DNA from: Desulfomonilia bacterium
GTDB lineage: Bacteria; Desulfobacterota; Desulfomonilia; UBA1062
NCBI GenBank assembly: GCA_050014195.1
Contig: JBEKDT010000004.1
Span: 1-64,000, forward strand
Reading direction: 5' to 3'
DNA: 64,000 nt
The translations under genes were made by a program, and so were the position numbers. This document shows, in pieces, positions 1 through 64,000 of the stretch (within the stretch, counting starts at the first letter, position 1; each line of letters begins with the position of its first letter). The notes under the pieces are model-generated. The model did not search any database. It was not told the DNA's origin and saw only the letters and a program-made list of their open reading frames with translations.

Positions 1-796
1 CGCCGGATACGGTTATTGAATAGGCATGGGCGCTATGAGTGCCGTCGCCCGCCAGATCCGTGCGGGTGGTCCCGGTCCAGTAGCAGGGTATCCCCTTCGT
101 GCCGTCACTGTAGAATCCGGCCGTATAGACCGTGCCGCCGGATACAGCTATTGAATTGGCATAGGCTTCATGCGTGCCGTCGCCCGCCAGATCCGTGCGG
201 GTGGTCCCGGTCCAGTAGCAGGGTATCCCCTTCGCGCCGTCACTGTAGAATCCGGCCGTATAGACCGTGCCGTCGGACACGGTTATTGAAGAGGCATGGG
301 CGCTATGAGTGCCATCCCCCGCCAGGTCGGTGCGGGTGGTCCCGGTCCAGTAGCAGGGTATATCCTTCGCGCCGTCAGTGTAGTACCCGGCCGTATAGAC
401 CGTGCCGTCGGACACGGTTATTGAAGAGGCATGGGCGCTATGAGTGCCATCCCCCGCCAGGTCGGTGCGGGTGGTCCCGGTCCAGTAGCAGGGTATATCC
501 TTCGCGCCGTCATTGTAGTACCCGGCCGTATAGACCGTGACGCCGGACACGGCTATTGAATTGGCATAGCCGTCATGCGTGCCGTTGCCCGGCAGGTCGG
601 TGCGGGTGGTCCCGGTCCAGTAGCAGGGTATTCCCTTCGTGCCGTCAGAGTAGTACCCGGCCGTATAGATCGTGCTGCTGGACACGTCTATTGAAGAGGC
701 ATAGGCATCATGAGTGCCATCCCCCGCCAGGTCGGTGCGGATAGTCCCGGTCCAGTAGCAGGGTATGTCTTTCGTGCCGTCATTATAGTACCCGGC
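1..796. repeat. 135-bp coding tandem repeat, about 6 copies
   Basis: CCGTATAGA recurs at 121, 256, 391, 526 and 661, an exact 135-nt period. Confidence 0.95.
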
Positions 797-1171
797 AGAT
801 GCGGGCAAAGGTACAGCCGCAGTGAAGGCGGTTAAGGACGTTGCACTGTTACCCCCCACGGTGACTATTATCGGCCCGGTTGTCGCGCGCTCGGGGACGA
901 TAGTGACGATCTGAGTGGACGTGAAACTGGATACAACGGCGGCTGTCCCGTTAAAACTCACGGTATTGGCAGCCCAGAATGGGCTGAAGTTCGTTCCTGT
1001 GATGGTTACGGTGTCGCCGGCTTGACCACTCGTAGGCGTGAAGTTGGTGATCGTGGGGGATGATCCCGTCGTAGCACTACCACCACCTCCTCCTCCACAA
1101 CCAACAAAGAGTGAAATGATAGAAAGAACTACAAATAATCGAAAAATACCCGAGATCCTTACGTTGTACAT
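1..1171 (-). CDS. Lipoprotein with IPT/TIG domain and >=6 tandem 45-aa beta-propeller-like repeats (3' end runs off the window)
   Basis: Manual translation from ATG 1171 (SD GAGGAG upstream): MYNVRISGIFRLFVVLSIISLFVG-C lipobox, Gly linker, PTITNFTPTSGQAGDTVTITGTNF (IPT/TIG), then repeats GYYxDGxKxIPCYWTGTTRTDLAGDGTHxAxAxSIxVSxGTVYTA. Absent from the ORF track because there is no stop in the window. Confidence 0.9.
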   Translation of the reverse strand, partial: MYNVRISGIFRLFVVLSIISLFVGCGGGGGGSATTGSSPTITNFTPTSGQAGDTVTITGTNFSPFWAANTVSFNGTAAVVSSFTSTQIVTIVPERATTGPIIVTVGGNSATSLTAFTAAVPLPASAGYYNDGTKDIPCYWTGTIRTDLAGDGTHDAYASSIDVSSSTIYTAGYYSDGTKGIPCYWTGTTRTDLPGNGTHDGYANSIAVSGVTVYTAGYYNDGAKDIPCYWTGTTRTDLAGDGTHSAHASSITVSDGTVYTAGYYTDGAKDIPCYWTGTTRTDLAGDGTHSAHASSITVSDGTVYTAGFYSDGAKGIPCYWTGTTRTDLAGDGTHEAYANSIAVSGGTVYTAGFYSDGTKGIPCYWTGTTRTDLAGDGTHSAHAYSITVSG

Positions 1172-1452
1172 AGAAATACTCCTCTCAGAGAAGATTAATA
1201 CATCATCCGTGTAGCTGCTCGCAATCGTAGAACATCGTGCTTGCGAACAAGAGGTATTTTCTGCTCACATTATGTGATTCTATCCGAGCCCTCTGCTCAG
1301 ATTAATTGCGATGGTGATTATATTATTTGCAACTGTGATCGCAATCATAATTCTGTGCTCATCTTAATTGCGAAAAGGAAAAGGATCAGAGTCAGGTCCT
1401 CGCAATGAGTTTGTGATAATCATTCATGCAACAATTCTTTTTCATTCACTGA

Positions 1453-1902
1453 TCACTGGTCACTACTCACTGTCTGCCCCTCTTCCGGTTTCGCAAACTC
1501 TGCCCCGCACTTCCTGCACTTGGGGATGTCCGGATAGTTGAGACTGCCGCAGTCGGAGCAGATGTAGATGGTTCCCGTGCCGCTGCCGGAAATGGTCCCT
1601 GTGTAAGGAAGGCCGGCAACTGCTTTTAAGAGCCTGATGATCTCGGATAAGGCACCGAAGATCACAAACAGGATTAGGCTAGCGATCAGTATCCCCATGC
1701 CGACTGCAAGCAGTATCAGCCTGCCCGTAGCAATACCCGCGAGGATGCACCCGAGAACACCGAAAATGCCAATCACAAGGCACAGGCGCGACAGGACTCC
1801 CAGCCCTGCCTCTTTACCTTGAACGTCTTTGTAGTCCTGGGCGATGATCTTCGCCTTTGCCTCCGGTGCATCATCGGACGGATTCTGTTCTCCCTGGTTC
1901 AT
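1453..1902 (-). CDS. Membrane protein (2 TM) with C-terminal zinc ribbon
   Basis: Two hydrophobic segments; CxxC-x10-CxxC (CSDC...CRKC); GGAGG SD upstream. Confidence 0.8.
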   Translation of the reverse strand: MNQGEQNPSDDAPEAKAKIIAQDYKDVQGKEAGLGVLSRLCLVIGIFGVLGCILAGIATGRLILLAVGMGILIASLILFVIFGALSEIIRLLKAVAGLPYTGTISGSGTGTIYICSDCGSLNYPDIPKCRKCGAEFAKPEEGQTVSSDQ

Positions 1903-1986
1903 CCTGTTACCTCCTTGGACTACTCATAGGACGGTTTATGATTTGAGATACAGGCAGTGTTGCACTCGGCCTCAAGACAACATTCC

Positions 1987-3267
1987 TTACTCCCGCTCAT
2001 CCACCACCATACCATTGCCCTTGAAGGCTGAGCCCGGGACGATCTTCACACCCATGCGTACGCTTGTCCCTGTATGAAGGGCCTTCTCAAGCTTTTCCAT
2101 GAAGGCCTTCTGGGCGCGCATCTCGTCGAAGAACAGGGTATCGCCGACTTCCAGGAGTATATCGGCGCGCTCGAAAGGTCCTTCGCGATAGATGTGGATC
2201 CGGCTCCTGGCCTCCACACCCTCAGCCTTGAGGATCTGGCTTATCCGACCAGGGGAGACGCTCACACCCTTGATCTTGATTGTGTCATCCAGTCGGCCAT
2301 AAAAGTTTTCAAGCCTCATGTGGGTCCTGCCGCATGGGCATTGCCCCTCTTTGATCATGGTGATGTCGCCTGTGCGATAGCGTATCAGGGGGAAAGCCTC
2401 GCGCATGAGCGTGGTGATCACAAGCTCGCCCTTCTCGCCGGGTCCCAGCACTGCGCCGGTTTTGGGGCCTACAACCTCGGCGATGAAGAAGTCCTCATAC
2501 ACGTGCAGACCGTCATGCGCGCTGCACTCGCCTGCAATGCCCGGCCCCATAACCACGCTGGAGCCGTAGCTGTTGAACACCTCCACGCCGAGGGCCTGTT
2601 CGATCTTTGCCCTCACTGTCGTGCTCAGCTTGTCGGCCCCCAGGATCGCCCGCCTGAGACGCAGCGTCTTGGGGTTGATGTTCATCTGGTCGATCCGGTC
2701 CAACAGGATGAGCGCATAACCAGGCGTGCAGGCAATGACGGATGTGAGGTAGTCATGCATGATCATGACTTGCTCTGCAGTATTGCCGATATCCGACGGG
2801 ATCACCGATGAACCGATGAGCTCTGCCGCCGCATGAAAACCGAACCCGCCGGTCATGAGGCCATATCTGAAGGCAATCTGGATCACATCATCTTTCGTGA
2901 TGCCCGCACCCACCAGGAACCGTGCCATAAGCCTTGCCCATGCCCTCAGGTCACCCGCTGTATAACCGGTCACAATGGGCTTGCGCGCCTGGCCTGAAGA
3001 GGTGTGGATGCGTACCACTTCCCGAAGAGGCACGGCAAACATATCATAGGGGTAACATTTTTCGATATCCTGCCTCGTCGTGAATGGCAGGTTCATGATG
3101 TCGGAAAGGGATTTCACGTCTTCAGGCAAAATACCTGCACTATCGAGTGCCCTCCGGTAGTGGGCGACGTTCAGGTATGCCCTGTTCAACGTGGACTGGA
3201 GCCGCTCGAGCTGAAAGACCTCCAGCTCGCTCCTCGGCATGGTCTCGTAGAGTGTCTCGTACATCAT
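1987..3267 (-). CDS. paaK: Phenylacetate-CoA ligase-like protein with degenerate catalytic motifs
   Basis: Colinear with the paralog at 8113-9414 ([33 protein letters not shown]). P-loop, YGxSE and C-terminal Lys motifs are altered. Confidence 0.8.
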   Translation of the reverse strand: MMYETLYETMPRSELEVFQLERLQSTLNRAYLNVAHYRRALDSAGILPEDVKSLSDIMNLPFTTRQDIEKCYPYDMFAVPLREVVRIHTSSGQARKPIVTGYTAGDLRAWARLMARFLVGAGITKDDVIQIAFRYGLMTGGFGFHAAAELIGSSVIPSDIGNTAEQVMIMHDYLTSVIACTPGYALILLDRIDQMNINPKTLRLRRAILGADKLSTTVRAKIEQALGVEVFNSYGSSVVMGPGIAGECSAHDGLHVYEDFFIAEVVGPKTGAVLGPGEKGELVITTLMREAFPLIRYRTGDITMIKEGQCPCGRTHMRLENFYGRLDDTIKIKGVSVSPGRISQILKAEGVEARSRIHIYREGPFERADILLEVGDTLFFDEMRAQKAFMEKLEKALHTGTSVRMGVKIVPGSAFKGNGMVVDERE

Positions 3268-4028
3268 ACAATTTCCCCTCCCAGATAGGCTTCCAATACC
3301 CTTTGATCTTTCCGGATCTGGCTTGGGGGGCCCGAGCAGAGCACCCGCCCTTCGGTCATCACAACAATGCGGTCACAGATATCCATGATAAGGTTCATAT
3401 CATGCTCGATGATCACGACCGTGAGATTAAGCTCGCCTTTCAAGCTTACGATAAGAGAAGAGAGTTCCTGGGTCTCTTTGGGATTCATGCCGGCGGCAGG
3501 CTCATCCAAGAATAGAATGGCAGGCCTTGAAGCCAGTGCCCTGGCTATCTCCACCCTGCGCTGGTTCCCATATGACAAGCTCACCGCAGGCTCATGGGCC
3601 ATCTCCAAAATGCCCAGCCGGTCAAGCAAGGCCAGTGACTCTTCTTCAAGCCTCTTCTCTTCTTTCCGTTTGCCCCAGGTGCTCAGCATGCTTTGCCAGT
3701 AGCCTGCCTTGAGTCTGATGTGCCCCCCCACCATGACATTTTCCAGCACGCTCATATCGCGGAATATCTCAAGATTCTGGAAGGTCCTGGCCATACCAAG
3801 CCTGACCCGGCGGTGAGGCGTGAGATGGGTGATTCTCTTTCCGCTGAGTTCTATATTGCCGGTCTCGGGCAGGAACAACCCGGTGAGCACATTGAAGAGC
3901 GTGGTCTTGCCTGCGCCATTGGGCCCTATGACCCCTAATATCTCACCTTCCATCACATCCATAGACACTTCACTCAAGGCCTGTATGCCCATGAAGCTCT
4001 TTGATATGCCCTGGGCACAGAGCATCAT
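3264..4028 (-). CDS. livG: Branched-chain amino acid-type ABC transporter ATP-binding protein
   Basis: GPNGAGKTT, ARTFQN, LSYGNQRRVEIARAL, LDEPAAG, EAYLG; ATGA overlap with the livF stop. Confidence 0.92.
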   Translation of the reverse strand: MMLCAQGISKSFMGIQALSEVSMDVMEGEILGVIGPNGAGKTTLFNVLTGLFLPETGNIELSGKRITHLTPHRRVRLGMARTFQNLEIFRDMSVLENVMVGGHIRLKAGYWQSMLSTWGKRKEEKRLEEESLALLDRLGILEMAHEPAVSLSYGNQRRVEIARALASRPAILFLDEPAAGMNPKETQELSSLIVSLKGELNLTVVIIEHDMNLIMDICDRIVVMTEGRVLCSGPPSQIRKDQRVLEAYLGGEIV

Positions 4029-4753
4029 TCCCATACCTCTTTGTAGCCCTTGCCCAGGTATGCACGCTGGATCTCATTGCTCCGGCTTAGCTCGGAAGAT
4101 TCACCTTCCATGACGATGCGCCCAGTCTCGATGACATAGCCGCGATTCGCCAGATTGAGCGCCAGCCTGGCGTTCTGTTCCACCAAGAGAATGCTGATAC
4201 CCTCCTGTTCGTTTAGGTGCCTGATCCGCTCGTAGATCTGGCCCGTAACGATGGGTGCAAGGCCCATGGACGGCTCGTCAAGCAGCAACACCCTTGGCCG
4301 GGCCATGAGGGCGCGGGCTATGGCCAGCATCTGCTGCTCGCCGCCTGAAAGCGTGCCTGCAAGCTGGGATTTTCGCTGGCCAAGGATGGGAAAGAGCCGC
4401 TCCATTTCCTCGATGTCAGCCTTGATCCCTGCCTTATCCCTCCTTGTATAGGCCCCCAGCACCATATTGTCGCGAACGCTCAAGCCCCTGAAGAGCCGCC
4501 TTCCCTCCGGCACATGGCCGATGCCGCTCCTTAAGATACGCTCGGAGCTCATCTTTGTGATCTGCTCGTTTTCCAGCAGGATGTCACCTGAGGCCGCCTT
4601 TATCATACCCGAGACGGCACGCAGGATGGTGCTTTTGCCTGCGCCGTTCCCGCCGATCAAGGCGACGATCTCGCCTGCCTTCACGTGGAGCGACACACCC
4701 TTGACCGCATGGATGTGGCCGTAATAGGTATGCAGGTTCGTGATCTTTAACAC
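4025..4753 (-). CDS. livF: Branched-chain amino acid-type ABC transporter ATP-binding protein
   Basis: GGNGAGKST, VPEGRRLF, LSGGEQQMLA, LDEPSMGLAP, VEQNA. Confidence 0.93.
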   Translation of the reverse strand: MLKITNLHTYYGHIHAVKGVSLHVKAGEIVALIGGNGAGKSTILRAVSGMIKAASGDILLENEQITKMSSERILRSGIGHVPEGRRLFRGLSVRDNMVLGAYTRRDKAGIKADIEEMERLFPILGQRKSQLAGTLSGGEQQMLAIARALMARPRVLLLDEPSMGLAPIVTGQIYERIRHLNEQEGISILLVEQNARLALNLANRGYVIETGRIVMEGESSELSRSNEIQRAYLGKGYKEVWE

Positions 4754-4754
4754 C

Positions 4755-5618
4755 TTATGACCTCCCGAAGATCTCGGTGATCTTGACGCGGCCCATGATG
4801 CCCTGGGGCCTGAAAACCATGAGTACTACGAGCAGCGCACCGTAGATGACGTCCTGGTAGCTGGCCAAAGGCCGCAGCACCTCGGGCAGGAGCACAAGCA
4901 GCGCTGCCCCCAGAAGAGAACCCATAATGCTCCCGATGCCGCCTAAAACCACCATGGACAATATCATGATGGAGGTGTGCAAGCCGAAGGTGGGCGGACT
5001 TATGTATGCCGTGTAGTGGGCATAGAGACTGCCTGCCAAGCCTGCCCAGAACGAGCTCGTCATGAAGGCGACTGTCTTATAGAATGCCGTGTTGATGCCC
5101 ATGAAAGAGGCTGTAACATCATTGTCCCTTATGGCTGCCCACGCCCTGCCGACCCTGGACTGCTTTAAGGTATGGACGCTCATGATCATCACGGCAAGGA
5201 TCAAACAGGTCATGGCAAGAAACGGCCACTTTCCGCTCAAAACCTTTCCCCACAGTGAAGCGGGAGGTATGCCTGTCAGTCCGTCCGGACCGCCGGTAAT
5301 CCCGAGGTTCATGAAAACAAGGGTTGTGATGATCCCGAAGCCTAAAGTGACGATGGCCAGATAGTCATCCTTGACCCTGAGAGCAGGCAAGGCAAGGCAT
5401 AGACCCAGGGCTGAGGTGATGACCCCGCTCAGCATGAATGCCTCTGCGAAGCTTAAGCCTCTGATCATGAGCAGGCCGCTTATGTATGCCCCTATGCCGA
5501 AAAATGCGGCATGCCCCAGTGAGACGAGCCCGGCAAAGCCCACGATGATGTTCAGGCTGAGGCTCAAGATGGCGTATATGCCTATAAGGATGATGACATG
5601 CAGGATGTAGACACTCAT
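4755..5618 (-). CDS. livM: Branched-chain amino acid-type ABC transporter permease
   Basis: SLGHAAFFGIGAY, YLAIVTLGFG, TGGPDG, GRAWAAIRDN. Confidence 0.92.
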   Translation of the reverse strand: MSVYILHVIILIGIYAILSLSLNIIVGFAGLVSLGHAAFFGIGAYISGLLMIRGLSFAEAFMLSGVITSALGLCLALPALRVKDDYLAIVTLGFGIITTLVFMNLGITGGPDGLTGIPPASLWGKVLSGKWPFLAMTCLILAVMIMSVHTLKQSRVGRAWAAIRDNDVTASFMGINTAFYKTVAFMTSSFWAGLAGSLYAHYTAYISPPTFGLHTSIMILSMVVLGGIGSIMGSLLGAALLVLLPEVLRPLASYQDVIYGALLVVLMVFRPQGIMGRVKITEIFGRS

Positions 5619-6472
5619 TTGCGCGACCCCAGGATACCCCTCGGACGGATGATGAGCACAAGCACTAACGCGATGAATGCAAATGCGTCTTTGAAAGACG
5701 ATGATAGGTACGCGGCACCCATGTTCTCGGCCACTCCCAGGACTAGTCCTCCGATGATGGCCCCCGGGATGGAGCCTACCCCGCCCAGGATGGCGGCTGA
5801 AAATCCTTTGAGCCCCGGCAGCAGACCCATGGTCGGTGATGTGGCGTTGTAATAGAGGGCCATGAGAATACCTGCAGCGCCCGACAGCGCCGATCCCAGG
5901 AGAAAGGTAACCACATAGGTCATGTTCACGCTTATCCCGGAAAGGCTCGCCGCATCGCTGTCCATGGCGACTGCCAGGATGGCCTTGCCGTGCTTGGTGA
6001 GGTTGACAAAAAGAGTCAGGATGATCATTAATCCGAATGATACACCGGCGATAATGAGCTGCAGGTCCGTGATCCGGGCCCCGAATACCCTGTGGCTTGC
6101 AGGTATGAAATCAAGGGGGAACGAGTGTTCTTCAGGACCGAAGAGCAGCAGTGCCAGCGAGCTCAGAAAGATGGACGCGCCGATGGCGCTTATGAGCGGT
6201 ATTAAGGGGTGGGTGCCCCGCAGAGGCCTGAATGCGATCCGCTCCAGGAGGACACCCACCACGCATGCAGATGAAATGCCGGCCAGCACGGCCAGACCCA
6301 GCTCGCCGGTTGCGGCGAGCGTGAGCACGGCCCCAAAGGCCCCGAACATATAGATCTCTCCCTGGGCAAAATTGATAATCCCCAGGATACCGTAGATCAT
6401 GGTGTAGCCAAGGGCGACCAGCGCATACACGCTGCCCACCACCAGGCCGTTCACAAGCTGCTGGATCAGCAC
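5615..6472 (-). CDS. livH: Branched-chain amino acid-type ABC transporter permease
   Basis: NGLVVGSVYALVALGYTMIYG, INFAQGE, KGFSAAILGGVGS. Confidence 0.92.
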   Translation of the reverse strand: MLIQQLVNGLVVGSVYALVALGYTMIYGILGIINFAQGEIYMFGAFGAVLTLAATGELGLAVLAGISSACVVGVLLERIAFRPLRGTHPLIPLISAIGASIFLSSLALLLFGPEEHSFPLDFIPASHRVFGARITDLQLIIAGVSFGLMIILTLFVNLTKHGKAILAVAMDSDAASLSGISVNMTYVVTFLLGSALSGAAGILMALYYNATSPTMGLLPGLKGFSAAILGGVGSIPGAIIGGLVLGVAENMGAAYLSSSFKDAFAFIALVLVLIIRPRGILGSRK

Positions 6473-6473
6473 A

Positions 6474-7598
6474 TCACTGGGCCTTTACGTATTTCCCGTT
6501 CTTCACCTTGAAGATATAGACGCCCTGCTTTACCACATCTCTGGTCTTGTTGAAGCTGAGCTTGCCGGTGACGCCGTCGAAATCCTTGACCGTATCGAGA
6601 TAGGCGCGGATGCCGTCGGGGGTGTTGCCCTTGGTCTCGATTCCCTTGGCCACGAGCCTTGCCATGTCATAGGTGATGGCTGCGAACATGATGTTGTTGG
6701 GCTCGTTCGAGGAAGACTTCACGATCTTGTAATACTCATCTTTGAACTTCTTGTTGGTGGGGGTAGCCAAGTCCTCATTGTACTCGCTGGCGTTCACATG
6801 GCCCTCAGCGGCCTTGCCTGCAAGCTCGATATATTTGGGGGCCATGTCCCCATACACGCCCATGGACTGCTCGGTGATCCCCATTTTGCGGGCCTGGGAC
6901 ATGGCGGGTGCCGTCTCCTGGAGGTAGCCCGGGATGAACAGGAGGTCGAACTTGGCCTGCGATATCTTGGTGAGCTGCGAAGAGAAGTCGCGATCGCCCA
7001 CCATGAAGCTCTCGGCAACAACGACCGGGATGCCCAGATCGCCAAAAAACTTGGTGAACAGATCGTTGCAGCCCTTGCCGTAGGGCTCATTGCTGTATAG
7101 GATGGCAACCTTTGTCGTCTTCAAAGATTCCTTGGCAAACTTGGTGAGCGCCTCGGCCTGCTTGTCGATCCTGTTGCAGCCGCGGTAGATGTATTCGCCC
7201 GCATCGGAGATCTTAGGCGATGTACCGGTAGGCGTGACCACCACGATCTTACTGGTCTGGGCGATGGGCGCCACTGCCAGGACCTCTCCCGAGGTCATGG
7301 GGCCGATGACCACCTGGACCTTGTCCATGGAGGTGAGTTTCTGGAATGCGTTCACCGCATCCTGAGGGGAGTCCTTGCTGTCCTCGTAGATGACCGTAAC
7401 CGGTTTGCCCTTGATGCCGCCCTTTGCATTGATCTCCTTCACTGCGATCTCGATACCGCGCCGTGCAGGCAGGCCGTCGGAGGCACCCTTAGAAAGACGG
7501 AGAATAGCCCCGATCTTGATGTCATCCGCCTTTACCTCCGCGATACCCATACAGAACACCGCAATGCATAGTGCCCATACACACAAAACCTTTTTCAT
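6474..7598 (-). CDS. livK: ABC transporter periplasmic binding protein (Liv family)
   Basis: Signal peptide, IKIG, EINAKGGIKG, DFSSQL, FDGVTGKLSF. Confidence 0.9.
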   Translation of the reverse strand: MKKVLCVWALCIAVFCMGIAEVKADDIKIGAILRLSKGASDGLPARRGIEIAVKEINAKGGIKGKPVTVIYEDSKDSPQDAVNAFQKLTSMDKVQVVIGPMTSGEVLAVAPIAQTSKIVVVTPTGTSPKISDAGEYIYRGCNRIDKQAEALTKFAKESLKTTKVAILYSNEPYGKGCNDLFTKFFGDLGIPVVVAESFMVGDRDFSSQLTKISQAKFDLLFIPGYLQETAPAMSQARKMGITEQSMGVYGDMAPKYIELAGKAAEGHVNASEYNEDLATPTNKKFKDEYYKIVKSSSNEPNNIMFAAITYDMARLVAKGIETKGNTPDGIRAYLDTVKDFDGVTGKLSFNKTRDVVKQGVYIFKVKNGKYVKAQ

Positions 7599-7666
7599 TT
7601 TCCTCCTCCTTCTTCTCCTGCAAAGTTATACGAAGACCCCAATAATTTTCATGGGGGATCTTATCG

Positions 7667-8098
7667 TTACAGGTTGTAGACCTGCTCGCCCTTCAGCACG
7701 GTGAAGCCGCTGTTCAGCAATACTTCGATGGCCTGGTCGATGTTGTCGAACCTGAAGATGATCACTGCGTTCTCACCGCTGCGCTCCACAAAGGCATACA
7801 TGTACTCGACATTGATGCCTTCCTTGGTGAGCAGATCGAGGATGCTGTGCAGGCCCCCGGGCCGGTCAGGCACCTCCACGGCAATCACATGGGTGCGGCC
7901 CACGGCAAAGCCGTTCTCGTTGAGTACCTTCTTGGCCTTGTTCACATCGTCCACAATAAGCCTCAAGATACCGAAGTCACTCGTGTCGGCGAGCGAGAGG
8001 GCCCGGATGTTGATGCCCGAATCCTTGAGCACCTTTGTTACACCCGAGAGTCCGCCCGGTTTGTTCTCTAAAAAGATCGATATCTGTTCCACCTTCAT
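7667..8098 (-). CDS. Tandem ACT-domain protein (paaK-associated)
   Basis: [13 protein letters not shown] ... [19 protein letters not shown]. Confidence 0.9.
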
Positions 8099-8112
8099 GA
8101 TAGACCTCCCTT

Positions 8113-9414
8113 TTACATATTCCTCTTGTCAATCACACGCTGGGCCTTGCCTTCGAAGCGCTTAAGAGATTTGGACTCCACAAGCTTCACCTTGGCGGAG
8201 ATTCCGATGTAATCCTTTACGTCCTTGGCAATACGGTGTTCGAGATTCTGCAGCTGCCGGATCTCGTCCGAGAAGATCTTCTCGCTCACCTCTACCCGGA
8301 TCTCAAGAGTATCCAGCGACCCTTCCCTTTCTAGAATGAGCTGATAGTGCGGCTCCAGTCCCTCAATCTCCATGATGACGCTCTCGATCTGGGACGGGAA
8401 AACATTGACCCCCCGGATGATGAACATATCATCGCTTCTCCCGGAGATGCGCTCCATGCGCACAAAGGTCCTGCCGCAGCGGCAGACCTCGGGCATGAGC
8501 CGTGAGATGTCCCTGGTCCGGTATCTGATGAGAGGAAAGGCCTCTTTGGTAAGGGTGGTAAATACGATCTCACCCCGCTGGCCATAAGGAAGGACATCGC
8601 CGGTTGCCGGATCGATGACCTCCACGATGAAGTTGTCCTCAAAAATGTGCAGACCGTTGCGGCCTTCGATACACTCCATGGCGACTCCCGGGCCCATGAT
8701 CTCGGACAGGCCGTAGATGTCGAGCGCCGTGATGTCGAGCCTGTTTTCTATCTCGGCGCGCATGCGCTCGCTCCAGGGCTCCGCGCCTAAGACACCCACA
8801 CGGAGACGCAGTGACTTCATATCCACACCCATTTTCTCGCCCGTCTCGGCAAGGAAAAGCAGGTAGGACGGTGTACAGCATATGGCCGTCGGGCCGAAGT
8901 CCTGCAGGATCATGATCTGTTTCTTCGTGTTGCCGCCCGACATGGGTATGACGCTTGCACCGAGCTTCTCTGCACCATAGTGTGCGCCTAACCCGCCCGT
9001 GAACAGGCCATAACCGTAGGCATTGTGGATAATGTCGTTCTTGGTGAGCCCTGCCGCTGCAAAAGAGCGTGCCATGAGTTCGGCCCAGGTCTCTATATCG
9101 CGCTTGGTATAAGCGACGACGGTGGGCTTGCCTGTAGTTCCGGAAGAAGCGTGCAACCGCACGATATTGGTCATGGGCACGCTGAAGAGCCCGAATGGAT
9201 AATTATCCCGCAGGTCCTGCTTGGAGGAGAACGGCAGACGCTTCAGGTCGGTGAGGCTCCTGATGTCATCGGGTGTGATGCCCGCTTCGTCGAACTTCTT
9301 GCGATAAAAACCTACCGTGTGGTACACGCGCTCTACCACCTGCTTGAGCCTCTTGAGCTGCAACGACTCCAGAACTTCCCGGGGCAGCGTCTCAAATTCT
9401 TCATTATAGATCAT
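8113..9414 (-). CDS. paaK: Phenylacetate (arylacetate)-CoA ligase
   Basis: [10 protein letters not shown]-loop, [30 protein letters not shown]; start moved to ATG 9414 (SD GAGGAGG). Confidence 0.93.
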
Positions 9415-9443
9415 CGAAGAAACCTCCTCATTCTCGTCATTCA

Positions 9444-10010
9444 CTAAGGTTTCAACCCTCTGCCCTTCTTGAAACCCTCTATATTCTGGGACCTGATCTT
9501 CTCGGGGAGCATATCGGTGATGGTCTCGATCCAGAGGGACTCCGCGGGCTCCAGAAGCGCCGAGAGCGTGCCCAACAGGATTATGTTTACTCCCCGAGGA
9601 TTGCCCAGCTCAGAAGCCAATGCACTGCCATCCACCATGCGGATGTCGCTCGTCTTCTCTTTAAGTATCGGGGTGATGTCAGGGTATGCCTCCTTGCCCA
9701 CAATGACCGTAGGCGGTGAGAGCCGGAACCGGTTGATGATCACGGTAGTATCCGCCTTGAGGTACGGCAAATAGCGCGCTGTCTCCAGCTCCTCAAAAGA
9801 CAGCAGGATGTCGCAGCTGCCATAGGGGATGAGCGGAGAAAACACATGTTCTGAAAAACGCACATGTGACATGACACTGCCACCGCGCTGGGCCATGCCG
9901 TGGATCTCGGATTTCTTTACATCGCAGCCGTAGCGCATCATTACTTCCGTCAGTATATCAGAGGCGAGGATGGTACCCTGTCCGCCGACACCGGTCATGA
10001 GCACATTCAT
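9444..10010 (-). CDS. iorB: Indolepyruvate:ferredoxin oxidoreductase beta subunit
   Basis: [22 protein letters not shown]. Confidence 0.93.
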
Positions 10011-11734
10011 TCTTCACCCCCAATGGCTTCTGCAGGGCAGAGGTCTGCGCATACATTGCATCCCACGCACACCGAGTTAATATGCGCCTTATCGTCTTTA
10101 AATTCAAGCGCAGGGCAGCCGAGAGAGATGCACACCTTGCATCCCGTGCACTTATCGGGGTCTACGCGCAGGGGCTTGCCCGGCACCGCCCGCGATTTGA
10201 GCAATACGCACGGCGCCTTTGAGATGATGACCGACGGACCGTCAAAGGCCAAGGCCTCTTTCACACTCTGCCGTGCACCTTTCACGTCGTAGGGGTTGAT
10301 GGTCTTGACCCACTCGATTCCGAGCGACTTCACCAGGCCTTCAAGGTCGATATTCGTGGTCTTCTGGCCTTCAATGGTGACGCCCGTGCCCGGGTGATTC
10401 TGTGAACCGGTCATGGCGGTAGTCCTGTTGTCCAGGATTACGATCAACGCCGCACCCCGGTTATAGGCCAGGTTTAAGAGACCCGTGATCCCTGAGTGGT
10501 AGAACGTGGAATCGCCGATAACCGCCGTGAGCTTTTCCTTGCCTGCACCGAACACCTTGGACATGCCGTGTGCATGGTTGATCCCGGCGCCCATACACAG
10601 ACATGTGTCTATGGCGTCAAGCGGCGGCAGGAAGCCAAGGGTATAGCAGCCGATGTCGCCGGCGATAAATGTCTTGTTACGCCGTAACGCCCAGAGCATG
10701 CCGCGGTGGGGACAACCCGGGCACATGTTGGGCGGCCTTCCAGGAAGGGCTCTCTGGGCGGGTTTCATCACCGCTGCGCCCGAGATGGCGGCCTTAATGA
10801 TGTCCGGATTCAGCTCTCCGCACATCGGGATGCGGTCTTTGCCATGGCAGGTAATACCCAAGGCCTTGACCTGTTCCTCCATAAACGGATCGAGCTCTTC
10901 TACAACCCATAGTTCTTTGACCTTGGCAGCGAACTGCTTAACCAGCTCATCGGGGAAGGGATACGGCATGCCGAGCTTCAGGAAAGAGGCATTTGGGAAC
11001 ACCTCCTTGGCATATTGATATGCCACACCCGAGGAGATGATCCCGAGCTTGGTATCGGCCATTTCCATGCGGTTCATGGGGGTAGTGTTCGAAAGCTTTT
11101 TCAGGGCAAGTACGCGCTCCTCTATTACCGGATGGCGCCTTCTTGCATTGGCGGGCAGCATCACCCACTCTGCCGGGTGCCGCTCAAGGCTTGGCGTTTT
11201 CTTCGCCTCGGGCTCGGAAAGCTCCACAACACCCATGGAATGTGAGATCCGTGTAGTGGTCCGGACCATGACGGGTGTGCCGAAGTCCTCGCTTATTTTG
11301 AAGGCATCCCTGGTGAAATCCTTTGCCTCTTGGGAGCTGGACGGCTCCAGCATGGCGATCTTGGCGAAGCGCGCATAATGCCGGTTATCCTGCTCATTCT
11401 GGGAGGAGAACAGCTCGGGATCGTCTGCGCTGATGAGCACGATGCCCCCGCGTATGAGGGTATACGGCAGCGTCATGAGCGGGTCCGCCGCCACATTTAC
11501 TCCCACGTGCTTCATGACGGCCAGGGAACGCGCCCCAGCATATGAGGCCCCTACGGCAACCTCAAGGGCTACCTTCTCGTTGGGTGTCCATTCGGAGTGG
11601 ATGTCACGGTACTGTTTTGCAATAGTCTCGAGGATCTCGGTGCTTGGTGTGCCGGGGTACGCGGAGGCAAAGGATAAGCCCGCCTCATATGCCCCCCGGG
11701 CAACCGCCTCATTGCCGCTGAGGATCTTCTTCAT
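10007..11734 (-). CDS. iorA: Indolepyruvate:ferredoxin oxidoreductase alpha subunit
   Basis: LSGNEAVARGA, YPGTPSTE, NEKVALE, CPGCPH, GDIGCY, GDSTF, C-terminal 2x[4Fe-4S]; start at ATG 11734. Confidence 0.94.
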   Translation of the reverse strand: MKKILSGNEAVARGAYEAGLSFASAYPGTPSTEILETIAKQYRDIHSEWTPNEKVALEVAVGASYAGARSLAVMKHVGVNVAADPLMTLPYTLIRGGIVLISADDPELFSSQNEQDNRHYARFAKIAMLEPSSSQEAKDFTRDAFKISEDFGTPVMVRTTTRISHSMGVVELSEPEAKKTPSLERHPAEWVMLPANARRRHPVIEERVLALKKLSNTTPMNRMEMADTKLGIISSGVAYQYAKEVFPNASFLKLGMPYPFPDELVKQFAAKVKELWVVEELDPFMEEQVKALGITCHGKDRIPMCGELNPDIIKAAISGAAVMKPAQRALPGRPPNMCPGCPHRGMLWALRRNKTFIAGDIGCYTLGFLPPLDAIDTCLCMGAGINHAHGMSKVFGAGKEKLTAVIGDSTFYHSGITGLLNLAYNRGAALIVILDNRTTAMTGSQNHPGTGVTIEGQKTTNIDLEGLVKSLGIEWVKTINPYDVKGARQSVKEALAFDGPSVIISKAPCVLLKSRAVPGKPLRVDPDKCTGCKVCISLGCPALEFKDDKAHINSVCVGCNVCADLCPAEAIGGEE

Positions 11735-11760
11735 ATAGAATCCCTTTCTTGGCTGAAGAT

Positions 11761-11790
11761 AAAAAAAGACCATGGGTTTTGCCCATGGCC
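11761..11790 (-). terminator. Attenuator terminator hairpin upstream of iorA
   Basis: Minus strand GGCCATGGG-CAAAA-CCCATGGTC followed by T7, 26 nt before the iorA start. Confidence 0.88.
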
Positions 11791-11818
11791 TTGTCTGTCT
11801 CCTTACCGGCACCCAGGC

Positions 11819-11887
11819 CTATGGGCAACCGCCCCTTCGAAAGTAAAAGCCGTAATAATAAGGCAGGGTTGCTGTCTTTTCAAACAT
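11819..11887 (-). CDS. Tyr/Phe-rich attenuator leader peptide (22 aa) MFEKTATLPYYYGFYFRRGGCP
   Basis: Manual translation; 4 Tyr and 2 Phe codons within 7 consecutive codons, directly upstream of an intrinsic terminator. Confidence 0.85.
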   Translation of the reverse strand: MFEKTATLPYYYGFYFRRGGCP

Positions 11888-11893
11888 CGCTTG

Positions 11894-11924
11894 TGTATAT
11901 CCACTGAGCACCACATTCTGTCAA
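11894..11924 (-). promoter_or_regulatory. Candidate sigma70 promoter of the leader/ior operon
   Basis: TTGACA (11919-11924) and TATACA (11894-11899); the spacer is 19 nt, longer than optimal. Confidence 0.45.
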
Positions 11925-12053
11925 GCTTTTTCTTAATGTGAAGAAGAATCGTTCACCCATTCTAGGACATCAATTACTCTATAAAGTGATGAATAAGGGA
12001 TTTTTAAGAATGCGTTATTACTCATAAAAATAAAAAGCACAGAGGAGGTTGTT

Positions 12054-12512
12054 ATGTTTACCCCAAAGAAGATCTTGGTTCCCACTGACTTTTCAGAATC
12101 CGCAGACAAGGCCGTCGAGCATGCCGCTGACATCGCGGCCAAATATCATGCCAAGGTAGTTGTTCTCCATGTGGTCGAGGAGAACGTCAGGCAGTGCGCC
12201 ATAGACTATCTGGTGGACTACTGCATAAGTGATGACTTTGTCACACAGTTCGAGCGCGAGATCATGAGGACATCCAATGAGAGATTGCAGAAGCAGATAG
12301 TTAACATAAAAGGCGCAAAGGTCGATATAGAATATGAAATCAGAAAAGGCGAGCCTGCAGATATCATCCTGGATGAACAGGTAAAGCTCGGGGCCGACCT
12401 CATTGTTATTGCATCACATGGTAAGGTTGGCGCGGCAAAACACGCTATCGGCGGTGTGACGGACAAGGTAGTCAGATCAGCTACATGCAACGTCATGGTG
12501 AATAAAATATGA
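12054..12512 (+). CDS. Universal stress protein (UspA family)
   Basis: KKILVPTDFS, GEPADII, ADLIVIASHG, IGGVTDKVVRSATC. Confidence 0.92.
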   Translation: MFTPKKILVPTDFSESADKAVEHAADIAAKYHAKVVVLHVVEENVRQCAIDYLVDYCISDDFVTQFEREIMRTSNERLQKQIVNIKGAKVDIEYEIRKGEPADIILDEQVKLGADLIVIASHGKVGAAKHAIGGVTDKVVRSATCNVMVNKI

Positions 12513-12666
12513 AAATGCCTGATAAATATGACCTTTTCCCTTTCAAATCACTCTGGGCTTGCATTTCAAGCGAATTTGTGGTGTATAATACTATTTCCGA
12601 CTTAAACAAGGATGGTGATAAGATCGGATTTGCAATGATTTTCTGTAATGACGGTAAGGATACCCC

Positions 12667-13899
12667 ATGAGAAGAACATTCAGTCTTATCATCTTATTAT
12701 TAATGGCCTGCATGATCTGTTCATGCAGTACAAGCAATTCAGTTTCGCTTATCCGGAATAAAGATTATCAACATGCCCTCATAGAGATCCCCCCCCTGGC
12801 TGAACAGGGAGATATCCAAGCCCAGTATAATCTTGGGCTTATGTACATGAACGCTTGGGGGGTGCCGCAAGATTTCATGAAGGCATCAAGATGGTTCCAC
12901 CTGGCTGCCGGAAACGGCAATGTGGAAGCCCAATTCAATTTAGGCATAATGTATTATAAAGGCCTGGGAGTAACCCGCGACTATACGGAGGCTGCCAAAT
13001 GGTTCACCGCTGCTTCTGCGCAGGGTTATATGAAGGCCCAGAGCAATCTTGGATTCATGTATTACCAGGGTCTCGGCGTCAAGCAGGATTATTTACTCGC
13101 AGAGAAGTGGTACCGCAAGGCTGGAAATCAAGGTGATGTCGAGGCACAAATGCGCCTGGGGAATATCTATTATCAAGGCAAGGATATGCCCAAGAATCTG
13201 AAAAAAGCTATGTTCTGGTACCGCAAGGCTGCCCGTCAAGGCAATGTTGAGGCCCAGGTGAACCTTGGAGATATATATTACGGCGGCTTGGGTATTTCAA
13301 AGAACTATGGAGAGGCGATCAAATGGTACATTGAAGCCGCCTCTCAGGGGAATACCCATTCTCAGTGCAATATGGGGTTTATTTATCTCAATGGCGAGGG
13401 AGTACATCAAAGCTTTGCAGATGCCGCCTACTGGTTCCGCATGGCTGCGGAACATGGGAATAACCTTGCACAGGCGTATACAGGGTTCTTTTATGACCAT
13501 GGCTTGGGCGTATCCCAGGACTATGCTGAGGCGATAAAGTGGTATCTCCTTGCAGCCGAGCAGGGAGATGCCGTGATACAGTTCAACCTCGGACTCTTGT
13601 ACTCAAAGGGCAAGGGAGTACAACAAAGTTATGAAGAGGCTTCCAAATGGTATCAAAAGGCCGCAGAACAGGGTTTTGACCAGGCCTTGTACAACCTTGG
13701 GCTCTTGTACAGTAACGGTACCGGGGTTCCAAAGGATTACATGCAGGCCTATTTATGTTTCAAGCTCGCAGCAGAACAAGGTATCGAGCCGGCAAACAAT
13801 TATCTTGATACCATGGCCCAACAGATGACCCCGGCCCAGATTACTGAGGCACAGGAAATGGCAAAGGTGTGGAAGCAGTCAACAGGCACTCCTAACTGA
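12667..13899 (+). CDS. Sel1-repeat (SLR) lipoprotein
   Basis: Signal peptide with Cys; about 9 repeats of AQxNLGxMYxxGxGVxQDYxEAxKWYxxAAxQG. Confidence 0.92.
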   Translation: MRRTFSLIILLLMACMICSCSTSNSVSLIRNKDYQHALIEIPPLAEQGDIQAQYNLGLMYMNAWGVPQDFMKASRWFHLAAGNGNVEAQFNLGIMYYKGLGVTRDYTEAAKWFTAASAQGYMKAQSNLGFMYYQGLGVKQDYLLAEKWYRKAGNQGDVEAQMRLGNIYYQGKDMPKNLKKAMFWYRKAARQGNVEAQVNLGDIYYGGLGISKNYGEAIKWYIEAASQGNTHSQCNMGFIYLNGEGVHQSFADAAYWFRMAAEHGNNLAQAYTGFFYDHGLGVSQDYAEAIKWYLLAAEQGDAVIQFNLGLLYSKGKGVQQSYEEASKWYQKAAEQGFDQALYNLGLLYSNGTGVPKDYMQAYLCFKLAAEQGIEPANNYLDTMAQQMTPAQITEAQEMAKVWKQSTGTPN

Positions 13900-13918
13900 G
13901 TATCTTTTGGCAGATCCC

Positions 13919-14536
13919 TTACCCTGCCAAACGCTTACCAAGATCAAAGACTTTTACATTCATCTCGAGCATATCCCCCTTAAGGGTCTCTGCAGCTACC
14001 TCCCGGAAGTCCTCAGTATCAAAGGGCAGGACTTTAAGCCCTGCTATAGCGCCCAACATGATGACATTACTTAGAATCGGCTTTCCAAGCTTGAGGGCTT
14101 CGTCCGTGGCCTCAACAAAACAAAGCTCCTCGGTGAGCTGTGCAAGAGTTGTTTTCAGCTCATCGAGGGATGGGTATGCCTGGTCGCCGGCGATGACACC
14201 TACGGTATGCACCGGCCTTGTGTTGCTGAGCACCTTTACCCCGGGCTTCCCGTAGGCGGCGATCACCCGTAAGGCCTCAATGGGTTCCAGGGCCACTATG
14301 AGGTCGGCCTTGCCCTTGGGAATCTGGGGACTCCAGATTGATCTTAGTGAGATGCGCAGGTGGCTCATGACCGAGCCTCCCCTCTGGGACGCACCAAAGG
14401 TCTCACCGATCGTGATATAGTACCCTTTCCGTGCGAAGATATTGCCCAGCATTCGCGAGGCGATGACGTTGCCCTGCCCCCCTACTCCGGTAAGGACGAC
14501 GTTGTATGGATCTTTCACGAGCGCAGACACCTTCAT
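13919..14536 (-). CDS. iorB: Indolepyruvate:ferredoxin oxidoreductase beta subunit, second copy
   Basis: [23 protein letters not shown]. Confidence 0.9.
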   Translation of the reverse strand: MKVSALVKDPYNVVLTGVGGQGNVIASRMLGNIFARKGYYITIGETFGASQRGGSVMSHLRISLRSIWSPQIPKGKADLIVALEPIEALRVIAAYGKPGVKVLSNTRPVHTVGVIAGDQAYPSLDELKTTLAQLTEELCFVEATDEALKLGKPILSNVIMLGAIAGLKVLPFDTEDFREVAAETLKGDMLEMNVKVFDLGKRLAG

Positions 14537-16470
14537 GCCGCCTCCGTCTTCAGGATCGCCCCGGACGGACAGATTCTAGCGCATACTCCGCAGCCCGTAC
14601 AGATAACCTCATCGATCCTGGCCTTAAGGGCATGTTTGTCCCAGATGAGGCCCGGACAGCGGAAGATCCGGGTACAAAGACGGTTACATCCGCACTTCTC
14701 GCCGATACACACGGAACTGTCCACTATGACATCATACTCCTTCTTTCCCTTCTTCTCCGGCGATAATGCACAGATCCGGCTGAGAATGACCACACGTGCA
14801 CCCTGTTCGTCCTGGATCATGTGCAAGAGCTTCTCCTCGGTGTCATCGATGTCAAAGGGATCCGCCATTACCACCTTTGCGCCGATGGCCCGGCAGACTT
14901 TTGCAATATCGATGCCTTCGGCCTCATTGCCCATGGCATCCACATTGAGCCCCGGGTGCGGTTGAAAACCCGTCATGGCAGTACCTCTGTTGTCGAGGAT
15001 CACCATAACGATATCCGCCTTATGGTGGACTGCATTCACGAGTGCCGGCATTGCTGCGTGGAAGAAGGTGGAGTCGCCGCATACTGCGAGCGCAGGCTGG
15101 TCCATTCCAAACCGGATGAGCTGACCGAATCCGCCCGCCACACCGAGGCCGGAACCCATGGAGTGCGCCGTTTTCAAAGAGCTGAACCCGCAGGGCAGGA
15201 TGGCCATGGTGTAGCAGCCGATATCACCACAGACAAACCCCTGCCGGTTGTCAATGGCAAGGGCGTTATGGATGCTCCAGAAAGACGCCCTGTGCGGACA
15301 GCCGGGGCAGAAGGTCATCTCACGGTTTGGGGCCTTTGTAAAAGCCAGCATCTGCGCCGTGCTCTCAAATTCCTGGGGTACCGCCCTGTATGGGATGTCA
15401 AAGATCTTGGCGAGTGCGGCGATAACAAGGTCAGGGTTCATCTCGTTCGTCATGGGGATGCTGAGGTCGTTTTTACCGAAGAAACTCTTGATGCCGATCA
15501 GATTCGCCATCTCCATGGCAAAAACCTTCACGTTCTCTTCAAGAAAAGGCAGCACCTCTTCAATAATGAGAACCTTCTCAGAGATGGAGAGATACTTCTT
15601 CATCAGCCTGGGCGGCAATGGCCAGGTAGTACCGAGCTTGAGGATTCCCACCTTTTTGGTGAGACCCAAAACATCCACAGCCTCCCGGCTGTACAAGTTA
15701 CAAGCGCTGCTTGTTATTATGAGCAACTCCGGCCTTTCAGGGCCTGTATACGTGTTGAAAGGTGACTCCTCAAAAAGCTCTACAGCCTTCTTCAGTTTCC
15801 CCTGAAGCTGGGCGTGCATGAGGGGCACCGGTGCCGAGATGACGGCCCCACAGTCGGGGTCGAGGATAAAGCCGTCATGCCTGAAGCGCGCCTGCCTGGC
15901 GTCTTGAGGCAAAGCACCGAGCTTCACATTCCCACTCGCATGGGAGAGCCTGGTGACGCTGCGTAAAACCACGATGCTGCGGATGTGCTCGGAGAGCTCG
16001 AAGGCCCATTTGGTCATGTCCTTGGCCTCCTGGAAGTCCCCCGGCTCCAGCAACGGGAGCTCGAGCATCTTGGCAAAGTGCCGTGACTCGCCTTCGTTCA
16101 CGCTTGAGAGCGCCCCGGGGTCATCACAGGGGATAAGCACCAGACCGCCTCTCGTTCCGGACAGGGCCAGATGGAGGAGGAAGTCGGATGCCACGTTCAC
16201 GCCGTTCTGCTTCATGGCGCACAGCGATCGAAGCCCGGCAAAGGAGCCTGCCGCGGCCACCTCAAGGGCCACCTTCTCGTTCACCGACCATTCTACATAC
16301 ATGCCCCTTTCTTTTGAGACCTTTGCAAGGTTTTCGATGATCTCTGAGGATGGGGTGCCGGGATAGGCTGCAGCAACCTGCACACCGGCCTCGATGGCGC
16401 CTCGTGCAATGGCCTCGTTCCCCATGAGGAGCAGTGTATGACCCTCATTCGGATCAGTCAGGAAGCTCAT
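14533..16470 (-). CDS. iorA: Indolepyruvate:ferredoxin oxidoreductase alpha subunit, second copy
   Basis: LMGNEAIARGA, YPGTPSSE, CPGCPHR, GDIGCY, GDSTFFH, terminal Fe-S motifs; ATGA overlap at 16467-16470. Confidence 0.9.
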   Translation of the reverse strand: MSFLTDPNEGHTLLLMGNEAIARGAIEAGVQVAAAYPGTPSSEIIENLAKVSKERGMYVEWSVNEKVALEVAAAGSFAGLRSLCAMKQNGVNVASDFLLHLALSGTRGGLVLIPCDDPGALSSVNEGESRHFAKMLELPLLEPGDFQEAKDMTKWAFELSEHIRSIVVLRSVTRLSHASGNVKLGALPQDARQARFRHDGFILDPDCGAVISAPVPLMHAQLQGKLKKAVELFEESPFNTYTGPERPELLIITSSACNLYSREAVDVLGLTKKVGILKLGTTWPLPPRLMKKYLSISEKVLIIEEVLPFLEENVKVFAMEMANLIGIKSFFGKNDLSIPMTNEMNPDLVIAALAKIFDIPYRAVPQEFESTAQMLAFTKAPNREMTFCPGCPHRASFWSIHNALAIDNRQGFVCGDIGCYTMAILPCGFSSLKTAHSMGSGLGVAGGFGQLIRFGMDQPALAVCGDSTFFHAAMPALVNAVHHKADIVMVILDNRGTAMTGFQPHPGLNVDAMGNEAEGIDIAKVCRAIGAKVVMADPFDIDDTEEKLLHMIQDEQGARVVILSRICALSPEKKGKKEYDVIVDSSVCIGEKCGCNRLCTRIFRCPGLIWDKHALKARIDEVICTGCGVCARICPSGAILKTEAA

Positions 16471-17600
16471 GCGGCACCTCCTCCTCTGCACGTTATCTTG
16501 CCCAAGACATCTTCGCCCATCCTGAGATACGAACGTTTACTCTCGCCTTGGGTATTAATCATGCCCTCCTCTCCGGCACGGATCAGGGCCCGTCTTTTCT
16601 TGTTTCCGGCAGCCTCCATCAGGTGATCAAGACTCGCGCCCGGAATATCCTCCAAGACCAGGTACCCCCTCTTTCCTGCACTACTTAAGAGCCGCTCTCC
16701 ACGCTCGGTACGGATGATTACTATGTTCGTATCCGGCCGGTCCTCCAGGACCCCCACCGAGATGTCTGCAAACTCACTCGTCATATCGAAGCAGTAAGAA
16801 CAGGTATTCGGAACCCGCCCACGGATCTCTGAGAGCGGGAAGGACACCTTGCCTGCCGTAGTATAGACATCGAGTACCTCTGCCGGCGGCGGCGGGATAT
16901 CAAATTTCATGACGGCGCTGATGTCGAGTCGTTCAGCCAGGAAGGCCTCGAGTTCTTTATATTCCACTGACCACGTACAGAAAAGACCGATGACCACGGC
17001 AGTGGGATCTGTGAAATTTTCGATTCTAGTCGGATTCATCCGCATCTGCGCAATGGCGAGGGCCTGGCAGGGTGTGGCAACAACACCGAGGCGGGCATAT
17101 CCTTCTCCCACAGCCTGGTTAAGGGCCATAAGGGTCGGCGCTGCAGTGTATTTTGATGAGGCACATTTCAGTACATCTTTCGCTTTTGTGACGATACGCG
17201 GGACAGGCAGCATACCGTCTCTATCCGTGAGGACAGCCGCATCTATCATGTGTGACCGAATTGCATAGGTGATAATTGCCGTGACGGTTCCACCGGACTG
17301 TACATTGGCTCGGCCCAGCTTATCTCCTGCTCGGGATACCTTAATGGATCGGTAGGTGCCCAGCGGGGCATCGTTGTAAGGAGAGCCGAAGAGGGCATCT
17401 GAGACCTCGTCGAGATTCACCTCAACCTTGGGGCAATATGCGAAACACCTCCCGCCTTGCTGCGTGCAGCCAAAAAGCATTACAACCCTGCCACGGTGCG
17501 CCCGGTAATAAGGGCACAGCGATACACAAGCCCCGCAGCCGATGCACAGATTTTTCTCCACTACATCGCTTAATAACTCATTTGCCCCGAATATCTGCAT
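16467..17600 (-). CDS. Coenzyme F420 hydrogenase/dehydrogenase beta-subunit (FrhB/FdhB) family protein with N-terminal ferredoxin motif
   Basis: CIGCGACVSLCP, QSGGTVT, SSKY, VATPCQ, IGLFC, CSYCFD..SEFADISVG, IRTERG. Confidence 0.88.
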   Translation of the reverse strand: MQIFGANELLSDVVEKNLCIGCGACVSLCPYYRAHRGRVVMLFGCTQQGGRCFAYCPKVEVNLDEVSDALFGSPYNDAPLGTYRSIKVSRAGDKLGRANVQSGGTVTAIITYAIRSHMIDAAVLTDRDGMLPVPRIVTKAKDVLKCASSKYTAAPTLMALNQAVGEGYARLGVVATPCQALAIAQMRMNPTRIENFTDPTAVVIGLFCTWSVEYKELEAFLAERLDISAVMKFDIPPPPAEVLDVYTTAGKVSFPLSEIRGRVPNTCSYCFDMTSEFADISVGVLEDRPDTNIVIIRTERGERLLSSAGKRGYLVLEDIPGASLDHLMEAAGNKKRRALIRAGEEGMINTQGESKRSYLRMGEDVLGKITCRGGGAA

Positions 17601-17733
17601 CCTTTGCCCTCCAACCGAGGTGTTTTACGTTGTTCTAGCCCACAGATAAACACGTAGGACAGCAGGACTTTGTCTTATTGTAATATGATTTTAATATGAA
17701 CGGATCAGGACTGCAAATTTTTTATGAAAATGA

Positions 17734-17892
17734 TTATACAGGCTCGCTCATCGTTGCATCAATATTCATGCTCACACAAACCTGATGAGTAAAACATAAA
17801 GTATTGGTATCATGATCCGGTGCCATTGCCCACAGATAGTCGGGTATCCAGAGAGAAGTCAGGGCAGCCAGAATTACCAACACTTTCTTCAT
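17734..17892 (-). CDS. Putative small secreted protein (52 aa)
   Basis: MKKVLVILAALTSLWIPDYLWAMAPDHDTNTLCFTHQVCVSMNIDATMSEPV; SD GAGGAAGGA upstream; signal-peptide-like N-terminus. Confidence 0.55.
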   Translation of the reverse strand: MKKVLVILAALTSLWIPDYLWAMAPDHDTNTLCFTHQVCVSMNIDATMSEPV

Positions 17893-18106
17893 AACATTCC
17901 TTCCTCACCAATAGAGCGAGCAAAAATCATGCCCCATCATATTATTCATAATATCAATTGATTATTAATATTACCCATACGGAGCCCTCCCCGTTTCGGT
18001 AAATATTTACCACTTGGATGGACAATTATTTTGCCCACCACCTTTTTATAATCTTCCTTGACATGAACAGCCGAGTTCTTATAGCCTCCCAAATCCTGGA
18101 GATGGA

Positions 18107-19198
18107 TTGATCCGTATGAGTAGAATTGAGGCATGGATCGCATTAGACCTCTTGCCGGCCATTGGCCCGAGAACGGCGCGGAAGCTCCTGGAGGTCTATG
18201 GATCCCCTGAAACCATCCTCACCACACCGATTTCTGAATTCAAAGGCCTCGGCATCCTGAATAAGGCTCAGCTGGATGCCCTTGCTTCCGGGCCCGATGA
18301 TAAACGGGTGAAAGAAGTGCTGGGTAAACTTGCTTCCCAGGGAGCCTATGCCGTCTGCCTGGATGATCCCACCTATCCCCGGATATTAAAAGAGACCGAC
18401 GACCCGCCGTGCGTCCTTTATGTGAAGGGCAGTCTGGATGACGTAGAGCCCGCTGTAGCCATTATCGGCACACGCTCACCCTCCCATTACGGGAAAGACA
18501 CGGCCTTCAGGCTTGCACGGAACTTGAGTATTCAGGGCATAACCATCATATCGGGCCTTGCCCGCGGTATCGATAAGGAGGCACACCTTGGTGCGTTGGA
18601 GGGATTATCAAAAACCGTGGCCGTGCTCGGATCCGGCATTGACATTATCTACCCTCCGGAGCATGACAAGCTTGCAGATAAGATTGCAACGAAGGGTGCG
18701 GTCATCACCGAGCTTCCTCCGGGCACAAATCCTGATGCCAAAAACTTCCCCAGGCGGAACCGGATCATATCGGGTTTGTGCCAGGGGGTTATCATCGTAG
18801 AGGCCACCATCAAATCAGGCGCCATGATCACCGCCCGCTATGCCCTCGAACAGGGGAGGCTTATCATGGCAGTCCCGGGAAGCATCACGAATGTGCGCTC
18901 CCAGGGCACGCACCACCTTATCCGCCAGGGAGCGGTCCTTATCCAGGACTGTGACGACGTCCTGGCTGAGATCGCACCCCAGATCAAGGGCCTGCTCAAG
19001 GAATTCAAGCCTTCCACTCTAGGGACCGATGATATTCTCACCCTGGTGGCTGCATCGCCGTTGAGTATCGATGAGATCGCCGCCCAACTCGATATAGACA
19101 TCATGGAAGCAAGCCGCAGGGTAAGTATGCTCGAGCTCACAGGGGCAATCGAGCGGATCGAAGGAAATAGATACACACCAAGGAGCATGAATGGCTAA
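18107..19198 (+). CDS. dprA: DNA-processing protein DprA
   Basis: YPRILKE..DPP..LYVKG, AIIGTR, ISGLARGID, FPRRNRIISG, VEATIKSGAMITA. Confidence 0.95.
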   Translation: MIRMSRIEAWIALDLLPAIGPRTARKLLEVYGSPETILTTPISEFKGLGILNKAQLDALASGPDDKRVKEVLGKLASQGAYAVCLDDPTYPRILKETDDPPCVLYVKGSLDDVEPAVAIIGTRSPSHYGKDTAFRLARNLSIQGITIISGLARGIDKEAHLGALEGLSKTVAVLGSGIDIIYPPEHDKLADKIATKGAVITELPPGTNPDAKNFPRRNRIISGLCQGVIIVEATIKSGAMITARYALEQGRLIMAVPGSITNVRSQGTHHLIRQGAVLIQDCDDVLAEIAPQIKGLLKEFKPSTLGTDDILTLVAASPLSIDEIAAQLDIDIMEASRRVSMLELTGAIERIEGNRYTPRSMNG

Positions 19199-21536
19199 AT
19201 CTCTCGTAATTGTGGAGTCACCCGCGAAGGCAAGAACGATCAAGCGATACCTTGGAAAAGGCTTCGAGGTGGAGGCCACCATGGGACACATCAAGGACCT
19301 GCCCAAAAGCAAGCTCGGCATCGACATCGAGCAGGGCTTCCTGCCGGGTTACAAGGTCATACCCGACAAGCGCGACATTGTAAAAAAGATTAAAAGCCGT
19401 GCCGATAGGGCCGATATTGTCTATCTCGCTTCAGACCCTGACCGCGAGGGCGAGGCCATTGCATGGCACGTGGCGGAGGAGATCAAGAAACCTCTCTCGG
19501 CTGTCCGCCGCATCATATTCCACGAGATCACCAAGAAGGCCATCGATGAGGCCCTGAAAAACCCCAAGGAATTGAACAGAGAGCTTTACGACGCACAGAT
19601 GGCCAGGCGTACCATGGACAGGATTGTGGGGTACACCATGAGTCCGCTGCTGTGGAAGAATGTCAAGCGCGGTCTTTCAGGCGGCAGGGTCCAGTCCGTT
19701 GCGCTGAGGCTCATATGCATGCGCCAGGAGGAGATCGAGTCGTTCACGGCAAGGGAGTATTGGACGGTGGAGGCCCTTCTCATGACACCTGCAGGCGATA
19801 CCTTTATTGCCAAGGTCGTCAGCCCCAAAGAGATCCCGGACGCACAAACAGCGCTTAGAGTAGTGGAACGGATCGGCTCCGCACCGGTTATCACCATCGA
19901 TAAGATCACCCGGCAGGTGCGCACCAAAAACCCGTTGCCACCCTTCATCACCTCCACCCTTCAGCAGGCGGCGTCCTCCCGGCTGCGGTTTTCAGCCAAG
20001 AAGACCATGATGCTTGCCCAGCAGCTCTATGAGGGCCTGCCGGTCGGAGGTGACGAGATCACCGGTCTCATCACCTATATGCGCACCGACTCCCCGGTCG
20101 TTTCCAATGAAGCCATAGCCGAGGTGCGGCAGTTCATCCCCAATGCGTTCGGGCAGCCTTATCTTCCGGAGAAACCCAGGCGTTACAAGGCCAAGAAGAC
20201 CGCTCAGGAGGCCCACGAGGCCATCAGGCCCACGAGCCTTACGAATACACCGGAATCCTTACGGCCCTTCTTGAATACTGACCAGTACGCCGTCTACGAC
20301 CTCATCTGGAAACGCTTCATTGCATCGCAGATGAACAGCGCAACCTTTGATCAGACAGGCGTCGACATCTCTGCGCTCGACATCGGACTTAAGTCAAACG
20401 GCTCCATCATGACCTTTGACGGTTTCTTGAAAATCTATGACATCAATGGCGATGAGGATGAGGGCAGGCTTCCCGATTCCCTTAAGGAGGGGGACAGCCT
20501 CGATCTTAAGAAGGTCGACAAGGAACAGCATTTCACCCAGCCCCCTCCACGCTACACCGAGGCAAGCCTCATTAAGGAGCTCGAGGAGAAGGGCATCGGA
20601 AGGCCGAGCACCTATGCACCTACCCTATCCACCATCGTCGATAGGGGTTATGTGAGAATGGAGGCGCGCTCCTTTGTACCTACGGAGCTCGGCAGGGACG
20701 TGAACACACTCCTTGTTAAGCACTATCCCCATATCCTTGATATCGGCTTCACTGCAAAGATGGAGGACTCGCTGGACCTTATCGAGGAGGGCCAGGAAGG
20801 CTACGGCAAGGTGATGTCGGACTTTTACCTAACCTACAACACCGAGCATGAAAGCGCGCTGGTGAACATGGAGAACATCAGGGCCGAGCAGCGCCCCTCC
20901 GGCATCTTATGCGAAGTCTGCGGCAAGGAGATGCTTATCAAGCTCGGGAAAAACGGGTATTTCCTGGGATGTGCAGGTTACCCCGACTGCACGAACACCA
21001 AGGAATATGTCCGGGATGAATCGGGAAAAATCCTTCAGGTAGAAGAAAAGAAGGCCGAAGAGACCGGAGAGGTCTGCGAGAAGTGCGGTTCGCCCATGAT
21101 AATGAAGCGTGGCAGATTCGGCCCTTTCATGGCCTGCAGCAACTACCCGGAATGCAAAAACACCAAGCGCATCACCAAGGCGCCGGAGCCGACAGACCGG
21201 AAGTGCGACAAATGCGGTGCACCGATGGTTATACGGCAGGGGCGTTTCGGGCCGTTTCTGGCATGCAGCGCCTATCCCAAGTGCAAGAACATCATGCCCT
21301 ACCCTTTAGGCATCAAGTGCGCCATGCCCGGATGCAAAGGGGAGATCGTCCAGCAGCGGTCAAAGAAGGGAAAGATGTTTTATTCCTGTTCCGAAAAGGA
21401 CTGCAAATTCATCAACTGGACCAAGCCCGTGATTAAGGAGTGCCCGGTCTGCGGAACGGGTTTCCTCATCAGAAAGGGAACCAAACTGGCATGCCCTAAT
21501 CCCGGGTGCACGCACAGCGAAGATGCCCTTTCCTAG
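19191..21536 (+). CDS. topA: DNA topoisomerase I
   Basis: LVIVESPAKA, DPDREGE, GRVQS, ITYMRTD, QEAHEAIRP, GIGRPSTY, C-terminal Zn ribbons. Confidence 0.97.
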   Translation: MAKSLVIVESPAKARTIKRYLGKGFEVEATMGHIKDLPKSKLGIDIEQGFLPGYKVIPDKRDIVKKIKSRADRADIVYLASDPDREGEAIAWHVAEEIKKPLSAVRRIIFHEITKKAIDEALKNPKELNRELYDAQMARRTMDRIVGYTMSPLLWKNVKRGLSGGRVQSVALRLICMRQEEIESFTAREYWTVEALLMTPAGDTFIAKVVSPKEIPDAQTALRVVERIGSAPVITIDKITRQVRTKNPLPPFITSTLQQAASSRLRFSAKKTMMLAQQLYEGLPVGGDEITGLITYMRTDSPVVSNEAIAEVRQFIPNAFGQPYLPEKPRRYKAKKTAQEAHEAIRPTSLTNTPESLRPFLNTDQYAVYDLIWKRFIASQMNSATFDQTGVDISALDIGLKSNGSIMTFDGFLKIYDINGDEDEGRLPDSLKEGDSLDLKKVDKEQHFTQPPPRYTEASLIKELEEKGIGRPSTYAPTLSTIVDRGYVRMEARSFVPTELGRDVNTLLVKHYPHILDIGFTAKMEDSLDLIEEGQEGYGKVMSDFYLTYNTEHESALVNMENIRAEQRPSGILCEVCGKEMLIKLGKNGYFLGCAGYPDCTNTKEYVRDESGKILQVEEKKAEETGEVCEKCGSPMIMKRGRFGPFMACSNYPECKNTKRITKAPEPTDRKCDKCGAPMVIRQGRFGPFLACSAYPKCKNIMPYPLGIKCAMPGCKGEIVQQRSKKGKMFYSCSEKDCKFINWTKPVIKECPVCGTGFLIRKGTKLACPNPGCTHSEDALS

Positions 21537-22842
21537 TGTCCGTGTCATCGGAGGAGGGCTTGCAGGGGTAGAGGCGGCCCATCTCCTCGCCGCAAACGGT
21601 GTGCAGGTTGAGTTGTTCGAGATGCGCCCGGTTGTAACGACCCCTGCACACAAAACCGGCATGCTTGCCGAACTCGTGTGCAGCAACTCTTTCAAGGGAA
21701 CCGACCCTTTGACCGCCCATGGCATCTTAAAACGTGAAATGGTATCATTGGGCTCGCTGGTTCTCTCAATAGCCGACCAAACAAGCGTTCCTGCAGGCAA
21801 GGCTTTAGCTGTTGACCGGGCGGCCTTCGCTGCCCTGACTACTCAACATATAATGGCACAACCCCTGATAACGCTCCGGAAAAAAGAGCTCAAGACCATT
21901 GACCAGGCATGCCCCACCATCATCGCCACGGGACCCTTAACCTCGGATGCACTTACACAGAATCTCATGGCCATGACCGGTAGCAGCAGGCTTTTCTTTT
22001 ACGACGCCATCTCTCCCATCATCGATGCGGAGAGCATCGACATGGGTCATGCATTCTTCGGTGCCAGGTGGTCAGATCACAATCCGGACTACCTCAACTG
22101 CACGCTCGATGAGCCTCACTACCAAAGGTTCATGGAAGAACTCTTGAAGGCGGACAAGGTCCTATCACATGAATTCGAGGATGCCAGGTTCTTTGAGGCG
22201 TGCTTGCCCATAGAAATTTTAGCAGCCAGGGGTATGGATGCCCTGCGATACGGCCCCATGAGACCGGTGGGTCTGAAAGACCCCTCAACCGGCAAGCGGC
22301 CTTTTGCGGTCGTACAGCTCAGGAAAGAGAACCTGAAGGGCAATGCCTATACCATGGTAGGCTTTCAGACCCGCCTGACCTATCCCGAACAGATGAGGAT
22401 AATAGGTATGATCCCCGCCCTGTCTTCCGCGAGATTCCTGCGGTATGGCAGCATCCACAGAAACACCTATATCGACTCGCCGAGGGTGCTGGGGGCTGAC
22501 TTGTCTCTGAAAGAACATGGCAATGTCATACTCGCAGGCCAGATAACCGGTGTGGAAGGCTACATGGAATCGGCAGCAACAGGAATCCTTGCGGGCATCT
22601 CCATGCTCGCCGGGATCAAGCATAAGACCTTTCAACCACCAGGACCGGATACGGCGCTTGGCGCACTTGTTTATTATATCACCGACCGGTTGATCGATGT
22701 TTTCCAGCCCATGAACATCAATTTCGGGATCATGACAATGCCCGATGTACCGAAAAGCAGACGCGCCGAGGCGAGGAGCGAGAGGGCAAAAAGTGCATTC
22801 GATACGTGGAAGGAATCGATAAAGGAAATCCTTATTCTCTAA
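21523..22842 (+). CDS. trmFO: Folate/FAD-dependent tRNA U54 methyltransferase
   Basis: IGGGLAG, ELVCSNS, VPAGKALAVDR, FFYDAISP, VGFQTRL, AGQITGVEGY. Confidence 0.95.
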   Translation: MPFPSVRVIGGGLAGVEAAHLLAANGVQVELFEMRPVVTTPAHKTGMLAELVCSNSFKGTDPLTAHGILKREMVSLGSLVLSIADQTSVPAGKALAVDRAAFAALTTQHIMAQPLITLRKKELKTIDQACPTIIATGPLTSDALTQNLMAMTGSSRLFFYDAISPIIDAESIDMGHAFFGARWSDHNPDYLNCTLDEPHYQRFMEELLKADKVLSHEFEDARFFEACLPIEILAARGMDALRYGPMRPVGLKDPSTGKRPFAVVQLRKENLKGNAYTMVGFQTRLTYPEQMRIIGMIPALSSARFLRYGSIHRNTYIDSPRVLGADLSLKEHGNVILAGQITGVEGYMESAATGILAGISMLAGIKHKTFQPPGPDTALGALVYYITDRLIDVFQPMNINFGIMTMPDVPKSRRAEARSERAKSAFDTWKESIKEILIL

Positions 22843-22984
22843 CCGAAATTCTTTAATCCCAAACTCGAAGCATCACGGCAATGCTCCCTCAGGGCACATC
22901 CATACGAAAGCCCCTGACTGGAAACCATGATCCTAACAAAAGGATTACGTGGTTTTCGGTTAGCGTGCTGACAATACATGGGAC

Positions 22985-23007
22985 CGGGGCAGGAAGACCC
23001 TGCCCCG
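22985..23007. terminator. GC-rich hairpin between the convergent trmFO and csp genes
   Basis: CGGGGCAGG-AAGAC-CCTGCCCCG, 9 nt from the csp stop. Confidence 0.6.
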
Positions 23008-23015
23008 ATAACAGA

Positions 23016-23216
23016 TTACAGCTTCATTACGTTTGATGCCTGCGGACCTTTAGGCCCGTTGGTCACTTCAAAAGTGACCTTGTCTCCCTCTGTAAGCGTC
23101 TTGAACCCGTCTCCCTTGATGGCAGAATAGTGAACAAACACATCGCTGCCTCCGTCTTGAGTGATGAAACCAAACCCCTTCTTTTCGTTGAACCATTTTA
23201 CTGTTCCTGTAGCCAT
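23016..23216 (-). CDS. cspA: Cold-shock protein
   Basis: [31 protein letters not shown]. Confidence 0.96.
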
Positions 23217-23370
23217 TCATACCTCCGTTTTTCAGGTCGTTCCCTTGGCAAGAGGGAAAGACCCTGGTGTTAATGTCTGGAAAAACGGTATTACCAGAAA
23301 CCGGGGAAAAACTTACAGAGGGTTTTACCGCGGGTTAGCATGATAATGTCCATATTCCAGGCAGTTTCAG

Positions 23371-23399
23371 GATATAATGCTTATCGACGCTTCTGTCAA
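23371..23399 (-). promoter_or_regulatory. Sigma70 promoter of csp, giving a long (~150 nt) 5' UTR
   Basis: TTGACA-17 nt-TATATC; a long 5' UTR is typical of csp genes. Confidence 0.6.
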
Positions 23400-23486
23400 G
23401 ATGCTTAAAGTAAAATCTTTCTTGAACCGCCTCGGCCAAGCTGCTATCCCTTTCAATGGTCTTTTAGTGTTGTGGAGGTAGTAGAT

Positions 23487-24938
23487 ATGAAGGCGATTCA
23501 AGGTCTCAATCCGCGGGGTCTCTGGCAACACTTCTGGGAGATCTCCCGGATACCGAGGGAATCGGGCAATGAAGCAGGGGTGGCCGAGTATATTGTCGGC
23601 AAAGCGAAAGGCTTCAATCTTCCCTACCGCACTGACGAGGCGGGTAATGTCATGGTAATAAAACCCGGTCTCAAGGGTTATTCTCCTGTAGCACTCCAGT
23701 CGCATACGGACATGGTATGTGAGAAGGACAGGAAGACTCAGCACGACTTTAAATCGGACCCGATCCGGCTCGTGCGTGACAAGGCATGGATCAGGGCTGC
23801 CGGCACCACACTGGGGGCGGACAACGGCATAGGGGTTGCAGCCATGCTTGCCATTATGGAGGACTCTAACCTTGAACACCCCGATCTCAATTTGCTTTTC
23901 ACCGTGGAGGAAGAGACCGGGCTCACCGGTGCACATAAGCTTTCACGGGGATCATTCACTGCGCAAACACTTCTCAATCTTGATTCGGAAGAAGAAGGGA
24001 CCTTCTACATCGGCTGTGCCGGCGGGATGGATACCGAGCTCATTCTTGAGCCCGACTTCATGACAGTCCCGGAAAATACCGTGCCTGTGAGTATCAAGAT
24101 CACCGGGCTCAAGGGCGGCCACTCGGGCGCGGATATACACCGGGGATTTGGGAACGCCATCAAGCTTCTGGGCCGGTTTCTTTATGCCATCTATTCCGCA
24201 TACGGCTTCCATCTCGCCTCTTTCCAGGGCGGCAGCAAGCACAACGCCATACCGCGCGAGGCCGAGGCACTCATCCATGTGAAAAGGTCTGATATAGATG
24301 CATTGCGGCAGGAGGCGGTTCATTGGAACAATATTTTAAGATCTGAGTTCAAGCAGATAGATGACGGGGTTGCGCTCATACTCGAGGAATCAGACATCCA
24401 CCCACCGAGGGTGGTCGAGCCCGAGGATACACAAAAGATCTTCAATCTCCTTCAGGCCCTGCCCCACGGGCCGTTAAAGAGCGATCCAGGCCTCGACAAT
24501 ACGGTCCTCACCTCTACAAACCTGGCGGTCTGTTCATTCAAGCAGGACACCTTTGTCGTTACCACCAGCCAGCGAAGCACGATTCAAAGCGCACTTCATG
24601 ACATGGCCTCGCAGGTGGCCGCTGTCGGAGAGCTGGCAGGCTGCCTGGTCAATCATGGCAACACTTACCCTGCCTGGAGGCCGAACCCGTCATCACCCAT
24701 TCTGAAGACCTGCACCAGCCTCTACAAAAGCCTCTATAAAAAGGCGCCAAGGGTGAAAGTCATTCATGCCGGCCTGGAGTGCGCCGTCATCGCTGAACGT
24801 ATCAAAGACCTTGACATGATATCCTTCGGCCCAACCATCGAGCAGCCCCACTCACCGAATGAAAGGGTGGAAATAGAGAGTGTGGGGCGGTTCTGGGAAT
24901 ATCTGATTGCGCTGCTGCGGCATATGGCTGGACAATGA
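23487..24938 (+). CDS. pepD: Aminoacyl-histidine dipeptidase (M20)
   Basis: LQSHTDMV, TTLGADNGIG, EEETGL, GGHSG, IHAGLEC, HSPNE. Confidence 0.94.
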   Translation: MKAIQGLNPRGLWQHFWEISRIPRESGNEAGVAEYIVGKAKGFNLPYRTDEAGNVMVIKPGLKGYSPVALQSHTDMVCEKDRKTQHDFKSDPIRLVRDKAWIRAAGTTLGADNGIGVAAMLAIMEDSNLEHPDLNLLFTVEEETGLTGAHKLSRGSFTAQTLLNLDSEEEGTFYIGCAGGMDTELILEPDFMTVPENTVPVSIKITGLKGGHSGADIHRGFGNAIKLLGRFLYAIYSAYGFHLASFQGGSKHNAIPREAEALIHVKRSDIDALRQEAVHWNNILRSEFKQIDDGVALILEESDIHPPRVVEPEDTQKIFNLLQALPHGPLKSDPGLDNTVLTSTNLAVCSFKQDTFVVTTSQRSTIQSALHDMASQVAAVGELAGCLVNHGNTYPAWRPNPSSPILKTCTSLYKSLYKKAPRVKVIHAGLECAVIAERIKDLDMISFGPTIEQPHSPNERVEIESVGRFWEYLIALLRHMAGQ

Positions 24939-25125
24939 ATGAACCTCGGTGTTAGCCGACCAGAGATTACATCAAAATCTCTTTAGTTCTCCTCATATAA
25001 TACCCACTCACCATAAACCATGAGTAGATCTTATTACCTTAATGGAGTCAATCCCTTGGGGATGCATTTTTTGGCTTGGCAAGGAAAGTATATTCTGTAA
25101 TATCTTGAGTAAGAGAGGAGGTTAT

Positions 25126-26286
25126 ATGTATAAGATCGATCTACTGAATAACATCTCGGAAAAAGGCTTGAGTCTTTTCACGGAAAATTATGAGTACCTC
25201 GCCGGTATTTCTGAGCCGGACGGTATCCTGGTACGTAGCAAGGAAATGAAAGATATGAGCTTGCCATCGAGTGTGAAAGCGATTGCTCGGGCTGGTGCCG
25301 GGGTCAACAATATCCCTATCGATACATGTTCGGGAAAAGGCATAGTCGTCTTCAATACCCCGGGTGCAAACGCCAATGGGGTAAAGGAGCTGGTCATTCT
25401 GGGCATGCTGCTGGCATCACGGAAAGTAACGGAAGGAATATCCTGGGCCAAAGGACTGGTCGGCGAAGGCGACAAGGTGCCAGACCTGATCGAAAAGGGA
25501 AAGTCAAAGTTCGGCGGGACCGAGATCCTGGGTAAAAAGCTGGGGGTGGTAGGCCTTGGCGCCATCGGGACCATAGTGGCCAATACTGCCGAAGGTCTGG
25601 GTATGGAGGTATGGGGATACGATCCGTATATGTCCATCGAAGCAGCATGGAGACTGTCCCGCAATACCAAAAGGGCGGCAAGTATGGATAAGCTGCTCTC
25701 CGAGTGCGATTTCATCTCTCTGCACGCCCCTCTGAACAAGGACACGCGGGGATCCATAAATGCGGATAAATTCGCAGTCATGAAGAAAGGTGCGGTACTC
25801 CTGAACTTCGCCAGAAGGGAACTGGTGAATACTGCTGATCTGCAGAAGGCCGTTACCGATGGTATCGTGAGCTGTTACGTAACGGACTTCCCCGATGAAG
25901 CGCTTATAAAGATGGATAAGTGCATAGCCATTCCGCATCTGGGGGCTTCGACAGAGGAATCTGAAGAAAACTGCGCGATTATGGCGGCCATGCAGCTCAT
26001 GGATTTCCTGGAGAACGGGAACATCAAGAACTCAGTCAATTTCCCTGAGAGTTTTCTCGACAGAACGGGTAATCAGAGACTGACCATCTCGAATCAGAAC
26101 TCACCGGGCATGATCGAAAAGATCACGCACCTCTTAGCCGACAGCAAGATCAACATCGCCGACATGATCAACAAGAGCAAGGGAAATATCGCTTATAACA
26201 TCATCGATATCGATGGCAGTGTGAACGACGATCTGATAAAGAAAATCAGATCAACAGAAGGTGTAATAGCCGTCAGAATGCTTTAA
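25126..26286 (+). CDS. serA: D-3-phosphoglycerate dehydrogenase, short type with C-terminal ACT domain
   Basis: ARAGAGVNN, NTPGANA, GLGAIG, NFAR, PHLGASTEESE; start at ATG 25126 (SD GAGGAGG). Confidence 0.9.
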   Translation: MYKIDLLNNISEKGLSLFTENYEYLAGISEPDGILVRSKEMKDMSLPSSVKAIARAGAGVNNIPIDTCSGKGIVVFNTPGANANGVKELVILGMLLASRKVTEGISWAKGLVGEGDKVPDLIEKGKSKFGGTEILGKKLGVVGLGAIGTIVANTAEGLGMEVWGYDPYMSIEAAWRLSRNTKRAASMDKLLSECDFISLHAPLNKDTRGSINADKFAVMKKGAVLLNFARRELVNTADLQKAVTDGIVSCYVTDFPDEALIKMDKCIAIPHLGASTEESEENCAIMAAMQLMDFLENGNIKNSVNFPESFLDRTGNQRLTISNQNSPGMIEKITHLLADSKINIADMINKSKGNIAYNIIDIDGSVNDDLIKKIRSTEGVIAVRML

Positions 26287-26309
26287 AAGAACCCGGTATC
26301 GCTTTCGTA

Positions 26310-26351
26310 TAAGCAAAGTGTCCGACAGAGATCTGCTGGACACTTTGCTTA
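26310..26351 (+). terminator. 14-bp-stem hairpin between the two serA genes
   Basis: TAAGCAAAGTGTCC ... GGACACTTTGCTTA; no clear U-tract. Confidence 0.55.
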
Positions 26352-26563
26352 AGGCGATGGCATAGAATATCTATTCTGTGCCGGCTACTATCCTTAGTCA
26401 GATCTTGTTTTCGTGTCGGTTTTCTCTTTGTAAGATCAAGTTGCAGCTCATACATCACTGATCATACAATGCTGATCACCCTCCTTCCCTCTCTTGTGGT
26501 TGACACCTCAAGAACCATTTGTTACAAGTGCTCCGAACCTATAATCCAGGCTAAGGAGGAGGC

Positions 26564-28153
26564 TTGAAGATATTAGTGAGCGATAAGCTGTCCGATGCTG
26601 GCGTGGAGATCCTTAAGAGTGGTGGTTTTACTGTTGATGTCAAGACAGGGTTGAAGCCGGAAGAACTCATAGCAATCATCGGCGATTATGATGCACTCGT
26701 GGTCAGATCCGCCACAAAGGCAACTGCCGAGATCATTTCTGCGGGGAAGAAGCTGAAGGTCATCGGCCGTGCCGGAGCCGGTGTCGACAACATAGATTCG
26801 GTTGCTGCAACAAAACAAGGCGTCGTGGTCATGAACACCCCTGGAGGCAACACGGTTACAACGGGCGAGCATGCCATTGCCATGATGATGGCATTGACCA
26901 GGAACATCCCGCAGGCAGACGGCTTTATGAAGAGCGGCAATTGGGAAAAGAAGGCCCTCGAGGGCAGAGAGGTCACCGGTAAGACCCTTGGCATCATCGG
27001 CATGGGCAGGGTCGGAAGTGTGGTGGCCTCCCGGGCCCAGGGGCTCAAGATGAACGTGATCGTCTACGACCCGTTCGTCACCAAAGATATCGCTGAAAAG
27101 CAGGGTATTGACCTGATAACGAACCTCAATGATCTCTATGCCCGCTCCGATTACATTACCGTACATACCCCGAAGTCAAAGGAAACCATGGGTCTGGTCG
27201 GCAAGGAAGCCTTTGCAAAGATGAAGAAGGGTGTGTTCCTTATCAATTGTGCGAGAGGCGGGATCGTGGACGAGAAGGCATTGATCGAGGCACTGGATTC
27301 CGGCAAGGTTGCGGGTGCGGCAATAGACGTGTTCGAGAAGGAGCCGCCTGAAGACTGGTCGCTGCCCAAACACGTAAAGGTCGTCGCCACGCCGCACCTC
27401 GGCGCATCCACCCATGAGGCACAGGAAAATGTGGCATTGGCCGTTGCAGAGCAGATCGTGGATTACCTTAAAAATGGTGTCATACGTAATGCCGTGAACG
27501 CCCCTTCCGTGTCGCCCGAGATGCTGCCCAAGGTGAAACCGTATATCGATCTGGCTGAGAAGATGGGCCGTTTCATGGGCCAGATCATCGGCCAGGTGAT
27601 CTCCGACAGACTTAAAAAGGTGACAATAAATTACACGGGAGCTGCCGCGAACTTCGATACCAAGCCGGTCACCGTTGCAGGGCTCAAGGGGCTTCTCTCG
27701 GCCATTGCCGACGATGTGAACTACGTGAACGCCCCGGTGCTGCTCAAGGAAAGGGGAATCGACCTCGTAGAGTCACTCAGCTCCAAGGAGGAGATCTTCA
27801 CCAACACCATTGAAATGACCCTCGAGTTCGACAAGGGCACCCGGTCTTTGGTGGGCTCGGTCTTCAAGCCGGACGACCTGAGGATCGTCAGGATCGATAA
27901 TTACGCCATCGAGGTGATCCCGGAAGGGACCATGCTTGTTATCTATAACAAAGACATGCCGGGCACGGTAGGCAAAATCGGCATGACACTGGGCGAGGCG
28001 GGAATAAACATCGCAAGACTCTTCCTCGGACGCGACCGTCTGGAAGGCACTGCCATTATCATTATCAACGTTGATGCCGAAGTACCTAAGAAGGTCATTG
28101 AGAAGATCCGGAAGGTGCCGAACGCCCTTTCCGTTCAGGAGGTCTTCATCTAG
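26564..28153 (+). CDS. serA: D-3-phosphoglycerate dehydrogenase, long type (ASB + ACT)
   Basis: TTG start with SD AAGGAGGAGG; GRAGAGVDN, GMGRVG, NCARGG, PHLGASTHEAQ, VNYVNAP, NKDMPG. Confidence 0.93.
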   Translation: MKILVSDKLSDAGVEILKSGGFTVDVKTGLKPEELIAIIGDYDALVVRSATKATAEIISAGKKLKVIGRAGAGVDNIDSVAATKQGVVVMNTPGGNTVTTGEHAIAMMMALTRNIPQADGFMKSGNWEKKALEGREVTGKTLGIIGMGRVGSVVASRAQGLKMNVIVYDPFVTKDIAEKQGIDLITNLNDLYARSDYITVHTPKSKETMGLVGKEAFAKMKKGVFLINCARGGIVDEKALIEALDSGKVAGAAIDVFEKEPPEDWSLPKHVKVVATPHLGASTHEAQENVALAVAEQIVDYLKNGVIRNAVNAPSVSPEMLPKVKPYIDLAEKMGRFMGQIIGQVISDRLKKVTINYTGAAANFDTKPVTVAGLKGLLSAIADDVNYVNAPVLLKERGIDLVESLSSKEEIFTNTIEMTLEFDKGTRSLVGSVFKPDDLRIVRIDNYAIEVIPEGTMLVIYNKDMPGTVGKIGMTLGEAGINIARLFLGRDRLEGTAIIIINVDAEVPKKVIEKIRKVPNALSVQEVFI

Positions 28154-29470
<1,317 letters not shown>

Positions 29471-29486
29471 AAAAACGTTTTTGGAT

Positions 29487-29696
29487 TTACCTGCAGCCGG
29501 ATCCGCATGAGGAGCATGAGCTCGACGAACATGAGCCGGAGCTGCACCCACCCTTGCCGGATGCGGTCACCGACATCTTCTTCTTGATCTTCTTACTATC
29601 ACACTTGGGACAGCTAGGATTTTCCTTCGCACTCATGGACACCAATGCATCGAACTCATTGCCGCACTTCTTGCATTCATATTCATAGATGGGCAT
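29487..29696 (-). CDS. FmdB-family zinc ribbon protein
   Basis: MPIYEYECKKCG ... CPKC, Ser/Cys-rich tail. Confidence 0.88.
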   Translation of the reverse strand: MPIYEYECKKCGNEFDALVSMSAKENPSCPKCDSKKIKKKMSVTASGKGGCSSGSCSSSSCSSCGSGCR

Positions 29697-29795
29697 AATT
29701 TTTCCCCAGTTCAATAATATGTTGCCCTTTAGGTAGTTCTCGCTGAGTCTCTTGTCAAGGTTTGATATACCGCTATCTAAATTTTTTACACATCG

Positions 29796-29850
29796 TGTTG
29801 GAGCGCCTTTAGACGTGACGGGTAATGTCGCGGCTAAAGCCGCTCCTACA
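29796..29850. repeat. GTAG-type REP doublet (REPIN-like)
   Basis: TGTTGGAGCGCCTTTAGACGTGAC ... GTCGCGGCTAAAGCCGCTCCTACA inverted pair; same family as 37085-37314. Confidence 0.75.
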
Positions 29851-30074
29851 CGATCAATCTCTCAAATGCAAAACTTTAGGTTTAACCGTTTCCTGCCCCA
29901 ACTTGGGATCAACGTTGGAAAAGAAATACCGGTTTCTCACAATACCTTGGGCTGCAAAAGGAGTGTCCCACCAGGAACTTTTCACTCATCCCCCCTTTAT
30001 GTCAAACCTTAAAGGATGAATTTAACCTTTGACAAGATCCCTCGAACCATTTACCCTTTGAAGGAGAGAGGAGG

Positions 30075-30908
30075 ATGCAAGCCATGACGACAACATATAA
30101 CTTCTACAAGGTAGAGAAGAAAGAGAACATCGCCTGGGTCTTTCTGAACAGACCCGAAAAGAAAAACGCCATGGGCCCGGATGCCTGGAAGGAGATCATC
30201 CCCATCTTTGCAGACATCGATGCCGATGATGCCATCCGGGTTGCCATCATCGCCGGCGAGGGAAAGGACTTGAGCACCGGCATCGACATCATGGGCATGG
30301 CCCCGATGATCCCTACCATGAAGAACTGGGACATGAGCGCCAAGGGAAAGGTGAAACTCTTCCATGACATCTTCCCGCTGCAGGATGCCATGACCTGCGT
30401 GGAAAAATGCTCAAAACCGGTCATCTGCTGCTTCCACGGCTACTGCATCGGTGCAGCCCTTGATCTCGGAAGCGCCTGCGACATCCGTCTTGCCTCCCAG
30501 GACGCCAAGATCTCTCTCCGCGAGGCCGCCGTGTCTTTCATCGCAGATGTGGGCGTGCTCCAGCGCCTGCCGTACATCGTGGGCCAGGGAATCACCCGGG
30601 AGATGGCCTTTACTGCCAAATTCATCGATTCAAGGCGCGCCAAGGAAGTGAACCTAGTCAATGAGGTCTACCAGGATAAGGAAGCACTTTTAAAGGGCGC
30701 AGAAGCCCTTGCCATGGAAATCGCAAAGCAGGCTCCGTTGGCCGTGCAGGGCGCCAAGGAAGTCCTCAATTTCTGCCGCGGTAAAAGCATTGCCGACGGG
30801 CTTGAGTATGTATCTGCCCGCAGCGCCATGATACTGCCTTCCGAGGACATGGCTGAGACCATGACTGCCTTCATGGAAAAAAGATCACCCGTTTACCAGG
30901 GGAAATGA
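30075..30908 (+). CDS. Enoyl-CoA hydratase/isomerase family protein
   Basis: LNRPEKKNA, STGIDI, KPVI..FHGYCIGAA, CDIR, ADVGVLQRLP. Confidence 0.92.
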   Translation: MQAMTTTYNFYKVEKKENIAWVFLNRPEKKNAMGPDAWKEIIPIFADIDADDAIRVAIIAGEGKDLSTGIDIMGMAPMIPTMKNWDMSAKGKVKLFHDIFPLQDAMTCVEKCSKPVICCFHGYCIGAALDLGSACDIRLASQDAKISLREAAVSFIADVGVLQRLPYIVGQGITREMAFTAKFIDSRRAKEVNLVNEVYQDKEALLKGAEALAMEIAKQAPLAVQGAKEVLNFCRGKSIADGLEYVSARSAMILPSEDMAETMTAFMEKRSPVYQGK

Positions 30909-30934
30909 TACACCTTAAGATAAACGTGTCAAAC

Positions 30935-30962
30935 AAACCCCCGGCGCAGGTCGGGGGTTTTC
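30935..30962 (+). terminator. Intrinsic terminator
   Basis: AAACCCCCGGC-GCAG-GTCGGGGGTTT followed by a T-rich tail. Confidence 0.8.
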
Positions 30963-31038
30963 TTTTAAACCCTCTTAAGCCGGGTTAATCCTTCTGGTTC
31001 TTCTCTGTGAAGCATACTTTTCTGAGTCCATTGTTCTC

Positions 31039-31163
31039 ACCACGAAGGACACGAAGAGCACGAAAAAATATAAAAAAGCAGAACGGACATTTTTGGATTC
31101 CTTTTCCCCGGTCAGAGATTTCAAGAGGATTCTTTTCTTCGTGTCCTTCATGCTCTTCGTGGT
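31039..31163. repeat. Inverted pair of 9-nt periodic repeats (CACGAAGxx)x3
   Basis: ACCACGAAGGACACGAAGAGCACGAA (31039-31064) versus TTCGTGTCCTTCATGCTCTTCGTGGT (31138-31163). Confidence 0.75.
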
Positions 31164-31344
31164 TAAATATCCCTTTGTGTGCTCCTCAATGATCCGGGTA
31201 TGTTTTACTGTGATGAACCATCCTTCTTGCATTGATATGGTTGAATCTTATTGTGTTATGGTAAATTATCATTTACATCATGCACTTTTGTGACTTGGAC
31301 AAACGTTAAAGTTTTTCCTCTCAGCTTTCCGATGAGAGCCTTAG

Positions 31345-32388
31345 ATGGAAAAGAGAGAGAGCAAAAGGAAAAGAACCCATACCTGGGAAGATCTCCAAGC
31401 CAGGGCAAAGATCGGCAATAGCACGTTCCTATTCCCGGTGGTGGATATCTCCATAGGCGGCATCGGCGTGCTGGTGACTGATGGGTTCTCGCTGCTCCAA
31501 GTCGGCACACAAATTGAGATAGAGACCCTTGAGAAGAAAGGCAGGGTGATCGCTACGGAAATCCCGGGCCGTATCGCATACCTGGGTACGGGAGTACCGT
31601 CACGAGTAGGCATTGACTTCTCGCCTGCAGACACACCCATCGAGGCCTTTGCGCAACTCAATGAAGCCGCCCCGGATACGGGAAGAATTATTACCGACAA
31701 GGATCAGATCTACGCTATCTTCGAAAATGTCAAGTCCCTCTCCAGGGGATTCGGCGACATGCTCATGATGCACCGGCAAAAGGCAATTCCGGCGGAGTTC
31801 TTCTACCTGAGGCCCGAACAGGACAACATGGTACTGCGAATGGTGAGGATTTCCGAGCTCAGATTGCCCTTTGAACCCCAGGTGGACATGGTCTATCCCT
31901 TTTACCTCTTCAAGGGGATAGACGTGATGCTCTTTACGGCCAAGATCCAGGAGGTCATCAAGAACATCATGGAAACGACCTGGCCCGATGCACTGCGGCA
32001 CATAAGCAGGCGCAGCGTCATGAGATACCTGGTGACGGGCCATGAGCCGATTACAGCCACGATTGTCCACCCCTTGAATTCGGAAAAGATGAAAGTCTTT
32101 ATCTGGGACATAAGCATTGAGGGCATGGGTGTTGAGATCTTAAATGAAAAGACCCCATTGATCGAGGGCATGAATCTCTCCACCATTTGGATCGATCTCC
32201 CCCAGGGATCTGTGAAGACCATGGGTGTCGTTCGTTCGGTGAGGAGTGAGAGCGTTCTCGAAAAGACACAGGTGGGCATTGAATTCATAGGCGGCGCAGA
32301 GCACTACCAGGACAAGATCCTGAAGTTCGTCCTTGAGGCGGACCTGCCTTCAGAGGTCATCCTCAAGCAGGCAAATCACACCCGGTAA
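31345..32388 (+). CDS. Double PilZ-domain protein (putative c-di-GMP receptor)
   Basis: RxxxR + DISIGG near the N-terminus; RRSVMR + DISIEG in the C-terminal half. Confidence 0.8.
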   Translation: MEKRESKRKRTHTWEDLQARAKIGNSTFLFPVVDISIGGIGVLVTDGFSLLQVGTQIEIETLEKKGRVIATEIPGRIAYLGTGVPSRVGIDFSPADTPIEAFAQLNEAAPDTGRIITDKDQIYAIFENVKSLSRGFGDMLMMHRQKAIPAEFFYLRPEQDNMVLRMVRISELRLPFEPQVDMVYPFYLFKGIDVMLFTAKIQEVIKNIMETTWPDALRHISRRSVMRYLVTGHEPITATIVHPLNSEKMKVFIWDISIEGMGVEILNEKTPLIEGMNLSTIWIDLPQGSVKTMGVVRSVRSESVLEKTQVGIEFIGGAEHYQDKILKFVLEADLPSEVILKQANHTR

Positions 32389-33383
32389 TACCTTAGGTAC
32401 CATTCGACAAATCTTTGTATCCCTGTTTCTATAGTAACCTGCGGCCTGAAGTGAACGGCTGTCTCAAGATCCTGAACATCTGCATAGGTAGCCAACACAT
32501 CCCCCTGCTGAAGGGGGAGCATATTCTTTTTTGCTTGTTTGCCCAGGGTCTTCTCCAAAACTCCGATGAAATGCATGAGGTCAACGGGCCGAGAACCTCC
32601 GATATTGTATATCTTGTATGGGGCGAAGCTGCTGCCGGGGTCAGGGTGATGACCTTCCCAGCTCTGATCGGGCTTGGGAATCAAGGACATGACCCTTACA
32701 ATACCCTCTATGATGTCGTCTACATAGGTGAAGTCACGTTGCATCTTGCCGTAGTTGTATATGTCGATTGTGTCATCGTTAAGGATGGCTTTTGTGAACT
32801 TGAACAACGCCATGTCGGGCCTGCCCCAGGGACCGTAAACAGTGAAGAACCTTAACCCGGTGCATGGCAGGCCATACAAACTCGCATAGGTGTGGGCCAT
32901 GAGTTCGTTCGCCTTCTTGGTGGCTGCATAGAGCGAAAGAGGATGATCCACGTTGTCATGCACGGAAAAGGGCATTTTCGTGTTGGCCCCATAGACCGAT
33001 GAAGAGGAGGCATAGACGAGATGGGACACGGCGTTATGCCTGCAGCCCTCCAGGATGTGCAGGAAACCCACCAGGTTGGAATCAATATATGCAAAAGGGT
33101 TTTCAATGCTGTATCGAACACCTGCCTGGGCTGCCAAGTTCACCGCAACATCAAAACGTTGTTCCTTAAAGACCCTCTCCATGCCGGAGCGGTCCGTTAG
33201 ATCAAGCTTCTCAAATCTGAACTTGGGATAAGGCGCAAGCAGCTTAAGCCTGTCTTGTTTGAGTGCAGGGTCATAATACGCATTCACATTATCTATGCCA
33301 TATACATTTACCCCATCTTCAAGAAGACGTCTCGCAAGGTGGAACCCTATGAAACCCGCAACGCCGGTGACCAATACATTCAT
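32376..33383 (-). CDS. NAD-dependent epimerase (UDP-glucuronate 4-epimerase type)
   Basis: GVAGFIG, LAAQAGVRYS, YASSSSVYG, YAATKK, RFFTVYGPWGRPDMA. Confidence 0.93.
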   Translation of the reverse strand: MNVLVTGVAGFIGFHLARRLLEDGVNVYGIDNVNAYYDPALKQDRLKLLAPYPKFRFEKLDLTDRSGMERVFKEQRFDVAVNLAAQAGVRYSIENPFAYIDSNLVGFLHILEGCRHNAVSHLVYASSSSVYGANTKMPFSVHDNVDHPLSLYAATKKANELMAHTYASLYGLPCTGLRFFTVYGPWGRPDMALFKFTKAILNDDTIDIYNYGKMQRDFTYVDDIIEGIVRVMSLIPKPDQSWEGHHPDPGSSFAPYKIYNIGGSRPVDLMHFIGVLEKTLGKQAKKNMLPLQQGDVLATYADVQDLETAVHFRPQVTIETGIQRFVEWYLRYYRV

Positions 33384-33416
33384 TGCATATCCTCCGAATG
33401 CTGCATCATTAAGAAT

Positions 33417-34055
33417 TCAAAAGACAACGAGACGGGGTATCTCATAAATATTCTCTACGCTCAAAAGAAAACCCTCCGGGTCATGAGCCCCTACAAGTAC
33501 GGCTGCCATCCCCACGTTAAGGGCGGTGCGGGCATTTGCTATACTGTCATCCACAACAAGGTAATCCTGCGATAAGCCCCCATATTGCTCTATGACCTTG
33601 TAGTATGCCCAGGGAAGGGGTTTGGGGATGAAATCCATGTATTCGATGGTAAACAGGTCAAAGACCATGTCATCAATGCCCAATGCATGTAAGATACGAC
33701 TTGCATACTCATACGAGCCATTCGTGAACACTACCAGTTTGCCTGTGAGTACACCAAGGGCATCATGAAGTCTTTCATCGCGTCGAAGAAGCTCTTCAAC
33801 CGGCACATCGTGAACATCCTTAAGGTAATGGCAGGGGTCAATTCCATAATGGCGCATGAGGCCCTGCAGTGTCGAACCATAGGCCTCGATATAGGTCTTC
33901 CGGAGCCGCCGGGCACCCTCCAGATCAACATCACATACGGACATCACATAGGTATCGATCCTGCGATTCACATGGGCAAACGGACCGGTGCCCTTGGGGT
34001 AGAGTGTATCATCCACGTCGAGCAGGATTGTGTTCACGCATATATTCCTTCTCAT
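33417..34055 (-). CDS. HAD-family pyrimidine 5'-nucleotidase
   Basis: DVDDTLY, YGSTLQGL, FTNG, PKP, VDDS; exact start uncertain. Confidence 0.85.
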   Translation of the reverse strand: MRRNICVNTILLDVDDTLYPKGTGPFAHVNRRIDTYVMSVCDVDLEGARRLRKTYIEAYGSTLQGLMRHYGIDPCHYLKDVHDVPVEELLRRDERLHDALGVLTGKLVVFTNGSYEYASRILHALGIDDMVFDLFTIEYMDFIPKPLPWAYYKVIEQYGGLSQDYLVVDDSIANARTALNVGMAAVLVGAHDPEGFLLSVENIYEIPRLVVF

Positions 34056-34100
34056 GAGTCAAAAGTTTTAAGAACATCCCGGTTAATCAACCTACTGAGG

Positions 34101-35126
34101 CTACTCTTCGTCGAACATGTCCGTCTGCTTGGTCTTGGGATCAAGATCAAGGGCCTTGTATCCCTTGTTACAGACCTGCCTGCCCCGGGGGGTGCGTCTG
34201 ACATAACCTTTCTGGATGAGGAAAGGTTCGTAGACATCCTCTATGGTGTCCTTGTCTTCGCCTATGGATGCAGCCAGTGACTCAATGCCCACAGGGCCAC
34301 CGGAAAAGGAGTTTACCATGGTCTCGATAATCTTCCTGTCCATCCGGTCGAGCCCTGTCTTGTCGATGTCGAGCCTGGTAAGGGCCGAGTCTGCAATTCC
34401 GGATTCGATCCTTCCGCCTCCCAACACATCGGCAAAGTCCCTGACCCTTCTCAGCAGCCTGTTTGCAATCCTCGGAGTACCCCTGGACCTTCGCGCAATC
34501 TCATAAAGGCCTTCCTCATCAGCACCAATGCCGAGGATACGTGCTGAGCGTCTGATAATCGTGGCAAGCTCGTCAGTGGAGTAGAACTCAAGGTGGCCGA
34601 TAATACCGAAGCGGTCTCTTAAGGGCGATGTGATCATTCCTGCCCTTGTGGTGGCACCTATCAGGGTGAAGGGGTTGAGGTCGATACGGATCGACCGGGC
34701 AGACGGCCCCTGACCGATAATGATATCGAGCTTGAACTCCTCCATGGCCGGGTACAGGATCTCTTCGATGGCCGCTCCCAGCCTGTGGATCTCATCGATG
34801 AAGAGCACATCCCTGGGCTCGAGGTTTGTCAGGATCGCGGCCAGGTCGCCCGATTTCTCAATGGCCGGTCCGCTCGTTACCCGCAAACCCACCTGAAGCT
34901 CATGGGCGATGATGTGGGCGAGTGTGGTCTTGCCGAGGCCGGGAGGGCCGTAGAACAGGCAGTGGTCTAGGGCTTCGCCCCGCCCTTTTGTCGCCTTGAT
35001 AAAGACCTCCAGGTTGCTCTTGAGTGAATTCTGCCCCACGTACTCCTTAAAGGTCTGCGGGCGAATCTTGGCCTCAACCTCACACTCGTCCCCGCCCTGG
35101 GGAGTACCTGCAAGATCCTCTCTCAT
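34101..35126 (-). CDS. ruvB: Holliday junction branch migration helicase
   Basis: [41 protein letters not shown]. Confidence 0.97.
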
Positions 35127-35689
35127 AGCAGCTCCTTCAACGCCTTCCTTACGAGTTCTTCCACGGTGTCAGCCTTGACCTTTGATACCGCCTTGTGCGC
35201 CTGATTCTCGGAATATCCCAGCGTCACAAGCGCGGCTACTGCATCTTCCCCCATGTCCCTCATAGATCCGCGGACTGAGGGTTTATAATGCCTGGCAATC
35301 CTTTCCTTGAGCTCCAGGATAATGCGCTGGGCACTTTTGTTGCCGATGCCCGGCAGGCCCATGAGATAGGATACGTTTCCACCGACCACCTCGTCGAGAA
35401 ACCTGTTGGGCTCCACGGACGAGACGATGTTCATGGCCGTCTTGGGGCCGATGCCCGATACACCGAGCAGGAGTGCAAAGATCTCCCGCTGGCGCTGATC
35501 AATAAAACCATAGAGGTCCATGCAATCCTGGCGGACGATGAGCATGGTATGCAGTATCACTTCACCGTCATTCGCCGGGGTCAGGTGTGTCCCGGCAGGC
35601 ACATGCACCAGGTAGCCCACCCCTCCAACCATAAGAACAACCTGGTTTCCGGATTGCTGGGCAACCAGCCCTTTCAGCATGCTGATCAC
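35123..35689 (-). CDS. ruvA: Holliday junction binding protein
   Basis: [31 protein letters not shown]. Confidence 0.95.
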
Positions 35690-36180
35690 TGCACAAGCCT
35701 CCTCATCAGGCGTGACGACGAATGGCAGACACCGACGGCCAGTGCGTCGGATGCATCGAGAGAGGTGAGAGCTCTTTTAGAGAGGTGGAGAATAGTGCTT
35801 ACCATGGCATGGATCTGGTCCTTACCGGCATGACCGTAGCCGCAGGTGGCCTTCTTGACCTCAGTGGGGGTATACTCGAATATAGGGATACCCTGCACAG
35901 CGGCGGCAAGCAGGATGACGCCCTTGGCTTGTCCGAGCTTGAGGGCTGTCTGGGAGTTCAAGGCATGAAAGGAGGTCTCTACGGCAACCTCTGCAGGACA
36001 GTACTGGCGGAAGACCTCTGTCAGTCCGTCAAAGATCTCTTTAAGCCTCCCTGCACTGTCATCCGAACGGGGCCTTATGGTCCCGTGACCGACATGGATC
36101 AGGCTCGTAGGCTTTGAGCACATTTCAAGAATACCGTAGCCGGTGGACTTGGTACCAGGATCTATTCCGCAGATTATCAT
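35686..36180 (-). CDS. ruvC: Holliday junction resolvase
   Basis: GIDPG, AVE, EYTPTEVKK, DASDALA. Confidence 0.95.
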   Translation of the reverse strand: MIICGIDPGTKSTGYGILEMCSKPTSLIHVGHGTIRPRSDDSAGRLKEIFDGLTEVFRQYCPAEVAVETSFHALNSQTALKLGQAKGVILLAAAVQGIPIFEYTPTEVKKATCGYGHAGKDQIHAMVSTILHLSKRALTSLDASDALAVGVCHSSSRLMRRLVQ

Positions 36181-36929
36181 TATCCCTGCAGTTGGGCCAT
36201 CTCCTCATCATCGATATCGAAGTTCGAGGAAACCGCCTGTACATCCTCGAGGTCTTCGAGTGCATCCAGCAGCTTCAAGGTTTGCTGGGCCGGCTTGCCG
36301 GTGAGCGTAACGTTGGTCTGGGGTATCATCTGGACCTCGAGCTGATTGTACTTTATACCCTTGGCCTCCAATGCAGACCTTAAGCCCTCAATGTCTTCCG
36401 GCGCCGTGAGGATCTCAAAGGTTTCTCCTGTGTCCGATATGTCATCGGCCCCGGCACTCAGGGCAATGTCATAGAGGGTCTCTTCGTCAACGGTCTGCTT
36501 ATCGATGGATGCATATCCCTTCTTGTCGAACATCCAGTTCACGCAGCCTGTTTCGCCCAAGTTGCCGTTGTATTTGGCAAAGAGGTGCCGTATGTCCGCC
36601 ACTGCCCGGTTTTTGTTGTCTGTAAGCACCTTCACGAGCACAGCCACACCGCTCGGTCCATAGCCTTCGTAGGTGATCTCCTCAAAGGATGCCCCTTCAA
36701 GCCCGCCGGTACCCTTCTTGATGGCACGCTCGATGTTGTCCTTGGGCATGTTGGAGGCCTTGGCGGAGCTTACGGCAGCCCTCAGCCGGGCATTGCCCTC
36801 GATATCACCACCGCCCATGCGGGCCGCAACGGTAATCTCCTTAATGATCTTGGAGAAGAGCTTGCCCCGCTTGGCATCTGCAGCGCCCTTCTTGTGCTTG
36901 ATTGTGGACCACTTATTGTGACCGGACAT
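36180..36929 (-). CDS. yebC: YebC/PmpR family protein
   Basis: [27 protein letters not shown]. Confidence 0.95.
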
Positions 36930-37084
36930 ACACCATCCTCCCCTTTTTCACACGTCTCCTTTAAGGTTCACACGTATTTATCACAGTGAATGCATAATGA
37001 CAAGCAGGCCGAATGGTGGGATTGCTTCTGTCATGAGCACCCATGCGGGTCAGGGGAGGTCTTCGCAGCTTGTGAGTCGATTCA

Positions 37085-37314
37085 TGGAGGAGCGCCTTCA
37101 GGCGCGACACGGACAGGACCATAGGTGAGAAACGATTCGGTGTATTCTAAGTTTATGGAAGGTCGCGGCTGAACCCGCTTCTACAAATACAATCACCACT
37201 TCATGCGCAGCGATGTAGGAGCGCCTTCAGGCGCGACACGGGCAGGATCCTAAATATGAAACAATTCGGCATATCCTAGGTTTACGCAAGGTCGCGGCTG
37301 AAGCCGCTCCTACA
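37085..37314. repeat. Two tandem ~100-bp REP doublets (GTAG-type)
   Basis: Units 37085-37185 and 37214-37314, each (GTA)GGAGCGCCTTCAGGCGCGAC ... GTCGCGGCTGAASCCGCTYCTACA with homologous spacers. Confidence 0.85.
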
Positions 37315-37325
37315 GATTCAAACCT

Positions 37326-38072
37326 CTATCCTTCCGCTTTCCCGTAGCTCTTCATGATCCTGGCGATATAGTTGCGGGTCTCTTCAGGCAAGTTCCCGGT
37401 GGTACTTCGCTCCAGATTCCCCATGCCCCAGTTGTATGCAGCCAGGGCCATCCTCACATCGCCGTTGTATCTATCCAGAAGGCTCTTGAGAAAGCGGGTG
37501 CCTGCCATGACGTTCTGCTCAGGGTCATAGGCATTGGTCACACCGAGACCTTTAGCCGTATCCGGCATGAGCTGCATGAGCCCCATGGCACCTTTGGATG
37601 AGGTTGACTTTGCATCAAAATCACTCTCCGCCCTGATTACCGAGGTGATAAGACCTTTGTCGACGCCATAGGTGGAAGATGCCTTGTCAATGATATCATT
37701 CAAATCCGCAGGTGGCCTAATTGATGCGGCAGATGGCTCAGACTGTTGGACTTTTGACTCCTGCTGTCCAACACCCTGGATATCGGGCATGCTGAGCATG
37801 AAGTTGAAACCTGCTGTCGGACCCTCCCCTTCATCACCTGCGAATGTACTCATGACGGCCTGGCTCATCTGGACCTTGACAAGATCCAGTATGATAGCAA
37901 GCTTTTCCTTATCAATCTTCGGGTCTGAGCCTTCAGAGCCCTTTTGCACCACCGATTCCAGTAATTGAGAAAAATATCCCGGCGCTGCTGCAGAGTCCTG
38001 GGCCGTTGTAGTGCATTTTGCAGAAAACCCCTGGATCAATCGCTCCAGTGCATCTTCCGAGGTAACCTTCAT
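37326..38072 (-). CDS. Lytic transglycosylase (SLT domain)
   Basis: VIRAESDF, SSKGAMGLMQLMP, ALAAYNWG, ETRNY; start reassigned to ATG 38072. Confidence 0.9.
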   Translation of the reverse strand: MKVTSEDALERLIQGFSAKCTTTAQDSAAAPGYFSQLLESVVQKGSEGSDPKIDKEKLAIILDLVKVQMSQAVMSTFAGDEGEGPTAGFNFMLSMPDIQGVGQQESKVQQSEPSAASIRPPADLNDIIDKASSTYGVDKGLITSVIRAESDFDAKSTSSKGAMGLMQLMPDTAKGLGVTNAYDPEQNVMAGTRFLKSLLDRYNGDVRMALAAYNWGMGNLERSTTGNLPEETRNYIARIMKSYGKAEG

Positions 38073-38193
38073 CCTGCCCCTCCTCTGGTGTCTATAATAG
38101 ATATACAAAGTCCGTGCCATATTCCCGGCGCAGAATATTATCCGGCCCGGTCTTGGTAATGGATGATGATATCTTCTTTTATGAAAGGTCGAT

Positions 38194-39639
38194 TCACCTG
38201 AAAAACAGGAGCCAGATGACGATAAACAGCGGACCGAGTATGGGCAGTGAATAATAGAGGACATACTCCATGAAATGAGGTACCCTCACATGGCTCTGTT
38301 CGGCAATGGATTTAACCATGAAGTTCGGTCCGTTTCCTATGTATGTCCCTGCACCGAACATCACGGCCCCTGCGGATATGGCCTGGATATACTTCCATGA
38401 TTGAGCCGTGACCGGCTGGAGGTGGGAAGCCTGTAAGAGATGCAATTGCTGAATCCCCGATGCGGGAAGTGAACCGAGCATGGCCTGCATATGCACAGGG
38501 TTATCCACGCTGAGCCCGTGAAGGCCGAAAGCTGCACTTAAAAAATTAAGGTATGTAGGGGCGTTATCAAGGATGGTGGACAACAGCCCCGAGCACCAGT
38601 AGAACTGTGCCGGGCTCAAAATACCCAGACTCCCTGCATTTAATTCAAGCCAGTCCAGGGCAGGAACCATGGTGACAAAGATTCCGGCAAAGAGAATGGC
38701 CACTTCTTTTATGGGGATAAAATTGAAATGGTTCTGCGCATGGATTTGCTGCTTTGTAGTGAAATAGCTTGCTGCAGCAGCGCTGATCATAACCACCTCT
38801 CTTAAGGGTTCCTTCAGGAATACAGCACCGATGATCATGAGGAGAAAGATTATGTTGTGCAGACCATCTACTGCCGGGTGCTCGCCTGCTTCCTCTATTT
38901 TGTGCTCCAGGGTGTCCGGGACCTTTTTATAATCGTGATAGTCGATGATATAGAAGACCAGGAGTACTGCCGAAAGTGCAACGAGCCAGATATACCAGAC
39001 ACGCGAGATGACCCAAAAAAACGGTACACCCTTGAGATACCCCAGGAAGAGCGGGGGATCTCCAATAGGTGTGAGCAGCCCGCCGATGTTTGAGACTATG
39101 AAGATGAAGAATACGATATGATAACCCGATATCCTATACCTGTTCACCCTGATATAGGGTCTGATGAGCACCATGGACGCGCCGGTCGTACCGAGGAAAT
39201 TCGAAATAACCGCACCGATTGCCAGGAGGATGACATTTGCATGAGGTGTCGACCTTCCTTTTATTCTGATATGGATGCCGCCCGAGACTACATAGAGGGA
39301 ACCGATAAGGGAGATAAAGCCTATGTACTCATATGCCGTGCTCATCATCCTCGGTCCGTTCTTGAGGACGAGGAAATAGTAAATCAGCGGGACCAGACCT
39401 AGAACAAGACAGACTCCTGCATACTTCTTTTTCCACCAGTCGGCATTGATAAACGGCATAAAGGCAATAGCAATCAGCAATACGATAAAAGGTGCGATCA
39501 GGGCCGGATGAACAGGGACTATTGCATATTCAAGGGCATGCGCATCCAGGGGTGAGAAAAAGAACAAAACAACACTGCCTGAAAAACGAGAGTGAAAGGT
39601 TTTTCCCAAGGATGACCCCATTATATGCCCAGAGAACAT
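38194..39639 (-). CDS. Ion-transporter superfamily sodium:proton antiporter / CitMHS-like permease
   Basis: GTTGASM, SNIGGLLTPIGDPPLFLGY, LDNAPTY, TYIGNGPNFMVK; start uncertain. Confidence 0.85.
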   Translation of the reverse strand: MFSGHIMGSSLGKTFHSRFSGSVVLFFFSPLDAHALEYAIVPVHPALIAPFIVLLIAIAFMPFINADWWKKKYAGVCLVLGLVPLIYYFLVLKNGPRMMSTAYEYIGFISLIGSLYVVSGGIHIRIKGRSTPHANVILLAIGAVISNFLGTTGASMVLIRPYIRVNRYRISGYHIVFFIFIVSNIGGLLTPIGDPPLFLGYLKGVPFFWVISRVWYIWLVALSAVLLVFYIIDYHDYKKVPDTLEHKIEEAGEHPAVDGLHNIIFLLMIIGAVFLKEPLREVVMISAAAASYFTTKQQIHAQNHFNFIPIKEVAILFAGIFVTMVPALDWLELNAGSLGILSPAQFYWCSGLLSTILDNAPTYLNFLSAAFGLHGLSVDNPVHMQAMLGSLPASGIQQLHLLQASHLQPVTAQSWKYIQAISAGAVMFGAGTYIGNGPNFMVKSIAEQSHVRVPHFMEYVLYYSLPILGPLFIVIWLLFFR

Positions 39640-39723
39640 ATATTGCCTTCAAATCGTGTAAGGTTCACTCATCCTCTCAACCAACTACGATCTACTTTTT
39701 TAACTCCCATAACAATACCATCA

Positions 39724-39744
39724 TTTCTCCATAAGGTCTCCACA
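39724..39744 (+). promoter_or_regulatory. Candidate OmpR/BaeR-type direct-repeat box
   Basis: TCTCCATA and TCTCCACA at 11-nt phase; the same motif occurs at 42675, 47750 and 50624. Confidence 0.6.
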
Positions 39745-39789
39745 TTCATGTGCAATAATCCATATATAAAAAATAAAGGAGCACATAAG

Positions 39790-40239
39790 ATGAAAAGATT
39801 TGTTGCAACCATGACAACCATTCTGACAATCGGCATCCTCCTTTCCGGTATGGCCTATGCATTGGGGCAACCCCAAGGGCCGCCGCCGGAGGGATCATCC
39901 ATGTCGCCATTCCCCCATCAGGGGCCGCATGAGTCTTTCTTACCCTGCGGGCTGGTCTTTCTGGCAAGATGTCAGGAGATTAATGTTATTGCCGAGCTCA
40001 CCGGTTTGACCCAGGAGAATGTCAAGCAACTGCTCATAAGCAGTCCTCCTGCTGCCATTCTGGATGCATACGGGGTCCCGTTTGAGACCTACGTTCAAGC
40101 CATGGATAAACAGACCACGAAGCTGGTCAAGCAGGCCTCAGCAGCCGGCATAATCACCAAAAAGCAGGAAGAAGAAATCCTGAAAAGGATGACTCAGAAA
40201 CTCCTCAGGCCGGGCCACATGAAAAAAGAACTGCAATGA
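39790..40239 (+). CDS. Secreted hypothetical protein
   Basis: SD AAGGAG; MKRF... signal peptide ending AYA; Pro-rich linker; helical domain. Confidence 0.75.
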   Translation: MKRFVATMTTILTIGILLSGMAYALGQPQGPPPEGSSMSPFPHQGPHESFLPCGLVFLARCQEINVIAELTGLTQENVKQLLISSPPAAILDAYGVPFETYVQAMDKQTTKLVKQASAAGIITKKQEEEILKRMTQKLLRPGHMKKELQ

Positions 40240-40415
40240 TGCACCCTCCTCTTCCTTGTACATACAATCTCGTACCAACAGAGGTCCCGGGGTATGGCCT
40301 ATGAGCCCGGGACCTCGAAGGGCTCCATCGGTGAGCCTTTTTACACTGCCGGATTCGGCCGGTCAGCCGTACTCCTGATGCGAACATGCACACTCACCAA
40401 GAGAAGACACATTCT

Positions 40416-41099
40416 TTAGGACACTTGGAGTTTGTATCCTACTCCATAGATGGAACAGATGATATCTTGTCCCGGCAGGAGACCGGCGATCTTCCTGCGC
40501 AGGTTCTTGATGTGGGTGTCCACGGTTCGGTCATAACCCTCATAGTCGTATCCCTGCACGCGGTTTACGAGCTCGCTGCGCGAAAAGACACGGCCCGGAT
40601 AGGCCATGAAAACCCTGAGCAGGTTGAACTCAATGGGAGTCAACTTGAGGTCTTGACCGTCAAGAGTGACCTCGCGAGTCTCTTCATTCAGCACGATACT
40701 GCCCGCTTTCAGGGTATTGCCATCTTTGAAAGGTAGTATACGCCTTAAGACCGCTTTTACCCGTGCCACCATCTCACGGGGGCTGAAGGGCTTGCAGATG
40801 TAGTCATCAGCGCCAAGCTCCAGCCCGAGCAGGCGGTCGATCTCCTCCACCCTGGCCGTGACCATGATGATGGGAATGTGTGAGATCTTCCTGACACCCT
40901 TACATACATCCATCCCATCCATCCCCGGCAGCATGATGTCCAGCAGGATCAGATCCACCGCCTTCTCGTTCAGAAAAGGCATCACGGCATCTCCCCGTTC
41001 AAGACATGATACCCGGTACCCGGATTTTTCCAGATAATCCTTCATGAGTGCTGCGATTTTCTGCTCGTCTTCAACGATGAGGATATATTCCTGCGCCAT
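40416..41099 (-). CDS. baeR: OmpR-family response regulator (BaeR-like)
   Basis: ILIVEDE, LLDIMLP, GADDYICKPFSPRE, DRTVDTHIKNLRRK. Confidence 0.88.
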   Translation of the reverse strand: MAQEYILIVEDEQKIAALMKDYLEKSGYRVSCLERGDAVMPFLNEKAVDLILLDIMLPGMDGMDVCKGVRKISHIPIIMVTARVEEIDRLLGLELGADDYICKPFSPREMVARVKAVLRRILPFKDGNTLKAGSIVLNEETREVTLDGQDLKLTPIEFNLLRVFMAYPGRVFSRSELVNRVQGYDYEGYDRTVDTHIKNLRRKIAGLLPGQDIICSIYGVGYKLQVS

Positions 41100-41116
41100 A
41101 GTGGTTCCCCTTGGTA

Positions 41117-42568
41117 TTATGGCTCCTTCTTTAAAGGGAGGGTAATCTCGATCCTGACACCCCCGAGAGATGAAGAGAAGGCCTTGATCTCTCCATTGAA
41201 CATCTCCACAATGCTCTTGCAGATTGCCAGGCCTAACCCTGTGCCCCCTCCCCTGCGGGAGCGCGACTGGTCAACCCGGTAGAGCCTGTCGAAGATTCTG
41301 TCGAGTGATTCATCGGGCACGCCGGGCTTCGAGTCCTCAAAATTGATGCGGATCCGGGTGTCCGTATGTGCGTGCCAAATCTTGAGCCTCCCCGGAGGAT
41401 CGGTATATCTCAGGGTGTTCTCGAGTATATTGGAAAACAACTGAAACAGTCTGTCTCGATCGGCCATGAGGGTTATATCCGGCTCAAGACTGCGATCGAG
41501 CTCGATCGTGATGTCCCCTTGATAGAAACGGGGCTCGAAAACCTTAACGGCCTCCTTAAGGATTTTCAACACCTCTACGGGCTCGTGTTTCACGGTGAGG
41601 CTTCCGGAATCCGCCAATGACAACTCGTGGAGGTCATCAACCATGGAGCTCATATGCATGATTTCCGTATGCAGGGAATCCAGCGTTTCTCTGCCCGCCT
41701 GCCTGATCCCGTCCTGTATGGCTTCGATCTCCCCCCGCAGGATGGCCAGGGGTGTCCGGAGTTCGTGGGAGATATCCGAGATCCACTGACGGCGCATGTG
41801 CTCATAGCGCTCCAAGGTCTGCGCCATGGCATTGAAATCATCAGCGAGCTGTCCGAGCTCATCTTTGGTGTCAACGGTTATCCGGGTATCGAACTTCCGC
41901 AGCGTCAACGCATGCGCACCCTTCGTAAGCGCTGTGACCGGGCGCAGGAGATGCCTTGAGAGAAGATAGGAGACAAGGGCAGCCAGGGCCAGGGCAGCGC
42001 ACCCGATGGCAAGGAATGCATTGCTCTGCTGATAGAGAAAGCCCAGCTCCAATGGGTTCGTCATGACCCTCCGCCTTGTCAGGGCGATCCATCCGACGAT
42101 CTTTCCGCCCACTTTTATCTCTTTAAGGATGGGATTCTCATGTGATACATCCCTTCCTGCCACAAGATGCATATGATCATCGAAGATCGATATCCTGTGT
42201 TCCATGTGGGGAACGGGAGGAGGTGGAAAATCATCCCTCTCTGGATGAAAACCCTCTCGATTGTCATTCATAGGGGGTCTGTCCGGTATATCTTCCGGCA
42301 TTTGAGGACCATGTTCCGGAAAATCGGGATGGAGCATCTCCTGGAAAATCCTTGGATCTTCCTTGATGAATTCCCATCCATGATGTTCTTGGTATGTGCC
42401 CGCCAATATTGAGACAAGCTCGTTGAGCCGTTCTTCTTCCACCTTGCCCAGAAAATCCTCAAAATTGTGTTTCACGAAATACCCCATGATGACGGTCATG
42501 AGGACAATGACGAAAAGGTTCGTAAAGAGAAATGCAAGGAAGATCTTATATGCAAGCCTGATCCTCAT
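41117..42568 (-). CDS. baeS: Sensor histidine kinase (BaeS-like)
   Basis: 2 TM, HAMP (DELGQLADDFN), DISHELRTPL, NILEN..RYTD, GGTGLGLAI. Confidence 0.88.
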   Translation of the reverse strand: MRIRLAYKIFLAFLFTNLFVIVLMTVIMGYFVKHNFEDFLGKVEEERLNELVSILAGTYQEHHGWEFIKEDPRIFQEMLHPDFPEHGPQMPEDIPDRPPMNDNREGFHPERDDFPPPPVPHMEHRISIFDDHMHLVAGRDVSHENPILKEIKVGGKIVGWIALTRRRVMTNPLELGFLYQQSNAFLAIGCAALALAALVSYLLSRHLLRPVTALTKGAHALTLRKFDTRITVDTKDELGQLADDFNAMAQTLERYEHMRRQWISDISHELRTPLAILRGEIEAIQDGIRQAGRETLDSLHTEIMHMSSMVDDLHELSLADSGSLTVKHEPVEVLKILKEAVKVFEPRFYQGDITIELDRSLEPDITLMADRDRLFQLFSNILENTLRYTDPPGRLKIWHAHTDTRIRINFEDSKPGVPDESLDRIFDRLYRVDQSRSRRGGGTGLGLAICKSIVEMFNGEIKAFSSSLGGVRIEITLPLKKEP

Positions 42569-42674
42569 CTCATGCTCCGCCTCCGGTATATCTTCCCCAA
42601 AAAACGCACTCTCATGGTAGATAGTAGTAGTATACGTTCATCCGCATTTCAAACCATTTTGAGAATTTACACAG

Positions 42675-42706
42675 TCTTCACATCCTTTCTCCTTATTTTC
42701 TCCACA
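42675..42706 (+). promoter_or_regulatory. Candidate BaeR-type boxes upstream of the efflux operon
   Basis: TCTTCACA, TCTCCTTA, TCTCCACA; the last two are at 11-nt phase. Confidence 0.6.
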
Positions 42707-42727
42707 ATTTGCTGATAGCTATCCGGC

Positions 42728-43045
42728 ATGAATTCCAAAAAGACGGTTCTCTTGGCGGGCTACGCTCAGATGATCGCCACCGACCTAGCAGGATGCATCG
42801 AAAATGAGGGGTATGAATTCCTGCATGAGGACAACATCTCTGAAGTCTGTTCCATAATAACAAGCCGATCACCGCATCTTGTGATTCTGGAGATCTCATT
42901 AACCGACAGGACCGGATTTGATCTGTGCCAAAAAATTCGAGAATGGGGAAACATCCTTGCATACATATCTGAGAATCACGGCTATGTTCGTGTTTCTGAT
43001 ACCTTTCGGGTGTGCCGCCATAGGACCCGATTATATCAGGCCTGA
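42728..43045 (+). pseudogene. Degenerate half receiver domain overlapping the efflux gene start
   Basis: TVLLAG...ENEGYE...PHLVILEISL.DRTGFDLCQKIRE resembles a receiver N-half, with Glu at the phospho-Asp position; similarity then stops. Confidence 0.55.
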
Positions 43046-44429
43046 TTTCACAACATCCTCGACGTGGCACACACAGCTTACGGATGGCCTTATAAACCGA
43101 CCGGCAGACGCTGAGAGGCTTGCACAGTGGTGGGATACATTGGGCGACAGTGAATTGACGAGCCTTATCAGCCGCGCTGTTCAGAATAATCTTGACGTCA
43201 AGCAGGCAATATCGCGCATCCGCCAGGCCCGGGCCCAGCGCTTAATTTACAAGGCCGGCCTTTTTCCGAGCGTGGACGCATCGGCCTCGACAACAAGGAG
43301 CAGCGGCAGTGAAAACATGGGGCTGGCAGGCACCAGCACCTTATATTCAGCCGGATTCGATGCGCTCTGGGAGATCGATCTGTTCGGCGGGGTACGGCGC
43401 TCGGTGGAGGCTGCTGATGCAGACCTCCGGGCGAGTATAGAGGACCTCAACGATGTGAACGTCTCCCTGGCAGCCGAGGTTGCAACCAACTATATCGAGC
43501 TGCGCACCTACCAGTCACGCCTGATGGTAGCCGAGACGAACCTGAAAGATCAGGAAGACACCTATAACCTGACAAGTCAACGGAAGCAGGCAGGGCTCGC
43601 TGATGAGCTTGATGTAGTGCAAGCCAGGGCCAGCCTGGAAAGCACCCGTTCCGGCATACCGTTACTACGCTCCAGCATAGAGGAATCAAAAAACAGGCTT
43701 GCAGTACTCCTTGGCGCCCGGCCGGGGACACTGCATAAGGAGCTCGATGAACCGAAACCTATCCCGCTGGTGCCCGGGCAGATTGTGGTTGGGGTTCCTG
43801 CCGATGTCCTCAGGCAGCGCCCTGACATCAGGAAGGCAGAGCAAGAGCTCATTGCCCAAACTGCACGTGTCGGTGTGGCTACGGCAGATCTCTATCCCAA
43901 GCTCAATCTGAGCGGTACGATCGGACTTGAAGCCATGAACTCAGGCAGCCTGTTGAGCGGAGGAGCGCGGAATTACAGCTTTGGTCCCGGCATCTCCTGG
44001 TCCATATTCGATGCAGGCGCCATCAGGCAGAACATCGAGGTATCCTCGGCCAAGCAGGAACAGGCACTGCAAAGTTATGAATCCGCCGTACTGAGCGCCC
44101 TTGAAGAGGTGGAGAACAGGCTTACTGCCTATGTCGAGGAACAGCACCGCCGAGACGCGCTCTCAGAAGGGGCTGAGGCCTCCCAGCAGGCCTTTGACCT
44201 GGCAAAGATCAAATACATATCAGGTCTCACGGACTTTTCAACCCTGCTCGATGCCGAGCGTTCGCTGCTCACGTTGCAGGATGAGCTCTCAACAAGCAAC
44301 GGCAAGGTCACATCCAACCTGGTGAGCCTGTACAAGGCCCTGGGCGGCGGCTGGTCGCCGCAGGTTAACAACAAGAAAACGGATTCGCCGTCAACCGGAG
44401 AGGCTCCCTTTCCTTATCAAAATAATTAA
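42957..44429 (+). CDS. NodT/TolC-family outer membrane efflux lipoprotein
   Basis: Probable TTG start at 42957 giving MHTYLRITAMFVFLIPFG-C; GPDY, WEIDLFG, RPDIRKAE, LYKALGGGW. Confidence 0.9.
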   Translation: MHTYLRITAMFVFLIPFGCAAIGPDYIRPDFTTSSTWHTQLTDGLINRPADAERLAQWWDTLGDSELTSLISRAVQNNLDVKQAISRIRQARAQRLIYKAGLFPSVDASASTTRSSGSENMGLAGTSTLYSAGFDALWEIDLFGGVRRSVEAADADLRASIEDLNDVNVSLAAEVATNYIELRTYQSRLMVAETNLKDQEDTYNLTSQRKQAGLADELDVVQARASLESTRSGIPLLRSSIEESKNRLAVLLGARPGTLHKELDEPKPIPLVPGQIVVGVPADVLRQRPDIRKAEQELIAQTARVGVATADLYPKLNLSGTIGLEAMNSGSLLSGGARNYSFGPGISWSIFDAGAIRQNIEVSSAKQEQALQSYESAVLSALEEVENRLTAYVEEQHRRDALSEGAEASQQAFDLAKIKYISGLTDFSTLLDAERSLLTLQDELSTSNGKVTSNLVSLYKALGGGWSPQVNNKKTDSPSTGEAPFPYQNN

Positions 44430-44462
44430 TGATTGATAGCAGATTTGCATGAGGTGAAGACA

Positions 44463-45755
44463 ATGTCGAATTTCGATGATGATATCGTGAAGACCATTGG
44501 CATGGATGGATCTTCAAAACCCGGGAAGTCCTTGAAACGCGCCCTCATCTTGGGCGTAGTGGCTGTCCTTGTCCTTGCCTTCGGGGTTGTCTGGTTCTCC
44601 AGGGACAAGGCACAGACCTACGAGTATAAGACCCAGGAGGCGAAGAGGGGAGATCTCACGGTTACGGTGAGCGCCACCGGCAACCTTTCTCCCATCAACC
44701 AGGTGGATGTGGGCAGCGAGTTGTCCGGCATCATCAGGTCAGTGGAGGCTAATTACAACGACCATGTAAAGAAAGGCCGGGTCCTGGCACGACTCGATAC
44801 GGACAAGCTCCAGGCAGAGGTCTTGCAGTTCCGGGCAAGTCTGAAATCGGCTCAAGCAAAGGTCCTCCATGCCCGCGCCACCCTTAAAGAGAGCAGTAAC
44901 GCCCTGGAACGCCTGAAGAAGGCCTATGAGCTCAGTAACGGCAAGGTGCCGTCAAAAAATGACCTGGACACTGCCGAGGCGACCTTCGAGCGCGCCCAGG
45001 CCGATGTAGCAAGCACTGAGGCCCAGGTGGCCCAGGCCGAGGCGACGCTCAAGGTCGATGAGGCGGATCTCGGTAAGGCCATCATCCGCTCGCCCATCGA
45101 TGGTATCGTACTCACACGAAGCTGTGAACCCGGCCAGACCGTGGCCGCTTCCCTTGAGGCACCGGTGCTTTTCACCCTGGCCGAAGATCTCACACGCATG
45201 GAACTCCTGGTGGGAGTGGACGAGGCCGACGTTGGATCCGTGAAGGCAGGGCAGGAAGCCACCTTCACCGTGGGTGCATATCCGAACAGGCAATTCAAGT
45301 CCGTTCTCACCCAGGTGCGGTTCGGCTCCACGACCTCATCAAACGTGGTTACATACAAGACCGTGCTCCGTGTCGACAATTCCGACCTCTTGCTGCGTCC
45401 CGGCATGACCGCCACGGCCGACATCGTGGTCCGGGAAGTCAAGGATGCCATGCTGGTGCCGAACTCGGCCCTGCGCTTCAGCCCTCCTCAACAGGAGTCG
45501 GACTCGAATGCAGACTCTTCCGGAGGAGGCGTCCTCATGAAGATCCTCCCCCACCCTCCGCGGATGCCCTCGAAGAACCAGAGCGAAGGTGTGGACAAGA
45601 ACAGACAGAAGGTATGGACGCTGAGGAACAAACAGCCTGTTCCCATCCTGATTACCACAGGGGCGTCAGACGGCTCCATGACAGAGGTAGTAAAGGGTGA
45701 CATAGTACCCGGCACGGCTTTGATCGTGGATGCAGTGAGTAAAAAGGGGTCGTAA
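44463..45755 (+). CDS. MacA-type periplasmic adaptor
   Basis: TM anchor, VGSELSG, IRSPIDG, GQTVAASL, LRPGMTA, LVPNSAL. Confidence 0.9.
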   Translation: MSNFDDDIVKTIGMDGSSKPGKSLKRALILGVVAVLVLAFGVVWFSRDKAQTYEYKTQEAKRGDLTVTVSATGNLSPINQVDVGSELSGIIRSVEANYNDHVKKGRVLARLDTDKLQAEVLQFRASLKSAQAKVLHARATLKESSNALERLKKAYELSNGKVPSKNDLDTAEATFERAQADVASTEAQVAQAEATLKVDEADLGKAIIRSPIDGIVLTRSCEPGQTVAASLEAPVLFTLAEDLTRMELLVGVDEADVGSVKAGQEATFTVGAYPNRQFKSVLTQVRFGSTTSSNVVTYKTVLRVDNSDLLLRPGMTATADIVVREVKDAMLVPNSALRFSPPQQESDSNADSSGGGVLMKILPHPPRMPSKNQSEGVDKNRQKVWTLRNKQPVPILITTGASDGSMTEVVKGDIVPGTALIVDAVSKKGS

Positions 45756-46486
45756 TGAATAATACCATGCCCGGAACCGTCGGGGACAAACACCTCCTCG
45801 TTCTGAACAACATCAGCAAGGTATACGGCAGCGGCAGTGCGGCGGTCCATGCACTACGGGACATCGATCTCACTATCGAGCGCGGTGAGTTCATGGCCAT
45901 CATGGGCCCGAGCGGATCGGGCAAGTCTACATGCATGAATATTTTGGGGTGTCTTGATACACCCACATCCGGAACCTATCTGTTCAGAGGCGTTGACATA
46001 GGGTCGCTGACCCGCGACCAGCGGGCACTGCTCCGCCGCAACTACCTGGGTTTCATCTTCCAGGGGTTCAACCTCCTGAACCGCACATCCGCCCTGGAAA
46101 ACGTGGAACTCCCCCTGATCTACCGCGGCGTTAGCGTGCGTGAGCGCCGGGCAAAGGCCGGGAAGGCCCTTGATCTGGTCGGTCTGACCGGATGGGAGCA
46201 CCACAGCCCGGGAGAGCTCTCGGGAGGGCAGCAGCAGCGCGTGGCCATAGCCCGGGCCATGGTCATCGAGCCGGCCTTCCTCATGGCGGATGAGCCCACA
46301 GGAAACCTTGATTCCTTAACCAGCCGTGAGATCATGAACCTGCTCAGAGAGTTCAACCGCGATCTCGGCATCACCGTACTCATGGTGACCCATGACAAGA
46401 CCATGGCAGGTTATGCCGGGCGCACCATAAATTTCTTCGACGGCCTGATAGAAACAGTGGAGTTTGGCGGGGGTAAATCCGCATGA
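45755..46486 (+). CDS. MacB/LolD-type ABC ATP-binding protein
   Basis: [39 protein letters not shown]. Confidence 0.92.
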
Positions 46487-47694
46487 TCTGGGAGACGTTC
46501 CTGCTCGCCTTCAGGGCCATCCGCCGCAACATCCTGCGCTCGTCGCTGACCATCTTGGGCATCGTTATCGGGGTCGCAGCGGTCATCACCATGGTGACCC
46601 TGGGCAGCGGTGCCACGGCCCAGGTGACCTCCCAGATCGGTGCATTAGGCAGCAATATGCTCCATGTAAGACCGGGCCAGGGATTCATGGGCCCGGGAGG
46701 CGCGCGCTCCGAGGCCCCCTTATTCAAGATGGGAGATGCCGATGCCATTGCCCATGAGATCTCAGGGGTTGCGGCCGTAGCACCCTTCGACTCCCAGTCC
46801 ACGCAGGCCATCAACGGCAATGAGAACTGGTCCACCTCTGTTACGGGCAGTACTGCTGATTATCTCAAGGTACGGAACTGGCCCCTTACCCAAGGCCGGA
46901 CATTTACCGAGAGTGAACAGCATTCGGGCAAGGCGGTCTGCATCATCGGTTCTACGGTGAAGAAAAAGCTTTTCGGCGCCCAGAACCCCATCGGCTGCTT
47001 CATCCGTCTCGACAAGCTTTCCGTTCAGGTCATCGGTGTCCTTGCATCCAAAGGCGCCTCGGGCTTCGGCATGGATGAGGACGACTTTCTGCTCATTCCC
47101 ATTCCCACCTTCCAGCGCCGTGTAGCCGGCAGCACCGATGTCGGCTCCATCCTCGTCTCCGCTCGTGACGGTTTCTCCACGGATAAGGTCAAGAAGGACA
47201 TAGAACGGCTCATGCGGGAACGAAGGCGAGTTCCATCAGCCAAGGAAAATAATTTTCATGTGGACGATATGAAGGAGATTATGAGCACCATGACGAATAC
47301 CACACGCATCCTCACCGCCTTGCTCGGTGCTGTAGCCGCAGTGAGCCTGCTGGTGGGGGGAATAGGCATCATGAACATCATGCTCGTATCGGTAACCGAG
47401 AGGACGCGTGAGATAGGCATCCGGCTCGCCATCGGAGCCCTTGAGCGCGAGGTGCTCATGCAGTTTCTTGTGGAGGCGGTTGTGCTTTCACTCTTCGGCG
47501 GGCTTTTCGGCATCATCCTGGGGCTTTGTGCAGCGGCCATTGGCGCGTTTATGATGAGCATGCCGTTCATCTTCAACCCCGGGATCGTAGCAGTAGCCTT
47601 CCTGTTTTCAGGCTCAGTCGGCGTCGTCTTCGGATATTTCCCTGCCCGCAAGGCTGCCCGTCTTGATCCCATAGAGGCCTTGCGCCATGAGTAG
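46483..47694 (+). CDS. MacB-type ABC permease
   Basis: RSSLTILGIVIGV, SLLVGGIGIMNIMLVSVTERTREIG, PARKAARLDPIEALR. Confidence 0.92.
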   Translation: MIWETFLLAFRAIRRNILRSSLTILGIVIGVAAVITMVTLGSGATAQVTSQIGALGSNMLHVRPGQGFMGPGGARSEAPLFKMGDADAIAHEISGVAAVAPFDSQSTQAINGNENWSTSVTGSTADYLKVRNWPLTQGRTFTESEQHSGKAVCIIGSTVKKKLFGAQNPIGCFIRLDKLSVQVIGVLASKGASGFGMDEDDFLLIPIPTFQRRVAGSTDVGSILVSARDGFSTDKVKKDIERLMRERRRVPSAKENNFHVDDMKEIMSTMTNTTRILTALLGAVAAVSLLVGGIGIMNIMLVSVTERTREIGIRLAIGALEREVLMQFLVEAVVLSLFGGLFGIILGLCAAAIGAFMMSMPFIFNPGIVAVAFLFSGSVGVVFGYFPARKAARLDPIEALRHE

Positions 47695-47720
47695 ATAACC
47701 GTGTCAGGATCAACATCGAA

Positions 47721-47852
47721 GCACAGGGCATACTACCCGGAAAAGTAAAATCCCACAATCTTCCCATAGTGTCTTCACATTTTCTCCACAAACAACTGAT
47801 ATATTCCCGTCATGATCAGGAAAGAGGATACGAAGCGGGTATAAGATCCATG
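47721..47852 (+). promoter_or_regulatory. Promoter block with four 11-bp-phased BaeR-type boxes, duplicated at 50597-50729
   Basis: ATCCCACA/TTCCCATA/TCTTCACA/TCTCCACA at 47750, 47761, 47772, 47783; the block ends AAGATCC-ATG. Confidence 0.7.
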
Positions 47853-48015
47853 CATGAACAGAACGGAAATTTGAGAGCATCAACCTCCTCCCCTCCAACC
47901 CTGCATGGGCGGGAATCCGGGAAATATCGCCACTCCCGGGTTCCCGCTGCTCATCTAAGGGGTACGGACTGTCGTTGTCATGAACCGTATGCAAACAAAT
48001 GAAAGGGGCATCTCT

Positions 48016-48453
48016 ATGAAAAGAATGGTATGGTTATTCTCGGTAATTGTAGCTCTTTGCATTGCCGGATGTAACTCCGCGGAATCGGATACCGACTCTA
48101 CCTATAAAGATATGACCTCGAAATATACGTTATTGACAATAGCAGAGCTATGGACGGCACTGGATGACAGTAACTCGGATTATAATGGGACATACATCCT
48201 CGTAAAAGGCGTGCTCCACAGTGTCGGTACCAATTCGGTCATATTGATAGACGCCGATACCAAGAAGGCCGTAACCTGCACATTTGAGACCAGCATTGAT
48301 CTTACCGATCTCTCGGATGCTCTCGCTAATAACTCCAGCACCAGCGATGAGGACATCGTGACTGTCGGCGGGGATTGTTATTACTACACGGATACCAGCA
48401 GCTACCCATATCTCGAAAGCTGTGATTACTTCTATATCAATAAAGACGCTTGA
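48016..48453 (+). CDS. Lipoprotein, probable OB-fold (tRNA_anti-like)
   Basis: MKRMVWLFSVIVALCIAG-C lipobox; Y.GTYILVKG.L ... VTCTF ... IVTVGGDC. Confidence 0.75.
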   Translation: MKRMVWLFSVIVALCIAGCNSAESDTDSTYKDMTSKYTLLTIAELWTALDDSNSDYNGTYILVKGVLHSVGTNSVILIDADTKKAVTCTFETSIDLTDLSDALANNSSTSDEDIVTVGGDCYYYTDTSSYPYLESCDYFYINKDA

Positions 48454-48534
48454 TTCGGCAACAAGAGGGTGAATATCCGACTCTCCATGAATCACCGGGC
48501 ATAATAATCTTGGTCTTATTCAGAGGTCATTGAC

Positions 48535-48699
48535 ATGATGATACTCCTGATCCTGATATGTGCCTCTCTCCTGTTCTGGGTGATTCTTGGTCTGTTTCTC
48601 CTTTGCAGGGACAAGCTCTCCACAGATCTCCGGCGAGACCGGACCAAGGGGGTAAAAATTGCCTATGGGAAGGGTAATCGTTTCCATAACGTTTTATAG
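48535..48699 (+). CDS. Putative small single-TM protein (54 aa)
   Basis: MMILLILICASLLFWVILGLFLLCRDKLSTDLRRDRTKGVKIAYGKGNRFHNVL; GAGG SD. Confidence 0.5.
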   Translation: MMILLILICASLLFWVILGLFLLCRDKLSTDLRRDRTKGVKIAYGKGNRFHNVL

Positions 48700-48791
48700 A
48701 AAACGCGCAGAGCGATATCCGGGACTATGAATAATCTTGATGATTAATAAGTTACTCGTCAATGAATTCACCAGTGAAAGGTATGGAGATA

Positions 48792-48992
48792 ATGAAGAGA
48801 CGTAAGAGATATACCGGTGACTTCAAGGCACAGGTGGTGACTGAATATATCAAGGGTGAAAAAACATTGGATGAAATTGCAGTTGAGCACAGTGTCCACC
48901 CCAACCAGATCAAGAATTGGAAATCCCTCCTGTTTAAGCGTGCCCACGAGGTGCTCGATGACAGGAGATCGCAGACCGACCAGGATCTCTAG
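48792..48992 (+). CDS. IS3-family OrfA-like helix-turn-helix protein, orphan
   Basis: RRKRYTGDFKAQVV ... TLDEIAVEHSVHPNQIKNWK; no OrfB/DDE region follows. Confidence 0.75.
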   Translation: MKRRKRYTGDFKAQVVTEYIKGEKTLDEIAVEHSVHPNQIKNWKSLLFKRAHEVLDDRRSQTDQDL

Positions 48993-49048
48993 ATAAGTAA
49001 CTTACATAATCTTATAAACCGATTTGTAGACTGCTTCTCCGCTACTAT

Positions 49049-49063
49049 TGGCATGAATCTGGC
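49049..49063 (+). promoter_or_regulatory. Candidate sigma54 promoter
   Basis: TGGCATGAATCTGGC has GG-N10-GC spacing, 60 nt upstream of the EF-hand gene. Confidence 0.5.
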
Positions 49064-49122
49064 CAGTCTTCTCACGGACAGACTTCGCGAAGGTTTGTAC
49101 CAACTAAACAAGGAGGAATAGT

Positions 49123-50184
49123 ATGGTTAGCGGGATAAGTAGTTCCAACAGTTACATGAACTATATGCTGTTCGAAGCCCTTGATACCGACGGCAGCGGC
49201 GGTATCTCCCAATCGGAGCTGGATACCTGGGCCAAGAAGATGTCCAGTGTGACCGGCACAACCATCGACACCACCAATGCCGTATCCACCTACGGCACCG
49301 ACGGGGTGCTGAGCGCCGATGAATTGAATTCCTTCATGGAATCAACCATGCAGCAGGGTATGGGGTTTGCAGGCATACCACCTGCCTCTCAGGATTCATC
49401 GGACAGTTCTGGGTCCACGGATCTGTTCAATGCCATCACCGGCGGCAGCAGCCAGATGACACAGGCACAGCTGGATACATGGGCAACGGATATGTCCAAG
49501 GCGACCGGCCAAACCATTGATACCACCAATGCCATCTCCACCTACGACACCAACGGTGACGGGACACTGAGCGCCTCGGAGTTCCAGTCATTCCTGAATG
49601 CCAGCGGCATACAGCCGCCTACCTCTCAGGATTCATCGAACAGTTCTGCGTCAACGGATCTGTTCAATGCCATCACCGGCGGCAGCAGCCAGATGACACA
49701 GGCACAGCTGGATACCTGGGCATCGGATATGTCTCAGGCGACCGGCCAAACCATTGATACCACCAATGCCATCTCCACCTACGACACCAACGGTGACGGG
49801 ACACTGAGCTCCTCGGAGTTTCAGTCGTTCCTTGATGCAAACGGCATATCGGCCCCGCAAAACTTCGGGATGGCACCTCCGCCGCCACCGCCTCCGTCCT
49901 CGGGATCATCCGAGACGAGCAGCTCCACGACAAGCTCCACATCCAGTGCCGACAGTATCATCTCCAAGTATGATACCAACGGCGACGGTGTACTGAGCGC
50001 CTCGGAACTGCAGGCGTATCTTGACGATAACAGTTCGACATCATCGACAACGTCGTCAAGCCTTGTTGAGCAGGCGCTGTCTGCGTATCTGATGAATATG
50101 GGGCTGTCTTCGAGTTCGATGGGGCTTTATATGAACTCCTCTCTCTATGGGAGTGCTTACTCATCTGTTGATTACTTGGCATAA
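49123..50184 (+). CDS. Ser/Thr-rich multi-EF-hand protein with an internal 237-bp duplication
   Basis: DTDGSGGISQSE, DTNGDGTLSASE, DTNGDGTLSSSE and DTNGDGVLSASE loops; duplicated 79-aa unit; poly-Pro; no Sec signal. Confidence 0.88.
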   Translation: MVSGISSSNSYMNYMLFEALDTDGSGGISQSELDTWAKKMSSVTGTTIDTTNAVSTYGTDGVLSADELNSFMESTMQQGMGFAGIPPASQDSSDSSGSTDLFNAITGGSSQMTQAQLDTWATDMSKATGQTIDTTNAISTYDTNGDGTLSASEFQSFLNASGIQPPTSQDSSNSSASTDLFNAITGGSSQMTQAQLDTWASDMSQATGQTIDTTNAISTYDTNGDGTLSSSEFQSFLDANGISAPQNFGMAPPPPPPPSSGSSETSSSTTSSTSSADSIISKYDTNGDGVLSASELQAYLDDNSSTSSTTSSSLVEQALSAYLMNMGLSSSSMGLYMNSSLYGSAYSSVDYLA

Positions 50185-50201
50185 CGCCCATACCTGTTAT
50201 G

Positions 50202-50240
50202 ACGGGGTTTCGGCTCTGCATGGGGCCGGACTCCGTTTTT
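50202..50240 (+). terminator. Intrinsic terminator after the EF-hand gene
   Basis: ACGGGGTTTCGGCTC ... GGGGCCGGACTCCGT-TTTT. Confidence 0.7.
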
Positions 50241-50242
50241 GA

Positions 50243-50458
50243 AAAAATGAAATACTCCCTTACTTTGAGGTGAGCGACATCAAGGAAAAGATAAACGGCG
50301 TGTGCCGCGATCCCAATGACGACATGTTCCTTGCCGTTGCCGTCAATGCCAAGGCAGCCTTTCTTGTGACCGGCGACAAGGATTTGCTGGAGTTGCGGAA
50401 ATACAAATCAATAAAAATCGTATCTCCTCAAAAGTATCTGGCACTCCTTAAAGATTGA
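50243..50458 (+). pseudogene. C-terminal remnant of a PIN-domain toxin
   Basis: EILPYFEVSDIKEKINGVCRDPNDDMFL...LVTGDKDLL aligns with the 3' half of 62972-63382; the N-terminal half and the antitoxin are absent. Confidence 0.85.
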
Positions 50459-50596
50459 AACAGGAGAGAGCGGATTTCAAACTAACTCTTAAAAACAAAG
50501 CTAAGCACCTTCCCTTTTCTCACTCAAGTTTTATCTTGCAAATAAATTAGTATGGTGTCCCCGGATTACGCGCTTTCTGAACCATGCTCTTTTCCC

Positions 50597-50729
50597 GCAC
50601 AGGGCATACTACCGGCAAGCAAAATCCCATAATCTTCCCATAGTGTCTTCATATTTTCTCCACAATCGACTGGTAAATTTCACTAGTATTGATATCGAAG
50701 AGGATACTAGGAGGAATACAAGATCCATG
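50597..50729 (+). promoter_or_regulatory. Second copy of the BaeR-box promoter block
   Basis: Boxes at 50624, 50635, 50646 and 50657; the first ~68 nt are near-identical to 47721-47790. Confidence 0.7.
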
Positions 50730-52553
50730 CAGGACCAACTGATCAATCAAATGGCCTCTTTGGAGGCATTGGTCTTCAACAAAACGACGGGTAATCATCA
50801 AGAACTTCTTGAGGAGGCGCAAAAGATTTGCACCGATATTTTGCGCGAAAATCCTGAAGATCCCGACTTCATTTGCATGCGAGGCATTATCGACTTTCAT
50901 CTTGGACAGACTAAAGAGGCAGAGGCTTGGATGGAAAAAGCCTTGATCATTGCGCCTCAATCAACCGCGATCATCTATAACTATGCCATGATACTGATGG
51001 CCCAGGAGAAGTTTGCCGTCGCTTTACCTCTCATGATGCGAGTTGTCGCTCTTAAGCCGGATCATGCCAAAGCCTATTGGCATATCGGCAACGTTTTAAG
51101 AAAAACCGGTGATTTTGCGGGCGCTTTGGCGGCTTTCAACAAAGCGCAGGAAATCAACCCGCAAGATGTTGAGACCTTAAACGATACAGGAAATACGCTG
51201 GCTGAGGCTTTGAACGATAAGGGAACTATGCTGAAAGAAATAGGCCGTCTGCCCGAAGCGACCACTTGCTACGAAGAAGCCTTGAGCCTCAATCCGAACC
51301 ATCATGGGTTCATCAATAATCTCGGCGTCATCCATTTTCTGCAAAACAATCAGGACACCGCCGAGGCATTATATAAGGCGGCTCTCACAATTCACCCAGA
51401 GTATCCCGAAGCACACAGTAATCTGGGTGGGATCCTGCGATTTAAAGGTGATCTTGATGGGGCGATCCTTCATTGCCAAAAAGCCTTGGCCTTTCGTCCG
51501 GATTATCCGGATGCTCTCAACAACCTCGGCAACGCCTTTAAGGATGCCAGACGTTTTGAGGAAGCAATTGTGGCTTATAATGAGGCTTTGCGCCTTGTAC
51601 CCGACAATGCCGAGTTTCACATGAATCTGGCGTCGGCATTGTTGGCGTTGGGGCGCTTTGACGAAGGATGGCTCGGGTTTGAATGGCGCTGGAAATCGAA
51701 GCAACTTAGCCATACCTTCCGGGATTTTGCCCAGCCTAAGTGGCAAGGCGAGGCCGGCGAAGGGCGAACCCTTCTGATCCACGCCGAGCAGGGATTCGGA
51801 GACACCTTGCAATTCTGCCGCTATGCGCCTCTCGTCAAAGAGCGCGGGTTCCATGTAGTTATGGAGGTGCCGCCGCCGTTGAAGCGGATCATTCAATCTT
51901 TGGATGGCGTCGAAAAGGTTGTGACCACAGGCGATGTCCTTCCGCCTTTCGATTTTCACTGTCCAATGATGAACCTGCCCTTGGCATTTCATACGACTGT
52001 CGAGACGATACCGGCCAAGCTTCCCTATCTGAGCCCTGACCCAGCCGATTTGGCAAAATGGCGGGATCGAGTTGCGACCTTGGCGAACGACGCTTTAAAA
52101 GTCGGCCTCGTATGGGCGGGAAGATCACGCACCCACTCGCCCGATCTTATTGCGACGGAACAGAAAAGATCCATTGCGCAAGAGGTCCTGGCTCCTTTGA
52201 TGGTTGTGCCGAACGTGCAACTCTTCTCCCTGCAGAAAGAAGGAACGCGGGCCCCTGACGCTTTTCCTCTGATTGATTGGATGGCAGAATGCCACGATTT
52301 TGCCGATACGGCGGCACTCATCATGAATCTGGATCTTGTAATCAGCGTCGACACGGCCGTCGCTCATTTGGCTGGAGCCTTGGGCAAGCCGGTGTGGCTG
52401 TTGAACCGGTTCAACAGCTGCTGGCGCTGGCTCGCCGAACGCGACGACAGCCCTTGGTATCCCGGCACACTCCGTCTTTTTCACCAGAAAGAAATGGGTA
52501 ATTGGGATGAAGTCGTAATGCGTGTCCGCGCAGCCTTAGCGGAAAGGCATTGA
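50727..52553 (+). CDS. TPR-repeat protein with C-terminal glycosyltransferase (GT9-like) domain
   Basis: Multiple TPRs; EQGFGDTLQFCRY, KVGLVWAG, DFADTAA...LDLVISVDTAVAHLAGALGKP, WRW...DSPWYP; start at ATG 50727 (SD AGGAGG). Confidence 0.88.
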   Translation: MQDQLINQMASLEALVFNKTTGNHQELLEEAQKICTDILRENPEDPDFICMRGIIDFHLGQTKEAEAWMEKALIIAPQSTAIIYNYAMILMAQEKFAVALPLMMRVVALKPDHAKAYWHIGNVLRKTGDFAGALAAFNKAQEINPQDVETLNDTGNTLAEALNDKGTMLKEIGRLPEATTCYEEALSLNPNHHGFINNLGVIHFLQNNQDTAEALYKAALTIHPEYPEAHSNLGGILRFKGDLDGAILHCQKALAFRPDYPDALNNLGNAFKDARRFEEAIVAYNEALRLVPDNAEFHMNLASALLALGRFDEGWLGFEWRWKSKQLSHTFRDFAQPKWQGEAGEGRTLLIHAEQGFGDTLQFCRYAPLVKERGFHVVMEVPPPLKRIIQSLDGVEKVVTTGDVLPPFDFHCPMMNLPLAFHTTVETIPAKLPYLSPDPADLAKWRDRVATLANDALKVGLVWAGRSRTHSPDLIATEQKRSIAQEVLAPLMVVPNVQLFSLQKEGTRAPDAFPLIDWMAECHDFADTAALIMNLDLVISVDTAVAHLAGALGKPVWLLNRFNSCWRWLAERDDSPWYPGTLRLFHQKEMGNWDEVVMRVRAALAERH

Positions 52554-52732
52554 TCCGGGATCTCGGCTACCTGCTGGAGCTCCAGGCAATGCAGGCCAAA
52601 AGGCATGCAGGGAATCAGGAACTCGTGCTCTCCATCAACCTCGACTGGCCCATGCAGATCACGGAGACGGAGTTCTTCAGGCGGATAAAGGAAATGCCCA
52701 AGGGAAAGGTGTACGGATTTCTTTCCAGATAA
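52544..52732 (+). pseudogene. 3' remnant of a Fic gene
   Basis: Aligns with 56851-57039 (ALIRDxGYL ... LSINLDWPMQITETEFFRRIKEMPKGKVYGFLSR). Confidence 0.9.
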
Positions 52733-52962
52733 CTGAGGGGGGAATCGAGGATGGATTTTGGGGAACCCGACGATATAAAACCAGTATGGATGTCCCCAGA
52801 TTTCCATACCTGACCAGCTTATCACAAGAAAAGGGGACAAACCATTTTCGAGAATTAATTAATAGAAATGGTCTCTTACACCATTATTACCCATGTAGAC
52901 AACAAACGTGCTTCACTCGTCATCTAAATTATAAAACAATCGAAAATTACAGGGAGAGACAC

Positions 52963-53394
52963 ATGAAAAAACTATATCTGTTAACAATATTTCTGGCATT
53001 AGTGATTATCACCCCTATCCCTGCAATGGCAGGGGTAAGGGTGGGTGTAAACATCGGTCTTCCTCCTATAGTAATCGGAATCGGAGGAGGACCTCCGGAT
53101 CTGGTGGAAGTACCGGATACAGACCGAGTTTACGTCGCCCCTGATGTCAACGTCGATCTGTTCTTCTGGAACGGCTGGTGGTGGCGTCCCTATGAAGGTC
53201 GCTGGTATCGCTCCCATTATTACGATCGGGGCTGGGCCCATTACAACAGAGTCCCAAGGTTCTACAATCATGTGGACCAGGGCTGGAGAAACAATTACAG
53301 AGCCCATAGCTGGCACGGCCGCCAATGGAACTACCAACGCATCCCCAGCCGTCAGGTCCAGGGACAGGGACAACAGGGACGCGATAGACACTAA
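52963..53394 (+). CDS. Secreted Trp/Tyr/Arg-rich protein (YXWGXW-like), copy A
   Basis: Signal peptide ending AMA; GVRVGVNIGLPP; FFWNGWWWRPYEGRWYRS. Confidence 0.8.
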   Translation: MKKLYLLTIFLALVIITPIPAMAGVRVGVNIGLPPIVIGIGGGPPDLVEVPDTDRVYVAPDVNVDLFFWNGWWWRPYEGRWYRSHYYDRGWAHYNRVPRFYNHVDQGWRNNYRAHSWHGRQWNYQRIPSRQVQGQGQQGRDRH

Positions 53395-53523
53395 AGGAAG
53401 GATCGCATAAGGAGAAGAAGGGGTGATAATGAAAATAGGGGTCAGTGCGTAAATAGTCTCTGCCTCCTATTTCTAAGATCAGAAAATAAATCTGTCCCCT
53501 TTCCCCCCCCTTTTCCCCCAGGA

Positions 53524-54081
53524 TCAGTCCAGAACGCCTTCGTAGTTTGCGTCTGCCCAATCTGCGATCTGTACGACAAGCTTAGCTACTTCCATTGCAT
53601 CAATACCCGTTATGATAATGGCCCCTTCCCTGGCGAACCCACCTTCAGTATAGAAAATATTAGGGAGTATCCCCTCATTCATGCACCTTTTCAATATGGT
53701 GTCGAGGGTATCACCTTCTCGAATCTCAAGGTGTGCGATCGAGATACCATGGCCCTTGATCAGATCAACGAGCTTGGGATCATATTTTATTTCCATTGCC
53801 GCTCGAATCTCCGGTGTGATCTTCCTCACCTCCAGCAGGATCAGGGCCGTATATTTTGAAGCACCCCATGCCGGATATGCCGGGGCTGTGATCCTGCCGA
53901 ACACCGCTGTGAGTCTGCCCGGGATACCCGCTATGTCTTCCGGCGTCCTTGCATCCTTTGCAGCCATTACCAGGTTGCTCCGGATCTCGGGGAGGAGAGC
54001 GTATGTTTTGGGAGAGGCAGTTAACAACGCCACGGCTTCAACCATTTGTCCCATCACATAGTACCGATCATTATCCATCAT
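53524..54081 (-). CDS. Stand-alone ThiN-type (thiamine-phosphate synthase family) domain protein
   Basis: LLPEIRSNLVMA, DIAGIPGRL, PAWGASKYTA, IRAAMEIKY, PNIFYTEGGFAREG. Confidence 0.75.
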   Translation of the reverse strand: MMDNDRYYVMGQMVEAVALLTASPKTYALLPEIRSNLVMAAKDARTPEDIAGIPGRLTAVFGRITAPAYPAWGASKYTALILLEVRKITPEIRAAMEIKYDPKLVDLIKGHGISIAHLEIREGDTLDTILKRCMNEGILPNIFYTEGGFAREGAIIITGIDAMEVAKLVVQIADWADANYEGVLD

Positions 54082-54156
54082 GCGTCTTCCTGTCGTTTCT
54101 TAGCTATTCTTAGCTATAGGTTCATTTATGAGAGACCTTTGCATAACCCTATGTCC

Positions 54157-54182
54157 GTCATTGCGAGCGTAGCGAAGCAATC
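54157..54182. repeat. Half of a GTCATTGCGAG...GCAATC palindromic intergenic element
   Basis: GTCATTGCGAGCGTAGCGAAGCAATC; the inverted partner is not seen. Confidence 0.55.
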
Positions 54183-54277
54183 CCTGCATCTTGGCACAGG
54201 TCGGTACTTTCTCAGATGCCTGTTCAATCAGATGATCCCCCGCAGTTTGCTGTGCCGGGTTTCATTTCCCATCCATT

Positions 54278-55501
54278 TTACTGGTCCTGCTGGGTTCTGA
54301 TGAGAGGGGATTCCTTCATCAGGAAGGCCAGGAGGATGTTCGCAAAAGTCATGGCCACGAAAATGATCATGAAAGGTGTCATGGAGCCGGTCGCGGTGAT
54401 TCTGAGCTTATCCATGGCAAAGATGAAGATGATGCCCGAGATCTGGCCCGCGAGCAGGAGCATGCCCTGGGAAGAGGACTCAGGCGTGGGGTAGCTGATT
54501 TCAGCGCCGTACTGGAAACCGATGGGACCCGCGCTCATGATGAAGAAACCCATGACGAATCCCGAGACAAGGAGCATGGGGAAGCCGGTAGCGAAGGTGA
54601 GACCGATGAGTCCCGGGACAATGCCGATCATGGTAAGGATCAGGAGGGGTTTGCGTTTGCGGAGCTTGTCCGAGAGCAGGGGCAGGATGACTGCACCGAT
54701 GATGCCGCCGATCATCATGGCGCCCCCGATAAGGCCGGCCTGTTCAGAGTTGAAGCCGCGGGGGCTCAGGATCTGCTCAATCCAGGTGGTGACTGCATTG
54801 AACATGCCCAGGCCGAAGAAGAACAGGATAAGAAGCAGGATCATGTCCCTCTGTTTGAACAAGTGATTGATCCCTGCGAAGACGGTGACAGTGTCTTCAT
54901 CGTGATACTCCGAGGGCGACGTGGGCGGGCTGTCCTTGATGAAGACGAGGAATGCGATGGCTGCAACGACCGAGCTTATACCGTAGATCATGAGCATGCC
55001 TTTCATGGCGTAGGCCTTGAATATGAAGGGGGTTGCGGCCAGGGCGATGATGATGCCGACGTACTGGGACAGGGCGGCCAGACCTGTGGCCGTGGCACGC
55101 TCGTCGATGGGGAACCACTTGGCGCTGACCTTGGTCATGGCGTTCATGACGAACGGCTGGGCCACGGCGAGTCCGAGCTGGGAGATGAAGATGATGGTGT
55201 AGTTCGCGGCATAGATGCCCTTGAGGAGACCGAAAATGCCGGTCAGCACGGCACCGATACCAACACCGATCCTGAGGCCGTAGGTGTCGATCATGTAGGA
55301 GGCGGGGATGCACAGGAAGATATACATGATCATGAAGCTCATGGATAGCAGCCCGATCTGCATGGGGGTTACCCCGTAGAAAGCAGCCGCTTCCCCGGTT
55401 ATAGAGGCGAAGTTGACCCAGTGGACCTGCACTATGGCATTGATCAGGGCGAAAACGAAAAGTACCACCCAACGGTAACCGTACACCTTCATCTTCTCCA
55501 T
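54278..55501 (-). CDS. MFS transporter
   Basis: About 12 TM; YRWVVL, IDTYGLR, AKWFPIDERATATG, SDKLRKRKP. Confidence 0.9.
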   Translation of the reverse strand: MEKMKVYGYRWVVLFVFALINAIVQVHWVNFASITGEAAAFYGVTPMQIGLLSMSFMIMYIFLCIPASYMIDTYGLRIGVGIGAVLTGIFGLLKGIYAANYTIIFISQLGLAVAQPFVMNAMTKVSAKWFPIDERATATGLAALSQYVGIIIALAATPFIFKAYAMKGMLMIYGISSVVAAIAFLVFIKDSPPTSPSEYHDEDTVTVFAGINHLFKQRDMILLLILFFFGLGMFNAVTTWIEQILSPRGFNSEQAGLIGGAMMIGGIIGAVILPLLSDKLRKRKPLLILTMIGIVPGLIGLTFATGFPMLLVSGFVMGFFIMSAGPIGFQYGAEISYPTPESSSQGMLLLAGQISGIIFIFAMDKLRITATGSMTPFMIIFVAMTFANILLAFLMKESPLIRTQQDQ

Positions 55502-55811
55502 CCTGTTCTCCTTATCATAACATCAATCTATTCACTGTCCGTCAAATGGGGTCCGAGTCGATTTACGCAAAGATTATAACAGAAAATGGACTTTGACCCT
55601 ATTTCTTTAATAGTGCTAAAACATGCTGTCCCACGGGCAAGCCCTTTGGGCTTAGCCCGTGCCACCCAGGGAACTATATTATCTATCCTGGCCACCCGCA
55701 ACGATCGGGAAACGAGATGGAAATGAAACAAGAAACAGCCAGGGTTTATCGAAAGTTAATTTTATTACAACAAATTGAATTATCTCATCAAATTATGATT
55801 TTATTTACGAC

Positions 55812-55839
55812 TTGACTTGGAAATGAACCCGGCTATAAT
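55812..55839 (+). promoter_or_regulatory. Sigma70 promoter of fic; predicts a leaderless mRNA
   Basis: TTGACT-16 nt-TATAAT, then 6 nt to ATG 55846; no SD. Confidence 0.7.
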
Positions 55840-55845
55840 TCGGGC

Positions 55846-57039
55846 ATGATCATCAGATACCACATCCCCAAGGAGTGGATCCGTTACGATACCATGGCCA
55901 TCCTCGATGAGTTGATGGGGGCCAGGTCGGCCATGATGGCGCTTACCCAGATCCCCTACCAGCGGAGCTGGGCCGCGGAGCTGCAGAAGATTCAGCTCAA
56001 GCGCGAGGTGGCAGGCACATCCAGAATCGAGGGTGCGGAATTCACGGAAAAGGAGCTGGACGCAGCGATGAGGGAGACGCCCGAGCAGCTGGAAACACGC
56101 TCGCAGAGGCAGGCCGCAGCGGCCGTAGCGACCTACCGCTGGATCGCCGGGCTTCCCGGTGAGCGCGGCGTGGATGAAGCACTGATCTTCGAGGTGCACA
56201 AACGGATCGTCACCGGGTGTGACGACGACCATTGCGCACCGGGAAAGCTGCGGGGCCGTGATGAGAATGTGACATTCGGCACACCGAGACACCGCGGGGC
56301 AACGGGCGGCCAGGAATGCGTCAGGGCCTTCCGCAAGCTGGCCGAGGCTGCGCGCACGGGGTTTCAGGATCACGACCCGCTCATCCAGGCACTGGCATTG
56401 CATTATCATGTTGCGGCAATGCATCCCTTCCTGGACGGCAACGGTCGGACTGCCCGCGCGCTCGAAGCGCTCATGCTCCAGCGGACCGGCCTGCGCGATA
56501 CATTGTTCATCGCCATGTCCAACTACTACTACGAGAACAAGACCGCCTATCTGAACGCGCTGAACGAGACGCGGGCGAAAGACCACGACCTGACCCCGTT
56601 CCTGAAGTTCGCGCTCAAGGGCATTGAAAGTCAATGCCGCAAGCTGTTCGGCGAGATACGGCAGCAGGTCGCCAAGGCGCTCTACCGGAACACCATGAAC
56701 GATCTCTTCGGACGCCTGCAATCACCGCGCAAGCGGGTGATGTCCTCGCGCCATATTCAGATTCTCAATCTGTTGCTGGACGAAGAGGAGATCTCCCTCG
56801 ATGATATTATCGATAAGATTTGGCACTTATATATGGTCAAGAATCCCCGCAAGGCCTTGATCCGTGATATCGGCTACCTGGTGGAGCTCGAGGCGGTGCA
56901 CGCTATAAGGCCTGCGGAGGATCAGGGAGTCGTGCTCTCTATCAATCTCGACTGGCCCATGCAGATCACGGAGACGGAGTTCTTCAGGCGGATAAAGGAA
57001 ATGCCCAAGGGAAAGGTGTACGGATTCCTTTCCAGATAA
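55846..57039 (+). CDS. Fic family protein
   Basis: Canonical HPFLDGNGRTAR motif; N-terminal TSRIEG inhibitory-helix-like motif. Confidence 0.93.
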   Translation: MIIRYHIPKEWIRYDTMAILDELMGARSAMMALTQIPYQRSWAAELQKIQLKREVAGTSRIEGAEFTEKELDAAMRETPEQLETRSQRQAAAAVATYRWIAGLPGERGVDEALIFEVHKRIVTGCDDDHCAPGKLRGRDENVTFGTPRHRGATGGQECVRAFRKLAEAARTGFQDHDPLIQALALHYHVAAMHPFLDGNGRTARALEALMLQRTGLRDTLFIAMSNYYYENKTAYLNALNETRAKDHDLTPFLKFALKGIESQCRKLFGEIRQQVAKALYRNTMNDLFGRLQSPRKRVMSSRHIQILNLLLDEEEISLDDIIDKIWHLYMVKNPRKALIRDIGYLVELEAVHAIRPAEDQGVVLSINLDWPMQITETEFFRRIKEMPKGKVYGFLSR

Positions 57040-57263
57040 ATAAGGAGGGAAATGGGGACGGGTTTGGGGGGACCCGACGATATAAAACCAGTATGGATGT
57101 CCCCGGATTTCCCAGCCATACCTAACCAGCTTATCACAAGAAAAGTGGACAGGCCATTTATTAGAAATAATTAATGAAAATGGCTTAAACCAATGTAGAC
57201 AACAAACGTGCTTTACTCGTCATGAGATATTATGAAACAATCGAAAATAACAGGGAGGGTCAC

Positions 57264-57746
57264 ATGAAAAAACTACATCTGTTAACAATATTTCTGGCAT
57301 TAGTGATTATCACCCCTATCCCTGCAATGGCAGGGGTAAGGGTGGGTGTAAACATCGGTCTGCCTCCTATAGTAATCGGAATCGGAGGAGGACCTCCGGA
57401 TCTGGTGGAAGTACCGGATACAGACCAAGCCTACGTGGCCCCTGATGTCAACGTCGATCTGTTCTTCTGGAACGGCTGGTGGTGGCGTCCCTATGAAGGT
57501 CGCTGGTATCGCTCCCATTATTACGATCGGGGCTGGGCCCATTACAACAGAGTCCCAAGGTTCTACAATCATGTGGATCAGGGCTGGAGAAACAATTACA
57601 GAGCCCATAGCTGGCACGGCCGCCAATGGAACTACCAACGCATCCCCAGCCGCCAGGTCCAGGGACATGGACAACAGAGACAGGGACATGGTCAACAGGG
57701 ACATGGTCAACAAGGATATGAACAACAGGGACACAATAGAAACTAA
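57264..57746 (+). CDS. Secreted Trp/Tyr/Arg-rich protein (YXWGXW-like), copy B, with expanded QGHGQ tail
   Basis: Near-identical to 52963-53394 plus 15-nt tandem repeats at the 3' end. Confidence 0.82.
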   Translation: MKKLHLLTIFLALVIITPIPAMAGVRVGVNIGLPPIVIGIGGGPPDLVEVPDTDQAYVAPDVNVDLFFWNGWWWRPYEGRWYRSHYYDRGWAHYNRVPRFYNHVDQGWRNNYRAHSWHGRQWNYQRIPSRQVQGHGQQRQGHGQQGHGQQGYEQQGHNRN

Positions 57747-57914
57747 AGGAAAGATCGCATAAGGAGAAGAAGGGGTGATAATGGAAATAGGGGTCAGTGC
57801 ATAAATGGTCTCTGACCCTTTTTTTCTTAACTCCATATTGCGTGAAGGTTGGTACTTATGCTACCAGTTGTATTAGTAACACTATGAAATTAAATATTCT
57901 TATAGGAGTAGCGT

Positions 57915-59708
57915 ATGTATCAGCTAATCAAACCAGACAATGTGCCGGAAATACTTGATCAGTCTGTAAGAAAATTTTCACAAAGACCTTTTCTTGGGAC
58001 AAAAAACAAAAAATTAAAACAGTTCGACTGGATAACCTATGCCGACTTCGGGAAACGCGTGGACAATGTAAGAAGCGGTCTGAGCCAACTGGGCATTCAG
58101 AAAGACGATGCCGTGGGAATTATCTCGAACAACAGCACAGACTGGGCGGTGTGCTTTTTCGCCACGAGCGGTCTGGGCGCCCGGTTTGTTCCCATGTACG
58201 AAGCCGAACTGGCACAGGTCTGGAAATACATTATCAATGACGCCAAAATAAAAGTGCTTTTTATCACCAAGAAAGAGATATACGCCAAAATAAAAGATTC
58301 GCTCTCTTCAATACCGACATTGCAGAAAGTCATCATCATGGAAGGCGATGGGCCGGATACGCTCTCTGATCTGGAAAAGAAAGGCGCATCCCAGAAAGTA
58401 AAAGCTATCTATCCGGATCATTCGTCCATCTGCATCCTGATCTATACCTCGGGAACAACAGGCGACCCGAAAGGCGTGCTCCTTACCCAAGGCAACATCA
58501 CGAGCAACGCCCATGCCGTAACCGAATGTTTTCCTGAAATCAATGAGAATGACACGTCCCTGTCCATCCTGCCATGGGCGCACGTCTTCGGACTCGGAGA
58601 GCTTGTGGTCTACTGCCTCCTGGGCGGGTCGACAGGTCTTGCAGAAAACGCAAGCACCATCCCCGAAGACCTGGGTCTGGTCAAGCCGACGTTCATGGTC
58701 GCCGTGCCCAGGGTCTTCAACAAGGTATATGACGGTTTATGGACGAAGATGAACGAAGAAGGCGGTCTCGCCAGGAAGCTGTTTGTCATGGGGGTGGAGA
58801 GCGCCAAAAAAAAGCGGGAGCTCGCTGCGCAGGGCAAGTCGAGTTTCTCGACGAACCTGAAGTTCAAGATTGCCGACGCAATCGTGTTCAAGAAAATCAG
58901 GGGAAGGCTCGGCGGCAGATTAAAAGGCGTCATGACGGGAAGCGCTGCGATGAATCCGGATATTTCCCACTTCTTCTGGGACATGGGGATACCGCTGTAT
59001 GACGCATACGGACTGACCGAGACCTCGCCCGGGGCGACGATGAACAACGCCACAAAATATAAGATTGGCAGTGTCGGCCCTGTCATGGGCATGTGCAGGA
59101 TCGTGATCGACAAGTCTGTAGTCGGGTCAGAGGCTACGGACGGGGAGATCATCATTTACGGGCCCAATGTCATGCAGGGATATCACAACAAGCCCGAGGC
59201 CACACAGGCCGTCATGACCTCCGACGGGGGATTCAGAACAGGAGACCGCGGACGTCTTGACAAGGACGGCTTCCTGTTTATAACCGGAAGGATCAAAGAG
59301 CAGTTCAAGCTCGAAAACGGTAAATATGTATTCCCCGCAGCCATCGAAGAAGACATCAAGCTGAACCATTACATAGAAAACGCCATGATATACGGGGAAG
59401 GCCGTGAGTATAATGTTTGCCTGGTAATCCCGGACTTCATAGCACTGGACAAATGGGCTGAAAAGAATAAATTGTCCAAGGACCATGCCGAGCTGTTGAA
59501 TCGGGAAGAGACGAAAAAATTCCTGGAGAATGAAATAATCTCTACCTTGAAGACCAAGTATGGAAGCTATGAAATACCGAGAAAATTCTTATTCATCGAT
59601 CAGCCATTCTCCATCGAGAACGGCATGCTGACCCAGACCATGAAACTCAAGAGACGTGTGGTATTTGATAAATATATGGATCAGATCAATAAGCTCTATG
59701 TTAAATAG
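57915..59708 (+). CDS. fadD: Long-chain fatty acid-CoA ligase
   Basis: IYTSGTTGDPKGV, AYGLTET, FRTGDRG, ITGRIKE, LTQTMKLKR. Confidence 0.9.
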   Translation: MYQLIKPDNVPEILDQSVRKFSQRPFLGTKNKKLKQFDWITYADFGKRVDNVRSGLSQLGIQKDDAVGIISNNSTDWAVCFFATSGLGARFVPMYEAELAQVWKYIINDAKIKVLFITKKEIYAKIKDSLSSIPTLQKVIIMEGDGPDTLSDLEKKGASQKVKAIYPDHSSICILIYTSGTTGDPKGVLLTQGNITSNAHAVTECFPEINENDTSLSILPWAHVFGLGELVVYCLLGGSTGLAENASTIPEDLGLVKPTFMVAVPRVFNKVYDGLWTKMNEEGGLARKLFVMGVESAKKKRELAAQGKSSFSTNLKFKIADAIVFKKIRGRLGGRLKGVMTGSAAMNPDISHFFWDMGIPLYDAYGLTETSPGATMNNATKYKIGSVGPVMGMCRIVIDKSVVGSEATDGEIIIYGPNVMQGYHNKPEATQAVMTSDGGFRTGDRGRLDKDGFLFITGRIKEQFKLENGKYVFPAAIEEDIKLNHYIENAMIYGEGREYNVCLVIPDFIALDKWAEKNKLSKDHAELLNREETKKFLENEIISTLKTKYGSYEIPRKFLFIDQPFSIENGMLTQTMKLKRRVVFDKYMDQINKLYVK

Positions 59709-60024
59709 GATTTTTATTTCGATCCTTTTTTTGTGATCAGGGAATAAAGGGGACGTTTCTCTTTTATCTATAAAAAAATGGAAGCGTCCCCTTTTCCTTC
59801 CGCTTCTTGATATCCCTGGATTTCTTCCTGTGTGTTGCTTTTGCCCGAAGGGATTCCTATATAGTTGTCAAAAGCAAAAGAGGGATTGATGAAACGGAAA
59901 GCATCAGGAACCGGGATGAATGGGGTAGCGGACAGTCTTGGAGCCATCATATTTCACAAGCATGTCCCCATGCTTTCCGTTGGGTCATAGGAGGCGGCTC
60001 CATCAGCCTGAAAGGAGAACGAAA

Positions 60025-60312
60025 ATGGCATATGGTATCGTACATTACTTTCCGGGCGGCACGAAGGAGCAGTACGAGGCGTCAATTGCAGCGGTGCATC
60101 CCGGCAGAGATAAACTGCCGAAAGGCCAGATCTTCCACGCGGCCGGCCCATCGGCTGGAGGCTGGACGATTGTGGCGGTACATGAATCCAAGGCGAGTTG
60201 GGAGGAGTTCCGCGACGGCATCCTGATGCCCCGGATGAAACAGGGCATCAAAGGAGGCTTCACCACGCCACCCCAGGAAACGCCCTTTGAGGTCCACAAC
60301 CTGAAGCCGTAA
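60025..60312 (+). CDS. Small hypothetical protein (dimeric alpha-beta barrel-like)
   Basis: SD AAGGAG; MAYGIVHYFPGGTKEQYE ... HAAGPSAGGW.IVAVHES..SWEEFRD. Confidence 0.8.
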   Translation: MAYGIVHYFPGGTKEQYEASIAAVHPGRDKLPKGQIFHAAGPSAGGWTIVAVHESKASWEEFRDGILMPRMKQGIKGGFTTPPQETPFEVHNLKP

Positions 60313-60496
60313 CGCTGTTTGGGATCGTTTGCGGCATTCGTTCAGACCGCCGGTACAGTGATCGGCAGAGTGAGAATAATGCTGCAGCGGTGGGTTATAG
60401 GTTAGCATGGATAAATGGGCACAGAGACTATTTATAAGTGATAATTCTTAAAAATGGTCTCTGACCATATTTTCTCGAAGCGGTATGGAGGTTTCC

Positions 60497-60832
60497 ATGA
60501 AGATACTTATTAAGTGGCTTCTGATGACGGCGTCGATCATGATCACTGCCTATCTGCTGCCCGGTGTTTCGGTCCAGAGCTTCGGGACAGCACTGGTGAC
60601 GGCCCTGGTGCTCGGGCTCATCAATGCCGTGCTGCGGCCCATCCTGGTTGTGCTGACCTTTCCTCTCACCATTATCACGCTGGGGCTCTTCATCCTTGTC
60701 CTGAACGGTTTGCTCGTGCTCCTGACGAGCGCCATCGTGACCGGGTTTTCCGTCATGAATATCTGGTGGGCAATGCTTTTCAGTGTTGTCTTTTCAGTAA
60801 TAAGCTTTGTGTTACATCAGATCTTCACCTGA
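60497..60832 (+). CDS. Phage holin family / YvlD-like 4-TM membrane protein
   Basis: LLPGV, ALVLGLINAVLRPIL..LTFPLTIITLGLF.LVLNG. Confidence 0.88.
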   Translation: MKILIKWLLMTASIMITAYLLPGVSVQSFGTALVTALVLGLINAVLRPILVVLTFPLTIITLGLFILVLNGLLVLLTSAIVTGFSVMNIWWAMLFSVVFSVISFVLHQIFT

Positions 60833-60951
60833 TAGCCTATGAAGAGGGACGCCATAAAGAAATCTGTCGCCTTTTTCCTACCTGACCCCATTTTTCGGAA
60901 TGGTTTACAACTATCGGGGATAGACGGGTTTTACCGATAAGAAAAGAACTG

Positions 60952-61197
60952 ATGGAAGAGGACCTCAAAAAGAAGATCGAAGAAATAACAGCCAGAATGG
61001 ACTGTCCCAAAGGATTCAAATGCGCAAAAGGTGGTTTTGAACGTCTCTGCAAGACAAGTAATCATTTTGGTCTCGAAAACCATTTTGACTGTCTTGAGGA
61101 AAAGCCCATGCAGTGTCCCTTTGCATTTCTATTTGGGTTAAAGTACCTATGTCAATGCCCACTCAGGGTGTATCTCGCAAAGAATTTAAAAAAGTAG
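60952..61197 (+). CDS. Cys-rich small hypothetical protein
   Basis: CPKGFKC...LCK...CLE...CPF...CQCPLRVY, 7 Cys in 81 aa. Confidence 0.75.
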   Translation: MEEDLKKKIEEITARMDCPKGFKCAKGGFERLCKTSNHFGLENHFDCLEEKPMQCPFAFLFGLKYLCQCPLRVYLAKNLKK

Positions 61198-61372
61198 GGC
61201 AGCTACGATTCTTAAGAAATAGATTGACTTAGAAAATGGTCTCTGACCCCATTTCTTCCAACTTGTTCCCTGAGGCAAGGAGAGGTAATATCTCACCGAT
61301 GAATTGATTGAAACGGCTGGGGCTTCACCTTACCGGGCTTGCCCGCCGCACTGCATTTAAAAGGACGAGACC

Positions 61373-62422
61373 ATGTTTAAGACAAGAATGACAGAGATGT
61401 TTGGGATTAAGCATCCGATCATGCTCGCCGGGATGAATTGGATAACGGAACCGAAACTGGTGTCAGCGGTATGCAATGCCGGCGGTCTGGGCATTCTGGC
61501 CATTGCGCGCTGCACCCCGAAAGAGGCGAGGGAACTGATCCGCCGGATCAGGGACATGACGGACAAACCCTTCGGGATAAACCAGATCCTCATCGGGCCG
61601 GGGGCCAGGGAGAATCTCGAGGCGGCCATCGACGAGAAAGTCCCCATAATCAACTACTCCCTGGGCAAGCCATGGTTTGTCGAAGCGGTTCACGCCTACG
61701 GGGGCAAGGTCATCGGCACCATCGCCATCGCAAAGCACGCTGCAAAGGCCGTGCAGGTTGGGTGCGACGCCCTGGTCGTCACCGGGCACGAGGCAGCGGG
61801 CCATGGCGCTGCAGCCACATCGATGGTCCTCATCCCCATAGTGGCGAGTATGGTCAAGGTCCCGCTGATCGCGGCCGGAGGATTCTACGACGGCCGAGGC
61901 CTTGCTGCGGCTCTGTCCCTGGGCGCGGACGGCATCTCCATGGGAAGCCGTTTCATGGTGGTCAGGGAAAGCATGGTTCATGACAACTTCAAGCGCCTGT
62001 GCATCGAGGCGACCGAGCAGGATACCCTCTATGACACGGTTTTCGACGGGCTTGAAGGTCGCGTGCTGAAGACGACGGAGGCCCTGGCCATGACCAAACG
62101 TGGTTTCCCTGTGGTGGAGGCCTTCAAGAGCGCTCTCCTGGTGAAGAAGCTTATGAACCTGTCATGGCCGAAGTTCGCTGCCATCACCCTGGAAATGCTC
62201 AGGGCCGAAGAGGGGCACCCCCTCATGGTGCTGGCCCGCCAGGCCGTGGGGAACATGAAGCACCTCAAGGCCATCAACGAGGGCGATGTGGAGGGTGGCA
62301 TCCTCTTTGCCGGCCAGTGCTGCGGCGGCATTATGGACAACCCCACAGCCGGGGAACTGATCAACCGCATCATCGTCGAAGCGGAGGCAGTATTGTCAAA
62401 GCTGAACAGCCTGAAAGCATGA
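61373..62422 (+). CDS. Nitronate monooxygenase / FabK-like flavoprotein
   Basis: HPIMLAGM, AVCNAGGLG, TDKPFGIN, GHEAAGH, IAAGG, GADGISMGSRF, FAGQ. Confidence 0.9.
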   Translation: MFKTRMTEMFGIKHPIMLAGMNWITEPKLVSAVCNAGGLGILAIARCTPKEARELIRRIRDMTDKPFGINQILIGPGARENLEAAIDEKVPIINYSLGKPWFVEAVHAYGGKVIGTIAIAKHAAKAVQVGCDALVVTGHEAAGHGAAATSMVLIPIVASMVKVPLIAAGGFYDGRGLAAALSLGADGISMGSRFMVVRESMVHDNFKRLCIEATEQDTLYDTVFDGLEGRVLKTTEALAMTKRGFPVVEAFKSALLVKKLMNLSWPKFAAITLEMLRAEEGHPLMVLARQAVGNMKHLKAINEGDVEGGILFAGQCCGGIMDNPTAGELINRIIVEAEAVLSKLNSLKA

Positions 62423-62678
62423 TCTTGTCGAATGCTAAAAACGAGGTCACACTGGATTACAGCTGGAAGAATGCAAACACAATGGCGCCATTGAACCTCA
62501 AAAAAGCCCAACTCATGGGAACGTGAGGATTATAGACCATTTATGAGAGATTATTCAGATAAAAAAATTGATAGAGGCAATGGTCTCCGACCCCATTTTA
62601 TTTCCATATGGTATCCCCGGATTTTCACCCCTAAATAATTCTCAATTCAAGGCCTGACCCCAATCCCCCTTTCTCCTC

Positions 62679-62707
62679 TTGCATCTAAACAGATAATAAG
62701 GTATCCT
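62679..62707 (+). promoter_or_regulatory. Sigma70 promoter of the TA operon with overlapping palindrome
   Basis: TTGCAT-17 nt-TATCCT; AAGG-TAT-CCTT palindrome spans the -10 box. Confidence 0.6.
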
Positions 62708-62729
62708 TACTTAAAGGGGGTAAGAAAGT

Positions 62730-62975
62730 ATGCTTGCCAAAAAAACATCGAAAAATCAACTGACACTGCCCAAAGAAATCGCAGATAAATTCCCCGGCGT
62801 TGACCTGTTTGACGCAAAGGTTAATAACAATCAGATAGTGCTGGTGCCGGTCAAGGTCATTCCGATTACCTCTTCCCTGGAAAGCATCCGGGATAAAATG
62901 GAGAAGCTGGGGATTACCGAAGATGATATAGCCGGTGCAGTCAAGTGGGCAAGGAAAAAGAAGAAGAAGATATGA
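62730..62975 (+). CDS. AbrB/MazE-type antitoxin
   Basis: KKTSKNQLTLPKEI ... IVLVP; ATGA overlap with the toxin. Confidence 0.88.
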   Translation: MLAKKTSKNQLTLPKEIADKFPGVDLFDAKVNNNQIVLVPVKVIPITSSLESIRDKMEKLGITEDDIAGAVKWARKKKKKI

Positions 62976-63382
62976 ACCGGGTCGTACTGGATACCAACGT
63001 ACTCGTCTCAGCAATCCTTCTCAAGGGGCACCTTGCAAAGTTCGTTGATCTCTGGAAGGAAGGTTCCATTTCACCTGCCGTCTCCAAGGAAACCTTTACT
63101 GAGTTGAGAAAAGTGCTCAGCTACCCCAAGTTTGGCCTAAAAGATGACGACATCAAAACCATTATCGAAAAGGAAATACTTCCATTCTTTGAGGTCGTCG
63201 ACATCAAAGAAAAAATTCATGCCGTATGCCGTGATCCCGATGATGACATGTTCATCTCAGTTGCATTCTATGCCAAGGCATCCCACATCGTCACCGGCGA
63301 CAAGGACTTGCTTGATCTGAAGAAATATAAATCGATAAAAATCGTATCTCCGCAGGAATACCTGGCGCTCCTTCAGAAATAG
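62972..63382 (+). CDS. PIN-domain toxin (VapC-like)
   Basis: VVLDTNVLVSA, ELRKVL.YPKF, CRDPDDD, IVTGDKDLL. Confidence 0.92.
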   Translation: MNRVVLDTNVLVSAILLKGHLAKFVDLWKEGSISPAVSKETFTELRKVLSYPKFGLKDDDIKTIIEKEILPFFEVVDIKEKIHAVCRDPDDDMFISVAFYAKASHIVTGDKDLLDLKKYKSIKIVSPQEYLALLQK

Positions 63383-63452
63383 ATTGACTCAATAAAATGG
63401 TCTCTGACCCCGTTTCCCCAGCTTGGTCCCACCCCATTCCTGCTGCACCTTT

Positions 63453-64000
63453 TCATTTTTTGAACAGGTGAATGACACAGACGCCGCCCGCGCCGACCAT
63501 ATGGGCCAAGGCATAATTGACAGGCTTCAAGATCTGCCGTTTGCCGCACTGACGGCGCATCTGCCAGAGGATCTCGGCCACCTGGCCGACACCCGTGGGT
63601 CCGACGGGATGCCCCATGGAAATCAGACCGCCGCTCGTATTGATGGGATGCTTCCCGGTAATGGCCGTCACGCCATCCTGAACCAGCTTCCCTCCCTGCC
63701 CCATTTCACATAAGCCAAGCGATTCCAGATAGATTATCTCTTCGATCGTGAAGGCGTCGTGCAGTTCGATGAGATCCAGGTCTTCCGGACCGATGCCGGC
63801 CTTTTTATAGGCTTCCTGGGAGGCCAGCCTGGTCAGGGTGATAAAGAAATCGCCATCTTCCGGCGTACTTTTATTAACAGACGCCACGACAGTCGGACAC
63901 AGTTTGTCGGTATATTTTTTTGCTGTTTCCCTTGCGCAGACGATGACCGCTGCAGCCCCATCATCCATTGGGCAGCAGTGCAGCACCGTCAGGGGATCTA
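63453..64000 (-). CDS. Thiolase family protein, C-terminal part (5' end outside the window)
   Basis: DGAAAVI, ELHDAF, INTSGGL...GHPVGPTG, HMVGAGG. Confidence 0.9.
   Translation of the reverse strand, partial: DPLTVLHCCPMDDGAAAVIVCARETAKKYTDKLCPTVVASVNKSTPEDGDFFITLTRLASQEAYKKAGIGPEDLDLIELHDAFTIEEIIYLESLGLCEMGQGGKLVQDGVTAITGKHPINTSGGLISMGHPVGPTGVGQVAEILWQMRRQCGKRQILKPVNYALAHMVGAGGVCVIHLFKK

Follow-up and report, generated by a model that had tools for sequence, protein, structure and literature searches.

In Neisseria, minimal mobile elements and the Correia and dRS3/NIME repeats are found at loci where conserved flanks enclose alternative gene content, with small repeats at the junctions. REP and REPIN sequences and their RAYT (TnpA_REP) transposases are known in Escherichia and Pseudomonas, according to the accounts cited here (Bertels & Rainey 2011, PMC3116915, PMC3337134; Bertels et al. 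2017, PMC5581495). For RAYT Groups 1 and 4, the flanking 16-mers are described as occurring only about 12–14 times in the replicon (PMC5581495), and the "REP deserts" of the Pseudomonas fluorescens group are said to hold mobile elements and strain-specific genes (PMC3390384).

The window that we analysed is a 64,000-nucleotide stretch of contig C4 of the genome of a Desulfomonilia bacterium (G000). Between 50.5 and 63.4 kb, short gene modules are separated by repeats ending in CCCC (Table 1), which the original prediction took for an integron-like array of captured cassettes. This reading is partly supported. The repeats belong to several REP-type (REPIN-like) extragenic palindromic families, at least five, and not to one type of site. 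Judging from sequence comparisons, the locus is probably the product of REP/RAYT families and of rearrangements in a plasticity zone of an older acyl-CoA neighbourhood, rather than of a site-specific cassette-capture machine.

Table 1. Features of the locus, in window coordinates. The module gene calls were checked with Pfam, which bore out the predicted identities.
Feature	Position	Strand	Evidence and remarks
IS3-type OrfA-like HTH_Tnp_1 gene, left anchor	48762-48992	+	Pfam, synteny
EF-hand repeat protein, left anchor	49123-50184	+	Pfam, synteny
PIN_3 toxin gene, C-terminal fragment	50270-50458	+	78% DNA identity to 63168-63373; Pfam
REP family B copy, GTATGGTGTCCCCGGATT	50550-50568	+	
TPR + glycosyltransferase-9 gene (TPR-GT)	50643-52553	+	Pfam; C2 paralogue 85% DNA; G002 and G003 copies 87-90%
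Duplicated segment, first copy	52544-53474	+	91% identity to 56851-57823
Fic 3' fragment, in first duplicate copy	ends 52732	+	
REP B, in first duplicate copy	52784-52803	+	
Hybrid GGGGAC/A hairpin, in first duplicate copy	52834-52886		
Secreted protein, 143 aa, in first duplicate copy	52963-53394	+	
Degenerate A hairpin, end of first duplicate copy	53436-53474		
REP family D copy, AAATCTGTCCCCTTT	53484-53503	+	D type flanks RAYT-like gene, G002:C10 (L105)
ThiN	53524-54081	-	Pfam
MFS transporter	54278-55501	-	Pfam; ThiN-MFS is the only reverse-oriented module
A hairpin	55544-55604		
GTCCCACGGGCAAGCCC..GCCCGTGCCACCC hairpin	55609-55699		~12 genomic copies; type flanks RAYT, G003:C7 (L087)
Fic gene, full-length	55846-57039	+	Pfam
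Duplicated segment, second copy	57091-57823	+	Contains REP B, secreted protein, A hairpin
REP B, in second duplicate copy	57091-57110	+	
Secreted protein, in second duplicate copy	57266-57746	+	
A hairpin then T run, end of second duplicate copy	57790-57823		
Long-chain acyl-CoA synthetase, FadD-like	57915-59708	+	Pfam; retained at locus in L062 (87% aa) and L063 (83% aa)
Family C hairpin, AAAGGGGACGTTTC..GCGTCCCCTTT	59746-59795		20-nt arms, 85% complementary; type flanks RAYT-like gene, G002:C10 (L099)
95-aa protein, no Pfam family	60025-60312	+	Adjoins holin-like gene in G002 too
A hairpin	60413-60472		~69-bp clean indel vs G002 (GCATGG / GTATGG)
Phage_holin_4_2 family membrane protein	60485-60832	+	Pfam; near thiolase in G002, G007, G008
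Stacked partial units: D-like AGAAATCTGTCGCCTTTTT, then A tail CCTGACCCCATTTTT	60858-60893	+	
Cys-rich protein, 81 aa, no Pfam family	60952-61197	+	69% DNA copies in G003
PIN gene last ~15 nt + A copy (61233-61254) + ~20-nt tail	61211-61275	+	85% match to 63371-63430, PIN stop codon included
NMO (nitronate monooxygenase/enoyl-reductase family)	61373-62422	+	Pfam; G002 copy 96% identity, directly abuts thiolase
Enoyl-CoA hydratase (ECH) remnant: RBS + first codons	62437-62470	+	Short alignment to post-NMO gene of G006
Three stacked units	62577-62661	+	A 62577-62598; B 62606-62624; E AGGCCTGACCCC 62649-62661
AbrB/MazE-type antitoxin	62730-62975	+	Pfam
PIN_3 toxin	62945-63382	+	Pfam
A copy (63394-63415) + tail	63394-63429	+	G002 homology resumes at 63430
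Thiolase gene, right anchor	63453-64000, continues to ~64670 beyond window	-	At least 60% aa identity in 19 of 27 related loci

Every predicted repeat copy is present, within 2 nt of its predicted position and far above chance, and all the families share one end, GGGG[AT]C...A/T-rich. Family A has copies at 52865, 55583, 57802, 60451, 61233, 62577 and 63394, and a degenerate one at 53451; in many cases, the copy forms the right arm of an imperfect hairpin (GGGGTCAGAG..ATTT / AAAT..CTCTGACCCC) whose loop is variable. Family B, GTATGG(A)TGTCCCCGGATT, is found at 50550, 52784, 57091 and 62606, and the other motifs lie at 53486 (ATAAATCTGTCCCCTTT), 59784 (GCGTCCCCTTT), and 60881 and 62653 (CCTGACCCC). 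Several copies that had been labelled as unpaired do have degenerate left arms (60413–60434, 55544–55565). There are about 15–25 copies per family, far fewer than for classic REPs; 39 of the 45 genome-wide matches to A and B lie outside long ORFs, and single copies also adjoin ordinary metabolic or housekeeping genes, such as those of HtpG and acyl-CoA enzymes.

The distribution of the repeats is clustered, not even. When up to two mismatches are allowed, the 14-mer matches the window six times versus 0.56 expected, always on the + strand and between 52.8 and 63.4 kb. A 22-mer with up to three mismatches has 15 matches in the genome versus none with the reversed control, and seven of these are in C4:50–64 kb. 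Considering A and B together, 13 of the 45 matches fall within the 13 kb from 50.5 to 63.4 kb (about 0.14 expected), 11 form a second concentration in C4:144.5–171.5 kb, and none is found in window positions 1–50 kb. The single units were also said to share one polarity: this is strictly true from 50.5 to 63.4 kb (all +) but not outside the window, where a manual count of single copies between co-oriented genes gives about six same-sense and four opposite. The polarity is a local feature.

Each family putatively serves as substrate for a cognate transposase, a RAYT-like Y1 (HUH) enzyme of single-strand DNA. Such a link had been suggested, and inverted repeat copies indeed flank RAYT-like genes for all the repeat types, in G000, in its congeners and on metagenome contigs. 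The gene on contig C5 of G000, with inverted family B copies (TGTCCCCGGATT) on both flanks, encodes a 155-aa Y1_Tnp protein (48.6 bits against PF01797, cut-off 23) whose best NCBIfam family is REP_Tyr_transpos; it reaches 63.9 bits against NF047646, under the 80-bit cut-off. It is the one intact RAYT-like gene of this genome, next to several relics that adjoin repeat clusters, and the copies of the other families are orphans in G000. RAYT-like genes occur in 12 of the 15 genomes of the genus, with six matches in G002; the GTCCCCTTT, CTGTCCCC and CCTGACCCC types flank such genes in congeners. Exact inverted flanks of 12–22 nt were found at 6 of the 19 RAYT-like loci of the genus (window types C and E, a B-like type, the 55609 hairpin and a GGGGACGGGTTC type), and a seventh locus (type D) has imperfect flanks. 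The downstream flank of the L088 gene reads ..GGCCTGACCCC, which matches the ending that the original prediction gave for some Y1 genes. As to family A (AAATSGWCTCTGACCCC hairpin), no RAYT with such flanks was found in this genus, and its cognate RAYT-like genes are in soil and sediment metagenome contigs: a RAYT-like gene adjoins the exact 17-mer at 7 of 80 metagenome loci, three times with inverted exact A copies on both sides. In G014, there are 41 near-perfect copies, in inverted pairs 30–110 bp apart, with nested and stuttered ends among them. This amplification and the flanking of cognate RAYT genes imply that the copies are mobile and are more than simple hairpins.

Relatives differ in gene order, as anticipated. 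The anchors from EF-hand to thiolase are conserved with very different content between them (L051, L052, L053, L055, L062 and L063), and the OrfA-like and EF-hand genes keep their position in L062, L063 and G002:C10. The homology breakpoints with respect to G002 coincide with repeats as predicted: 11 of 12 lie no more than 25 nt from a repeat, versus 48% of intergenic bases, in a test where the repeat intervals were drawn by the analyst, the junctions are non-independent, and the association is in part trivial, since any indel of a repeat counts as a breakpoint in its own right. The distance from CCCC to the breakpoint varies from 0 to 25 nt. The 69-bp A hairpin is a clean indel with respect to G002, where the two genes beside it remain neighbours, and no target duplication was seen there. 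In G002, there is no repeat at the holin-to-AbrB and NMO-to-thiolase junctions, nor on either side of AbrB-PIN.

The AbrB-PIN pair is missing between NMO and thiolase in G002 and in one contig of the peat metagenome X24. This indel has direct A copies at its two ends, and a single A copy remains beside thiolase in the X24 variant and in G008. Another module loss is seen in an X24 contig that joins 53509 to 55809 without ThiN-MFS (side of 34 nt, the intervening letters are not known). The X24 variants are supported by one contig each, with sides of 30–34 nt, from a strain that is 90–95% related; runs X15, X16 and X19 re-assemble the window arrangement with no differences. The predicted duplicated segment does end in a repeat, the A hairpin, and the stop codon of the PIN gene does lie inside a shared end. 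This unit (PIN end, A copy, tail of about 20 nt) occurs twice, and G002 homology stops at the end of the tail both times. The large duplication has one boundary within coding sequence, its left end being a microhomology junction (TTGATCCG).

The modules had been described as functionally unrelated, which holds for some but not for FadD, NMO and thiolase, since all three belong to acyl-CoA metabolism. With the ECH remnant (in G006:C17, an enoyl-CoA hydratase gene comes after NMO), they have the look of an old cluster of acyl-CoA genes, later invaded. The older order would have been EF-hand ... FadD ... NMO-ECH ... thiolase, and modules of 1–2 genes (the TA pair, Fic, TPR-GT, ThiN-MFS, small proteins) would have entered the 13-kb zone and been duplicated, truncated and lost in it. 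The REPs, whose identity, clustering, own insertion or deletion and coincidence with rearrangement end-points are shown by these comparisons, would promote or mark the rearrangements, and units would accumulate where insertion is tolerated. Simple accumulation does not account for the uniform + orientation of every single unit over 13 kb. It may be that the hairpins are nicked or rejoined by RAYTs, or that the short repeats serve illegitimate or homologous recombination.

Another hypothesis is that a tyrosine recombinase, integron-like or Xer-type, acts site-specifically on the repeats of a true array. The layout is superficially that of chromosomal integrons and CALINs: short, mostly co-oriented modules, including a TA pair, carry at their 3' ends repeats whose conserved ends are imperfectly inverted and whose centre is variable, as in attC sites, and close relatives differ in content. 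However, the best TIGR02249 (IntI) score is 82.7 bits versus a cut-off of 265, none of the 16 Phage_integrase matches is on contig C4, there is no attI, and attC boxes are absent, as predicted (0 R''/R' box pairs in 13 intergenic regions). The genes flanked by such repeats are Y1, not tyrosine recombinases; the modules have their own upstream regions (a TTGACT-16-TATAAT match precedes Fic), gene fragments lie at the junctions (PIN 3' part, Fic 3' part, ECH 5' remnant), and at least five repeat families occur, which undergo indels independently of the modules and also sit singly beside ordinary genes. The integron reading was rejected on these grounds, integron-like capture being also at odds with the repeat-free holin-to-AbrB junction of G002 and with the duplication boundary inside coding sequence; a tyrosine recombinase is close to refuted and in our view most improbable.

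The co-oriented REP units could also be IS200/IS605-like left and right ends in an array built by capture. A RAYT acting in trans would cut out whatever DNA lies between two units, as a single-stranded circle, and insert it anew beside another unit, the mobile cassette being "gene(s) + 3' REP". The common orientation of the single units, the twice-found PIN-end unit, the proximity of breakpoints to repeats and the wide occurrence of RAYT-like genes in the genus are in favour of this mechanism, and the AbrB-PIN indel between direct A copies suits module mobilisation just as well. We consider it doubtful, however: none of the modules was seen again, with identical ends, at another unrelated genomic location, AbrB-PIN has no flanking repeats in G002, modules contain gene fragments and one duplication end is in coding DNA. 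Different families would require different RAYTs, but G000 has one intact gene; moreover, repeats insert alone between genes that remain adjacent, their orientation is mixed beyond the window and CCCC-to-breakpoint distances are not fixed. The repeats may also be passive passengers (terminators, mRNA-stabilising hairpins or neutral junk accumulating in dispensable intergenic DNA) of a locus that would vary only through homologous recombination in its conserved flanks and ordinary illegitimate recombination. Constant anchors around differing content are what flank-mediated exchange predicts, the microhomology junction in coding DNA and the repeat-free NMO-to-thiolase junction of G002 agree with it, and hairpins are followed by a T run at 57790–57823 and by TTTT at 59746–59795. 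Yet most copies have no T run, terminator-like sites, of which a single one overlaps with a repeat, are not enriched (13 versus 13.9 expected), cognate RAYT genes are flanked by copies that reach 41 near-identical ones in G014, and breakpoints are nearer to repeats than random intergenic positions. We regard this explanation as unlikely.

The repeat families and enzymes of the Neisseria loci are unlike those described here. IS200/IS605 and their non-autonomous derivatives (PATEs) have in common with the locus a Y1 HUH enzyme, hairpins that are subterminal and read on one strand, strand polarity and, at the clean 69-bp indel, no visible target duplication. Here, however, no transposase lies between ends in the window, and the elements are hairpins of 50–110 bp or single units of about 20 nt. 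Within 1.5 kb of the genuine IS200 transposase of G000 (on C1, NF033573, 144 bits), there are no A or B units apart from one 3-mismatch match.

The locus resembles REP/RAYT systems as portrayed in the accounts cited above: the palindromes are short, imperfect and extragenic, they make up a long hairpin as inverted doublets and stack into clusters, a small Y1/HUH gene lies between inverted copies of its own repeat, and a genus has several families, each with a RAYT of its own. It differs from these accounts in the number of copies (15–40 per family, versus hundreds for classic REPs), in the inter-arm spacer, which is variable in length and sequence, and in the conserved end, GGGG[AT]C, where the known tags are given as GTAG or CGTC (Di Nocera et al. 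2013, PMC3733652). Several RAYT-like genes are possible per genome, as in G002, where one such unit, with D-type flanks, has landed in place of the 5' half of Fic, which is IS-like behaviour. Last, the copies described here concentrate in variable regions.

The repeats that the original prediction located between 50.2 and 64 kb of the window are all present, at most 2 nt from where they had been placed. For the commonest variant, the core 14-mer is matched six times in the whole window at up to 2 mismatches, against 0.56 expected from shuffles; every match is on the + strand, at 52.8–63.4 kb. The genome (4.2 Mb, 29 contigs) was searched with reversed motifs as controls. The 22-mer consensus of family A, AAAATSGWCTCTGACCCCATTT, gives 15 matches at up to 3 mismatches and none in the control, and seven of them fall in C4:50–64 kb (C4 is the contig of the window). 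Family B, GTATKG(A)TGTCCCCGGAWTT, gives 21 + 5 matches (2 and 0 in the controls), and family D 19 (2 in the control), spread across about ten contigs. Types C, E and G do no better than their reversed controls (17 vs 18, 6 vs 5 and 20 vs 12), and at the mismatch levels used their best copies alone are meaningful.

The matches to families A and B (n = 45) are clustered, as had been anticipated: 13 lie in 50.5–63.4 kb, which is 0.3% of the genome, and 11 in C4:144.5–171.5 kb, so that these two stretches hold 24 of them, the remaining 21 being dispersed over 14 contigs. None is found in 1–50 kb of the window, and 39 are outside long ORFs according to a crude ORF model. The genome-wide count of about 15–25 matches per family is not the high copy number, dispersed over the chromosome, that is expected of REPs.

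When the copies are aligned together with what lies upstream of them, family A proves to be a hairpin's right arm, the whole reading GGGGTCAGAGWCSATTT – variable loop – AAATSGWCTCTGACCCC. This part of the initial description holds, but several copies that had been considered unpaired carry a degenerate left arm (60413–60434 and 55544–55565, for example). The arms are 17–23 nt long and 4–45 nt of variable sequence separate them; like REPs, these are short imperfect palindromes outside genes. The conserved end is GGGG[AT]C / G[AT]CCCC and family B begins with GTAT; neither of the REP tetranucleotide tags, GTAG or CGTC, was seen at the repeat ends. The orientation is uniformly + in the window only: elsewhere, single copies between co-oriented genes are in a ratio of about 6 same-sense to 4 opposite, a hand count from the listed A and B matches and their neighbouring genes. 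The GC skew along C4 has no clear switch that would link repeat polarity to the direction of replication.

The family A motif is present in 14 of the 31 relatives searched, in 9 of the 14 other genomes of the genus and in 20 of the 52 genomes of the order. One congener, G014, has 41 near-perfect copies, arranged as inverted pairs 30–110 bp apart; their spacers are unrelated, some pairs are nested and some ends stuttered. REP doublets (REPINs) behave in this way, a recombination site does not. Public metagenome contigs also often contain the exact family A 17-mer, far outside the lineage (more than 120 stretches, of which L118–L197 were examined), where it frequently forms inverted pairs 40–70 nt apart.

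The source genome G000 has two Y1_Tnp genes. The one on C1 is a bona fide IS200 transposase. The other, on C5, codes for a 155-aa protein that matches PF01797 with 48.6 bits (cut-off 23), and whose best NCBIfam model is NF047646 REP_Tyr_transpos ("REP-associated tyrosine transposase"; 63.9 bits, under its 80-bit cut-off); HVH and RYIELNP motifs are seen in its translation. Family B copies in inverted orientation flank the C5 gene (..CCGGGGACACAATAC.. on its upstream side, ..GTATTGTGTCCCCAGAAT.. on its downstream side), the arrangement of a cognate RAYT gene. Among 15 genomes of the genus, 12 have RAYT-like genes; of the 19 such loci examined, six have exact inverted flanks of 12–22 nt and one more has imperfect ones (Table). 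Families C, D, E and G and the 55609-type hairpin all have such RAYT-flanking copies in congeners. No RAYT-like gene is flanked by family A in the genus sample. A RAYT-like gene adjoins 7 of the 80 examined metagenome loci with the exact 17-mer (E 1e-38 or better); it has inverted exact family A copies on both sides at L162, L186 and L190, and at L152 and L187 one of the two flanks is degenerate. These flanks show that the "YGWCCCC repeats" comprise five or more REP families that share a GGGG[AT]C end and are each tied to a Y1/HUH enzyme, and the guess that a RAYT-like enzyme was involved thus proves well founded.

RAYT-like relics of 33–54 aa (E 4e-8 to 5e-4) adjoin repeat clusters in G000 (Table). 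A 41-nt stretch at 54189–54228, which resembles the 3′ end of the C5 ORF (88% identity), was considered as another relic and dropped, tblastn giving no confirmation.

The integron-like character proposed for the array is not retained. The best TIGR02249 (IntI) match in the whole genome scores 82.7 bits against a cut-off of 265, and none of the 16 PF00589 (Phage_integrase) matches of the genome is on the 230-kb contig C4, where no tyrosine recombinase was found. The reported lack of attC boxes is borne out: there are 0 R″ (RYYYAAC) / R′ (GTTRRRY) pairs 35–130 nt apart on either strand of the 13 intergenic regions (shuffled mean 0.41). Precise cassettes, that is, the same ORF and site with identical ends in different contexts, are not observed, since AbrB-PIN has an A copy in G000 and none in the relative G002, and since gene fragments occur at junctions; the repeats themselves are of several REP families. 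Regarding Xer systems, dif-type sites (28 bp, XerC-spacer-XerD) have a central region of 6–8 nt, whereas the arms here are a variable 4–45 nt apart. An autonomous IS200/IS605 element, with tnpA between hairpin ends, is not seen on C4 either: there are 0 PF01797 matches, and just a 47-aa relic outside the window. A consensus terminator scan finds 13 sites vs 13.9 expected, the sole one overlapping a repeat being 60454–60468; by eye, a hairpin followed by a T run fits 57790–57830 and 59746–59800 and does not fit most other copies. A promoter consensus scan gives no enrichment, and Rfam (E up to 1, 48–64 kb) assigns the repeats to no family, its four matches being below threshold and due to chance.

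Pfam confirms the gene content that had been read from the sequence: TPR and GT9, ThiN, MFS, Fic, AMP-binding, Phage_holin_4_2, NMO, MazE/AbrB-like and PIN_3. The runs that contain this stretch are peat or wetland metagenomes. The locus is anchored by an OrfA-like HTH gene and the EF-hand gene on the left and by the thiolase gene on the right, and what lies between them varies among relatives (Table); at L053 and L055, 0 of the window's modules are found within 10 kb. The OrfA-like gene occupies the same place beside the EF-hand gene in L062, L063 and G002 (74–81% identity) and so looks fixed rather than part of a mobile IS. An enoyl-CoA hydratase (ECH) gene follows NMO in G006, and its beginning persists in the window. 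FadD, NMO and thiolase, with the ECH remnant, thus have the appearance of an ancient acyl-CoA-metabolism neighbourhood, which unrelated modules would have invaded and parts of which would have been lost. These genes do not resemble independent cassettes. We also note that the GC-rich palindromic repeat between ThiN and MFS belongs to a bin whose summed contig depth is 60–430 in peat runs, against about 5–10 elsewhere, which suggests that it is common to many organisms.

Coordinates of features in the window (plain positions), on contigs (C) of G000 and at loci (L) of related genomes, with RAYT flanks of congeners matched to window repeats
Feature	Coordinates	Observation
OrfA-like HTH_Tnp_1 gene, IS3-type	48762-48992	no visible DDE partner
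Part of EF-hand gene	49217-50006	internal tandem duplications; 49378-49611 vs 49615-49848 93% identical
PIN fragment	50270-50458	at junction
TPR-GT9 gene	50597-52553	85% DNA paralogue at C2:93551-95321; two 87-90% copies each in G002, G003
TPR-GT9 leader	50597-50731	81% identical to 47721-47854
Segmental duplication	52544-53472 / 56851-57823	91% identical
Fic fragment	52544-52732	at junction
Palindromic repeat between ThiN and MFS	54125-54198	GC-rich (..CATTGCGAGCGTAGCGAAGCAATCC..); 94-97% copies on C17, C5, C2, also in G002, G007
Q/G/H-rich secreted-protein tail	57670-57722	51-nt in-frame length variant (one metagenome contig, run X19)
A hairpin	60413-60482	clean 69-bp indel vs G002
Shared end	61211-61270 / 63371-63430	85% identical
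Segment missing in G002	62425-63429	three stacked units, AbrB-PIN, A copy with ~20-nt tail
ECH remnant	62437-62470	at junction; ribosome-binding site and first codons (short alignment)
D-type and GGGGACGGGTTC-type units	C4 64760, 64826, 65882	beyond window
Low-GC stretch past thiolase side	C4:65001-70000	34.8% GC vs ~51% around
RAYT-like relic	C4:154214-154354	47 aa
RAYT-like relic	C28:457-615	
RAYT-like relic	C22:623-745	
RAYT-like relic	C13:144085-144183	
RAYT flank AAAAGGGGACGTTT	59746-59795 type	family C
RAYT flank AAAAAGGGGACAGATTTAT	53486 type	family D
RAYT flank GGGTCAGGCCTC	62649, AGGCCTGACCCC type	family E
RAYT flank AAATACGGGGACAGCATAC		B-like
RAYT flank GGGGACGGGTTCTCATT		
RAYT flank, GC-rich hairpin	55609-55699 type	unrelated
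Same locus, G006	L063	EF-hand, two unknown genes, FadD, two genes, B pair, thiolase
Same locus, G008	L062	EF-hand, one gene, FadD, two genes, holin-like, ECH, SRPBCC, one A copy, thiolase
Same locus, G002	G002:C10, L051	secreted protein, ~2.4 kb other DNA, 95-aa protein, holin-like, AbrB-PIN, 3.9 kb other DNA, NMO, thiolase

The arrangement of the window is not an assembly artefact: contigs from metagenome runs X15, X16 and X19, which may share one campaign, bridge the junctions without differences. Two odd joints are explained otherwise. The X16 joint 57437→53137 has 140 nt common to both sides of the 91% duplication, and is treated as an assembly ambiguity; in the X24 joint 50567→61333 one side is 24 nt long and is just a shared B unit. 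Both the segmental duplication and the shared end that had been noticed are real (Table).

Compared with G002, the modules are 83–96% identical at the nucleotide level and there are 12 homology end-points, 11 of which are within 25 nt of a repeat, a distance within which only 48% of the 2,452 intergenic bases fall (binomial P ~0.002); this value is to be read knowing that the repeat intervals were hand-drawn, that the junctions are not independent and that repeat indels make breakpoints on their own. The segment that is missing in G002 leaves NMO abutting thiolase there, and the unit made of the PIN end, an A copy and its tail occurs twice in the window, G002 homology restarting directly after each tail, at 61276 and 63430. 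Two X24 contigs bring in a related strain: in one, which lacks AbrB-PIN, 62566 is followed by a single A copy, a 25-nt GTCCCC-type unit and 63420; in the other, which lacks ThiN-MFS, 53509, directly after the D unit, is joined to 55809. These comparisons show content variation with end-points at or near repeats, and repeats that come and go on their own, like the A hairpin whose two neighbour genes are still adjacent in G002. The expected coincidence of breakpoints with repeats is nevertheless partial: in G002 there is no repeat at the holin-to-AbrB junction or at the PIN 3′ end, and on its left side the large duplication ends within a coding sequence, at a TTGATCCG microhomology. In addition, a RAYT-like gene with D-type flanks stands in place of the 5′ half of Fic in G002, which shows that RAYT units themselves move and break genes here.

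Different families also occur together at C4:50–66 kb, C4:144–172 kb, C22:0.5–0.8 kb and C1:471–473 kb, with RAYT relics beside some of them. The cluster at C4:144–172 kb has methylase, HerA-like ATPase and radical-SAM genes among acyl-CoA enzymes, HtpG and lytic transglycosylase, together with the GGGGACGGGTTC family and the 47-aa relic. We considered whether the ECH and SRPBCC genes beside thiolase in G008 had been translocated to C4:153–163 kb; the proteins are 26% and 63% identical, respectively, so there was no simple translocation. We also asked whether family A forms the terminal repeats of an IS or of a composite transposon on G003:C16; it does not, as the motif falls within an inverted duplication that is larger, 3.3 kb or more in length. 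This duplication (L111, G003:C16:1–9896), whose copies are 97–99.8% identical, encodes a protein homologous to the 81-aa Cys-rich protein of the window, and an A-like unit lies ~290 nt upstream of it; G003:C44 has a further copy.

We think it fairly probable that the rearrangements of the locus are promoted either by RAYT, which would nick and rejoin DNA at REP hairpins, or by recombination between the short repeats, and that REP units would accumulate where insertions are tolerated. That the repeats are purely passive seems unlikely to us. It may also be that a RAYT acting in trans uses co-oriented REP units as left or right ends alike, in the manner of IS200/IS605, so that modules of one or two genes would move with their 3′ REP as single-stranded DNA; the integron cassette system would then have a counterpart based on a Y1 transposase. 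We consider this reading quite unlikely, even if it alone accounts directly for the strict polarity and for the direct A copies that surround AbrB-PIN; the breakpoints at repeats would follow from it too.

What weighs against such movement is that no module was found at an unrelated second site with identical ends. Any site-specific cassette system is further at odds with the 69-bp hairpin, a clean indel between genes that stay adjacent, with the repeat-free AbrB and PIN junctions of G002, with a duplication that ends in coding DNA and gene fragments at junctions, and with the fact that it is the RAYT-like unit itself that replaced half of Fic. An integron or Xer-type system, given the searches reported here, is highly improbable. 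Promotion of rearrangements by RAYT or by the repeats is the reading that we prefer.

The usual description of REPs and RAYTs is of high-copy residents of the stable core genome that are inherited vertically. The uncultured peat Syntrophaceae-type lineage studied here presents the reverse: many low-copy REP families crowd the most variable stretches, at the ends of content differences, and for each of them a RAYT-like gene of its own exists within the genus or outside it. The locus and its relatives could therefore serve as a test bed for the long-standing question of whether RAYT and REP merely litter genomes or drive gene gain, loss and shuffling. In the part of the literature that was searched, we found no description of REP/RAYT in Syntrophaceae or Smithella, or as boundaries of cassettes or gene modules. 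The closest known system is REP/REPIN–RAYT (PMC3116915, PMC3337134, PMC5581495, PMC3733652, PMC3390384), from which the present one differs by its low copy number, its variable spacers, its many families and its several RAYT-like genes per genome. It also differs by its GGGG[AT]C end, the known REP tag being GTAG or CGTC (PMC3733652). Last, mobile elements and strain-specific genes of Pseudomonas sit in REP deserts (PMC3390384), whereas here the repeats concentrate in the variable regions.
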